Source of the DNA: a virus
Direction: 5' to 3' (one strand)
IMG/VR virus record: IMGVR_UViG_3300012933_000034
Coordinates: 1 to 39,688 of that record
DNA length: 39,688 nt
A model generated the notes under the pieces. That model searched no databases, was not told the origin of the DNA, and saw nothing but the letters and a program-made list of their open reading frames with translations. Of this stretch, positions 1 to 39,688 are shown piece by piece. A program made the position numbers and the translations under genes. Within the stretch, counting starts at the first letter, position 1. Each line of letters opens with the position of its first letter.

Positions 1-1137
1 TCTGATGTTGCGCGTGGCGCTGTGGCTGGTATTTCTGAAGAAGAAAAGACCAAACTTGCCGAAAGAATGCGTAACTTCAAGGCTAATCAAAAGCAAGCCA
101 TTACCAACAATTTTGAACGTATGACTCAAGAAGTTGGTGCTGAAGTTGCCGACCCTACTCAGGCTCGTCAAGTTGGTCGTGTTGTGGATAAAGCCTTGAA
201 TGATGCTTACACCAAGAAATACGACAACTACAAAGCACTTTACAAGCAAGCAGACGAATCAGGTGAGACATTGCAGCCTGTGTCTTATCAGCCGTTGTTA
301 GATGTGATCAACAGCAAAACGCCAACAATGCGTCAGAAACTAGACCCAATTCTAGATTCTGTGGCTGAATCGTTGGCTATGAACGACCCTGAAAAAACAG
401 GGAACATTACTGTTCGTGCTTTGGAAGACATCTACCAACAGATTAACAAAGTCAAAGAATCTCCTAATGCAAGTGAATTGAAAAAGATCATCACGAACAT
501 TGGTGAAGGCGCTGGTGGTGAACTTTATCAAGCCGCTCGTTCTGCTAGAGCGCAATTGGCTAAAGAGTTTGAAGATGTGTCTCGCGTTGACAAGTTGCTA
601 GGCACTAAGGCTGGCTACAAAGACCGCCGAGTTGCTTTGGATGATGTGTTTAAACACGTTGTTTTGGATGGCTCGTTGGAAGAAATGAGAACCGTTACTC
701 AATTGCTGAAAAAGGCTGGACCAGAAGGTCAAAAAGCCTATGCAGAATTGCAAGGTCAGACCATTCAGCACATGAAAGAATTGCTAACAAAAGGCGATCA
801 GTTGTCTTTTAGAAATCTAAACACATTGGTCACCCAATTGGATTCTGAAGATAAATTGGCGTATATGTTTGGCAAAACAGGTCGTGATCAAATCTTGGAT
901 TTGCGTGATGCAATCAAAGATGTGGTGGTCAAAGAGCCTGGCGCGGTGAACTATCCAAACACCGCTGGCGCTGTGCTTCGTGGCTTGGAAACCTTAGAAT
1001 CTATGCGTATTCCAGGCGCTAGTGGTGCTGCTCAATTTGCTAGAACAAAACAAGTTAAAGGCAGAGTTGAGGAAGCATTAAAGCAACCCAACAAATTGGC
1101 TCCTGCTTCATCATCCGTCAATTCTCTTGCCCCATAA
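1..1137 (+). CDS. Ejection/internal virion protein, C-terminal 378 codons (5'-truncated by the window edge; copy of 36223..37359)
   Basis: Frame 1 is open from base 1 to the TAA at 1135-1137. The translation is identical to the C-terminus of the 618-aa ORF 35503..37359. Confidence 0.85.
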   Translation, partial: SDVARGAVAGISEEEKTKLAERMRNFKANQKQAITNNFERMTQEVGAEVADPTQARQVGRVVDKALNDAYTKKYDNYKALYKQADESGETLQPVSYQPLLDVINSKTPTMRQKLDPILDSVAESLAMNDPEKTGNITVRALEDIYQQINKVKESPNASELKKIITNIGEGAGGELYQAARSARAQLAKEFEDVSRVDKLLGTKAGYKDRRVALDDVFKHVVLDGSLEEMRTVTQLLKKAGPEGQKAYAELQGQTIQHMKELLTKGDQLSFRNLNTLVTQLDSEDKLAYMFGKTGRDQILDLRDAIKDVVVKEPGAVNYPNTAGAVLRGLETLESMRIPGASGAAQFARTKQVKGRVEEALKQPNKLAPASSSVNSLAP

Positions 1138-1154
1138 TGTCTCAAGGATAAAAA

Positions 1155-1907
1155 ATGGCATCACTATCACCCCCACCAAAGCTACAGTTCTTCGGAACTG
1201 ATGGTTTGCCTCTTGTTGGTGGCAAGCTGTATACCTATGCGGCTGGCACTACAACGCCATTGGCTACATATGTTGACCATACTGGCACAACAACTAACAC
1301 CAATCCAGTTATTTTGGATTCCAACGGTGAGGCTGATGTTTGGTTGCCCGACACCACTAGCTACAAGTATGTCTTAAAGACATCTGCTGATGTGTTGCTT
1401 TACACGGTTGATTACATTGCAGTACCCGTAACAACCAACTCTTTTGCTTCGCCACCACCAATTGGTAGCGATGTGCCTAATTCTGGCACGTTTACCACAC
1501 TAAACGTCACAGATGCCGCTATCTTTGAAGACACAGCCAACTTCACCGAAGATGTGGAGTTTGATGCTGACGTAACGATTTCAGGCCGCTTGTCTCTCAC
1601 AGGTACAGGCGCTGCAAAGCTCAACGTAGGCACGACAGCCGAACGCCCTGCTTCACCCGTCAACGGTGACATTCGCTACAACAGCTCCACATCCAAGTAC
1701 GAAGGATACAGCGGTAGTTCGTGGGGTCAGTTGGGCGGCGGTGCTACTGGCGGCGGTGCTGACCAAATCTTCAACTTAAACGGTCAAACAGTCACAACCG
1801 ACTACACTATCCCAACAGGCTTTAACGCCAGCACCGTTGGCCCTATCACCATTGCCTCTGGCATCACGGTTACTGTTCCTGATAGCAGCAACTGGGTCAT
1901 CCTCTAA
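1155..1907 (+). CDS. Short tail fibre protein (250 aa)
   Basis: ATG preceded by an AAGGA RBS. The N-terminus (LQFFGTDGLPLVGGKLYTYAAGTTTPLATYVD...NPVILDSNGEADVWL) is a motif I recognise from the anchor domains of podovirus fibres and tailspikes. The protein is Gly/Thr/Ser-rich. The motifs PPPIGSDVPNSGTFTTL and C-terminal GPITIASGITVTVPDSSNWVIL are shared with the 749-aa fibre. Confidence 0.7.
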   Translation: MASLSPPPKLQFFGTDGLPLVGGKLYTYAAGTTTPLATYVDHTGTTTNTNPVILDSNGEADVWLPDTTSYKYVLKTSADVLLYTVDYIAVPVTTNSFASPPPIGSDVPNSGTFTTLNVTDAAIFEDTANFTEDVEFDADVTISGRLSLTGTGAAKLNVGTTAERPASPVNGDIRYNSSTSKYEGYSGSSWGQLGGGATGGGADQIFNLNGQTVTTDYTIPTGFNASTVGPITIASGITVTVPDSSNWVIL

Positions 1908-1916
1908 GGAGTAAAT

Positions 1917-2513
1917 ATGAGTTCTGTTGTTCTTACTGGCGACACATCTGGGGCGGGGACTATCACCGTTCCTGCGGTCGCTGGCACATTCACTGCCACC
2001 ATTGGTTCTGCCACTGGTACTCACTACCCGTTTACTGCTGGCACAGCGGTAGCCTCTACTTCTGGCACTTCAATTGATTTCACTTCAATTCCGTCTTGGG
2101 TAAAGCGTATCACCGTGATGTTTATGGGCGTGTCTACTAGCGGAACATCTCAACTTTTAGTTCGTCTTGGTGATTCAGGCGGTATTGAAACAAGTGGGTA
2201 TGTTGGTACAACAACTCAAATGGCAGATGCAAGTACATCAGCGAACTATTCACACGCTAGTAACAATGGTATTGTTACCGATGGTGGAACTAACGCCGCA
2301 GCTATTAGGTACGGTGCGATTACACTTTCTTTAGCTAATGCTTCAACATATACATGGGTAAGTTCAGGAACAATTGCTCGTTCTGATGCCACCACTTGTT
2401 CTTTTATTGGTGGTTCAAAAGCACTATCTGACACACTCACTCAAGTACGCATCACCGCAGTGAACGGCACAGACACCTTCGACGCTGGTTCTATCAACAT
2501 CTTGTACGAATAA
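1917..2513 (+). CDS. Tandem paralog 1 of 3 (198 aa); putative fibre-tip/receptor-binding protein, family not recognised
   Basis: AAGGAG RBS. Shares TAVASTSGTSIDFTSIPSWVKRITVMF.GVS and the C-terminal RITAVNGTDTFDAGSINILYE with 2709..3293 and 3297..3827. Confidence 0.7.
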   Translation: MSSVVLTGDTSGAGTITVPAVAGTFTATIGSATGTHYPFTAGTAVASTSGTSIDFTSIPSWVKRITVMFMGVSTSGTSQLLVRLGDSGGIETSGYVGTTTQMADASTSANYSHASNNGIVTDGGTNAAAIRYGAITLSLANASTYTWVSSGTIARSDATTCSFIGGSKALSDTLTQVRITAVNGTDTFDAGSINILYE

Positions 2514-2523
2514 AGGAAATATC

Positions 2524-2709
2524 ATGAAACGCATTGAAGTAAACATCGCAACTGGCGAAACAACTGAAGTTGAACTCAGCGCTGAAGAGCAAGCGCAAGC
2601 TCAAGCACAATACGCTGCTTGGGAAATTGAAGAAGCCGCTCGTCTGGTTGCTGTGGCGGCTGAAGAAGCCCGTCAAGCTAAATTTCAAGAGTGGTTGGAG
2701 ACTCAATAA
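2524..2709 (+). CDS. Hypothetical 61-aa Ala/Glu/Gln-rich helical protein (possible fibre assembly factor)
   Basis: AAGGAAATATC-ATG start context, identical to that of gene 34043. The stop overlaps the next start (TAATG). Predicted helical (AEEQAQAQAQYAAWEIEEAARLVAVAAEEARQ). Confidence 0.55.
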   Translation: MKRIEVNIATGETTEVELSAEEQAQAQAQYAAWEIEEAARLVAVAAEEARQAKFQEWLETQ

Positions 2710-3293
2710 TGTCCAGCATCATCAACGCATCAACATCGTCTGGGTTAATCCAGACTGCTGACACCAGTGGAACGCTGGAGTTACAAAGCGGTGGCACGAC
2801 TAAATTTACTGTTAGCTCTACAGGCGCTTATGGTCAAGTCGTGTCTAGCACTGCTGTTGCTTCAACTAGCGGCACAAGCATTGATTTCACCAGCATCCCA
2901 TCATGGGCAAAAAGAATTACTGTGATTTTTAACGGTGTTTCTTTAAACAGCACCAGCAACTTTCTTATCCAACTTGGCGCTGGGTCTGTTACAACGTCTG
3001 GTTATTCGTCTTCTGGCTACGCGTATGGCGGCGCAGCAACATCAACAGCTGGCACAGTAATTATTAGTGGAGCAGCTTCTCGTTTAACAACCGCTAATAC
3101 TGTAATTTGCCTTATTTCTAGCAACACTTGGGTAACTTCTTCTGTCTATGCGGGTGACCCCTCAGCTTCTGGTGGCGGCGTAAGTACAGGAACAATTACT
3201 CTTGGCGGTACTTTAGACCGTGTGCGTATCACAACCGTGAGTGGCACAGACACATTCGATGCAGGCAGCATCAACATCATGTACGAGGGCTAA
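2709..3293 (+). CDS. Tandem paralog 2 of 3 (194 aa from the ATG at 2709)
   Basis: The ATG at 2709 overlaps the upstream TAA. The tracked start at 2691 is an upstream extension. Conserved core TAVASTSGTSIDFTSIPSWAKRITVIFNGVS and C-terminus RVRITTVSGTDTFDAGSINIMYEG. The N-terminus (SGLIQTADTSGTLELQSGGTT) is fibre-like. Confidence 0.7.
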   Translation: MSSIINASTSSGLIQTADTSGTLELQSGGTTKFTVSSTGAYGQVVSSTAVASTSGTSIDFTSIPSWAKRITVIFNGVSLNSTSNFLIQLGAGSVTTSGYSSSGYAYGGAATSTAGTVIISGAASRLTTANTVICLISSNTWVTSSVYAGDPSASGGGVSTGTITLGGTLDRVRITTVSGTDTFDAGSINIMYEG

Positions 3294-3296
3294 ACC

Positions 3297-3827
3297 ATGT
3301 CAGTTGTAATCAACGGCTCCGCAGGGGTCACAACAAACTCAGGTGCTGTGTATAACGGCATCGCTTCTGGCACAGCCGTAGCAAGCACATCTGGCACAAG
3401 CATTGACTTTACGTCTATCCCTTCTTGGGTGAAGCGTATTACTGTGATGTTTAACGGTGTGTCTACAAACGGTAGCAGCCCTGTTAATGTGCAATTGGGT
3501 GATTCAGGGGGTGTTGAAACAACATCTTACACAGGCAGAAGTGCCTTTTTAAATAGCGGCTCTGGTGGCGATGCTGCTAACAGCACTGGTTTTCAAATTT
3601 ATGGCTCTGGTGGTGCATCAAATACAAACAATGGCTCAATGATTATTTCACTTGTTGGGTCAAATATTTGGGTAATGCAAGGTGTTATCTCTGGTTCTAG
3701 CACATCCGTTTGTTGTTTTGTTTCAGGCGCTAAAACCCTATCAGACACTCTTGACCGCGTTCGCATTACAACGGTTGGCGGCACAGACACCTTTGACGCT
3801 GGTTCAATTAACATTCTTTACGAGTAA
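3297..3827 (+). CDS. Tandem paralog 3 of 3 (176 aa)
   Basis: Same conserved N-core and C-terminal RVRITTVGGTDTFDAGSINILYE. The central ~60 aa are unrelated to the other two paralogs. Confidence 0.7.
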   Translation: MSVVINGSAGVTTNSGAVYNGIASGTAVASTSGTSIDFTSIPSWVKRITVMFNGVSTNGSSPVNVQLGDSGGVETTSYTGRSAFLNSGSGGDAANSTGFQIYGSGGASNTNNGSMIISLVGSNIWVMQGVISGSSTSVCCFVSGAKTLSDTLDRVRITTVGGTDTFDAGSINILYE

Positions 3828-3831
3828 TCCG

Positions 3832-4035
3832 ATGGCGACCATTGACGCAACAGAGGCACGCCTAAGCACACACGAAGAGGTGTGCGCTATGCGGTACGAG
3901 AAGATCAACGAATCGCTGGCGCATGGCGAGAAACGCATGACCAAGATAGAGTACTTGTTGTACGCGCTCATGGCTGCTGTCTTGCTCGGCCCAGGTGTTG
4001 CCGCAGAGTTTTTTAAAAAATTGATCGGTCTGTGA
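3832..4035 (+). CDS. Small tail-anchored membrane protein (67 aa)
   Basis: The ATG at 3832 lies 4 nt after the paralog 3 stop. C-terminal hydrophobic helix YLLYALMAAVLLGPGVAAEFF. First gene of the membrane/lysis block. Confidence 0.5.
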   Translation: MATIDATEARLSTHEEVCAMRYEKINESLAHGEKRMTKIEYLLYALMAAVLLGPGVAAEFFKKLIGL

Positions 4036-4036
4036 T

Positions 4037-4777
4037 GTGGACCCAATCTCTCTTTTACTTATGGCGCAAAGCGCAGTTGGGGCTATACGCGCTGGCTGTC
4101 AAATGCTCTCAGAAGGTAAGGCAGAGATTGGCAAGTTCAAAAAGCAAGTCGAAGGTGGAATTGCCGATGCAAAAGCCATCTACGCAGAAGTCACAGGAAT
4201 CTGGGGCTGGATTACTGGACTTTTTCGAGGCACAAGACCGACTAAATCTGTACCTGAAAAACAAATCATTGCCACCAATCAACCGTCACAAGAGGCAAAG
4301 CCTGTGGCGAAAAAGGCAAGCCCTGAAGTTGAACTAAGCTACGAGGAGTTTCAAGCAAGAGCAGTCCATGAGATTTGTGAAAACTTGAAAATTTACTTTG
4401 AAGCTATGCGACAACTAAAAGCGCATTGTCGAGAACTAGAAGAAGAAGCGCTCACAACAGAGCGGGTTGCCGATAGTGCGATTGATAGGATTGAAATGGA
4501 ATGGCAAATGAATCAGCTTTCTGCCCAACTGAAACAATCCATGATTTACGGAACGCCTGAATCTTTAGGTTTGGGTGCTTTGTACCAAGAATTCTTGCGT
4601 AAATACGATGAGATTCTTGAAGAACAAGAAGTTGCTAGAGCGTTAAAAGCAAAGAAACAACGGGATAACGCATGGCGACACGAACACCGAAACCAAATCC
4701 TAATCGCCAAGGTGACCTACGCAATAGCGACAGGGGTGGGCTTTCTGGAACTGATTGGACTGTATTTCACTCTATGA
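4037..4777 (+). CDS. Hypothetical 246-aa protein with a hydrophobic N-terminus, coiled-coil centre and C-terminal TM anchor
   Basis: Long ORF with a GTG start at 4037 (alternative ATG at 4061). C-terminal TM ILIAKVTYAIATGVGFLELIGLYFTL. The stop overlaps the next start (ATGA). The alternative frame 4032..4337 is basic and low-complexity. Confidence 0.6.
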   Translation: MDPISLLLMAQSAVGAIRAGCQMLSEGKAEIGKFKKQVEGGIADAKAIYAEVTGIWGWITGLFRGTRPTKSVPEKQIIATNQPSQEAKPVAKKASPEVELSYEEFQARAVHEICENLKIYFEAMRQLKAHCRELEEEALTTERVADSAIDRIEMEWQMNQLSAQLKQSMIYGTPESLGLGALYQEFLRKYDEILEEQEVARALKAKKQRDNAWRHEHRNQILIAKVTYAIATGVGFLELIGLYFTL

Positions 4778-4947
4778 GGGAATTCTGGTTCTGGGTAGCA
4801 ATCGTCACGCTAATCATCTTTTGCTTGATGGGGCTTTCTTTTGCCATAATTCATGTAAACAAACAGATCACCAAGGCTGAAGCGTTGTTAGTCAGGATTG
4901 AGGAAAAAGAACGCAAGGCAAAACTTTTTAAAGAAAAGGAAGAATGA
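4774..4947 (+). CDS. Small N-terminal-TM protein (57 aa), holin/antiholin-class candidate
   Basis: ATGA coupling at both ends. TM FWFWVAIVTLIIFCLMGLSFAII followed by a Lys/Glu-rich tail. Confidence 0.5.
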   Translation: MREFWFWVAIVTLIIFCLMGLSFAIIHVNKQITKAEALLVRIEEKERKAKLFKEKEE

Positions 4948-5198
4948 TGGATGAAAGCCATAAACAAAAGTGGACCTATCTAATGGGTCTGACCTACATG
5001 ATCGTGAACATTGCTGATTTTGTTGCGTTCCCCATCATGTTTACGATTGTCCAATTCTGGGAAGAACAAGCCGCTAATGATGCGTTTCGCCAATGGGTTC
5101 CTCTCACGCTAACAAACGGTGGTTTTATCCACATTGCGTTTGCCGCCATTTTGGGCATTTCTGCTTTTAACAAAGAAGAGAAAAAGCCTGATGCGTAA
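4944..5198 (+). CDS. Putative holin (84 aa, 2 TM segments, charged C-terminus)
   Basis: Two hydrophobic segments (LMGLTYMIVNIADFVAFPIMFTIVQF and GGFIHIAFAAILGISAF) and the tail NKEEKKPDA. Lies immediately upstream of Rz/Rz1 and the endolysin. Confidence 0.55.
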   Translation: MMDESHKQKWTYLMGLTYMIVNIADFVAFPIMFTIVQFWEEQAANDAFRQWVPLTLTNGGFIHIAFAAILGISAFNKEEKKPDA

Positions 5199-5577
5199 CA
5201 TCGTTGCTTTTGTTGTAGTGCTGGTTGGTGTGTTCTATGCAGGACACCATCAAGCCTATCTTGAACAGCAAGAGGAAATAAACCGCATTGTTGCTGAACG
5301 CGCTATTGAGGCGGCAAAGGCTGCTGACGAACTTCACAAGGACAAAGAAAATGCTCAACAAAAGATTAACCAGCTTCGCGCTGATGTTGCTGCTGGCGCT
5401 GTCAGGTTGTCAATCCGTTCCAGTTGCTCTGCCACCACTGCCGCAGGAGATGCAGAAGCGCGAACCGAACTTGACCCAAAGACTGCTGACGACCTTATCG
5501 CCATCACAGCAGACGGTGACCAAGCCATAATTGAATTGAATTCTTGCATTGACCTTTACAACAAGTTTACAAAATGA
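5191..5577 (+). CDS. Rz: i-spanin (Rz-like, 128 aa)
   Basis: N-terminal TM NIVAFVVVLVGVFYAG, a coiled coil, and the Rz signature LRADVAAGAVRLSI...ATTAAGD...ELDPKTADDL, as in lambda Rz. Start chosen at the ATG at 5191. Confidence 0.8.
   Translation: MRNIVAFVVVLVGVFYAGHHQAYLEQQEEINRIVAERAIEAAKAADELHKDKENAQQKINQLRADVAAGAVRLSIRSSCSATTAAGDAEARTELDPKTADDLIAITADGDQAIIELNSCIDLYNKFTK
5351..5530 (+). CDS. Rz1: o-spanin (Rz1-like lipoprotein, 59 aa) embedded in the +1 frame of Rz
   Basis: MLNKRLTSFALMLLLALSGC has a signal peptide with lipobox LSGC. The mature part is Pro-rich (VPVALPPLPQ). The ORF lies wholly inside 5191..5577 in another frame, which is the classical embedded architecture. Confidence 0.75.
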   Translation: MLNKRLTSFALMLLLALSGCQSVPVALPPLPQEMQKREPNLTQRLLTTLSPSQQTVTKP

Positions 5578-6026
5578 ACCTTTCAGAACACTTTACCCTT
5601 GAAGAAGCCACCTTTAGCGAAACCGCTGCACGTCTAGGTGTGAGTAATCAGCCGAGCACGCTACAGTTGGAAAACATGAAACACGCGGCGCAACAACTCG
5701 AAAAAGTTCGTGAGCTTACTGGCCCTTTAAAGGTCAACTCTTGGTTGCGCTTACCGGCAGTTAACGCTGCTGTGCCAGGTAGCAGTGGCAAATCTAGCCA
5801 CATGGATGGATGGGCGATTGACGTAAAGAGTTCTACCTATACGCCGATCGAACTATGCCATATTGTCATGAAGTCCGGCATCAAGTTTGACCAGATCATC
5901 CATGAGTTTGGCGCATGGATGCACATTTCGTTTGCGCCGGAAATGCGTCAGCAAACACTGACGACATTTGCGCCGGAAAAGAAATACAAGCCTGGCATCC
6001 TGACAGAAGCCGAATACCACGCTTAA
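5574..6026 (+). CDS. Endolysin, peptidase M15 (VanY / L-alanyl-D-glutamate peptidase type)
   Basis: FTLEEATFSETAARLGVSNQP, the SSHMDGWAIDV motif (SxHxxGxAxD) and the distal WMHISF histidine. ATGA coupling to Rz. Confidence 0.85.
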   Translation: MNLSEHFTLEEATFSETAARLGVSNQPSTLQLENMKHAAQQLEKVRELTGPLKVNSWLRLPAVNAAVPGSSGKSSHMDGWAIDVKSSTYTPIELCHIVMKSGIKFDQIIHEFGAWMHISFAPEMRQQTLTTFAPEKKYKPGILTEAEYHA

Positions 6027-6127
6027 TTGTCAAGCGCAACGATCAATGCGGCGACAAGCGCAAACACTCCAACAAAGAGTATTGCGCCGCCCAACAGGAT
6101 GGCTGAAAGAACGGCAATATTATCCAT
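6023..6127 (-). CDS. Possible 34-aa hydrophobic peptide (MDNIAVLSAILLGGAILFVGVFALVAALIVALDN)
   Basis: Below the ORF-track length cut-off and found by hand. Its ATG overlaps the stop of 6120..6320 by 8 nt. Its stop overlaps the endolysin stop on the opposite strand. It forms a single TM helix. Confidence 0.35.
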   Translation of the reverse strand: MDNIAVLSAILLGGAILFVGVFALVAALIVALDN

Positions 6128-6320
6128 GTCGATGCTCCTTTGCTTCGCCTAGAGTTTGGAAGTATTCGTCACACACCTTGCAATGCCAAAGCCTTTGTTC
6201 TTTGACTCTTGCAAGGCGTTCTTGACGACCCATCCATGCTTCAGTTAGCCGTGAATCGCCCCGATAGCTGGTCACGCATTCGATGTGATGTGGCAATTTT
6301 CTTTCGATTGAGTTCATCAT
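6120..6320 (-). CDS. Hypothetical 66-aa protein with a C-terminal C2H2-like motif
   Basis: WHCKVCDEYFQTLGEAKEHRH (C-x2-C-x12-H-x-H). Sits in the leftward operon. Confidence 0.5.
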   Translation of the reverse strand: MMNSIERKLPHHIECVTSYRGDSRLTEAWMGRQERLARVKEQRLWHCKVCDEYFQTLGEAKEHRHG

Positions 6321-6391
6321 GGGTTTCTAAAAAGTAATCTAGACTTGTTTTTTCAAAGTCTATACGAACCGTCTTTAGACCCACAACACGA

Positions 6392-6568
6392 CTAGGTTTT
6401 TTTTCCTGTGTCTCCCACTTGGGCCACGGTGCGTTCGGTGCTAGTACGGTCTTGAATACGGTTGAATTCTTCATCTTCTTCTTTTGTCCATTGAATGTTG
6501 TCATAGCCAGTTGACCATTTCTTGTGGTCTGTTGGTCGTTGTTTGTCGCCTTTGCCGCCATCGTTCAT
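6392..6568 (-). CDS. Hypothetical 58-aa protein
   Basis: The ATG at 6568 is coupled (ATGA) to the upstream gene. MNDGGKGDKQRPTDHKKWSTGYDNIQW resembles a small KGDxxRP...YDxI.W phage protein motif I have seen repeatedly. Confidence 0.5.
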   Translation of the reverse strand: MNDGGKGDKQRPTDHKKWSTGYDNIQWTKEEDEEFNRIQDRTSTERTVAQVGDTGKKT

Positions 6569-6765
6569 TTGCGTGCCTCCAACATTGCGTCTGCCCATTT
6601 GTAAGCACGAATAGCACCTTCTTTATAGTCGCACACTCCAACAAACTCTTGCATCGCCTTGGAAGCAAAGTAATCGCGCAACGACATATCTGACGCTTTT
6701 GGATTTCTACGAGCTTCATCTATATTTGCACGTCTTTGTGCTGCTTCAAAACTTGTAAAACTCAT
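6565..6765 (-). CDS. Hypothetical 66-aa protein
   Basis: ATGA-coupled at both ends. SLRDYFASKAMQ...AYKWADAMLEARK resembles a common small phage protein family. Confidence 0.6.
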   Translation of the reverse strand: MSFTSFEAAQRRANIDEARRNPKASDMSLRDYFASKAMQEFVGVCDYKEGAIRAYKWADAMLEARK

Positions 6766-7010
6766 TTAACCCCCTTTGGCATCCCTGCCTTTGAATAAAC
6801 AAAAAAGTCTGTGCGTTCAATTGACACGCGCTTAGTCTTTGGAAAGTCGCTCAAGGCGCTTGTTTTGGTTCTGCCATCGCTTTCGCGTGTGGCTCTTGCC
6901 TGTGTGCCAAATTTCATGCCGTTTGCCTTGGCATCCGCTTCTTTTCGGATTGTGCTTAAAAACTCAGGCATATAAGTTTCAACGTAAGCAGGGTGGAACG
7001 CGTTAATCAT
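6762..7010 (-). CDS. Hypothetical 82-aa protein
   Basis: ORF in the operon frame. The tracked start at 7013 is TTG; the ATG at 7010 is preferred. Confidence 0.55.
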   Translation of the reverse strand: MINAFHPAYVETYMPEFLSTIRKEADAKANGMKFGTQARATRESDGRTKTSALSDFPKTKRVSIERTDFFVYSKAGMPKGVK

Positions 7011-7052
7011 CAATCATCCAATCAATTAAAAGTGCAAAAAGCAAAAACGTAA

Positions 7053-7355
7053 TCACAGCAAATCCTGCTGAAAAGGTTTGAATCGCCATTCACGTTCTGC
7101 CCTGCCACTTTTGGATTGAACCTGATTGCCTGTCAATTCAATCAAATCCAGCTTTTGAAGCTCGTTCATGCGTCTGGCAACCTGATTGCTTTCAAGTCCT
7201 GTGTGTTCTGCAATACCGTCTTTGCCAAGTGGCCCAAATCGTTGCAGGCAAGCCACAATGACTTCTTGGTGCATCTTGGCTACGTCTTTGATTGAATCAG
7301 CCGCTTGAAAGCTGGTGATTGCGTCTGTTGCTCTTGCTCGTATAAATTTAAACAT
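7053..7355 (-). CDS. Winged-helix (MarR-like) DNA-binding protein (100 aa)
   Basis: VIVACLQRFGPLGKDGIAEHTGLESNQVARRMNELQKLDLIELTG is a typical wHTH recognition segment. The start carries the conserved TAGGAACCAATATG context. Confidence 0.65.
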   Translation of the reverse strand: MFKFIRARATDAITSFQAADSIKDVAKMHQEVIVACLQRFGPLGKDGIAEHTGLESNQVARRMNELQKLDLIELTGNQVQSKSGRAEREWRFKPFQQDLL

Positions 7356-7374
7356 ATTGGTTCCTATCGTTTCA

Positions 7375-7857
7375 TCAATTTACATTTGAAAAACTACCAT
7401 GATGCTTTTTGCAAGCCTCACAATAGACCAAGTAGGCATCTTCTTTTCTTTCGTAAATGCCTAAATATTTTTGCTTGCCAGCTATCCTGATTGATGCTTG
7501 CCATTTAGCTGTTTTCCCATGAAAAGAAACACCTTTTAAGCCGCTTGTGTTATTTCTGTACTTTGGTCGATTTTGAAGATTTTGCGTGTGCGTTGCTGGT
7601 CGCAAATTTTCTATTTTATTGTTTGTCTTGTTGCAATCAATGTGGTCAATCTTTTCTGGGAAATAACCGTAATGCATAAAAAACACCAGTCTATGCACTT
7701 TGTATGATTTGCCATTTATCTCAACAACAATGTAGCCCCTTGGCTCTATTGATTGAATTACATCACCTTTTTTTGCATTGTGTGATGTGGTTTTTTTTCT
7801 AATCAGAAAACCGTCTTTGTATTCAAAGAGGCTATGCAATAGCTCTTGCGTGACCAT
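7375..7857 (-). CDS. HNH homing endonuclease with an AP2-type DNA-binding domain (160 aa)
   Basis: HRLVFFMHYGYFPEKIDHIDCNKTNNKIENLRPATHTQN (HNH_3 type), then SGLKGVSFHGKTAKWQASIRIAGKQKYLGIYERKEDA (AP2-like). Confidence 0.85.
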   Translation of the reverse strand: MVTQELLHSLFEYKDGFLIRKKTTSHNAKKGDVIQSIEPRGYIVVEINGKSYKVHRLVFFMHYGYFPEKIDHIDCNKTNNKIENLRPATHTQNLQNRPKYRNNTSGLKGVSFHGKTAKWQASIRIAGKQKYLGIYERKEDAYLVYCEACKKHHGSFSNVN

Positions 7858-7951
7858 GATGAATCTTTCATGTATGAATCTGTTAAAGGTTAGCAGGGGG
7901 GAGATTCAATCCCCCTTGTCCTCCGTCGAGTTAGCTAAATTTCATTGTATG

Positions 7952-8191
7952 TTAAAAATCAACATCATCAAATTCGTTTGACTTAGATTGTTGTTTTGGC
8001 ACATCGTCTTTAGGACTGAAAAGGTACGCCCACCCTGCCCATCCATTTTCAACCAATGGCACAGAATCCAACTTAAGCATCATTCCTTTCTTGGTTTCAA
8101 TGACGCTACCAATGCGCTGGTAACGCACTTTTTCTTGTCCGTCTTTTTGGTATGTGCCAGCGCGAACAGTCACTTCATAAATTATTGCCAT
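7952..8191 (-). CDS. Mini SSB-like protein (79 aa) with an acidic C-terminal tail
   Basis: The C-terminus (SNEFDDVDF) mimics the SSB/gp2.5 acidic tail ending in Phe. Located directly after the exonuclease in the Erf recombination module. The N-terminal beta-rich segment has YQKDGQEKVRYQRIG. Confidence 0.5.
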   Translation of the reverse strand: MAIIYEVTVRAGTYQKDGQEKVRYQRIGSVIETKKGMMLKLDSVPLVENGWAGWAYLFSPKDDVPKQQSKSNEFDDVDF

Positions 8192-8822
8192 TTTTTTCTT
8201 TCAGTTCATTTAGTTTCGTAATTTTGCCATCCAGTTCAACCAAGAACTTTTTGACTTCTTCTTCAAGCATTGCAATGTAAGCAGCATCACGAGGAACGCG
8301 CTTTACAAACAATTGAAGTTCTGTGGGCAACCTTGGGTCAAACGACACAAAGTCACACCATTGGCGACCAGTGCAAGCCATTTGCCAAGCCATTTGGGTC
8401 ATGTACTTGCCTGGCACAGTTTGGCTCAACAGGGTATCTATATGAGTTGCTGTGTTTGGACACTTGATCTCAAGCATTCCATCTTCACCAACCAATCCGT
8501 CAGGAGAAGCGCCAGCCTGCTCAATTTCAGGATGAGTAATCATGGCAACTTCATCAACCAAAACGTCAGCATGGGCTTCATACGCTGCCCTAGCCAACGG
8601 TTCGGTTTCAGTACCCCATTGCATAGCCGCATTGGTAAACGACTCTGCTACCGTGTTGGTCATGCGCTCACAAACCAACTGAGCCATGTAGTTGTCACGG
8701 CTGGTGCTGTAGCCCGTTTTTGTCTTGGCAATAACGTCAGCAACACGGCTAGCAGTTACTTTGCCAAGCCTCTGTGCAAACCAAGCATCACTGCCTTGCG
8801 TAATTTCAAGCGAATTTTCCAT
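8175..8822 (-). CDS. YqaJ-type (lambda Exo-like, PD-(D/E)XK) recombination exonuclease (215 aa)
   Basis: QGSDAWFAQRLGKVTAS and ASPDGLVGEDGMLEIKCP motifs. Start set at the ATG at 8822 (AAAGGA RBS). The tracked 8933 start runs through the upstream HNH gene. Confidence 0.85.
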   Translation of the reverse strand: MENSLEITQGSDAWFAQRLGKVTASRVADVIAKTKTGYSTSRDNYMAQLVCERMTNTVAESFTNAAMQWGTETEPLARAAYEAHADVLVDEVAMITHPEIEQAGASPDGLVGEDGMLEIKCPNTATHIDTLLSQTVPGKYMTQMAWQMACTGRQWCDFVSFDPRLPTELQLFVKRVPRDAAYIAMLEEEVKKFLVELDGKITKLNELKEKNGNNL

Positions 8823-9300
8823 AAAGTTCCTTTCGTTTTGTTTCATAAATCGCTTTTGCTTTATCTGGTGTATCAAACACCCCAAGATGCAATTGCTTAC
8901 CTTTGTAACTAATCCTTGCTTGGAATTTTCCATTTGCCATGTTTCTTACACCCATTGGCAAATTAATTTTTCTTTTTCTTTTTTTGTGATTCCATGCGTT
9001 TTCAATAACAGTTGCTTCTCTAAGATTTTCAATCCTGTCATCAAGAGAGTTTCCGTTGATGTGGTCAACGCATGGATTTGGAAATTCACCATAAACATAA
9101 AGAAACATCAATCGACTACGTTTGTATCGTTTGTTGTTGATTTTTATGTTCCAGTAAGTTTTTCCATTTTGATTGACGGCAGGGCATCCTGCTTCTTGTC
9201 CATTAAGACGTTTGTGATGTTTTGATACGTTCTTCCAGACAAATTTTCCTTCATCTGAATACACATCAAACAATTCAATGAGGTCATGTTTTGTAATCAT
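8806..9300 (-). CDS. HNH homing endonuclease with an AP2-type domain (164 aa), paralog of 7375..7857
   Basis: SRLMFLYVYGEFPNPCVDHINGNSLDDRIENLREAT plus MGVRNMANGKFQARISYKGKQLHLGVFDTPDKA. The tracked start at 9306 is GTG; the ATG at 9300 is preferred. Confidence 0.85.
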   Translation of the reverse strand: MITKHDLIELFDVYSDEGKFVWKNVSKHHKRLNGQEAGCPAVNQNGKTYWNIKINNKRYKRSRLMFLYVYGEFPNPCVDHINGNSLDDRIENLREATVIENAWNHKKRKRKINLPMGVRNMANGKFQARISYKGKQLHLGVFDTPDKAKAIYETKRKELYGKFA

Positions 9301-9331
9301 GCTCACATCGTATCACACAAGATACCCTTGT

Positions 9332-9577
9332 TCAATCATCTTTTTTCTCCCAATGGATGCAACCAAACTTTGCCATAACAACTACTGATGCTTTATAACT
9401 TTCATAGTCAGAACCGTAACAAACATCATTTCTTGGAGCAGTTATTTCACAATTGTTAATGTCTCCAAATAAATCGCAATCACCTTGATCTTTGTAATGC
9501 AAAGATATAACAGGATGATTTGGTGAAAATTGGAGTTCTTCAGGAGTCCAATGCTTGCATTTGTCACAGGTATTCAT
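9332..9577 (-). CDS. Hypothetical Cys-rich 81-aa protein
   Basis: Seven Cys including an N-terminal CDKC. ATGA-coupled to erf. Confidence 0.55.
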   Translation of the reverse strand: MNTCDKCKHWTPEELQFSPNHPVISLHYKDQGDCDLFGDINNCEITAPRNDVCYGSDYESYKASVVVMAKFGCIHWEKKDD

Positions 9578-10128
9578 TTCAAACTCGCTTTCTTTTCATC
9601 TTTGACCGCAATTACTTTCTTTTGCCAATTAGCGTCTGTGCCGCAGGCTTTGTAGGCGTTCTGATAAGCCACTTTAAGAGATGCTTCGTCAGTTGCGTCT
9701 TGAATTGCTAACAAATGGTCAGCCATTAAATTGGAATCAATAGGCGTAGGCGCAGGGCGTGAGGCTTTGTTGCCATCGTCATCTTCAGGCGCAATACCGC
9801 AAGCCGCCATCAAGCTGTAACGTCTGGCGTATGTCAACGCAGAAGCGTAGCCTTGTGGGTCTTTCTTGACCGCAGGAAAGTGAACAATGCCACATTCCAA
9901 CATTTCGCCAGATTCGTGAACAAAGACTGTTTCGCACATGATGCCATCGGCGCAGTCATAGTTCTTTTGCAACAGGAAAATGCCGTTGTTGTTAAGCGCA
10001 TCAATCACAGCTTCAACGCAAGCTGAAAGGTCAGCATACTTTGAGCGGAAGTGTGGGTTGGTGGAAGATTTGAGCGCAGGGCCAAAGGCTTTTTGTGCTT
10101 TGACCAAGGCGGAAGCGATGTTTTTCAT
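9574..10128 (-). CDS. erf: Erf-family single-strand annealing protein (184 aa)
   Basis: NPHFRSKYADLSACVEAV and ALTYARRYSLMAACGIAPEDDDG are hallmark Erf motifs. AAGGAAATCAA-ATG RBS. Confidence 0.85.
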   Translation of the reverse strand: MKNIASALVKAQKAFGPALKSSTNPHFRSKYADLSACVEAVIDALNNNGIFLLQKNYDCADGIMCETVFVHESGEMLECGIVHFPAVKKDPQGYASALTYARRYSLMAACGIAPEDDDGNKASRPAPTPIDSNLMADHLLAIQDATDEASLKVAYQNAYKACGTDANWQKKVIAVKDEKKASLK

Positions 10129-10137
10129 TTGATTTCC

Positions 10138-10440
10138 TTAAAAAGTGTAGCGTGGGCCACAAGTAACTTCAACAACTGTTTCAACTGAGTAACCAGCAAT
10201 CTTACGTTTGGCATAGATTGGAATGGCTCTTAGACCAGCAGTCTCACATTGCTTGATGGCATCAATAACTTCATTACGACCCATTGATTGAACCCGTGGG
10301 TCAACAATCAGTTCTTGATTAGGTTGCTCATAACGAGGCTCTTGACGATGTTCTTGTTTGAGTTCTTGATAAACAGGTTGTTTTGTTGATGAACAAGCAA
10401 CCAAAAACAAAGATAAGAAAAGAACGTATTTCATGTTCAT
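10138..10440 (-). CDS. Early lipoprotein (100 aa)
   Basis: MNMKYVLFLSLFLVAC has a signal peptide with lipobox LVAC. ATGA-coupled to the upstream gene. Confidence 0.75.
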   Translation of the reverse strand: MNMKYVLFLSLFLVACSSTKQPVYQELKQEHRQEPRYEQPNQELIVDPRVQSMGRNEVIDAIKQCETAGLRAIPIYAKRKIAGYSVETVVEVTCGPRYTF

Positions 10441-10631
10441 GCTCCAAAGACAAGCATTGCCACAACAAAGCCTGCGGAAAAAGCGTAAGCAATGTTGAGA
10501 TACTTTTCGTAGTCAGGGGTGTGGCTTTCCATCCAATCACCTTGCTGAAGGCGCTGAATGTCTTGTACGTTGCTAGGGAACGCCTCTTCAAGAGTGCGTG
10601 GAAATGTGCGGGTGGTTTCGTTGAGTTTCAT
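10437..10631 (-). CDS. Small tail-anchored membrane protein (64 aa)
   Basis: C-terminal TM AYAFSAGFVVAMLVFGA. The start carries the conserved TAGGAACCAATATG context. Confidence 0.6.
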   Translation of the reverse strand: MKLNETTRTFPRTLEEAFPSNVQDIQRLQQGDWMESHTPDYEKYLNIAYAFSAGFVVAMLVFGA

Positions 10632-10642
10632 ATTGGTTCCTA

Positions 10643-10852
10643 TTAAGCAGCTTTGAGTGTGTAAACATTGTCAATTTCAACAAGGCGATTTGTGCCAAAA
10701 ATTCCATGCTCACGTTTAACAGCCCACCAAGAAATGTTTGATGAGTTGATTGTTCGGAAACCTTTGCGGAAGCAAGGGTGAAAGAATTTACTGTTAACCC
10801 AATCAAAAGAAGCACCGTCTTCTAAAAGTTCAATCATTTTTGCTTTGTTCAT
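10643..10852 (-). CDS. Hypothetical 69-aa protein, first gene of the leftward operon
   Basis: The ATG at 10852 carries the conserved TAGGAACCAATATG context. The tracked 10927 start would run into the promoter region. Confidence 0.55.
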   Translation of the reverse strand: MNKAKMIELLEDGASFDWVNSKFFHPCFRKGFRTINSSNISWWAVKREHGIFGTNRLVEIDNVYTLKAA

Positions 10853-10897
10853 ATTGGTTCCTAAATTACCGCTTGCGTTGCGCTTCGGATTGATGTC

Positions 10898-10927
10898 AGT
10901 ATAACCTAAATTATGAGATAACAACAA
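10898..10927 (-). promoter_or_regulatory. Candidate leftward early promoter (-35 TTGTTG, 18-bp spacer, -10 TATACT)
   Basis: Read on the minus strand as TTGTTGttatctcataatttaggtTATACT, about 45 nt upstream of the 10852 start. Confidence 0.35.
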
Positions 10928-10932
10928 TTATT

Positions 10933-10967
10933 TTGTAAGGATAAACCATAATGTAGTTTATTTACAA
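10933..10967. promoter_or_regulatory. Imperfect palindrome, candidate operator between the divergent operons
   Basis: TTGTAAGGATAAAC-cataatgta-GTTTATTTACAA. The arms match at 12 positions with a 2-nt bulge. Confidence 0.4.
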
Positions 10968-10989
10968 CTTAATTAAAGTTATGTATGAT
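10961..10989 (+). promoter_or_regulatory. Candidate rightward early promoter (-35 TTTACA, 17-bp spacer, -10 TATGAT)
   Basis: The hexamers and spacing were read directly. The -10 ends 6 nt before the ATG at 10996, and no SD lies in between. Confidence 0.4.
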
Positions 10990-10995
10990 GTACGC

Positions 10996-11160
10996 ATGAA
11001 TAAACAAGACCTTATCAAACTTGCAGGCTCACAGCGTGAGCTTGCCAAACTGTTAGGAATCAGCCAACCCGCTATTTCAGCGTGGAAGGAAGTTCCTCAA
11101 GCTCGGCTTTGGCAACTCAAAGTCATTAAACCCGAATGGTTCAAAGGAGAACAATCATGA
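10996..11160 (+). CDS. Cro/YdaS-like helix-turn-helix regulator (54 aa)
   Basis: Found by hand (below the track cut-off). MNKQDLIKLAGSQRELAKLLGISQPAISAWKEVPQARLWQL is a typical Cro/YdaS HTH. ATGA-coupled to the next ORF. Confidence 0.7.
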   Translation: MNKQDLIKLAGSQRELAKLLGISQPAISAWKEVPQARLWQLKVIKPEWFKGEQS

Positions 11161-11288
11161 AAAAAGCAATCGTAGCAATCGCAATGTTGGCAGCTTACAC
11201 AGCGGCAATGGCATCTTGCCCAACTTACGCGCCTTATCGTTGCGTTGTGCTGATGAACGGCAAGCAAATGTGTGGATGCGGAATGTAA
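11157..11288 (+). CDS. 43-aa signal-peptide/lipobox-like Cys-rich peptide
   Basis: Found by hand: MKKAIVAIAMLAAYTAAMASCPTYAPYRCVVLMNGKQMCGCGM. Overlap-coupled at both ends (ATGA, TAATG). Confidence 0.45.
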   Translation: MKKAIVAIAMLAAYTAAMASCPTYAPYRCVVLMNGKQMCGCGM

Positions 11289-11593
11289 TGAGTTACGCAG
11301 ACCTAGAAATGAAGGTTGTGCAGTGGGGGGAGAAGCGCGGCATCGTGCAGAACTCCAACCCACTTGCTCAAGCTATCAAAACCCAAGAAGAACTAGATGA
11401 ACTAGTTGATGCGTTGCGTAATGACGACAAGGCGGCTATTGCAGACGCTTATGGCGACATTCTGGTGACTCTCATCATGGGTTGTGCCATTGCTGACCTT
11501 GACCTTGTGTCGTGCTTGGAAGGCGCTTACAACGAAATCAAAGACCGCAAAGGTTTTTTAAACAAAGACGGAATCTTTGTAAAAAACGTGTGA
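11288..11593 (+). CDS. MazG-like nucleotide pyrophosphohydrolase (101 aa)
   Basis: TQEELDELVDAL (ExxE) and DAYGDILVTLIM motifs of small phage MazG domains. The ATG at 11288 overlaps the upstream TAA. Confidence 0.8.
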   Translation: MSYADLEMKVVQWGEKRGIVQNSNPLAQAIKTQEELDELVDALRNDDKAAIADAYGDILVTLIMGCAIADLDLVSCLEGAYNEIKDRKGFLNKDGIFVKNV

Positions 11594-11631
11594 TATGATT
11601 TTGCAAAAGACGCTTGGCGGCGTTTCGTAGT

Positions 11632-11716
11632 GGGGTTACACATGGAATCTGCTGGTACTACGCCAGTCCGCCAACATCCGCAAGGGTGAGATTCCAGGTG
11701 TAGCCCCTTTTTTTTT
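11632..11716 (+). terminator. 76-nt long-stem hairpin followed by T9 (intrinsic terminator and/or structured RNA)
   Basis: GGGGTTACACATGGAATC (11632-11649) pairs with GATTCCAGGTGTAGCCCC (11690-11707) over 18 bp with 1 wobble and 1 mismatch. The 40-nt interior contains a sub-hairpin (GCTGG-tactac-GCCAGT). T9 lies at 11708-11716. Confidence 0.6.
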
Positions 11717-11725
11717 GGGTAAAAA

Positions 11726-12442
11726 ATGAAGATAAAAAATTGGTCTAAGTTTCAACACTTTAAAGACAGGAAACCACCTTGGGTTAAGTTATATCGTGAT
11801 GTTCTTGACGACATGGAATGGTACGAATTAGAACCACTTGCAAGCAAAGTGTTGGTCATGTGTTGGTTAATTGCTAGTGAAGATGAAGGTCGTTTGCCAA
11901 ACATTAAAACTCTTGCATTCCGCCTAAGAATGACAGAAAAGCAAACCTTTGACTGCATAAACAAGCTAGAACATTGGTTGGAACAAGATGATATCGTGTT
12001 GATATCAGACGAATATCAGACTGATAGTCTAGAGACAGAGACAGAGACAGAGACAGATAAAGAGACAAAGTGTATTAGTCCACCTAGCGGTGAACTTGAT
12101 GACAAGCGATTGCCAAATTGTCAGCATGATGCAGTGATTGCTTTGTATCACCAACACTTACCAACATTGCGTAGGGTTGAAGTCTGGAACGACACACGCA
12201 AAGGATTCCTACGTCAGAGATGGCGTGAGGTATCAGAAGAGTTATCCAAAACCAAAGACATTGAACAAGCTGATGTGCTTGATTGGTTTGCTGAGTTTTT
12301 TCAGCACGTTGGAACTTCTAGGTTTTTGACAGGCAGAGTGAACGACAAGTCAGGCAGATCATTTGCCGCAGACTTGGAATGGATTATCAGACCTAGCAAT
12401 TTCGCAAAAATCATTGAGGGCAAATATCATGGCACTAACTAA
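11726..12442 (+). CDS. Putative replication initiation/organiser protein (238 aa)
   Basis: The N-terminus (NWSKFQHFKDRKPPWVKLYRDVLDD) is a motif I associate with phage replication-module proteins. It has an internal repeat-encoded ETETETETD linker. It is the first large gene of the rightward operon. Confidence 0.45.
   Translation: MKIKNWSKFQHFKDRKPPWVKLYRDVLDDMEWYELEPLASKVLVMCWLIASEDEGRLPNIKTLAFRLRMTEKQTFDCINKLEHWLEQDDIVLISDEYQTDSLETETETETDKETKCISPPSGELDDKRLPNCQHDAVIALYHQHLPTLRRVEVWNDTRKGFLRQRWREVSEELSKTKDIEQADVLDWFAEFFQHVGTSRFLTGRVNDKSGRSFAADLEWIIRPSNFAKIIEGKYHGTN
12031..12066 (+). repeat. Tandem hexamer array (AGAGAC x4, AGATAA, AGAGAC) inside the replication gene
   Basis: Read directly. 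Preceded by GATATC-gtgtt-GATATCAGAC-GAATATCAGAC (11990-12021). Confidence 0.9.
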
Positions 12443-12659
12443 CTTCAGAAACAACGCACCTAGCCAACCATCAGACTTTGATGAGATGCAACGCCTTATG
12501 TGTTCTGTGCCAGGCTGTCAAAACCGTTGGTCGGTCAAGATTGACAAGCCAATGTGCAGTTTTCATCAATGGGGAACGACTGCCAAGCCAAAGAGCGACA
12601 TCCACAGCGTTTTGAAGACAAAGCCTGTCAAGCATTGGAACGACAAGGATGAGTTTTGA
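12429..12659 (+). CDS. Hypothetical 76-aa protein with a Cys/His cluster
   Basis: The ATG at 12429 overlaps the upstream gene by 14 nt. The cluster CSVPGCQNRW...CSFHQW may bind zinc. Confidence 0.55.
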   Translation: MALTNFRNNAPSQPSDFDEMQRLMCSVPGCQNRWSVKIDKPMCSFHQWGTTAKPKSDIHSVLKTKPVKHWNDKDEF

Positions 12660-12862
12660 TGAATTATTTTGAAGCGCATCAAATTCTTGACGGAATCAAG
12701 GATAATCTGTCTTATAATCTAGACACAATCAACAAAGCATTGGAGCTAACAGGTGACTTGGACATTGGACAACTTGAGAGAGAAGCAAGTCCAGCATCTC
12801 ACCGATATGGCTCTGAAGCGTGGTTGGATAGCCTATGCCAAGGCAAGGGCAGAGGAGCTTGA
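12659..12862 (+). CDS. Hypothetical 67-aa protein
   Basis: The ATG at 12659 overlaps the upstream TGA (the tracked 12656 start is TTG). The N-terminus (NYFEAHQILDGIKDN...INKALELTGD) resembles a recurrent small phage protein. Confidence 0.55.
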   Translation: MNYFEAHQILDGIKDNLSYNLDTINKALELTGDLDIGQLEREASPASHRYGSEAWLDSLCQGKGRGA

Positions 12863-12932
12863 AAACGATCAATCAGGATTGTTTAAAGGCATTGTTGAAG
12901 AAGTGAGAGAACGAGTAAACGAACGTAAATGA
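12807..12932 (+). CDS. Possible 41-aa helical ORF (MALKRGWIAYAKARAEELENDQSGLFKGIVEEVRERVNERK)
   Basis: Found by hand. Its stop is ATGA-coupled to the 12929 start, but it overlaps the 3' 56 nt of 12659..12862. Confidence 0.3.
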   Translation: MALKRGWIAYAKARAEELENDQSGLFKGIVEEVRERVNERK

Positions 12933-13132
12933 AAGGTTATGAAATGGAACTTGATACAAGAATTGAAACAACACGCAAGCGCCGTCACATTTATGTTGAC
13001 GCGCATGATGGCGGTGTTTGGATAAACGTGGTGGTTGAAGCTGCCCGTTGTCACGTTACGCTGACCAAAGAACAAGCCAAAGACATGATTGCCGCCCTGA
13101 TTCGCATTGTTGACGCTGAGGTGAAGCCATGA
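12929..13132 (+). CDS. Hypothetical 67-aa protein
   Basis: ORF in the operon frame with coupled stops and starts on both sides. Confidence 0.55.
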   Translation: MKGYEMELDTRIETTRKRRHIYVDAHDGGVWINVVVEAARCHVTLTKEQAKDMIAALIRIVDAEVKP

Positions 13133-13281
13133 ACGAATACGAAGATGACGATTATGAAGATTGCACATGGTGCAGTGGATCTGGTGAAGGGATGTGGGAT
13201 GGTTCAACTTGCAAGCACTGTCATGGTTCAGGCGTTGAGCCTGTTGAAAAAGAAGTGGATGACTGCTATGACATTGACTAA
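13129..13281 (+). CDS. 50-aa DnaJ-type zinc-finger mini-protein (two CxxCxGxG motifs)
   Basis: Found by hand: MNEYEDDDYEDCTWCSGSGEGMWDGSTCKHCHGSGVEPVEKEVDDCYDID. ATGA-coupled to the upstream gene. Confidence 0.55.
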   Translation: MNEYEDDDYEDCTWCSGSGEGMWDGSTCKHCHGSGVEPVEKEVDDCYDID

Positions 13282-13384
13282 TTGGCCTTTTCCACCAGCA
13301 ACAGGTGCAGTTCCTTGGACTGCCAAGCAAATCAAAGCGTATCAACAAGCGCAACGCGCACAACTGCCAGAGGCTCCGCTATGA
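13259..13384 (+). CDS. Possible 41-aa protein (MTAMTLTNWPFPPATGAVPWTAKQIKAYQQAQRAQLPEAPL)
   Basis: This is the 3' part of tracked ORF 13145..13384. Its stop is ATGA-coupled to the 13381 start. The 5' part of the tracked ORF overlaps the zinc-finger ORF in another frame. Confidence 0.4.
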   Translation: MTAMTLTNWPFPPATGAVPWTAKQIKAYQQAQRAQLPEAPL

Positions 13385-13728
13385 GTAACGCCACATCAAC
13401 AGCGCAAGCATACGAATGGGTAAAAACAGGGCATTGGTCTTTGCGTCAATTCCGTGAGTGGTTTGAAGCACTAGCCAAGCAAGAGCAGGGTGAGCCTGTG
13501 GCGTGGATGAGTGAAGATGAATGTATTGTTTACACAAGCAAACAAGTTGATGGTTGTTTTCAACACGACCACATTCCTCTCTACACCACACCACAACAAC
13601 GCACATGGGTTGGGCTAAGTGTTTTTGAAATCAACGAACTTGTGGAAAACACAGAGTACGAAGATTATTCCGATTTAGTTGAAAGAACAGAAGCCAAATT
13701 AAAGGAAAAAAATGCGTTATGCAGCTAG
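13381..13728 (+). CDS. Hypothetical 115-aa protein
   Basis: The ATG at 13381 is coupled to the upstream stop. The tracked 13282 start is an extension. Confidence 0.6.
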   Translation: MSNATSTAQAYEWVKTGHWSLRQFREWFEALAKQEQGEPVAWMSEDECIVYTSKQVDGCFQHDHIPLYTTPQQRTWVGLSVFEINELVENTEYEDYSDLVERTEAKLKEKNALCS

Positions 13729-13975
13729 GGTGGATGCCAACCAAGACCAAATCGTTTCTGCTTTACGCGCTGCTGGTGCTTACGTCTGGATTATTGGCTT
13801 ACCTGTGGACTTATTGGTCGGCTACAACGGGCAGACATACCTTGTAGAGGTCAAAACTAACTCTAAAAAGCGTTTAACGAAGCTACAGCAGGCTTTTTTT
13901 GAAAAGTGGATAGGTGGTCGCTTAGAGCGTATTGAAGGCGCTGAAGAGGCTTTACGCATGATTGGGGTTATATGA
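13712..13975 (+). CDS. VRR-NUC-like PD-(D/E)XK nuclease (possible junction resolvase, 87 aa)
   Basis: ARVDANQDQIVSALRAAGAYV...VDLLVGYNGQTYLVEVK...LTKLQQAFFEKW...AEEALRMIG fits the VRR-NUC pattern. Confidence 0.55.
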   Translation: MRYAARVDANQDQIVSALRAAGAYVWIIGLPVDLLVGYNGQTYLVEVKTNSKKRLTKLQQAFFEKWIGGRLERIEGAEEALRMIGVI

Positions 13976-14187
13976 GTGCATTAGATGACCAAGTTGGTGG
14001 TGACCACTACAAGAAGCTGAAGATTCAGCCCATTGAGTACATCCATGCCAACCAAATTGGTTACATGGAAGGCAACGTCATCAAGTATGTGAGCCGTTGG
14101 AAAGAAAAGAATGGCATCAAAGATTTGGAAAAAGCCAAGCACTACATTGACTTGTTGATAGAACTCGAGGCAAAAAATGCGTTATGA
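13972..14187 (+). CDS. DUF3310-family protein (71 aa)
   Basis: QVGGDHYKKLKIQPIEYI...GNVIKYVSRWKEKNGIKDLEKAKHYIDLLIE is the family signature. Confidence 0.8.
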   Translation: MSALDDQVGGDHYKKLKIQPIEYIHANQIGYMEGNVIKYVSRWKEKNGIKDLEKAKHYIDLLIELEAKNAL

Positions 14188-14590
14188 CCTTATTGACAAG
14201 CCGCAAGCCAAGGCTTTGATGCTAAATCTTTGGCCTAAAGTGATTCAGGCGCTTGAATCTGGCAGGAAACTTACGTTGGAGATCAAAGACGCAAGCAAAA
14301 GCCGTGACCAAGAGAAGAAATATCACGCAATCCTGCGGGAAATAGCTCAACATTCGCAACACATGGGTTCAAAGTGGGATGCTGACGATTGGAAACGCCT
14401 ATTGGTGTGGCAATTCTGTAAGGAAAAGGCTATTGATGCGGGAAAAGTCGTGCCAAGCCTAGACATGACGGGGATTGTTCAGCTTGGACAGCAAACCCGC
14501 AAGTTCACCAAAGAGCAGGCAAGCGAATTTGTGGACTATTTGAACGCCTGGTGTGCAGAACATGGAGTAGAGACAAATGAAACAAGATGA
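14177..14590 (+). CDS. ninB: NinB/Orf-family recombination mediator (137 aa)
   Basis: TLEIKDASKSRDQEKKYHAILREIAQHSQHMGSKWDADDWKRLLV aligns by eye with lambda NinB (VVTIQERNRSLDQNRKLWACLGDVSRQVEWHGRWLDAESWKCVF). Confidence 0.7.
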   Translation: MRYDLIDKPQAKALMLNLWPKVIQALESGRKLTLEIKDASKSRDQEKKYHAILREIAQHSQHMGSKWDADDWKRLLVWQFCKEKAIDAGKVVPSLDMTGIVQLGQQTRKFTKEQASEFVDYLNAWCAEHGVETNETR

Positions 14591-14804
14591 AATCATTGAG
14601 ATGGCTAGACAGGCTGGTGCTGTTAGCGGAAAACCAACGCCAGATGCGCCTGAGATTGTTTTTACACAATGTTTAGACATTTACCGCTTTGCCAAACTGG
14701 TAGCAGCTAAAGAGCGTGAGGCGTGTGCAAAGTTGTGTGAAAAAGATGACTCAATGCGTTGGAGTGGTGCTGCTGACGCAATCCGAGCAAGAGGTGAAAC
14801 ATGA
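14577..14804 (+). CDS. Hypothetical 75-aa protein
   Basis: In the operon frame. FAKLVAAKEREACAKLCE...IRARG is a recurrent small phage protein pattern. Confidence 0.6.
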   Translation: MKQDEIIEMARQAGAVSGKPTPDAPEIVFTQCLDIYRFAKLVAAKEREACAKLCEKDDSMRWSGAADAIRARGET

Positions 14805-15262
14805 GAAAGCAATGTAAGCGCAAGGTTTGGTCAACCAACATCAACCCAATAGCCCATGCAATCTCAGGAGCATCCATTTCTGACAAGCAATCATTGGACA
14901 AACTGAGGCTTTGTGAGTTATCAGCCATTGACGCAATGACCAAGGGCATGGGAACGACAGAAGATTGGCGCTGGCTGGCTGACGTTATCAACATTGCCGA
15001 AACAATGGGAAAGTCAGGGATTGGTCCTGAAGTCCTGCCATATTGTCAAGAAGCTCAGACTGCCATGCTGGAATGTGCCAAACGCTATCAAGAAACCAAG
15101 AAAATGGGCTTATCAGGCGCAGGAATCAAGGCAATTCATGATGTTTGGGAGTTTCACGACCTTCAGAGGACAAGCATTCCACGGTCAGAATACGAAAAAA
15201 TGATTCGTAAGACAGCGAATCACATCAAGAGCAAGGGTAAAGACGTTGTGGAGATAGCATGA
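14801..15262 (+). CDS. Hypothetical 153-aa protein (conserved prophage family, function unknown)
   Basis: NPIAHAISGASI...LDKLRLCELSAIDAM...GIGPEVL...FHDLQRTSIPRSEYEKMI recurs in proteobacterial prophage nin-like regions. Confidence 0.65.
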   Translation: MRKQCKRKVWSTNINPIAHAISGASISDKQSLDKLRLCELSAIDAMTKGMGTTEDWRWLADVINIAETMGKSGIGPEVLPYCQEAQTAMLECAKRYQETKKMGLSGAGIKAIHDVWEFHDLQRTSIPRSEYEKMIRKTANHIKSKGKDVVEIA

Positions 15263-15591
15263 AAGCCTATAAATCGTTTTATTTTGAAGCCGCGCATTCA
15301 TTGCCAGACAATCCTGCCGTTCACGGCCATTCGTACCGTGTGACGTTATGGTTTGCCACAAGTGCTGAAAATCCTGTAAGTTTGTCAGGAATTGAAAAGG
15401 TTGAATGGCAAGTTAAGCGGATTGTTGACCACAGGATGCTCAATGACTTCATGCCAGACCCAACAATGGAGTCAATTTCCGAATATTTGAGCAATTACGC
15501 CCGTCAGATCATTGACGCACAGCGTATTCAGGTGGAATTCTTGGGTGTAGACGTAGACCGCGCATCCATTAACTTTGGGATAACGACATGA
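15259..15591 (+). CDS. queD: QueD/PTPS-like T-fold protein (110 aa) lacking the catalytic Cys loop
   Basis: FYFEAAHSLP...VHGHSY and DHRMLND match the QueD motifs FTFEAAHRLP...CGRLHGHSF and DHHYLND. About 6 residues containing the catalytic Cys are absent. Confidence 0.65.
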   Translation: MKAYKSFYFEAAHSLPDNPAVHGHSYRVTLWFATSAENPVSLSGIEKVEWQVKRIVDHRMLNDFMPDPTMESISEYLSNYARQIIDAQRIQVEFLGVDVDRASINFGITT

Positions 15592-16325
15592 TTCACTATC
15601 ACGGACTACCAATTACTCCAGCAACTGCCGCTGCCAAGGCAATAGATGCAGGACACGCATTCGTTTCTTTTGCCCATGCTGATCAACTTGGGGTAGCAAT
15701 CGAGGTTTGTCAGTCTTTTGCGATTGATAACGGGGCTTTCTCGGCATGGAAAAGCGGAAAACCAGTTGAAGATTGGACTGCTTTTTACGATTGGGCGCTA
15801 AACCTAAAGAAAGTGCCATCTTGTGACTTTGCCGTCATTCCTGATGTGATTGACGGAACGGAAGCTGACAACGATGCGCTTTTGCGTGATTGCCCATTGC
15901 CAACATGGTTTGGCGCTCCCGTGTGGCATATGCACGAAAGCCTAGAACGCCTAGAACAGTTGGCAAACACCTATGTTCGGGTCTGCATTGGTAGTTCTGG
16001 GGAGTTTTCAACAGTTGGAAGTCAAGCCTGGTGGTCAAGAATCGGACAAGCCATGAGGATTCTTTGTGATGAGCAAGGTAGACCCATGTGCAAACTTCAC
16101 GGATTGAGGATGCTTGACCCTGCCGTGTTCACCAAATTGCCGTTTGCATCCGCTGACAGCACAAATATTGGCAGAAACGTAGGGATAGACAACAACTGGA
16201 AGGTTGGGAACTATCTACCGCCCACAAAGGAAATGAGAGCCGCAGTTATGCGTTCTCGCATTGAATCCCATAACGCACCAGCCGTTTGGGGCTTTCACCA
16301 AGTAGAGCAAGGACTTTTGCTGTGA
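15588..16325 (+). CDS. dpdA: TGT-fold, DpdA-like putative DNA (7-deazaguanine) transglycosylase (245 aa)
   Basis: The motif order IDNGAF, IPDVIDG, KLHGLRM, SADSTN parallels TGT TDSGGF, FDE, LMGVG/LFGIG, FDC/S. ATGA-coupled to the queD-like gene. The assignment rests on by-eye motif matching only. Confidence 0.45.
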   Translation: MIHYHGLPITPATAAAKAIDAGHAFVSFAHADQLGVAIEVCQSFAIDNGAFSAWKSGKPVEDWTAFYDWALNLKKVPSCDFAVIPDVIDGTEADNDALLRDCPLPTWFGAPVWHMHESLERLEQLANTYVRVCIGSSGEFSTVGSQAWWSRIGQAMRILCDEQGRPMCKLHGLRMLDPAVFTKLPFASADSTNIGRNVGIDNNWKVGNYLPPTKEMRAAVMRSRIESHNAPAVWGFHQVEQGLLL

Positions 16326-16624
16326 TGATTCCTAAGTTCAACTACTTTCGTAGCAAAGCCCACCTAAAGAACGTAGCAAGCCTAGCCTGTCAGAACTGTG
16401 GAATGGAAGGACAGACACAAGCAGCGCATTCAAACTGGGCAGAGCATGGAAAGGGAAGAGGAATCAAAGCAAGCGACATATTCACAGCCGCCTTATGTCA
16501 GACTTGCCATGCAGAACTAGACCAAGGCCAACATCTGAGCAAAGAACAGAGAAGGCAAATGTGGGATGAAGCCTACAAAAGAACAAAGCAAAGGCTAAAG
16601 GATGAAGGTAAATGGATTGAGTAA
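16325..16624 (+). CDS. DUF1364 (YbcO-like) putative nuclease (99 aa)
   Basis: FRSKAHLKNVASLACQNCGMEGQTQAAHSNW...GIKASDIFTAALCQTCHAELDQG matches the DUF1364 Cys/His pattern. Start at the ATG at 16325. Confidence 0.65.
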   Translation: MIPKFNYFRSKAHLKNVASLACQNCGMEGQTQAAHSNWAEHGKGRGIKASDIFTAALCQTCHAELDQGQHLSKEQRRQMWDEAYKRTKQRLKDEGKWIE

Positions 16625-16646
16625 AAAAGCATTAGTCTCGGAGAAG

Positions 16647-16689
16647 CTATCTTTACTCTTCCTATAGGGTAAGACAAAGGTAAAGATAG
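16647..16689. promoter_or_regulatory. Perfect 10-bp inverted repeat with a nested hairpin, upstream of terS
   Basis: CTATCTTTAC (16647-16656) pairs with GTAAAGATAG (16680-16689). The interior TCTTCCTATAGGGTAAGA is itself partly palindromic. Followed by ATAGACAGACAGAC. Confidence 0.5.
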
Positions 16690-16816
16690 GATAGACAGAC
16701 AGACTATTGGCGACAACACAAAAAGAAGTGACAATAACTAAACCCTGATAAACACTAGGCTTGGACACTTTTTAGCAAGAAAATGTTTTACTACGCACAC
16801 GCGCATGAGGTAATAA

Positions 16817-17362
16817 ATGGAAAACGCAGTTGATTACACGCATAAAAGTATCGAATCGGAGCAATCTGAGAAGCTGCCTCGCATCTTGAAGATGGGAAGG
16901 CCAGTTATCTTTCCGATTGAGAACCCTGTCTGGAAGCAGATCGCTGAAGGCATAAGCGCAGGCAAGAGCCTAACTAGCGTCTTGAAGGCTGAGGGAATGC
17001 CAAGCTACTCGATGGCTAGGAACATGATCAACAACAGCGCTGAGTTCAGAGCCATGTACGACAAGGCTGTGGAAGACAGGGCTGATAAGCTGGCAGAGGA
17101 GATCATTGAGCTATCAGACGCAGAGATGCCTGAAGGTCTGAAAGGACCAGAGGCTAGTGCTTGGGTACAGCAGAAGAGACTCCAGGTGGATGCAAGGAAG
17201 TGGGTAGCAAGTAAGTTGAAGCCAAGAACGTATGGCGATAAGATTGACGTAAGCGTTACAGACGCTAGGATTAGTGTCATTGACGCTATCACCGAGGCTC
17301 AATCAAGGGTAACATTCGACAAGTCCACAGCCACAGATGTCACGCCAAAGCCTACAGAATGA
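16817..17362 (+). CDS. terS: Terminase small subunit (181 aa)
   Basis: HTH-like IAEGISAGKSLTSVLKAEGMPSYSMARNMI, then RADKLAEEIIELSD and QVDARKWVASKLKPRTYGDK, a typical TerS pattern. Directly upstream of terL. Confidence 0.8.
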   Translation: MENAVDYTHKSIESEQSEKLPRILKMGRPVIFPIENPVWKQIAEGISAGKSLTSVLKAEGMPSYSMARNMINNSAEFRAMYDKAVEDRADKLAEEIIELSDAEMPEGLKGPEASAWVQQKRLQVDARKWVASKLKPRTYGDKIDVSVTDARISVIDAITEAQSRVTFDKSTATDVTPKPTE

Positions 17363-17390
17363 CCCGCTGTCCAATCCCAACCTAACCCAA

Positions 17391-17415
17391 GGGGCGGGGG
17401 GTAGGGCCGACAGGG
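17391..17415 (+). other. G-quadruplex-type motif in the terS-terL spacer
   Basis: GGGGCGGGGGGTAGGGCCGACAGGG has four G-tracts of at least 3 with loops of 1, 2 and 6 nt. An alternative hairpin can form with CCTAACCC (17381-17388). Confidence 0.5.
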
Positions 17416-17488
17416 AAAGGTCACAGGAACGGTGGACCCGTGAACAAAATTTATTTTTTTCTTTTAAAAAATCGCGCAAAGGCTGTTA

Positions 17489-19012
17489 ATGCAAACTCCA
17501 ATTTATAAGTCTGAAGAAGAACAAAAGCTAATGGTGGAGCTGTGGTCGCCTGCGATTGCAGATGACCCTGAAGCCTTTGTCCTCTTCGCCTTCCCTTGGG
17601 GTCAAAAAAACACGCCTTTGGCTAACTTCAGCGGCCCAAGAAAGTGGCAACGCGAGGTTTTGCGGGAGATTACCGCCCATATCAAGAAGCAAAAAGGGCT
17701 TATTGACTACGAAACCATCCGCATGGCTGTCTCATCTGGTCGCGGTATCGGTAAATCGGCTTTGGTTTCTTGGCTTATTCTTTGGATGCTGACCACAAGG
17801 ATTGGCGGCTCGGTGGTGGTTTCGGCTAACAGCGAAAACCAATTGCGCTCAGTCACATGGGCTGAATTGACAAAATGGGCGGCTATGCTTATCAATTCGC
17901 ATTGGTGGGAAGTATCAGCGACTAAGTTGACCCCTGCTAAGTGGCTGACTGACCTTGTAGAACGTGATTTGAAGAAAGGTACGCGCTATTGGGCGTGTGA
18001 AGGCAAGCTGTGGAGCGCCGAAAACCCTGATTCTTACGCTGGTGTCCACAACCAAGACGGCATGATGCTGATTTTTGACGAATCTAGCGGTATTCCTAAC
18101 CCGATTTGGGAAGTTGGCGCAGGCTTCTTTACAGAAAACAGCCCAGACCGCTATTGGTTTGCGTTTTCCAACCCCCGTAGGAACGAAGGTTACTTTTTTG
18201 AGTGCTTCCATGCCAAACGGGACTTTTGGACATCAAAAATCGTTGATGCTCGCACTGTTGAGGACACAGACAAGTCAATTTACGAGCAAATCATTGCCGA
18301 ATATGGCGAAGACAGCTCTCAGGCCAAGGTTGAGGTCTACGGAGAGTTCCCATCTGCGGGTGAAGACCAATTCATTTCGCCCATGATCGTGGATGACGCT
18401 ATGAAGCGCCCAAAATGGAAGGACTTAACCGCCCCAACCATCGTGGGTGTTGACCCTGCCCGTGGTGGCGCTGACTCTACAGTGATTGCGGTGCGTCAAG
18501 GCCGAGACATTGTGTCCATCAAACGCTACAAAGGCGAAGATACGATGGAAATCGTGGGTCGGGTGATTGAAGCGATTGAAGAATTCAAGCCTACCCTAAC
18601 GGTGATTGACGAAGGCGGTTTGGGGTACGGAATTTTGGACCGCTTGACCGAACAACGCTACAAAGTGCGTGGCGTAAACTTTGGAAACAAGGCAAAACAT
18701 CCACAAGCCTTTGGAAATAAACGCGCCGAGATGTGGAATGATATGAGGAACTGGCTAAAATCTGCTAGTATTCCCACAGATCGACAATTGAAAGCCGACT
18801 TAACTGGGCCGACAAAAAAGCCCAATTCGTCTGGAACTATATTCTTGGAAGGCAAAAAAGAGATGAAAGCCCGTGGCCTTGCTTCTCCTGACGCAGCCGA
18901 TGCTATCGCTGTGACATTTGCTTTCCCTGTGGCTCATAGGTCTTACACAGAAGTTGCTCGGCGCATTGTGTCTGAGCGCAGTTCAGTTCAAACAGGATGG
19001 ATGGGCAGTTAA
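17489..19012 (+). CDS. terL: Terminase large subunit (507 aa)
   Basis: Walker A-like SSGRGIGKSALVS, a Walker B-like MMLIFDESSGI, and a C-terminal nuclease region (VGVDPARGGADSTVIAV). Size and position match P22 gp2. Confidence 0.9.
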   Translation: MQTPIYKSEEEQKLMVELWSPAIADDPEAFVLFAFPWGQKNTPLANFSGPRKWQREVLREITAHIKKQKGLIDYETIRMAVSSGRGIGKSALVSWLILWMLTTRIGGSVVVSANSENQLRSVTWAELTKWAAMLINSHWWEVSATKLTPAKWLTDLVERDLKKGTRYWACEGKLWSAENPDSYAGVHNQDGMMLIFDESSGIPNPIWEVGAGFFTENSPDRYWFAFSNPRRNEGYFFECFHAKRDFWTSKIVDARTVEDTDKSIYEQIIAEYGEDSSQAKVEVYGEFPSAGEDQFISPMIVDDAMKRPKWKDLTAPTIVGVDPARGGADSTVIAVRQGRDIVSIKRYKGEDTMEIVGRVIEAIEEFKPTLTVIDEGGLGYGILDRLTEQRYKVRGVNFGNKAKHPQAFGNKRAEMWNDMRNWLKSASIPTDRQLKADLTGPTKKPNSSGTIFLEGKKEMKARGLASPDAADAIAVTFAFPVAHRSYTEVARRIVSERSSVQTGWMGS

Positions 19013-19025
19013 TGCCAACGAAATA

Positions 19026-19271
19026 ATGACCCTAAAAGCACTAAAAGACTGCGTTATCATTGAGCGCGACATTGAAAAGCATGAATTATTTGTGCTTCCC
19101 CCTGGCGACCCAATGGAAACAGGCATTGTTGTAGCCGTTGGACCTGACTGCAAAGACATTAAGGTTGGCGACCACCTTTATTTTGGCGTTGGGCAAGAAT
19201 TTACACATGAGAAGCATGACTACATTGTTATGCGTGAGCCTCATGTAACTGGAGTTTTGGAACATGGCTGA
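19026..19271 (+). CDS. groES: GroES/Cpn10-like co-chaperonin (81 aa) with a shortened mobile loop
   Basis: LKALKDCVIIER, GIVVAVGPD, IKVGDHLYF and YIVMREPHVTGVLE align with E. coli GroES IRPLHDRVIVKR, GEVLAVGNG, VKVGDIVIF and VLIMSESDILAIVE. Confidence 0.7.
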   Translation: MTLKALKDCVIIERDIEKHELFVLPPGDPMETGIVVAVGPDCKDIKVGDHLYFGVGQEFTHEKHDYIVMREPHVTGVLEHG

Positions 19272-21474
19272 TTACACAGGTATTGCCGCTGCTGGTGCGG
19301 TATCTAACGGTGGCGGCAAAGCCAATAGTTCATCTGATGTCTTGGCAACAGCGCGTAGCCGTCTAGACCAAGCTATTTCTGCATTGTCAGAAAGCCGTGA
19401 AGACGAAATTGACGATTTACGCTTTTATGCTGGTTCACCAGACAACCAATGGCAATGGCCTGCTGACGTTTTGGCTACTCGCGGTGCTGTTCAGGGCCAA
19501 ACCATCAACGCTCGACCCACTCTGACTGTCAACAAATTGCCACAACACGTTCGTCAAGTGACGAATGATCAGCGTCAGAATCGCCCAGGCGCTAAGGTTA
19601 TCCCCGTGGATGACAACGCTGACGTTGAAGTGGCAGAGATTTTCAACGGCATGATTCGCCATATTGAGTACATCTCTGATGCTGATGTGGCTTACGACAC
19701 AGCTTGCGAAAACCAAGTGGCCTACGGTGAAGGCTACATTCGCATCTTGACTGAGTATTGCGACCCTGCCTCGTTCAACCAAGACATCAAGATTGGTCGA
19801 ATCCGCAACTCTTTCTCGGTCTACATGGACCCGTTGATTCAAGACCCAACTGGCGCAGATGCTAAGTGGTGCTTCATCACCGAAGACATCCCCAAAGCAC
19901 AGTATGAGCGTGAATATCCAAATTCAGCGCCTATCTCTACTTTGCAGTCTTTGGGCGTGGGTGACCAATCAATCAGCAACTGGCTGAACGAAGATACAGT
20001 CCGAATCGCTGACTACTACTACATTGAATACGAAAAGCGCACCCTGCACCTGTACCCAGGTAACGTGACCGCTTTTGAAGGGTCAATGGAAGACAAGCAA
20101 CTCAAAGTCTTGTACGGCAAGCCTAAGAACAAGCGTATTGTTCAAGACCCAAAAGTCAAATACTGCAAGATCAACGGATACGAAATCCTTGAAGAAGCAG
20201 AATGGGCTGGTAAATGGATTCCTGTTGTCCGTATTGTGGGCAACGAGTTTGAAGTTGACGGTCGTTTGTACGTTTCGGGCCTTGTGCGTAACGCCAAAGA
20301 TGCCCAACGTATGTATAACTATTGGGTCAGCCAAGAAGCCGAAATGTTGGCGCTTGCTCCAAAAGCTCCTTTCATTGGCTACGGTGGTCAGTTTGAAGGC
20401 TACGAAGAAAAGTGGAAGACAGCCAACACCAACAACTGGCCTTATTTGGAAGTCAACCCTGACGTTACCGATGGCGCTGGCAACATCTTGCCGCTTCCAG
20501 CTAGAGCGCAGCCACCTATGGCTTCTAGCGGTTTGCTTCAGGCTAAGTCTGGTGCGGCTGAAGACATCAAGTCAACTACTGGTCAGTACAACGCTTCTTT
20601 GGGCATGGGGTCAAATGAGCGTTCTGGCAAAGCTATTCTTGCTCGTCAACGTGAAGGTGACGTAGGAACTTACCACTATGGTGACAACCTTGCCCGTGGC
20701 GTTCGTCACATTGCCCGTCAATTGATTGACCTAATCCCCAAAATCTACGATACAGAGCGCATTGCCCGTGTTATCGGTGAGGATGGTGAGACAAAGATGG
20801 CAAAGATCAACCCTGAGCAACAAGAGCCAGTTAAGAAGATTATTGACGAACAAGGCGTTGTGATTGAAAAAATCTACAACCCTAGCGTTGGTAAGTACGA
20901 TGTGGTGGCTACGACAGGCCCAGGCTACGCAACCAAGCGCCAAGAGGCATTGGAAGCTATGGCTGTTCTCTTGCAAGGCAATCCTAGCTTGTGGTCTGTG
21001 GCTGGTGACTTGTTCGTTAAGAACATGGATTGGCCTGGCGCACAAGAGATGGCTGCTCGATTCAAGAAAACCATTGACCCACAACTGTTGGCTTCTGGTG
21101 ACAAATCTCCTGAGTTGCAAGCCGCTGAACAACAGATTCAGGCTATGGGCGCAGAGATGGATGCTATGCACAACATGATCTCCAATGTTGGAAAATCCAT
21201 TGAAGTTCAGGAAATGCAACGCAAAGACTTTGAAGCTCAAGTCAAGGCGTTTGATGCTGAAACTAAGCGTCTAACCGCTGTTCAAGCCAGTATGTCGCCC
21301 GAACAAATCCAAGACATTGTGTTGGGTACGGTTCACGGCATGATTACTTCTGGTGACCTGCTGGCTGAAATGCCAGGCCAAGATGTGGATGTCGGCATGG
21401 AAATGCCACAAGAAGACAGGGAACAAATGTCTCCTGAGCAGATGATGCAGCAACCTATGGAGCCACAACAATGA
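19264..21474 (+). CDS. Portal protein (736 aa) with a long C-terminal coiled-coil (P22-type barrel)
   Basis: Size and position after terL. The C-terminal ~130 aa are heptad-rich (ELQAAEQQIQAMGAEMDAMHNMISNV...) and end in an acidic/Gln-rich tail. Confidence 0.85.
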   Translation: MADYTGIAAAGAVSNGGGKANSSSDVLATARSRLDQAISALSESREDEIDDLRFYAGSPDNQWQWPADVLATRGAVQGQTINARPTLTVNKLPQHVRQVTNDQRQNRPGAKVIPVDDNADVEVAEIFNGMIRHIEYISDADVAYDTACENQVAYGEGYIRILTEYCDPASFNQDIKIGRIRNSFSVYMDPLIQDPTGADAKWCFITEDIPKAQYEREYPNSAPISTLQSLGVGDQSISNWLNEDTVRIADYYYIEYEKRTLHLYPGNVTAFEGSMEDKQLKVLYGKPKNKRIVQDPKVKYCKINGYEILEEAEWAGKWIPVVRIVGNEFEVDGRLYVSGLVRNAKDAQRMYNYWVSQEAEMLALAPKAPFIGYGGQFEGYEEKWKTANTNNWPYLEVNPDVTDGAGNILPLPARAQPPMASSGLLQAKSGAAEDIKSTTGQYNASLGMGSNERSGKAILARQREGDVGTYHYGDNLARGVRHIARQLIDLIPKIYDTERIARVIGEDGETKMAKINPEQQEPVKKIIDEQGVVIEKIYNPSVGKYDVVATTGPGYATKRQEALEAMAVLLQGNPSLWSVAGDLFVKNMDWPGAQEMAARFKKTIDPQLLASGDKSPELQAAEQQIQAMGAEMDAMHNMISNVGKSIEVQEMQRKDFEAQVKAFDAETKRLTAVQASMSPEQIQDIVLGTVHGMITSGDLLAEMPGQDVDVGMEMPQEDREQMSPEQMMQQPMEPQQ

Positions 21475-21833
21475 ACGCAGCTCAATTCGTAGGTTTACTG
21501 TTCTTGGGCCGCAATGTGGCTCATTCAGTTCACCTAAACACTCGCAGTTACTCAAAGCACAAGGCGCTTGGTCACTTTTATGAAGATGTGATTGAGCTAG
21601 CGGACAAGTTTGCAGAAGCCTATCAAGGCCGTCATGGTCTAATTGGCCCTATTGCTATCCCTGCAAGCAAAAAAACAGCCAACATTATTGAGTTCCTACA
21701 AGGTCAACTTGATGAGATTGAAAAAGGCCGTTACGATGTATGCGAAAAAACAGACACTCCAATTCAAAACATCATTGATGAAATCATCGGATTGTATTTG
21801 TCCACAATCTACAAACTGAGGTTTCTAGCATGA
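21471..21833 (+). CDS. Dps/ferritin-like four-helix-bundle protein (120 aa)
   Basis: LFLGRNVAHSVHLNTRSYSKHKALGHFYEDVIELADKFAEAY resembles the Dps helix A-B pattern (H..H..T....H..L..FY). Confidence 0.45.
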   Translation: MNAAQFVGLLFLGRNVAHSVHLNTRSYSKHKALGHFYEDVIELADKFAEAYQGRHGLIGPIAIPASKKTANIIEFLQGQLDEIEKGRYDVCEKTDTPIQNIIDEIIGLYLSTIYKLRFLA

Positions 21834-22615
21834 CAACACCATACGTTTCTCAGACGCAATACGGTAAAAATGAAGCATTTGATCTTCAAGTGTCGCGTGG
21901 GCAAGTTCAGGGTCACAGTGCTGTAACTTTCAGTGGTTACAACACCGACATTGACACCACTTGGGAGAGTTTGATCCCTTCGGGTGGCGTGATTGTTTAC
22001 CCGACAAGCGCTGAACAAATGAAAGTTAGTTCGTCTAGCGCCAACGATACCGCTGCTGGCACTGGTGCTCGCACAATCACGATCACAGGACTTGATGCGT
22101 CTTGGAACGAGATCAGTGAAGTGGTAACAATGAATGGTCAAACTACTGTTCTCACAACTAATTCATTTTTGCGAATCAATGGTTTGAGTGTGACCACCGC
22201 AGACGGTTTGCTTGCAAACGCTGGCAATATTTATGTGGGTAACGGCGTTGTGACAGCAGGTGTACCTGCGACGATTTATGACATGATCCCAGCAGGGTTC
22301 AACAATCGTCAAACTCACGCTTATACTATTCCTGCCAACTACACTGGTTATATAGTATCTGCGCGATTTGTTACCGCTCAGACCGCTGGTTCGGATGCAG
22401 TGTGGGCAAGATTGACAATGACAAACGCAGATGGTATCAAGCGATCCACGACTGTTGCACAAATGAACAACGGTATTTTGATTCTCCCAGTGGGTGTTCC
22501 GATTCGCATACTGGAAAAAACAACCATCGCTGGTGAAGGAATGGGGAACGCTGCGAACAATTCATGTTCGTCAGTGGTTCAGTTAATTTTGATCAAAAAC
22601 TCAACGGTGTATTAA
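21830..22615 (+). CDS. Hypothetical 261-aa beta-rich virion-module protein
   Basis: VSSSSANDTAAGTGARTITITGLDASWNEISEVVTMNGQTTV is a recurrent motif in podovirus structural regions. ATGA-coupled. Confidence 0.6.
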   Translation: MTTPYVSQTQYGKNEAFDLQVSRGQVQGHSAVTFSGYNTDIDTTWESLIPSGGVIVYPTSAEQMKVSSSSANDTAAGTGARTITITGLDASWNEISEVVTMNGQTTVLTTNSFLRINGLSVTTADGLLANAGNIYVGNGVVTAGVPATIYDMIPAGFNNRQTHAYTIPANYTGYIVSARFVTAQTAGSDAVWARLTMTNADGIKRSTTVAQMNNGILILPVGVPIRILEKTTIAGEGMGNAANNSCSSVVQLILIKNSTVY

Positions 22616-22618
22616 AAA

Positions 22619-22885
22619 ATGGCATATTTCAAACAAGGCAATGCGGATTCGCAAATCAAAGTTGGCGCAGGCAAACTGTTTGGCGTTTTCGTTTCTAGCA
22701 CGACTAGCGGCACTTTTGCTCTGTACGACAGCGCAACTGCAAGCACTAGCGACCCCAAAATTGTGGCGACAGTTACCGTTGCCGCAGGCACTCAATATGT
22801 GAGCTTTCCTGCTGGCTTGTGGTTTAGCAAAGGTCTGTATATCGACATTGCTAATACCATTGAGTACACTGTTGCTTACGAATAA
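22619..22885 (+). CDS. Hypothetical 88-aa beta-rich protein
   Basis: ORF 4 nt after the previous stop. Ser/Thr/Ala-rich. Confidence 0.6.
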   Translation: MAYFKQGNADSQIKVGAGKLFGVFVSSTTSGTFALYDSATASTSDPKIVATVTVAAGTQYVSFPAGLWFSKGLYIDIANTIEYTVAYE

Positions 22886-22949
22886 TTTTTGATGTAATAT
22901 CAAACCACTCTATCGGCGGGGTTCACCGAGGAATCTTAGGATTCAATAA

Positions 22950-23738
22950 ATGACTGATGAAGTCCAAAACCTAGCGGAAGTTGACTCCGCGCCAGTTCCT
23001 GAAGTGACGACCACTCCTGAACCTGTAGAACAAAAGTCGGTAGTTGCTGATGAAAGCACAGAACAGCCTGTTGAGGAAAAGAAGTACTCTCAAGCTGAAA
23101 TTGATGCAATGATTGGCAAACGCCTCGCAAGAGAGCAACGTAAGTGGGAACGTGAACAAGCGCAACGATCTGTTGAAAGACAAGTCGCGCCAAGCGAAAT
23201 TCCAACGCCTGACCAGTTTCAGTCGCCTAATGACTATGCGGAGTTCATCCGTTTAGAGGCTGACAAGCTAGTCCAGCAACGGGAAGCAGCTCGGCAACAG
23301 TCGCAAGTTCTAGAAAGCTATCAAGAGCGTGAAGAGCAGGCTCGGGACAAATATGATGACTTTGAACAAGTCGCATATAACCCTAACCTTCCGATCACAA
23401 ACGTGATGGCAGAGACAATCCAACATTCTGACATTGGCCCTGAGTTAGCTTACTATCTCGGAACCAATCCAAAGGATGCGGAGCGTATTTCTCGCCTGTC
23501 GCCCTATATGCAAGCAAAAGAGATTGGCAAGATTGAAGCTAAATTAGCTGATAACCCGCCGATCAAAAAAACGACTTCTGCGCCAGCACCGATTTCGCCT
23601 GTTACCGCACGAACTACTGGTTCGCCAGCCTTGGACACTACGGACCCGCGCTCTATCAAGAGCATGACAACTTCGCAGTGGATTGAAGCTGAACGTGCAA
23701 GACAGATGAAGAAGTGGGAAGCGCAGCGTAACCGCTAA
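22950..23738 (+). CDS. Scaffolding protein (262 aa)
   Basis: Acidic, Glu/Gln/Arg-rich helical protein immediately upstream of the coat gene, in the P22 gp8 position. Confidence 0.7.
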   Translation: MTDEVQNLAEVDSAPVPEVTTTPEPVEQKSVVADESTEQPVEEKKYSQAEIDAMIGKRLAREQRKWEREQAQRSVERQVAPSEIPTPDQFQSPNDYAEFIRLEADKLVQQREAARQQSQVLESYQEREEQARDKYDDFEQVAYNPNLPITNVMAETIQHSDIGPELAYYLGTNPKDAERISRLSPYMQAKEIGKIEAKLADNPPIKKTTSAPAPISPVTARTTGSPALDTTDPRSIKSMTTSQWIEAERARQMKKWEAQRNR

Positions 23739-23755
23739 CTTTTAAAGGACAACAA

Positions 23756-24958
23756 ATGTCAAACAGTATCTTAACGATCGACATGATCACCCGTAAGGCT
23801 CTCGAAATTCTCGAGAACAACCTTGTTATCACCCGTAACGTGAACCGTCAGTATGATGACAGCTTCGCAGTTAAAGGTGCACAAATCGGTTCAACTCTGC
23901 GTATTCGCTTGCCCGATCGCGCTTTGGTGACTGATGGCGCTGCCTTGCAAGTGCAAGACGACAACGAACAGTACACAACTCTGACCGTTTCTAGCCAAAA
24001 GCACATCGGTGTCAACTTCACATCTGCTGAATTGACCATGCAATTGGACGACTTCGCAGAGCGCGTGTTGAAGCCTCGTATCAGCCAATTGGCATCGTCT
24101 ATCGACGCTGACGTGGCTAACGCTTACAAAACCATCGGTAACTCTGTTGGTACTCCCGGCACTACTCCTTCAACTTCTTTGGTCTTGTTGCAAGCCCAAC
24201 AAAAGCTGAACGAAAACGCTGCTGTGATGTCTCCACGTTACGCTACCGTGAACCCTGCTGCTAACGCTGGCTTGGTTGAAGGCATGAAAGGTCTGTTCAA
24301 CCCAACAGACACTATCAGCAAGCAATTCAAGAACGGCATGATGGGTACTGGCGTGTTGGGCTTTGACGAGATCAATATGTCTCAGTCTATCAAGCAGTTC
24401 ACAACTGGTTCTCGCGCTGCTACTGGTGGCACAACTTCTGCCGCTGTCACTTCTGAAGGCGCAACTACCATTTCTATGACTGTTGGCTCTGGCGTGACCG
24501 TGAAGCAAGGTGATGTGTTTACTATCGCTGATTGCTACGCTGTGAACCCACAAACCCGTGAATCCACTGGTTCGTTGTTCCAGTTCGTTGCTGCCGCTGA
24601 CGCTACTGCTGTTAGCACTGCCATCACTGTGACCGTGGCTCCTATCTACTCTGCCTCTAATGCTTTGGCTACTGTGGATACATTGCCAGCAACTAGCAAG
24701 GCCGTGGTGTTCGTTGGTGCTGCTTCTACTGTGTACCCACAAAACTTGGTGTACCACAAAGATGCAATCACCTTCGCTACTGCCGACTTGCTCTTGCCAC
24801 AAGGTGTAGACATGGCTTCTCGCGCTGTTCACAACGGTATTTCTCTCCGTGTGGTCCGTCAGTACGACATCAATAACGACCGTATGCCTTGCCGTATTGA
24901 TGTTCTCTACGGCTACAGCACGATTCGCCCACAAATGGGTGTTCGTCTGTGGGGCTAA
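23756..24958 (+). CDS. Major capsid protein, P22 coat (gp5) family (400 aa)
   Basis: ITRKALEILENNLVITRNVNRQYDDSF...FTSAELTMQLDDFAERVLKPRISQLASSIDADV matches the P22-coat family N-arm pattern. Strong AAAGGA RBS and a terminator downstream. Confidence 0.85.
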   Translation: MSNSILTIDMITRKALEILENNLVITRNVNRQYDDSFAVKGAQIGSTLRIRLPDRALVTDGAALQVQDDNEQYTTLTVSSQKHIGVNFTSAELTMQLDDFAERVLKPRISQLASSIDADVANAYKTIGNSVGTPGTTPSTSLVLLQAQQKLNENAAVMSPRYATVNPAANAGLVEGMKGLFNPTDTISKQFKNGMMGTGVLGFDEINMSQSIKQFTTGSRAATGGTTSAAVTSEGATTISMTVGSGVTVKQGDVFTIADCYAVNPQTRESTGSLFQFVAAADATAVSTAITVTVAPIYSASNALATVDTLPATSKAVVFVGAASTVYPQNLVYHKDAITFATADLLLPQGVDMASRAVHNGISLRVVRQYDINNDRMPCRIDVLYGYSTIRPQMGVRLWG

Positions 24959-24966
24959 TCTGAAAC

Positions 24967-24983
24967 GGGGCTTCGGCCCCTTT
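24967..24983 (+). terminator. Hairpin GGGGC-TTCG-GCCCC plus TTT after the coat gene
   Basis: Read directly. UUCG tetraloop. Confidence 0.6.
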
Positions 24984-25014
24984 CATCGTTTTACATTTTT
25001 AAAGGATATTTATC

Positions 25015-25425
25015 ATGGCACTCCCAAACGGCGCTGGCGGTTATCAAATCGGTGACGGCAACCTGAACGAAGTCAACATCGGCGTTCAAGCCGCTCCCCC
25101 CACAGCTACTGCGACTGCAACTCTGACTGTTGCTCAAATCACTGGTGGCATCTTGCTCGGTTCACCTGGCTCATCTGCTGCTGCTTACACTTTGCCTACA
25201 GGCACTAGCGTGGACTCTACTGTGTCTAGCGCTAAAGTGAACAGCTCGTTTGATTTCAGCGTGATTAACGTGGACGGTTCTTCTTCTGGCGTCATCACCA
25301 TGACTGCTGGTACAGGCTGGACTATCGTTGGCTTGGCTACTATTGCTGCTACTGCTGGTACAGCAGGCAAGTTCCGCGCCCGTAAAACTGGCGATGGCAC
25401 TTGGACTTTGTACCGCTTGGCCTAA
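25015..25425 (+). CDS. Hypothetical 136-aa protein, capsid decoration candidate
   Basis: Strong RBS. Bracketed by two hairpins directly after the coat gene. Ala/Thr/Gly-rich beta protein. Confidence 0.6.
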   Translation: MALPNGAGGYQIGDGNLNEVNIGVQAAPPTATATATLTVAQITGGILLGSPGSSAAAYTLPTGTSVDSTVSSAKVNSSFDFSVINVDGSSSGVITMTAGTGWTIVGLATIAATAGTAGKFRARKTGDGTWTLYRLA

Positions 25426-25430
25426 ACCTA

Positions 25431-25456
25431 AATGGGGGCTTCGGCTCCCATTTTTT
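25431..25456 (+). terminator. Hairpin AATGGGGGC-TTCG-GCTCCCATT plus T6
   Basis: 9-bp stem with one G-U pair, a UUCG loop and a T-run at 25451-25456. Confidence 0.7.
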
Positions 25457-25467
25457 AAGGAAACATC

Positions 25468-25797
25468 ATGCCTACAAACACCAAACCAATCGGCGTTGCT
25501 TACGAAGACCAGCAACTAGATGGCGCAATCATGGGTAAAGCTGGCGGTACTGCTGGTTTTTATGGTACAACTCCTGTAGCTCAAGGCGCTGCTTTGACTG
25601 CTCAGTTGACCACAATCACCAATACTGCCCCAGGTACACCTGACTACGCAATCCAAGATTTGACACAGACTACCCCTTTTGGCTTTGTAACCAAAGACGA
25701 AGGTAATTCTGTTTTGGCCGTGATTGCCAACTTGCAAGCTCGTCTTGCTCAAGTTGAATCGCGCCTTGAAACAATCGGTTTGATTGCTTCTAACTAA
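25468..25797 (+). CDS. Hypothetical 109-aa virion-module protein
   Basis: AAGGA RBS. AGFYGTTPVAQ and a C-terminal helix (LQARLAQVESRLETIGLI) are recurrent in head-module proteins. Confidence 0.6.
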   Translation: MPTNTKPIGVAYEDQQLDGAIMGKAGGTAGFYGTTPVAQGAALTAQLTTITNTAPGTPDYAIQDLTQTTPFGFVTKDEGNSVLAVIANLQARLAQVESRLETIGLIASN

Positions 25798-25798
25798 A

Positions 25799-25820
25799 AA
25801 TAAGGCCTTCGGGCCTTATT
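25799..25820 (+). terminator. Hairpin AATAAGGCC-TTCG-GGCCTTATT
   Basis: Perfect 9-bp stem with a UUCG loop. The downstream U-tract is weak. Confidence 0.5.
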
Positions 25821-25833
25821 CTTAAGGACATAA

Positions 25834-26022
25834 ATGCCAGTTATCTACATGAAACATGAACGTCATGGCGCTAAAGTGGCGAACATGGAAGAAGAAGCCG
25901 TTGCAGACGAGAAAAACGGTTGGGTGCGATATACTCTTGATACACCTTCTGAAGAAGAAGTGGCTCCCGTGAACGTGCTGGAAGTAAAGCGCCGAAAAAA
26001 ATCTGCTGAAGTAATAGCATAA
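25834..26022 (+). CDS. Hypothetical 62-aa acidic protein
   Basis: TTAAGGA RBS. In the operon frame. Confidence 0.55.
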   Translation: MPVIYMKHERHGAKVANMEEEAVADEKNGWVRYTLDTPSEEEVAPVNVLEVKRRKKSAEVIA

Positions 26023-26033
26023 GGAGCTTCGTC

Positions 26034-26747
26034 ATGGCTACATATACGGCTGGCGATCAAATCAATAGAGCCTTGCGCTTGCTAGGTGTGCTTGCTGAAG
26101 GTGAAACTCCTTCTGCTGCTATGTCGCAAGATGCTTTGATGTCTATGAATCAGATGATTGATTCATGGAATACTGAGCGCTTATCTGTATTTGTGACGCA
26201 AGATCAAGTGTTTACTTGGCCTTCTGGTGAGATTAGCCGCACACTAGGTCCAACTGGCGACTTTGTGGGCAATCGACCTGTTTTGATGGATGATGCAACC
26301 TACTACAAAGCGCCCAATGGCGTGTCGTATGGCATCAAGTTTATCAACCAGCAACAATACAACGGTATTGCCGTTAAAACCGTAACGTCTACTTACCCGC
26401 AAGTTTGTTGGGTAAACATGGGCTTTCCTGACATTACGCTGACTGTCTATCCAAGACCTACTCAAGACTTGGAATGGCACATGGTTTCCGTTCAGGAATT
26501 AGATCAGCCAGCCACATTGGTTACTGAACTACATTTCCCGCCAGGCTACATGAGAGCCTTTGCTTACAACTTGGCAATGGAAATTGCGCCTGAGTATGGC
26601 ATTGAGCCACCACCACAAGTTCAGCGCATTGCAATGACTTCTAAGCGTGACTTGAAGCGCATCAACAATCCTGACGATGTGATGGCTTTGCCTTACGCTA
26701 TGGTGGCTAACCGCCAACGATTCAACATCTACGCTGGTAACTACTAA
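26034..26747 (+). CDS. P22 gp4-like head-to-tail adaptor (237 aa)
   Basis: [39 protein letters not shown] matches P22 gp4 [55 protein letters not shown] matches FHNLACRIAPDYA. Confidence 0.7.
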   Translation: [237 protein letters not shown]

Positions 26748-28189
26748 TGGATTCCCCAATCCTTGGCTCATGCTATGTGGCTCGTAGCGTTAATGCTGCG
26801 GATAACCGCATGGTTAATCTGTACCCTGAAATTGTGCCTGAAGGCGGCAAAGAAGCCGCTTTCTTGTCTCGTTGCCCAGGTTTATTGCGTAAGGCTTCAG
26901 TTGGCACAGGCCCAATCCGAGGAATGTGGCAAATCAAGGGTGCAATGTATGCCGTTTCTGGCACAGGCTTCTACAAGGTAGAGGTTTATGGTCGTACACG
27001 CTTAAAAGGCACTTTGATTGGCACAGTTACAGGCACTGGTCCTGTTTCAATGTCTGACAACGGCACACAGATTTTCATTGCTTGTAACCCTGACGGATTT
27101 ATCTACAACACAGACACAGAAGTGTTTGCTCAGATTACAGACCCAGACTTCCCTGGCGCTGTGACCGTTGGTTATCTTGATGGCTATTTTGTGTTCAACG
27201 AACCAGATAGCTCACGAGTGTGGGTGACATCGCTGCTTGACGGCTTGTCAATTGACCCATTGGACTTTGCTAGTGCAGAAGGTGACCCAGACGGATTGGT
27301 GTCATTGATCATTGACCACCGTGAAGCATGGCTATTCGGCACTAACTCAATTGAAGTCTGGTATGACGCTGGCTTGCCTGACTTTCCGTTGCAACGCATT
27401 CAAGGTGCTTTTAACGAAATTGGCTGTGCTGCGGCTTACTCGGTTGCCAAGCTAGATAATGGCATTTTCTGGTTGGGTTCTGATGCCCGTGGTCGTGGAA
27501 TTGTTTATCGTTCAAATGGTTACACAGGCGTTCGCATTTCTACTCATGCTATTGAATGGCAAATTCAAGAGTATGGCGACATCTCTGATGCTATTGGTTA
27601 CACCTATCAACAAGACGGTCATTCCTTCTATGTGCTGATTTTCCCAACAGCGCAGACTACTTGGGTCTACGATGTGGCAACTCAAGCATGGCATGAACGT
27701 GCTGGTTGGGATAACGGGCTTTTTGTGCGTCACCGTTCAAACTGTCAGGTTGTGTTCAACAACGAGGTGTTGGTGGGCGACTTTGAGAACGGCAACATTT
27801 ACGCCTACGATCTGAACATTTATGAAGACAATGGTGACATTCAGAAGTGGTTGCGTTCTTGGAGAGCTTTGCCAACAGGCACAAACGATCTAAAACGCAC
27901 ATCTCAGCACAGCTTGCAGATTGATTGTCAGACAGGCGTTGGAACTGATACAGGTCAAGGTAGCGACCCAAAGTTAATGTTGCGTTGGTCTGATGATGGT
28001 GGACATAGTTGGTCTAACGAGCATTGGATGTCTATGGGGAAAATCGGTGAATATTTTTACCGAGCCATTCAGCGCCGAATGGGAATGACTCTTAAATTGC
28101 GTGACCGTGTTTATGAAGTTTCAGGCACAGACCCTGTAAAAATAGCTATCATGGGCGCTCAATTAGATGTGACCGCCACAAATGCCTGA
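26747..28189 (+). CDS. P22 gp10-like tail hub protein (480 aa)
   Basis: Several collinear by-eye matches to P22 gp10, for example EGDPDGLVSLIIDHREAWLFGTNSIEVWYDAG with ESQPDGIIGIGTWRDFIVCFGSSTIEYFSLTG. Similar size (472 aa). TAATG coupling to the gp4-like gene. Confidence 0.75.
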   Translation: MDSPILGSCYVARSVNAADNRMVNLYPEIVPEGGKEAAFLSRCPGLLRKASVGTGPIRGMWQIKGAMYAVSGTGFYKVEVYGRTRLKGTLIGTVTGTGPVSMSDNGTQIFIACNPDGFIYNTDTEVFAQITDPDFPGAVTVGYLDGYFVFNEPDSSRVWVTSLLDGLSIDPLDFASAEGDPDGLVSLIIDHREAWLFGTNSIEVWYDAGLPDFPLQRIQGAFNEIGCAAAYSVAKLDNGIFWLGSDARGRGIVYRSNGYTGVRISTHAIEWQIQEYGDISDAIGYTYQQDGHSFYVLIFPTAQTTWVYDVATQAWHERAGWDNGLFVRHRSNCQVVFNNEVLVGDFENGNIYAYDLNIYEDNGDIQKWLRSWRALPTGTNDLKRTSQHSLQIDCQTGVGTDTGQGSDPKLMLRWSDDGGHSWSNEHWMSMGKIGEYFYRAIQRRMGMTLKLRDRVYEVSGTDPVKIAIMGAQLDVTATNA

Positions 28190-30431
28190 ACCGCAACAAA
28201 ATATAACCAACATACCATCTAACCGTGTGGAGTTTATTGACTCCCGCACAGGCTTAGTCTCGCGTGAGTGGTATCGGTTTTTTCTAAACTTGTTTAATTT
28301 AGCTGGTGCTGGTGGAAACCAGACTTCGCTAGATGACCTTCAAGTTGGACCACCGCCTCAGCCTGATTCTGGTAGCGGTGGCGGCGGTGGCACAGGAACG
28401 GTTACTTCTGTAGACATGACTGTGCCTACAGGATTAGCCGTATCTGGAAATCCTATCACGACCGCAGGCACATTGGCGGTTACTTATGCGTCTGGTTATG
28501 CAATCCCAACTACTGCAAAACAGACTGAATGGGACACTGCTTACACAGACCGACTCAAATGGGATGGCGGGGCTACTGATCTAGTTGCGGCTACTGGTCG
28601 CACATCATTGGGTGCTACGACAGTCGGCGGTAATTTCTTCACGCTAACCAACCCTAGCGCAATCACGTTTGTTCAGATTAATGCTGACAACACCATCACT
28701 ACGATGGACGCACCTACGTTCCGTACAGCCATTGGAGCTGGTACTGGCGGCGGTTCGGTCACATCGGTGGATACAGCGGGTACGGTCAATGGTTTGACTT
28801 TGACGGGCGGTCCAATCACAACCACAGGCACGATTACGCTTGGCGGTACGCTTGACTTGTCATCTCCACCTACGATTGGCAACACGACACCAAACACGGG
28901 TACGTTTACTACGCTGGTCGGCGGTGGAGGTTCGGCTAACTACGGTCAGCTCACAGGCGGAGCTACAACCAAGGCTGTTGAGTTTAAAACATTAGGCTCT
29001 GACACAAACGTAGCTTTAGCTATCCGCACCCAAGGCACAGGAGCCATTGACCTAGCAGCAGGCTCTAGAGGTGTGAACATTAGTAACGGTGGTACTGTTA
29101 CTGCTTTGACTGTTACTTCATCTGGAGTTAACTATACAAGTATCCCTTCTTGCACTATCACTGCTCCAACAACTGCTGGTGGTGTTCAGGCTACTGCATC
29201 GCCTGTGATGTTTTCTGGAGCATCTTCAACTGTTGCTTCGGGTGGAACTGGTTACACTGTTGGAGATACTTTAACCGTTGTTGGGGGCACTTACACAACA
29301 CAAGCAACTTTTACGGTAAGTGCTGTTTCTGGCGGTGTAGTCACATCAATTACACGAGTAGGCGGTGCTGGTTATTCAGTGTTGCCCTCAAGCCCTGCAT
29401 CAACAACTGGCGGTACAGGCACTGGCGCAACTATAAATATGCTTTGGACTGTTGGAACTCCAACCATCACCAACGCAGGTAGTGGCTACGTAGAACAACC
29501 AACAGTGACCTTCTCAGGTGGTGGTGGCTCTGGTGCTGCTGCTTATGCTACTGTGGGGTCTGGTACTGTTGTTAAGAGCATTGGCTCAACTTTAGATTTT
29601 TATACTCCAAACGCAGCGATTGGTTTTCGTGTTGAAGATTCAGGGAGTACAGGTACAGCATACTGGAGAGCCAGAGCTGGTGGAGGGTCGGCACAACTTT
29701 TAGCAACTGCCGCCGCTGCAATTAGTTCAACAGGAACAGGTAACGTATCTTTCTATACAAACGGTATTTCACAAGAACAACTCCGTGTATCCCACACAGC
29801 CTCTGCTGTGAACTACGTACAGGTTACTGGTGCGGCTACTACTGGTTTACCTCAAATTTCAGCGCAAGGTAGCGATACAAACCCAGGATTGCTATACATT
29901 ACCAAAGGTATTGGTGAGCATCGTTTTGCTTCAAATGCAAGCGGCGGGAATATTCAATTCCGAGTTAGACACACAGCTTCTGCCGTTAACTATGGAACAG
30001 TTACTGGAGCTGCTGCTGGTGCTTCACCAGAATTTGCAGTGCTAGGCTCAGACACAAACATAGACCTAACCCTGACACCAAAGGGAACAGGTGTCGTGCG
30101 TACATCGGGTACAGGCATTCGTCTGTACGGTAGCAGTTCAGGATATGTAGGCTTGCAAGCCGCCGCCGCTGCTGGCTCTACGACTTACACGCTACCCGCT
30201 GCTGACGGTACGACAGGACAAATGTTGTCAACCAACGGCTCTGGCACACTGTCATGGGCTACGGGCGGCGGTAGCAACATCACTGCTCAAGGGTTGTGGG
30301 AGAATGCGCTCACAATCTCATCAAATTACAGCGTTACGTCAGGTAACAGCGCCATGTCTGCTGGTCCGATAACCATTGCATCTGGCGTTTCAGTTACTGT
30401 ACCATCTGGCTCACGCTGGGTAATTGTCTAA
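28182..30431 (+). CDS. Long tail fibre (749 aa) in the tail-needle position
   Basis: The N-terminus has REWYRFFLNLFNL. There are internal repeat modules (VTSVD..., RV.HTASAVNY..VTGAA...GSDTN, GSGY..P.VTFSGGGGSGAAAYATVG). The C-terminus (GPITIASGVSVTVPSGSRWVIV) is shared with the 250-aa fibre. Confidence 0.75.
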   Translation: MPEPQQNITNIPSNRVEFIDSRTGLVSREWYRFFLNLFNLAGAGGNQTSLDDLQVGPPPQPDSGSGGGGGTGTVTSVDMTVPTGLAVSGNPITTAGTLAVTYASGYAIPTTAKQTEWDTAYTDRLKWDGGATDLVAATGRTSLGATTVGGNFFTLTNPSAITFVQINADNTITTMDAPTFRTAIGAGTGGGSVTSVDTAGTVNGLTLTGGPITTTGTITLGGTLDLSSPPTIGNTTPNTGTFTTLVGGGGSANYGQLTGGATTKAVEFKTLGSDTNVALAIRTQGTGAIDLAAGSRGVNISNGGTVTALTVTSSGVNYTSIPSCTITAPTTAGGVQATASPVMFSGASSTVASGGTGYTVGDTLTVVGGTYTTQATFTVSAVSGGVVTSITRVGGAGYSVLPSSPASTTGGTGTGATINMLWTVGTPTITNAGSGYVEQPTVTFSGGGGSGAAAYATVGSGTVVKSIGSTLDFYTPNAAIGFRVEDSGSTGTAYWRARAGGGSAQLLATAAAAISSTGTGNVSFYTNGISQEQLRVSHTASAVNYVQVTGAATTGLPQISAQGSDTNPGLLYITKGIGEHRFASNASGGNIQFRVRHTASAVNYGTVTGAAAGASPEFAVLGSDTNIDLTLTPKGTGVVRTSGTGIRLYGSSSGYVGLQAAAAAGSTTYTLPAADGTTGQMLSTNGSGTLSWATGGGSNITAQGLWENALTISSNYSVTSGNSAMSAGPITIASGVSVTVPSGSRWVIV

Positions 30432-30982
30432 TGGAACAAGCATACGTTTATATGTGGAAAGAGATTGCTACTGAGAAGTGGTATATCGGTTCACGTACAC
30501 GCAAAAACTGTCATCCTGATGACGGGTATATCTGTTCTAGTAAAACGGTCAAGCCCTTGATTCAGGCAAATCCTGACGGCTGGAAACGTAAGATTCTTTT
30601 TGTTGGTGATCCGTTTAAGGCTATTGAAATAGAATCGTTTGTGCTGACAGAAATGAGAGCTAAACAATCTGAGATGAGTTACAACTTGCACAACCAAGAC
30701 ATGAACTTTCATGGGATTCGCAAGGCAATGACTCCAGAGGTAAGAAAACGTCTTAGTGATTCTCTTAAAGGAAAACCAAGCCATCGCAGAGGAAAAGAAT
30801 TTCCTTTTGTTGCTGAGTCAAATAAAAGACGTACAGGGATTAAAAGGCCTACGCATAGCGAGTGGATGACTGGTAGAACTTGGAAGTGTCTTGAAAGAAG
30901 TTGTCCGCATTGCGGCACAATTGGTCGTGGTGGCAATATGTTGCGTTATCACTTTGAAAACTGTAAACAGAGAGGTATTTAA
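30431..30982 (+). CDS. GIY-YIG (Seg-like) homing endonuclease (183 aa)
   Basis: YVYMWKEIATEKWYIGS is a GIY-YIG core. Basic NUMOD-like repeats (RKRLSDSLKGKP, NKRRTGIKRP). C-terminal CPHCG zinc knuckle. TAATG overlap with the fibre stop. Confidence 0.75.
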   Translation: MEQAYVYMWKEIATEKWYIGSRTRKNCHPDDGYICSSKTVKPLIQANPDGWKRKILFVGDPFKAIEIESFVLTEMRAKQSEMSYNLHNQDMNFHGIRKAMTPEVRKRLSDSLKGKPSHRRGKEFPFVAESNKRRTGIKRPTHSEWMTGRTWKCLERSCPHCGTIGRGGNMLRYHFENCKQRGI

Positions 30983-30983
30983 C

Positions 30984-31253
30984 ATGGCGCTCATTAAAGC
31001 AATTCCAAGTGATTTTGGCGTAGATTGTCTATACTGGAACATTGGCGCAGTCCAAGAAGACTTTAAAGGTCAAGGTACTGAGATCACGTTCTATGGCTAC
31101 GCTTCTAAGGAAGCCCGTGATGCTGGCAAGCAACCTTTGAGCGCTGGCAAGATGCAGATCGCTGGTGACGAGTATGTGGCTGGTGCTGACCGCGCTGCTT
31201 TGTACGCCATCATCAAGCAGAAGCCTGAATTTGAAGGAGCAGAAGACGCATGA
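30984..31253 (+). CDS. Hypothetical 89-aa protein
   Basis: The ATG at 30984 lies 1 nt after the previous stop; the tracked 30891 start is an extension. The motif YWNIGAV...FYGYASKEARDAGKQPL recurs near phage fibre genes. Confidence 0.55.
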   Translation: MALIKAIPSDFGVDCLYWNIGAVQEDFKGQGTEITFYGYASKEARDAGKQPLSAGKMQIAGDEYVAGADRAALYAIIKQKPEFEGAEDA

Positions 31254-31591
31254 CCGTTACGGCAAAAAACCTAGTGCCTGCCAAGTTCGTTGAGGATACT
31301 CAAACGACTCAGTACATTGTTGCAAGCAACATTGTGGCTACGATCATTGACAAGTTCACCGCTACAAACATTAGCGGGTCAAGCGCCACAATCAGCGTCA
31401 ACATCGTTACTGGCTCTGATACCGCAGGAAATCAAAACTTAATTACTAAAACTAAGAGTCTGGCGGCATCTGAGGTTTATACATTTCCTGAGATTGTTGG
31501 TCAAATCTTGCCTAACAGCGCGTTTATCTCAACGATTGCTAGTGCAGCAAGTGCCATAAATATGCGCGTAAGCGGAAGAGAAATCTCTTGA
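31250..31591 (+). CDS. Hypothetical 113-aa beta-rich protein
   Basis: ATGA-coupled at its start. Ser/Thr/Ile-rich. Confidence 0.55.
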   Translation: MTVTAKNLVPAKFVEDTQTTQYIVASNIVATIIDKFTATNISGSSATISVNIVTGSDTAGNQNLITKTKSLAASEVYTFPEIVGQILPNSAFISTIASAASAINMRVSGREIS

Positions 31592-32460
31592 CAGTCGTAA
31601 TCTTGACCTATTGCGAGCATCCTGCGTTAGCGTATGGAGCTTTGATGGTGTTCAAGACTTTGCGTGTTGGCTTCCCTACTGCTGATGTAATAGTCATTGA
31701 TAACGGCAGTCACCCAGATGTCGTGCCATTGATTGCACAAGCCGCCACAGATGCTGGTTGCTCGTTTACAGCCGCCTCTAGACAGCATTTCCTGAGTTTC
31801 TATCATTGGGTCTTGTTTGAACAAGAGGTGATGAATTCTGTAGTCTTACTTGACCCTGACGTTGTGTTTTGGGAAAACGTAGAAGATTGGAAGTTTGATG
31901 GCTTGATGGCTGGCAGACTAATTCCTGACCTTTACAACTATGGCGTGACTTCATTGTCTAGGTTGCATCCTAGCCATTTGTGGATTCCTGACGTTGCCAA
32001 GATGCGAGAATCTTTGGGGAACGTGAAAGCCAATGGATTTGACCCATTGCGTCAGTTTTCAGCGCCAGCCAATGGGAAGATGTACTTTTGGGACACAGGC
32101 GCAGGCTTATATCAAGCCTTGGCAGACAAATGTGAATCGTTTACAGAAGAGCAACTAGATTGCTATGACCATCTGTTTTATGGTTCTCATCTGCCTGTTA
32201 TCCAGCCAGCCTTAAATGACGAAGGCGTAACCTATACAGCCCATCAAGCCGCTGCTAGTGGTGATTTATCTTCTCTGAAAGGCATTTGGCGTGAGCAAGA
32301 TAAGCATTTCAAGTCACAACGACAAGACCCGTTAAATGGTGAAACTTTGTTGGCAAAAATGATTGAGACTTGCACTGTTCTTGGTCAAGCACAAGGTGTT
32401 GAAGATGGATATAGTGAAGCCGTAGATGGCTTGATTAGCAACATAAAGGCGCAACTATGA
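31588..32460 (+). CDS. Putative GT-A-fold glycosyltransferase-like protein (290 aa)
   Basis: TTG start overlapping the upstream TGA. TVVILTY...ADVIVIDNGS and VVLLDPDVVFWE (DxD) fit a GT2-like Rossmann N-domain. The assignment is tentative. Confidence 0.4.
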   Translation: MTVVILTYCEHPALAYGALMVFKTLRVGFPTADVIVIDNGSHPDVVPLIAQAATDAGCSFTAASRQHFLSFYHWVLFEQEVMNSVVLLDPDVVFWENVEDWKFDGLMAGRLIPDLYNYGVTSLSRLHPSHLWIPDVAKMRESLGNVKANGFDPLRQFSAPANGKMYFWDTGAGLYQALADKCESFTEEQLDCYDHLFYGSHLPVIQPALNDEGVTYTAHQAAASGDLSSLKGIWREQDKHFKSQRQDPLNGETLLAKMIETCTVLGQAQGVEDGYSEAVDGLISNIKAQL

Positions 32461-33335
32461 GCGATTTAGTTGTCCATGAAGAACTAGCGCCATTGGCTTT
32501 AAAAGAACTAATGTCTTTGTATAACCCAGAGCAAGCAATGTTGCAACTCCCACAAGCAGAATGCTCTGTAGTTCACCATTTTGGACCTGGCGTGTGCATC
32601 CGTGAGGTTTTCATGCCTGCTGGAACATTGGCTATTGGTCACAAGCAGAAGTTTGAGCATCTGAATGTCATGTTGCGTGGCAAGGTAATGATTGTCAATG
32701 ATGACGGTCAAATGCAAACTTTGACTGCCCCTATGATTTTTACAGGCAAAGCTGGAAGAAAGATAGGTTATGTCTTAGAAGACATGGTTTGGCAGAATAT
32801 CTATGCTACCGACCTAAAAGATGCTGATGCTGTGGAAGCCTTGTTTGTAGAGAAAAGCGAAGATTGGCATGATGACCAAGCGCACAAATTTGCGGTGGAA
32901 AGTGTGGCAAGAATTCCTGACAAACAAGATTATGAAGCGTTGCTTCAAGAATGCGGCATTTCCCATGAAGTTGCTAGACAGCAATCTGAGAACGAAGAAG
33001 ATCAGATTTGGATTGACAACACGGTCACCCGTGTGGCACAGTCACCAATAGAAGGCAAAGGTTTGTTTGCAACGTCTGATATAAAGGCACATCAAGTCAT
33101 TTGTGAAGCTAGAATAGGCGGTAAAAGAACCCAAAGTGGTCGTTTTACCAATCATTCTATGTTTCCAAACGCAAAAATGGTCATGTTGCCAAATGGAGAC
33201 ATTGATTTAGTTGCATTAACCGACATTGAAGGTTGCAAAGGTGGTGGCATGGGAACTGAAATCACAATTGATTATCGTCAGGCGCTTTCATTGTCTGGCA
33301 TTGAGTTTACAAAGGAATCGCTATGTCAGCAGTAG
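32457..33335 (+). CDS. Fusion protein: N-terminal cupin-like barrel plus C-terminal minimal SET-domain methyltransferase (292 aa)
   Basis: C-terminal ~105 aa: SPIEGKGLFATSDIKAHQVICEA (GxG), GRFTNHSMFPNAKM (NHSxxPN) and GTEITIDY (ELTxDY) occur in canonical SET order. N-terminal: VVHHFGPGVCIREVFMPAGTLAIGHKQKFEHLNVMLRGKVMIV. Confidence 0.65.
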   Translation: MSDLVVHEELAPLALKELMSLYNPEQAMLQLPQAECSVVHHFGPGVCIREVFMPAGTLAIGHKQKFEHLNVMLRGKVMIVNDDGQMQTLTAPMIFTGKAGRKIGYVLEDMVWQNIYATDLKDADAVEALFVEKSEDWHDDQAHKFAVESVARIPDKQDYEALLQECGISHEVARQQSENEEDQIWIDNTVTRVAQSPIEGKGLFATSDIKAHQVICEARIGGKRTQSGRFTNHSMFPNAKMVMLPNGDIDLVALTDIEGCKGGGMGTEITIDYRQALSLSGIEFTKESLCQQ

Positions 33336-34033
33336 CAACAGCAATCGCCGTAACTGGCTTAGTGTCGTCTAACGCCGCCAGTAAAGGCGCAGCTGCGCAA
33401 GCAGGCGCTACGCGAGAAGCCGCGCAACTACAAAACGACCAATATTATCAAACTCGTGAAGACCAGATGCCTTGGTTGCAAGCTGGTGGTCGTGCGCTTA
33501 ATAAACTAGAAGGCGCTGTTGATTACACGCCTTTTGGAATGAAAGAGTTTCAAGCCGACCCAGGCTACGCATTCCGTTTGTCTGAAGGGCAAAAAGCGCT
33601 TGATCGCTCTGCCGCTGCGCGTGGTGGTTTAATTTCTGGAAATGCTCTTAAAGCCGCTACTCGTTACGGACAAGATATGGGTTCGCAAGAGTACACCAAC
33701 GCATTTAACCGCTATCAACAAGAACGTGCGGCTAAGTTGCAGCCATTGCAATCTTTGGCTGGCGTTGGTCAAACAACAGCCGCCAACTTAGGCGCTGCTG
33801 GCGCAGCAAACGCAAACGCAGTAGGCAACTACATGACAAGCGGAGCAGCCGCACAAGCCGCTGGTTATATTGGTCAAGCTAATGCGTTAAATCAAGGTGT
33901 TAGCACATACTTAAACTATAACCAAGGCAACAATTTGGTGAATGCGTTGAACAGAAATAATCAACAGTACGCGCCTAGCTATGGTCAATACACGCCTGGC
34001 ACAGATTCATTTGTTGGCCCAATGCCTCAGTAA
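33323..34033 (+). CDS. Ejection protein, P22 gp7 position and size (236 aa)
   Basis: N-terminal hydrophobic segment. PGYAFRLSEGQKALDRSAAARGGLISGNALKA is a motif recurrent in podovirus internal proteins. Ala/Gln/Asn-rich. Confidence 0.65.
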   Translation: MSAVATAIAVTGLVSSNAASKGAAAQAGATREAAQLQNDQYYQTREDQMPWLQAGGRALNKLEGAVDYTPFGMKEFQADPGYAFRLSEGQKALDRSAAARGGLISGNALKAATRYGQDMGSQEYTNAFNRYQQERAAKLQPLQSLAGVGQTTAANLGAAGAANANAVGNYMTSGAAAQAAGYIGQANALNQGVSTYLNYNQGNNLVNALNRNNQQYAPSYGQYTPGTDSFVGPMPQ

Positions 34034-34042
34034 GGAAATATC

Positions 34043-35500
34043 ATGGCAGTAGACCCATCAATTGCTTTAAGTGGCAGAGGTATTGAAGTTCAAAGTCCTT
34101 TGAACCAATATGCTCAAGCCTCTCAGATTCAAGCATACCAACGTCAAAACGAGTTGGCTAATCGAGCCGTTGCACAAGAAGACGCTCTTAACAGGGCATA
34201 CGCATCATCAATTGGTCAAAATGGTGAAGTTGACCCAACATTGTTGCGTCAAAACATGGTTCAAGCCCAACTTGGTTCTAAGTTGCCTGCCGTTGAGACA
34301 ACTTTATTAAATGCACGCAAAGCTAAGGCTGAAGTTGGCAAAAGCGAATTGGAATTAGGCATTGCCCAAGCCGACCAATCCATTCGTCAAATTGCTGGCT
34401 ACAACACACGCGAAGATGCTTTGAGGCATATTCAATCTGATTTTGAAAACAAGAAAATTACGCAACAGCAAGCTCAACAGTTTGCAGGTATGTTGCCGCC
34501 TGATGATTCTGGAATGCCTCAATTTCAACTTCAGATGTTGCGTAAAGCATTGAGCGCCAAAGACCAATTAGAGCAAACCTTTACATCACAAGACACAGGT
34601 GGTGGTGGTCGAGTGATTTCAACTCCAAAGTACGCTGGCGGCGGTCCTGCTCAAGTAGTAAAAGGCTCTGAATTTAAAAAATCTGCAACTATTGCTGATC
34701 AATTAGCGCGTGAAAAGTTTACTTGGGAAAAAGCTAACCCTGGCTATGAACTCAAAGAAGCTGAGAACGGTGACATTGTTGGCGTAAACAAGCGCACATT
34801 GGAAGCCTTCCCTGTCAAGATGGGTGGCGCTGCTCCTGTTGCTGGCGGGCCAAGAATCCCTGCGGCTGCTGTTACTCCTGCGGCACAGACAATCCCTGGC
34901 ATGACTAGCGTGGTTGATCAACCTGCTTCTGCTGCAACGCCTGCCGCTGCTCCTGCTACATTGAAGGGCAAAGGTACTGCACTTACCGAATCTCAAGGCA
35001 ACGCTACTGGGTTTGGCATGAGAGCCTTTGAATCCAACAGGTTGTTAAACGATTTGGAAAGCAAAGGAACAGTAAGCGGTGGTCGCATCAAAGGTCTTGT
35101 AGAAGGCACACTAAACGCTTTAGTTCCATACCAAGGCGAAAAGTTGGCTGCTGGCGCTGGCAACGTAATGAATGTGTTGCCAGGCGTGTTGGGTGGTCCT
35201 AACGACCAACAACAACAATACCAACAAGCGAAGACCAACTTCATTACTGCTGTGTTGCGTAAGGAATCTGGCGCTTCTATTGCTCCATCTGAGTTTGAAA
35301 CAGAAGAGAAAAAGTATTTCCCACAACCTGGCGAATCTGAGAAAACTATTCTTCAGAAACAACGGGCGCGTGAAATGGCTGTTGAGGCTTTGAAGATCAT
35401 GGCAGGACCAGGCGCTAAGAACATTGGCGCTGGTGGTGGTATGGGTGGTAGTGCGCCATCTAGCAATGACCCACTTGGTTTGCTTAAACCCAAAGGTTAA
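34043..35500 (+). CDS. Ejection protein, P22 gp20 position and size (485 aa)
   Basis: Gln/Ala-rich with a Pro/Ala low-complexity centre. Order and length parallel P22 gp20 (471 aa). Confidence 0.6.
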   Translation: MAVDPSIALSGRGIEVQSPLNQYAQASQIQAYQRQNELANRAVAQEDALNRAYASSIGQNGEVDPTLLRQNMVQAQLGSKLPAVETTLLNARKAKAEVGKSELELGIAQADQSIRQIAGYNTREDALRHIQSDFENKKITQQQAQQFAGMLPPDDSGMPQFQLQMLRKALSAKDQLEQTFTSQDTGGGGRVISTPKYAGGGPAQVVKGSEFKKSATIADQLAREKFTWEKANPGYELKEAENGDIVGVNKRTLEAFPVKMGGAAPVAGGPRIPAAAVTPAAQTIPGMTSVVDQPASAATPAAAPATLKGKGTALTESQGNATGFGMRAFESNRLLNDLESKGTVSGGRIKGLVEGTLNALVPYQGEKLAAGAGNVMNVLPGVLGGPNDQQQQYQQAKTNFITAVLRKESGASIAPSEFETEEKKYFPQPGESEKTILQKQRAREMAVEALKIMAGPGAKNIGAGGGMGGSAPSSNDPLGLLKPKG

Positions 35501-35502
35501 AC

Positions 35503-37359
35503 ATGGCAACGCTTGTTGAGTTTCGCGCTCAGTATCCACAATACAACGAAGTGCCAGATTTGGCATTGGCTAACTCTTTGCATGAAAAGTTTTATGCAGA
35601 TATGCCAAAGGCTGATTTTTTCAAGTCAATCTCGCTAAGCCCTGCCGCTTTTATACCTGACAACGCAAACATGATTACTCTGCCAAAAACAGCGCCATCA
35701 ATGCAAGATCGGGTAATGGGTGTTGTTGAGGCTCCAGCCATCATTGCTGGTAATGTTGGTCGTGCGATTGCTGCGCCAGTTGCCCAAATGTTTGGTGAAG
35801 CTGTTGCAGGCTATGGCACTCCACAAGGCAAAGCCGCTGGTCAACAAGCCGCACAAACAGTTAGCCAACAGTTTTATCAGCCTCGCACAGAAACTGGACA
35901 AGAGATTGTTAAGGGCGTTGGCGATTTCTTAGGTGCTATTCCACCAACGCCATTGTCTAGCGCTGGTACTGCTTTAAGCACATTGGCTGGCCCTGCGGCT
36001 AACCAACTGCGCTCTGTCGTTGTTCCTGCTACCCGTCAAGCCATTGCGCCTGCCGCCAACGCTTTGGCTAAAGTGGTTCAACGTGAAGAAACCCCTGTAA
36101 TGCAAGGCATGGGCGCTGCTCAGACATCTGATCAATTGATGCGTGAAGAACGCCTACAACGTCTTGGCATTCCTGCTACGGCTGGTGAACGCAATAAGTC
36201 TTTGGCTCAACAACAGTTTGAATCTGATGTTGCGCGTGGCGCTGTGGCTGGTATTTCTGAAGAAGAAAAGACCAAACTTGCCGAAAGAATGCGTAACTTC
36301 AAGGCTAATCAAAAGCAAGCCATTACCAACAATTTTGAACGTATGACTCAAGAAGTTGGTGCTGAAGTTGCCGACCCTACTCAGGCTCGTCAAGTTGGTC
36401 GTGTTGTGGATAAAGCCTTGAATGATGCTTACACCAAGAAATACGACAACTACAAAGCACTTTACAAGCAAGCAGACGAATCAGGTGAGACATTGCAGCC
36501 TGTGTCTTATCAGCCGTTGTTAGATGTGATCAACAGCAAAACGCCAACAATGCGTCAGAAACTAGACCCAATTCTAGATTCTGTGGCTGAATCGTTGGCT
36601 ATGAACGACCCTGAAAAAACAGGGAACATTACTGTTCGTGCTTTGGAAGACATCTACCAACAGATTAACAAAGTCAAAGAATCTCCTAATGCAAGTGAAT
36701 TGAAAAAGATCATCACGAACATTGGTGAAGGCGCTGGTGGTGAACTTTATCAAGCCGCTCGTTCTGCTAGAGCGCAATTGGCTAAAGAGTTTGAAGATGT
36801 GTCTCGCGTTGACAAGTTGCTAGGCACTAAGGCTGGCTACAAAGACCGCCGAGTTGCTTTGGATGATGTGTTTAAACACGTTGTTTTGGATGGCTCGTTG
36901 GAAGAAATGAGAACCGTTACTCAATTGCTGAAAAAGGCTGGACCAGAAGGTCAAAAAGCCTATGCAGAATTGCAAGGTCAGACCATTCAGCACATGAAAG
37001 AATTGCTAACAAAAGGCGATCAGTTGTCTTTTAGAAATCTAAACACATTGGTCACCCAATTGGATTCTGAAGATAAATTGGCGTATATGTTTGGCAAAAC
37101 AGGTCGTGATCAAATCTTGGATTTGCGTGATGCAATCAAAGATGTGGTGGTCAAAGAGCCTGGCGCGGTGAACTATCCAAACACCGCTGGCGCTGTGCTT
37201 CGTGGCTTGGAAACCTTAGAATCTATGCGTATTCCAGGCGCTAGTGGTGCTGCTCAATTTGCTAGAACAAAACAAGTTAAAGGCAGAGTTGAGGAAGCAT
37301 TAAAGCAACCCAACAAATTGGCTCCTGCTTCATCATCCGTCAATTCTCTTGCCCCATAA
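35503..37359 (+). CDS. Ejection protein, P22 gp16 position and size (618 aa)
   Basis: Order and length parallel P22 gp16 (609 aa). Ala/Gln-rich N-terminal half. Full-length copy of the gene truncated at base 1. Confidence 0.6.
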   Translation: MATLVEFRAQYPQYNEVPDLALANSLHEKFYADMPKADFFKSISLSPAAFIPDNANMITLPKTAPSMQDRVMGVVEAPAIIAGNVGRAIAAPVAQMFGEAVAGYGTPQGKAAGQQAAQTVSQQFYQPRTETGQEIVKGVGDFLGAIPPTPLSSAGTALSTLAGPAANQLRSVVVPATRQAIAPAANALAKVVQREETPVMQGMGAAQTSDQLMREERLQRLGIPATAGERNKSLAQQQFESDVARGAVAGISEEEKTKLAERMRNFKANQKQAITNNFERMTQEVGAEVADPTQARQVGRVVDKALNDAYTKKYDNYKALYKQADESGETLQPVSYQPLLDVINSKTPTMRQKLDPILDSVAESLAMNDPEKTGNITVRALEDIYQQINKVKESPNASELKKIITNIGEGAGGELYQAARSARAQLAKEFEDVSRVDKLLGTKAGYKDRRVALDDVFKHVVLDGSLEEMRTVTQLLKKAGPEGQKAYAELQGQTIQHMKELLTKGDQLSFRNLNTLVTQLDSEDKLAYMFGKTGRDQILDLRDAIKDVVVKEPGAVNYPNTAGAVLRGLETLESMRIPGASGAAQFARTKQVKGRVEEALKQPNKLAPASSSVNSLAP

Positions 37360-37376
37360 TGTCTCAAGGATAAAAA

Positions 37377-38129
37377 ATGGCATCACTATCACCCCCACCA
37401 AAGCTACAGTTCTTCGGAACTGATGGTTTGCCTCTTGTTGGTGGCAAGCTGTATACCTATGCGGCTGGCACTACAACGCCATTGGCTACATATGTTGACC
37501 ATACTGGCACAACAACTAACACCAATCCAGTTATTTTGGATTCCAACGGTGAGGCTGATGTTTGGTTGCCCGACACCACTAGCTACAAGTATGTCTTAAA
37601 GACATCTGCTGATGTGTTGCTTTACACGGTTGATTACATTGCAGTACCCGTAACAACCAACTCTTTTGCTTCGCCACCACCAATTGGTAGCGATGTGCCT
37701 AATTCTGGCACGTTTACCACACTAAACGTCACAGATGCCGCTATCTTTGAAGACACAGCCAACTTCACCGAAGATGTGGAGTTTGATGCTGACGTAACGA
37801 TTTCAGGCCGCTTGTCTCTCACAGGTACAGGCGCTGCAAAGCTCAACGTAGGCACGACAGCCGAACGCCCTGCTTCACCCGTCAACGGTGACATTCGCTA
37901 CAACAGCTCCACATCCAAGTACGAAGGATACAGCGGTAGTTCGTGGGGTCAGTTGGGCGGCGGTGCTACTGGCGGCGGTGCTGACCAAATCTTCAACTTA
38001 AACGGTCAAACAGTCACAACCGACTACACTATCCCAACAGGCTTTAACGCCAGCACCGTTGGCCCTATCACCATTGCCTCTGGCATCACGGTTACTGTTC
38101 CTGATAGCAGCAACTGGGTCATCCTCTAA
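37377..38129 (+). CDS. Short tail fibre protein (second copy of 1155..1907)
   Basis: Identical translation at offset +36222. Confidence 0.7.
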   Translation: MASLSPPPKLQFFGTDGLPLVGGKLYTYAAGTTTPLATYVDHTGTTTNTNPVILDSNGEADVWLPDTTSYKYVLKTSADVLLYTVDYIAVPVTTNSFASPPPIGSDVPNSGTFTTLNVTDAAIFEDTANFTEDVEFDADVTISGRLSLTGTGAAKLNVGTTAERPASPVNGDIRYNSSTSKYEGYSGSSWGQLGGGATGGGADQIFNLNGQTVTTDYTIPTGFNASTVGPITIASGITVTVPDSSNWVIL

Positions 38130-38138
38130 GGAGTAAAT

Positions 38139-38735
38139 ATGAGTTCTGTTGTTCTTACTGGCGACACATCTGGGGCGGGGACTATCACCGTTCCTGCGGT
38201 CGCTGGCACATTCACTGCCACCATTGGTTCTGCCACTGGTACTCACTACCCGTTTACTGCTGGCACAGCGGTAGCCTCTACTTCTGGCACTTCAATTGAT
38301 TTCACTTCAATTCCGTCTTGGGTAAAGCGTATCACCGTGATGTTTATGGGCGTGTCTACTAGCGGAACATCTCAACTTTTAGTTCGTCTTGGTGATTCAG
38401 GCGGTATTGAAACAAGTGGGTATGTTGGTACAACAACTCAAATGGCAGATGCAAGTACATCAGCGAACTATTCACACGCTAGTAACAATGGTATTGTTAC
38501 CGATGGTGGAACTAACGCCGCAGCTATTAGGTACGGTGCGATTACACTTTCTTTAGCTAATGCTTCAACATATACATGGGTAAGTTCAGGAACAATTGCT
38601 CGTTCTGATGCCACCACTTGTTCTTTTATTGGTGGTTCAAAAGCACTATCTGACACACTCACTCAAGTACGCATCACCGCAGTGAACGGCACAGACACCT
38701 TCGACGCTGGTTCTATCAACATCTTGTACGAATAA
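38139..38735 (+). CDS. Tandem paralog 1 (second copy of 1917..2513)
   Basis: Identical translation at offset +36222. Confidence 0.7.
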   Translation: MSSVVLTGDTSGAGTITVPAVAGTFTATIGSATGTHYPFTAGTAVASTSGTSIDFTSIPSWVKRITVMFMGVSTSGTSQLLVRLGDSGGIETSGYVGTTTQMADASTSANYSHASNNGIVTDGGTNAAAIRYGAITLSLANASTYTWVSSGTIARSDATTCSFIGGSKALSDTLTQVRITAVNGTDTFDAGSINILYE

Positions 38736-38745
38736 AGGAAATATC

Positions 38746-38931
38746 ATGAAACGCATTGAAGTAAACATCGCAACTGGCGAAACAACTGAAGTTGAACTCA
38801 GCGCTGAAGAGCAAGCGCAAGCTCAAGCACAATACGCTGCTTGGGAAATTGAAGAAGCCGCTCGTCTGGTTGCTGTGGCGGCTGAAGAAGCCCGTCAAGC
38901 TAAATTTCAAGAGTGGTTGGAGACTCAATAA
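38746..38931 (+). CDS. 61-aa Ala/Glu-rich protein (second copy of 2524..2709)
   Basis: Identical translation at offset +36222. Confidence 0.55.
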   Translation: MKRIEVNIATGETTEVELSAEEQAQAQAQYAAWEIEEAARLVAVAAEEARQAKFQEWLETQ

Positions 38932-39515
38932 TGTCCAGCATCATCAACGCATCAACATCGTCTGGGTTAATCCAGACTGCTGACACCAGTGGAACGCTGG
39001 AGTTACAAAGCGGTGGCACGACTAAATTTACTGTTAGCTCTACAGGCGCTTATGGTCAAGTCGTGTCTAGCACTGCTGTTGCTTCAACTAGCGGCACAAG
39101 CATTGATTTCACCAGCATCCCATCATGGGCAAAAAGAATTACTGTGATTTTTAACGGTGTTTCTTTAAACAGCACCAGCAACTTTCTTATCCAACTTGGC
39201 GCTGGGTCTGTTACAACGTCTGGTTATTCGTCTTCTGGCTACGCGTATGGCGGCGCAGCAACATCAACAGCTGGCACAGTAATTATTAGTGGAGCAGCTT
39301 CTCGTTTAACAACCGCTAATACTGTAATTTGCCTTATTTCTAGCAACACTTGGGTAACTTCTTCTGTCTATGCGGGTGACCCCTCAGCTTCTGGTGGCGG
39401 CGTAAGTACAGGAACAATTACTCTTGGCGGTACTTTAGACCGTGTGCGTATCACAACCGTGAGTGGCACAGACACATTCGATGCAGGCAGCATCAACATC
39501 ATGTACGAGGGCTAA
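38931..39515 (+). CDS. Tandem paralog 2 (second copy of 2709..3293)
   Basis: Identical translation at offset +36222. Confidence 0.7.
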   Translation: MSSIINASTSSGLIQTADTSGTLELQSGGTTKFTVSSTGAYGQVVSSTAVASTSGTSIDFTSIPSWAKRITVIFNGVSLNSTSNFLIQLGAGSVTTSGYSSSGYAYGGAATSTAGTVIISGAASRLTTANTVICLISSNTWVTSSVYAGDPSASGGGVSTGTITLGGTLDRVRITTVSGTDTFDAGSINIMYEG

Positions 39516-39518
39516 ACC

Positions 39519-39688
39519 ATGTCAGTTGTAATCAACGGCTCCGCAGGGGTCACAACAAACTCAGGTGCTGTGTATAACGGCATCGCTTCTGGCACAGCCG
39601 TAGCAAGCACATCTGGCACAAGCATTGACTTTACGTCTATCCCTTCTTGGGTGAAGCGTATTACTGTGATGTTTAACGGTGTGTCTAC
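39519..39688 (+). CDS. Tandem paralog 3, 5' fragment cut by the window end (copy of 3297..3466)
   Basis: Nucleotides identical to 3297..3466 where checked. Runs off the window. Confidence 0.7.
   Translation, partial: MSVVINGSAGVTTNSGAVYNGIASGTAVASTSGTSIDFTSIPSWVKRITVMFNGVS

Follow-up and report, generated by a model that had tools for sequence, protein, structure and literature searches.

A cysteine-free QueD relative coupled to a DpdA gene in a P22-like phage: a possible partial-pathway anti-restriction module

The DpdA protein of Enterobacteria phage 9g has been shown to insert preQ0 into DNA in E. coli; it acts on DNA and does not complement a tgt deletion. Other phages are listed as having a dpdA without any preQ0-pathway gene (PMC6884629), whereas in the locus described here a PTPS-family gene joins dpdA in the operon. 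No phage with DpdA plus QueD only appears in the table of Hutinet et al. 2019 (PMC6884629). Among phages that encode a DpdA, the DpdA-only phage 7-11 was found to contain dADG, with about 0.02% of its G modified, and Mycobacterium phage Orion had no modification (PMC6884629). QueD catalysis is described as depending on the cysteine of the CxxxHGH motif (PMC9894224, PMC10516641). DpdL of Cellulophaga phage phiST is a QueD paralogue without this cysteine and has been proposed to be a CDG decarboxylase (PMC10516641).

The DNA analyzed here (the window, 39,688 nucleotides, from IMG/VR virus record IMGVR_UViG_3300012933_000034) belongs to a small, freshwater-type, P22-like phage of ~36.2 kb, in which a gene pair is located between NinB and the terminase genes. 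The first gene (15259..15591, + strand) encodes a 110-aa cysteine-free T-fold protein of the QueD/PTPS family, and the second (15588..16325, + strand) encodes a 245-aa protein of the DpdA family. They overlap by an ATGA stop/start (15588..15591, + strand) that is visible in the sequence itself. The sequence-only reading had described these as two ATGA-coupled genes at the end of the early/middle operon, and both ORFs were as described. The coupling extends further in both directions. Upstream, a 153-aa ORF (14801..15262, + strand; phrog_20828, unknown function) is ATGA-coupled to the start of the PTPS-like gene. Downstream, the ATG of a DUF968/HNH-type gene at 16325 (16325..16624, + strand; Pfam DUF968 36.2 bits, phrog_131 HNH endonuclease E 1.6e-29), which is operon context only, shares bases with the DpdA stop (TGATG). 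This ORF is followed by the gene for the terminase small subunit, starting at 16817, and the label of early/middle operon end is therefore a fair one. In relatives, the gene 5' of the pair is either NinB (L002) or another ORF (L013); the 153-aa ORF thus lies outside the conserved module. A megablast search of the region against phage genomes gave no match. The sequence features of the two genes are no chance pattern, as the following analyses show.

By searches that included Pfam and PHROG, no FolE, QueE or QueC was detectable in the ~36.2 kb genome, nor was any que gene other than the PTPS-like one. Therefore, any 7-deazaguanine would come largely from the host pathway, in line with the earlier suggestion that host-made precursors may be used.

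The 245-aa protein matched PHROG 887 ("queuine tRNA-ribosyltransferase") with an E value of 1e-68. By BLASTP it was 34% identical to gp032 of Salmonella phage 7-11 (E 7e-36), with all four of the TGT-like motifs noted earlier being kept: FAIDNGAFSAW (44-54), VIPDVIDG (83-90), KLHGLRM (169-175) and SADSTN (188-193). The DpdA of phage 9g (317 aa) is beyond the reach of BLAST from this protein, but hhalign related the two with a probability of 95.3% (E 2e-8) and paired three of the motifs with DSGAFS, KVHGFGI and SCDSS of 9g DpdA. Two aspartates were invariant in an alignment (A7) that takes in 7-11 gp032: D47 of DNGAF (codon 15726..15728, + strand), which pairs with the Asp of the 9g DSGAF motif, and D190 of SADST (codon 16155..16157, + strand), aligned with SCDSS in 9g. 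By analogy with TGT enzymes, D190 is a candidate catalytic nucleophile. An AF2 model (pLDDT 81.5) had an alternating beta/alpha pattern, and Foldseek matched it in BFVD to phage "queuine tRNA-ribosyltransferase" models (TM 0.5-0.64, E ~1e-9 to 1e-5). Against the PDB, Foldseek gave generic TIM barrels only and no TGT, and sequence and profile searches gave nothing. Since hhalign of the DpdA family profile against E. coli Tgt also gave nothing, the tie to TGT is transitive, via phage DpdA. Neither Pfam nor NCBIfam gave a match, including to PF01702, the model that had been proposed as a check for the TGT fold. However, the validated 9g DpdA has no Pfam match either, so that this check is unusable and the result is no evidence against DpdA. 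A tblastn search with the protein retrieved phages on the published "DpdA only" list (Hutinet 2019), and a dN/dS of ~0.04 indicated strong purifying selection on the gene. The 245-aa protein thus belongs, judged by its sequence, to the phage DpdA proteins of the "DpdA-only" or "singleton" group, together with those of 7-11, HK106 and SfI; an identity as DpdA3 was rejected on comparison.

The partner protein matched the Pfam PTPS family (PF01242, the second HMM check proposed) with an E value of 3.8e-11 and 43.5 bits, above the gathering score of 22.4. Its AF2 model had a pLDDT of 97.6, with E. coli QueD (4NTK/3QNA) as the top PDB match at a TM of 0.75. We are therefore confident that it is a QueD-like T-fold protein. 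The zinc-ligand pattern and the DHxxLND motif recognized earlier were both present, as H13, H22-G-H24 and D57-H58-x-x-L-N-D (DHRMLND). The zinc-ligand segment AAH-SLPDNPAV-HGH, identified from alignments and clade conservation, covers codons H13-H24 (15295..15330, + strand). The 6-residue loop that bears the cysteine in QueD is missing between P19 and V21: HMMER alignments to the QueD proteins of P. aeruginosa and E. coli (2oba, 4ntk) put a gap of 6 residues precisely at the "..EGHKCGR" loop, and MAFFT alignments agreed. By direct reading, the protein has no cysteine at any position, so the loss of the loop noted at first sight is not offset by an intact catalytic Cys elsewhere. A relocated C-terminal catalytic Cys was likewise rejected, both for this protein and for the Limnobacter proteins described below, all Cys-free. 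At the position of the canonical QueD K/R-E-T motif, alignments showed R101-A102-S103 (15559..15567, + strand), with the Glu absent. The Glu of this motif is the pterin anchor in T-fold enzymes. A Glu that is conserved in relatives eight residues after R101 was rejected as a relocated anchor, this position being Thr here and Val in several Limnobacter species. The retained D57-H58 (codons 15427..15432, + strand; alignment A5) corresponds to the Asp70-His71 pair in the catalytic triad of E. coli QueD (PMC9894224).

We then compared the 110-aa protein with the signatures used to classify the family. Instead of CxxxHGH, it reads N-P-A-V-H-G-H. With P, N, D and P at positions -3 to -6 from HGH, it also carries none of the PTPS-III (ExxHGH), QueD2 (Cx4HGH) or PTPS-II (Cx5HGH) signatures, as defined in PMC5041015 and PMC9894224. 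It scored 38.3 bits with the NCBIfam QueD model TIGR03367, below the cut-off of 89.25; among the clade members scanned (see below), only a Rhodanobacteraceae protein passed, with 91.4 bits. The absence of both the Cys and the K-E-T Glu, and a TIGR03367 score far below cut-off, count against a QueD function. The gene had a dN/dS of ~0.09 in comparison with 94-95% identical relatives and is thus under purifying selection and not degenerate. No match was found by tblastn in 50,697 phage records, and no close relatives were found in GTDB genomes. A match in Salmonella houtenae was discarded as the chromosomal queD only.

The missing cysteine marks a whole PTPS clade and is not peculiar to a lone phage gene. 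Across 92 clade members (alignment A5), H13, H22, G23, H24 and H58 were invariant, and D57 and R101 were conserved in at least 90%, with R101 being invariant in another alignment; at the K/R-E-T position, the members mostly have R-P/G/A/K. The 110-aa protein keeps all of the invariant or near-invariant residues (H13, H22, G23, H24, D57, H58, E71 and R101). Its nearest bacterial relatives, 39-43% identical, are likewise Cys-free. In all 24 Limnobacter/Burkholderiales genomes found, the Cys-less PTPS gene lies directly 3' of queE, and in a Rhodanobacteraceae genome it also directly follows QueE. The QueE preceding these bacterial members is bona fide (TIGR04508, 317-338 bits, cut-off 240). Caulobacteraceae-type members show the order queC-queE-PTPS. 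In these queE/queC operons, which have no DpdA nearby, the bacterial Cys-less proteins thus take the place of QueD. In viral contigs, the clade was found in the order DpdA-QueE-PTPS (L183) and as QueE-PTPS (L184 and L185). No assayed member of the clade was found in the searchable literature. The sequence-only reading had left two roles for the lone Cys-less protein, either boosting the pathway in a noncanonical way or performing a different T-fold reaction. The queD slot of the bacterial members favors the first of these and makes the second less favored.

To see how often the two genes occur together, we examined viral contigs whose DpdA shares 80% or more identity with the 245-aa protein, of which 74 were evaluable. 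In 16 of these 74, about a fifth, a PTPS gene lacking the Cys motif adjoins DpdA, and none of these 16 genes encodes a canonical QueD. The remaining 58 had no such gene. Partners of the type found here (type A) are located upstream of DpdA in all close relatives, and a different Cys-motif-less PTPS (type B) is located downstream of DpdA in 14 of the 74 contigs; further partner types were seen in three more loci (L186-L188). An unrelated 52 kb phage (L014) carries a 39%-identical partner upstream of a 66%-identical DpdA. The clade therefore recurs beside this type of DpdA in several lineages and gene orders. The earlier view that a minimal two-gene arrangement would be unusual was right in that it is the minority state, but it is no one-off and was found again in a Caulobacter phage (see below). 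Because a DpdA 98% identical to the present one has no PTPS partner at all (L020), like the 58 loci above, the partner is dispensable. This dispensability, and the lack of modification in some DpdA-only phages such as Orion, count against the module proposed below. Two further candidates were rejected: Arthrobacter phage Sonali, which carries the full pathway and is no two-gene case, and 7-11 gp031 (111 aa, adjoining its dpdA) as a hidden PTPS, for which there was no HMM match.

We propose, with a probability of roughly one half, that the pair is a partial-pathway anti-restriction module combining a host-made preQ0-type base with a Cys-independent CPH4 synthase. In a temperate-type phage resembling P22, it would serve as an accessory module for modifying DNA. 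DpdA, as a minimal transglycosylase of the TGT superfamily, would, after replication, replace part of the guanines of phage DNA by a 7-deazaguanine. The base inserted would be preQ0, possibly finishing as dPreQ0 or dADG, and it would be drawn from the host queuosine pathway because the phage lacks FolE, QueE and QueC. The partner would most likely carry out the QueD step, from dihydroneopterin triphosphate to 6-carboxytetrahydropterin, by a mechanism that may use zinc and Asp-His and not the canonical CxxxHGH cysteine. Since this is the committed step, the partner would channel pterin derived from GTP towards preQ0 in the infected cell. The analyses show the homology, the conserved residues, the purifying selection, the gene coupling and the recurrent co-occurrence; that phage DNA is the substrate, which base it receives and that the Cys-less protein is a CPH4 synthase are what we infer.

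The partner could instead be a neofunctionalized T-fold protein that makes no CPH4 and binds or modifies host CDG or preQ0, for example through a decarboxylation like that suggested for DpdL or through a zinc-assisted nitrile-to-amide hydration, so that DpdA would insert a base other than preQ0. We consider this somewhat unlikely. It would account for the loss of both the catalytic Cys and the K-E-T Glu, for the score below the QueD equivalog cut-off and for the absence of the Cys motif in 16 of 16 PTPS genes next to close DpdA homologues; DpdL provides a precedent as a Cys-less QueD paralogue with a proposed CDG decarboxylase activity, and nothing so far accounts for the dADG of phage 7-11, which is DpdA-only. 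However, phage 7-11 itself (L019) has no PTPS-like gene near dpdA, as judged by hmmsearch, and the 110-aa protein shows no similarity to DpdL, having HGH instead of LxxxHRHxF. That Cys-less relatives stand where queD would be in housekeeping operons with queE or queC-queE, with no DpdA nearby, also argues against such tailoring, as does the retention in the phage protein of every residue invariant in the bacterial ones. In addition, the DpdA-QueE-PTPS run in L183 fits the supply of the substrate of QueE. The broader idea that the Cys-less PTPS partners are not QueD isozymes at all, and that they have a new zinc-dependent T-fold activity leading to a base other than preQ0 and thus to an undescribed DNA modification or route, seems to us quite unlikely.

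It is very unlikely that phage DNA is not modified at all, with DpdA being inactive or acting on host tRNA or host DNA and the QueD-like gene being an unrelated metabolic moron. The unmodified DNA of Orion and the low level in 7-11 (~0.02% of G) would agree with this, and the present phage is uncultured and known from its sequence alone. But dpdA is under strong purifying selection (dN/dS ~0.04), the Asp residues of its catalytic motifs are invariant, and 9g DpdA acts on DNA and fails to complement a tgt deletion; moreover, DpdA has come to lie next to PTPS or QueE repeatedly and independently, which argues for one shared pathway. The least probable reading is that of a noncatalytic partner, whose T-fold would bind a pterin or 7-deazaguanine and pass it to DpdA, or would regulate or stabilize DpdA: the tight translational coupling of the two genes, the loss of the canonical catalytic Cys and Glu and the faster evolution of the partner (39% versus 66% identity to L014; dN/dS 0.09 versus 0.04) would suit it, but a mere binder would not need zinc ligands and an H58 that are invariant and a D57 conserved in at least 90%, a near-identical DpdA without a partner means that there is no obligate subunit, and the bacterial relatives are coupled to QueE and not to DpdA.

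The proposed module indicates that "DpdA-only" phages differ among themselves: a considerable minority within this lineage of DpdA has an extra pathway gene and occasionally QueE. This suggests a graded series from full host dependence to full autonomy, in which the committed QueD step would be the one worth boosting. Should the Cys-less proteins be active in making CPH4, CxxxHGH would not be a universal signature for calling QueD, and QueD chemistry could proceed in the absence of a cysteine considered essential, with consequences for both annotation and mechanism. If, on the other hand, the activity of the partner is new, it could mark an undescribed DNA base.

Compared with E. coli QueD (4NTK; PTPS-I, 6-carboxytetrahydropterin synthase), the 110-aa protein shares the T-fold, the three His ligands, the Asp-His pair and PTxE; it differs in lacking the Cys of CxxxHGH, in a loop 6 residues shorter and in the missing Glu of K-E-T. 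Like DpdL, it is a phage-encoded QueD-family protein that has lost the catalytic Cys and accompanies a DpdA. It reads NPAVHGHSY where DpdL has LxxxHRHxF, and DpdL co-occurs with FolE, QueD, QueE and DpdA3, all absent from this phage. An identity as DpdL was rejected, the motif being absent and BLASTP against CGPG_00067 giving an E value of 2.4. The DpdA1 of Enterobacteria phage 9g and of CAjan is a homologous transglycosylase, and there too precursor-synthesis genes adjoin dpdA. However, phage 9g has a full FolE-QueD-QueE-QueC(Gat) cluster, including a QueD with the canonical Cys, whereas one noncanonical pathway gene is found here. The DpdA proteins of the DpdA-only phages (7-11 gp032, HK106, SfI, SEN1 and Vibrio phage Athena1) belong to the same family and have about the same size (234-245 aa), and in lambdoid and P22-like relatives of this group dpdA lies in the same nin-type region as here. 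The same overlapping pair architecture was found in the cultured temperate Caulobacter phage DMCA (035c/034c; PQ480021.1), where a PTPS-like gene of 98 aa whose loop is free of Cys runs into the start of the gene for a DpdA homologue that is 35% identical (E 1e-32) and annotated merely as hypothetical (034c). No other que gene is annotated in DMCA. Its PTPS-like protein is very divergent from the 110-aa protein, only the AH...HGHSY..W segment being alignable, and its pair lies near the integrase, whereas the present one lies in the nin region. Because the host is the model bacterium Caulobacter vibrioides CB15, the function of such a pair is directly testable. DpdA is thus an enzyme of a kind already known, and its coupling to a Cys-free QueD relative is the unusual feature of this locus.

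The QueD-like gene (15259-15591, plus strand, 110 aa) and the DpdA gene (15588-16325, plus strand, 245 aa) overlapped by ATGA, as the sequence-only reading had claimed. Upstream, the terminal ATGA of a 153-aa ORF overlapped the start of the QueD-like gene, and downstream the start ATG of a DUF968/HNH gene overlapped the dpdA stop. Because of these successive overlaps, the stretch reads as a single translationally coupled run, which stopped about 190 bp ahead of the terminase small subunit gene.

The ends of the window recur: positions 1-3466 were repeated at 36223-39688 (period 36,222), with 100% identity checked across the first 300 bases and the remainder indicated by matching ORF sets, those at 1155-3293 being found again at 37377-39515. 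The window therefore represents a single phage genome of about 36.2 kb, circular or circularly permuted, read past its start. Besides lysis genes, this genome contained a minus-strand Erf/exonuclease recombination block, a replication protein, NinB, the QueD-like and DpdA pair followed by the DUF968/HNH gene, both terminase subunits (small and large), and P22-type portal, major head protein and tail genes. No tRNA genes were found in the window. Pfam and PHROGs revealed no FolE, QueE or QueC in the ORFs that were scanned. The portal was 74% identical to that of Phage DSL-LC05 (stated host "Gammaproteobacteria") and 69% identical to those of freshwater Manatee Spring phages; no nucleotide-level relative was present among 50,697 phage records. 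Elsewhere in the genome, a 292-aa ORF in the tail/structural block (32457-33335, plus strand) matched the Pfam SET domain (PF00856, residues 227-273; 29.7 bits versus a gathering score of 22.4). It is unusual for a phage structural module to include a SET-type protein lysine methyltransferase domain, and this protein could be an ejected effector. Three successive plus-strand ORFs (1917-2513, 2691-3293 and 3297-3827; 176-200 aa) all aligned to the C-terminal ~145 residues of phrog_29482, a family of unknown function, and look like a tandem series of paralogous cassettes for tail fibres or receptor binding. A 117-aa ORF (18918-19271, plus strand), lying between the large terminase and the portal, is possibly a phage GroES-like gene; the DSL-LC05 gene at its place is annotated "co-chaperonin GroES," and a neighbour gene in a relative gave a faint Cpn10 match.

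The 245-aa protein had been proposed as DpdA, a TGT-like enzyme, from four motifs. PHROG 887 ("queuine tRNA-ribosyltransferase") matched its residues 1-230 with an E value of 1e-68, and the family profile aligned with the experimentally validated DpdA of phage 9g (hhalign probability 95.3%, E 2e-8), pairing three of the motifs (FAIDNGAFSAW with IFLDSGAFSAY, KLHGLRM with KVHGFGI, and FASADST with WYSCDSS), in support of the proposal. Searches against Pfam and NCBIfam gave no match; the missing PF01702 match is no argument against the assignment, since 9g DpdA likewise lacks one, and the suggested search with that model was uninformative. D47 and D190 were invariant throughout the family. The protein was 34% identical to gp032 of Salmonella phage 7-11 (E 7e-36), whose DNA contains dADG at about 0.02% of G (PMC6884629). 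With tblastn, 110 phage records were matched, including HK106, SfI, SEN1, SE131, Vibrio phages Athena1 and 1.201.B, and an Acinetobacter phage (65% identity). Supplementary Data 1 of Hutinet et al. 2019 (PMC6884629) lists the matched phages as "DpdA only". An AlphaFold model (pLDDT 81.5) had an alternating beta/alpha architecture and retrieved phage "queuine tRNA-ribosyltransferase" models from BFVD (E 5e-9 to 1e-5) and only generic TIM barrels from the PDB. No solved structure, and not E. coli Tgt either, was reached with the single sequence or with the family profile. We assign the 245-aa protein to the phage DpdA family; its tie to the TGT superfamily holds only transitively.

The 110-aa partner scored 43.5 bits against Pfam PTPS (PF01242; gathering score 22.4), in agreement with its earlier assignment, and 38 bits against the NCBIfam QueD equivalog (cut-off 89). 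Its model (pLDDT 97.6) had E. coli QueD as the top PDB match (TM 0.75). When aligned by HMMER to the QueD proteins of P. aeruginosa and E. coli, it showed a 6-residue gap across the loop bearing the CxxxHGH cysteine, and it lacks Cys altogether, which bears out the loss of the catalytic loop first seen by eye. Where canonical QueD has the K/R-E-T motif, the protein has R101-A-S, with the Glu replaced. Among 92 relatives, H13, H22, G23, H24, H58 and E71 were invariant, and S25, Y26, D57, L61, N62, T69 and R101 were at least 90% conserved. The dN/dS value was about 0.09 against 94-95% identical relatives; despite the lost Cys and Glu, the gene is not decaying. The signatures of the other subfamilies (ExxHGH, Cx4HGH and Cx5HGH) do not fit the protein.

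Only about ten close relatives of the partner are known (58-95% identity), every one directly upstream of a 245-aa DpdA. In an unrelated phage of 52 kb, with DUF669, helicase and methylase genes, a 39%-identical partner lay ahead of a 66%-identical DpdA. We counted linkage in 80 viral contigs with a DpdA at least 80% identical to that of the window, 74 of which had sufficient flank. The window-type partner (type A) lay upstream of DpdA in 2/74, and a different PTPS gene (type B), with a long loop, Ser at the Cys position and a C-terminal ...VERKASGDKC, lay directly downstream in 14/74. None of these 16 PTPS genes had the Cys motif, and none of the type B loci examined had a QueE, QueC or FolE less than 6 kb away. 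The other 58 contigs had no PTPS gene beside DpdA; in one of them the DpdA was 98% identical. Additional partner types occurred at three loci (L186-L188). In contig L183 the gene order was window-type DpdA, QueE, PTPS, and other viral members of the partner's cysteine-less clade followed QueE (P0316, L184 and L185). This recurrent and independently assembled juxtaposition shows that window-type DpdA and its PTPS partner share one pathway, and the existence of near-identical DpdA proteins without a partner shows that the PTPS protein is an optional enhancer rather than a subunit. Contig L005 (5813-6765; DpdA 95% identical, called with a 9-residue N-terminal extension) had a 72-aa ORF instead of the PTPS gene between NinB and dpdA, and this ORF may be a remnant of the partner gene or its replacement. 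The viral contig L052, which has a DpdA and type B pair, also encoded, ~3.6 kb downstream (10378-11226), a protein with PARP/ART-PolyVal ADP-ribosyltransferase matches.

The 110-aa protein is part of a larger PTPS clade without the cysteine. In an exhaustive HMMER search through 1.84 billion representatives, only 141 matches reached E ≤ 1e-3, and the top-scoring ones had its short Cys-free loop; a profile search recovered 698 proteins. A cysteine-free 116-aa homologue from Limnobacter/Burkholderiales, 39-43% identical to the window protein, began at the QueE stop codon in all 24 genomes recovered; the adjoining QueE was of the NCBIfam TIGR04508 type (317 bits versus a cut-off of 240). A queE-PTPS pair was also found in one Rhodanobacteraceae genome, and Caulobacteraceae-type members were located after queC-queE. 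Canonical CxxxHGH proteins recovered alongside them (Sporomusa, actinomycetes and archaea) occupy equivalent positions. Clade members in bacteria fill the queD slot. PTPS genes lacking the CxxxHGH cysteine were in that position of housekeeping que operons at L100-L123 (Limnobacter and other Burkholderiales), L018, L145, L148, L159 and L173; the Limnobacter proteins contain no cysteine of any kind. Independently of the phage, such proteins in the queD position challenge the accepted QueD signature.

Both the place of the relatives in bacterial operons and the DpdA-QueE-PTPS order indicate the QueD step as the partner's role. From pairing, optionality and operon positions, the most likely reading (probability about 0.5) is that DpdA would swap guanine in phage DNA for a 7-deazaguanine from the host pathway, with the partner as a putative cysteine-independent synthase of CPH4 (6-carboxytetrahydropterin), like that of some Proteobacteria; its gene would have been acquired as an auxiliary gene that raises flux through the committed step. 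A main reservation is that QueD and QueD2 of E. coli reportedly cannot work without the cysteine (PMC9894224). The main rival, clearly less likely, would be a new activity of the T-fold that acts on a 7-deazaguanine intermediate, as proposed for the Cys-less QueD paralogue DpdL of phage phiST; the partner is not DpdL itself, lacking the motif LxxxHRHxF and any similarity to it. A non-catalytic partner is less likely still, as is a DpdA that is inactive or directed at another target.

Finally, a cultured example was found in the temperate Caulobacter phage DMCA (PQ480021.1), in which a 98-aa "6-carboxytetrahydropterin synthase" with a Cys-free loop overlaps the start of DMCA_034c (L189, 5285-6010). 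Annotated as a "hypothetical protein," DMCA_034c was 35% identical to the window DpdA (E 1e-32), had the motifs LDNGAFSKW, VIPDVIGG and FASVDST, and is a DpdA homologue. The DMCA genome has no other annotated que genes; it carries genes for three DNA methyltransferases and for a GcrA-like regulator. The two-gene arrangement, described as unusual by the sequence-only reading, is so in one respect: none of the 182 phages in the published table (PMC6884629) has a module made up of DpdA and a single non-canonical QueD-family gene, but the arrangement recurs, in 16/74 contigs and in DMCA. We found no discussion of this minimal module or of cysteine-less QueD proteins in the searchable literature. 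The window DpdA is new but belongs to a family already known, and the DpdA and QueD-like module covers only part of a known pathway.
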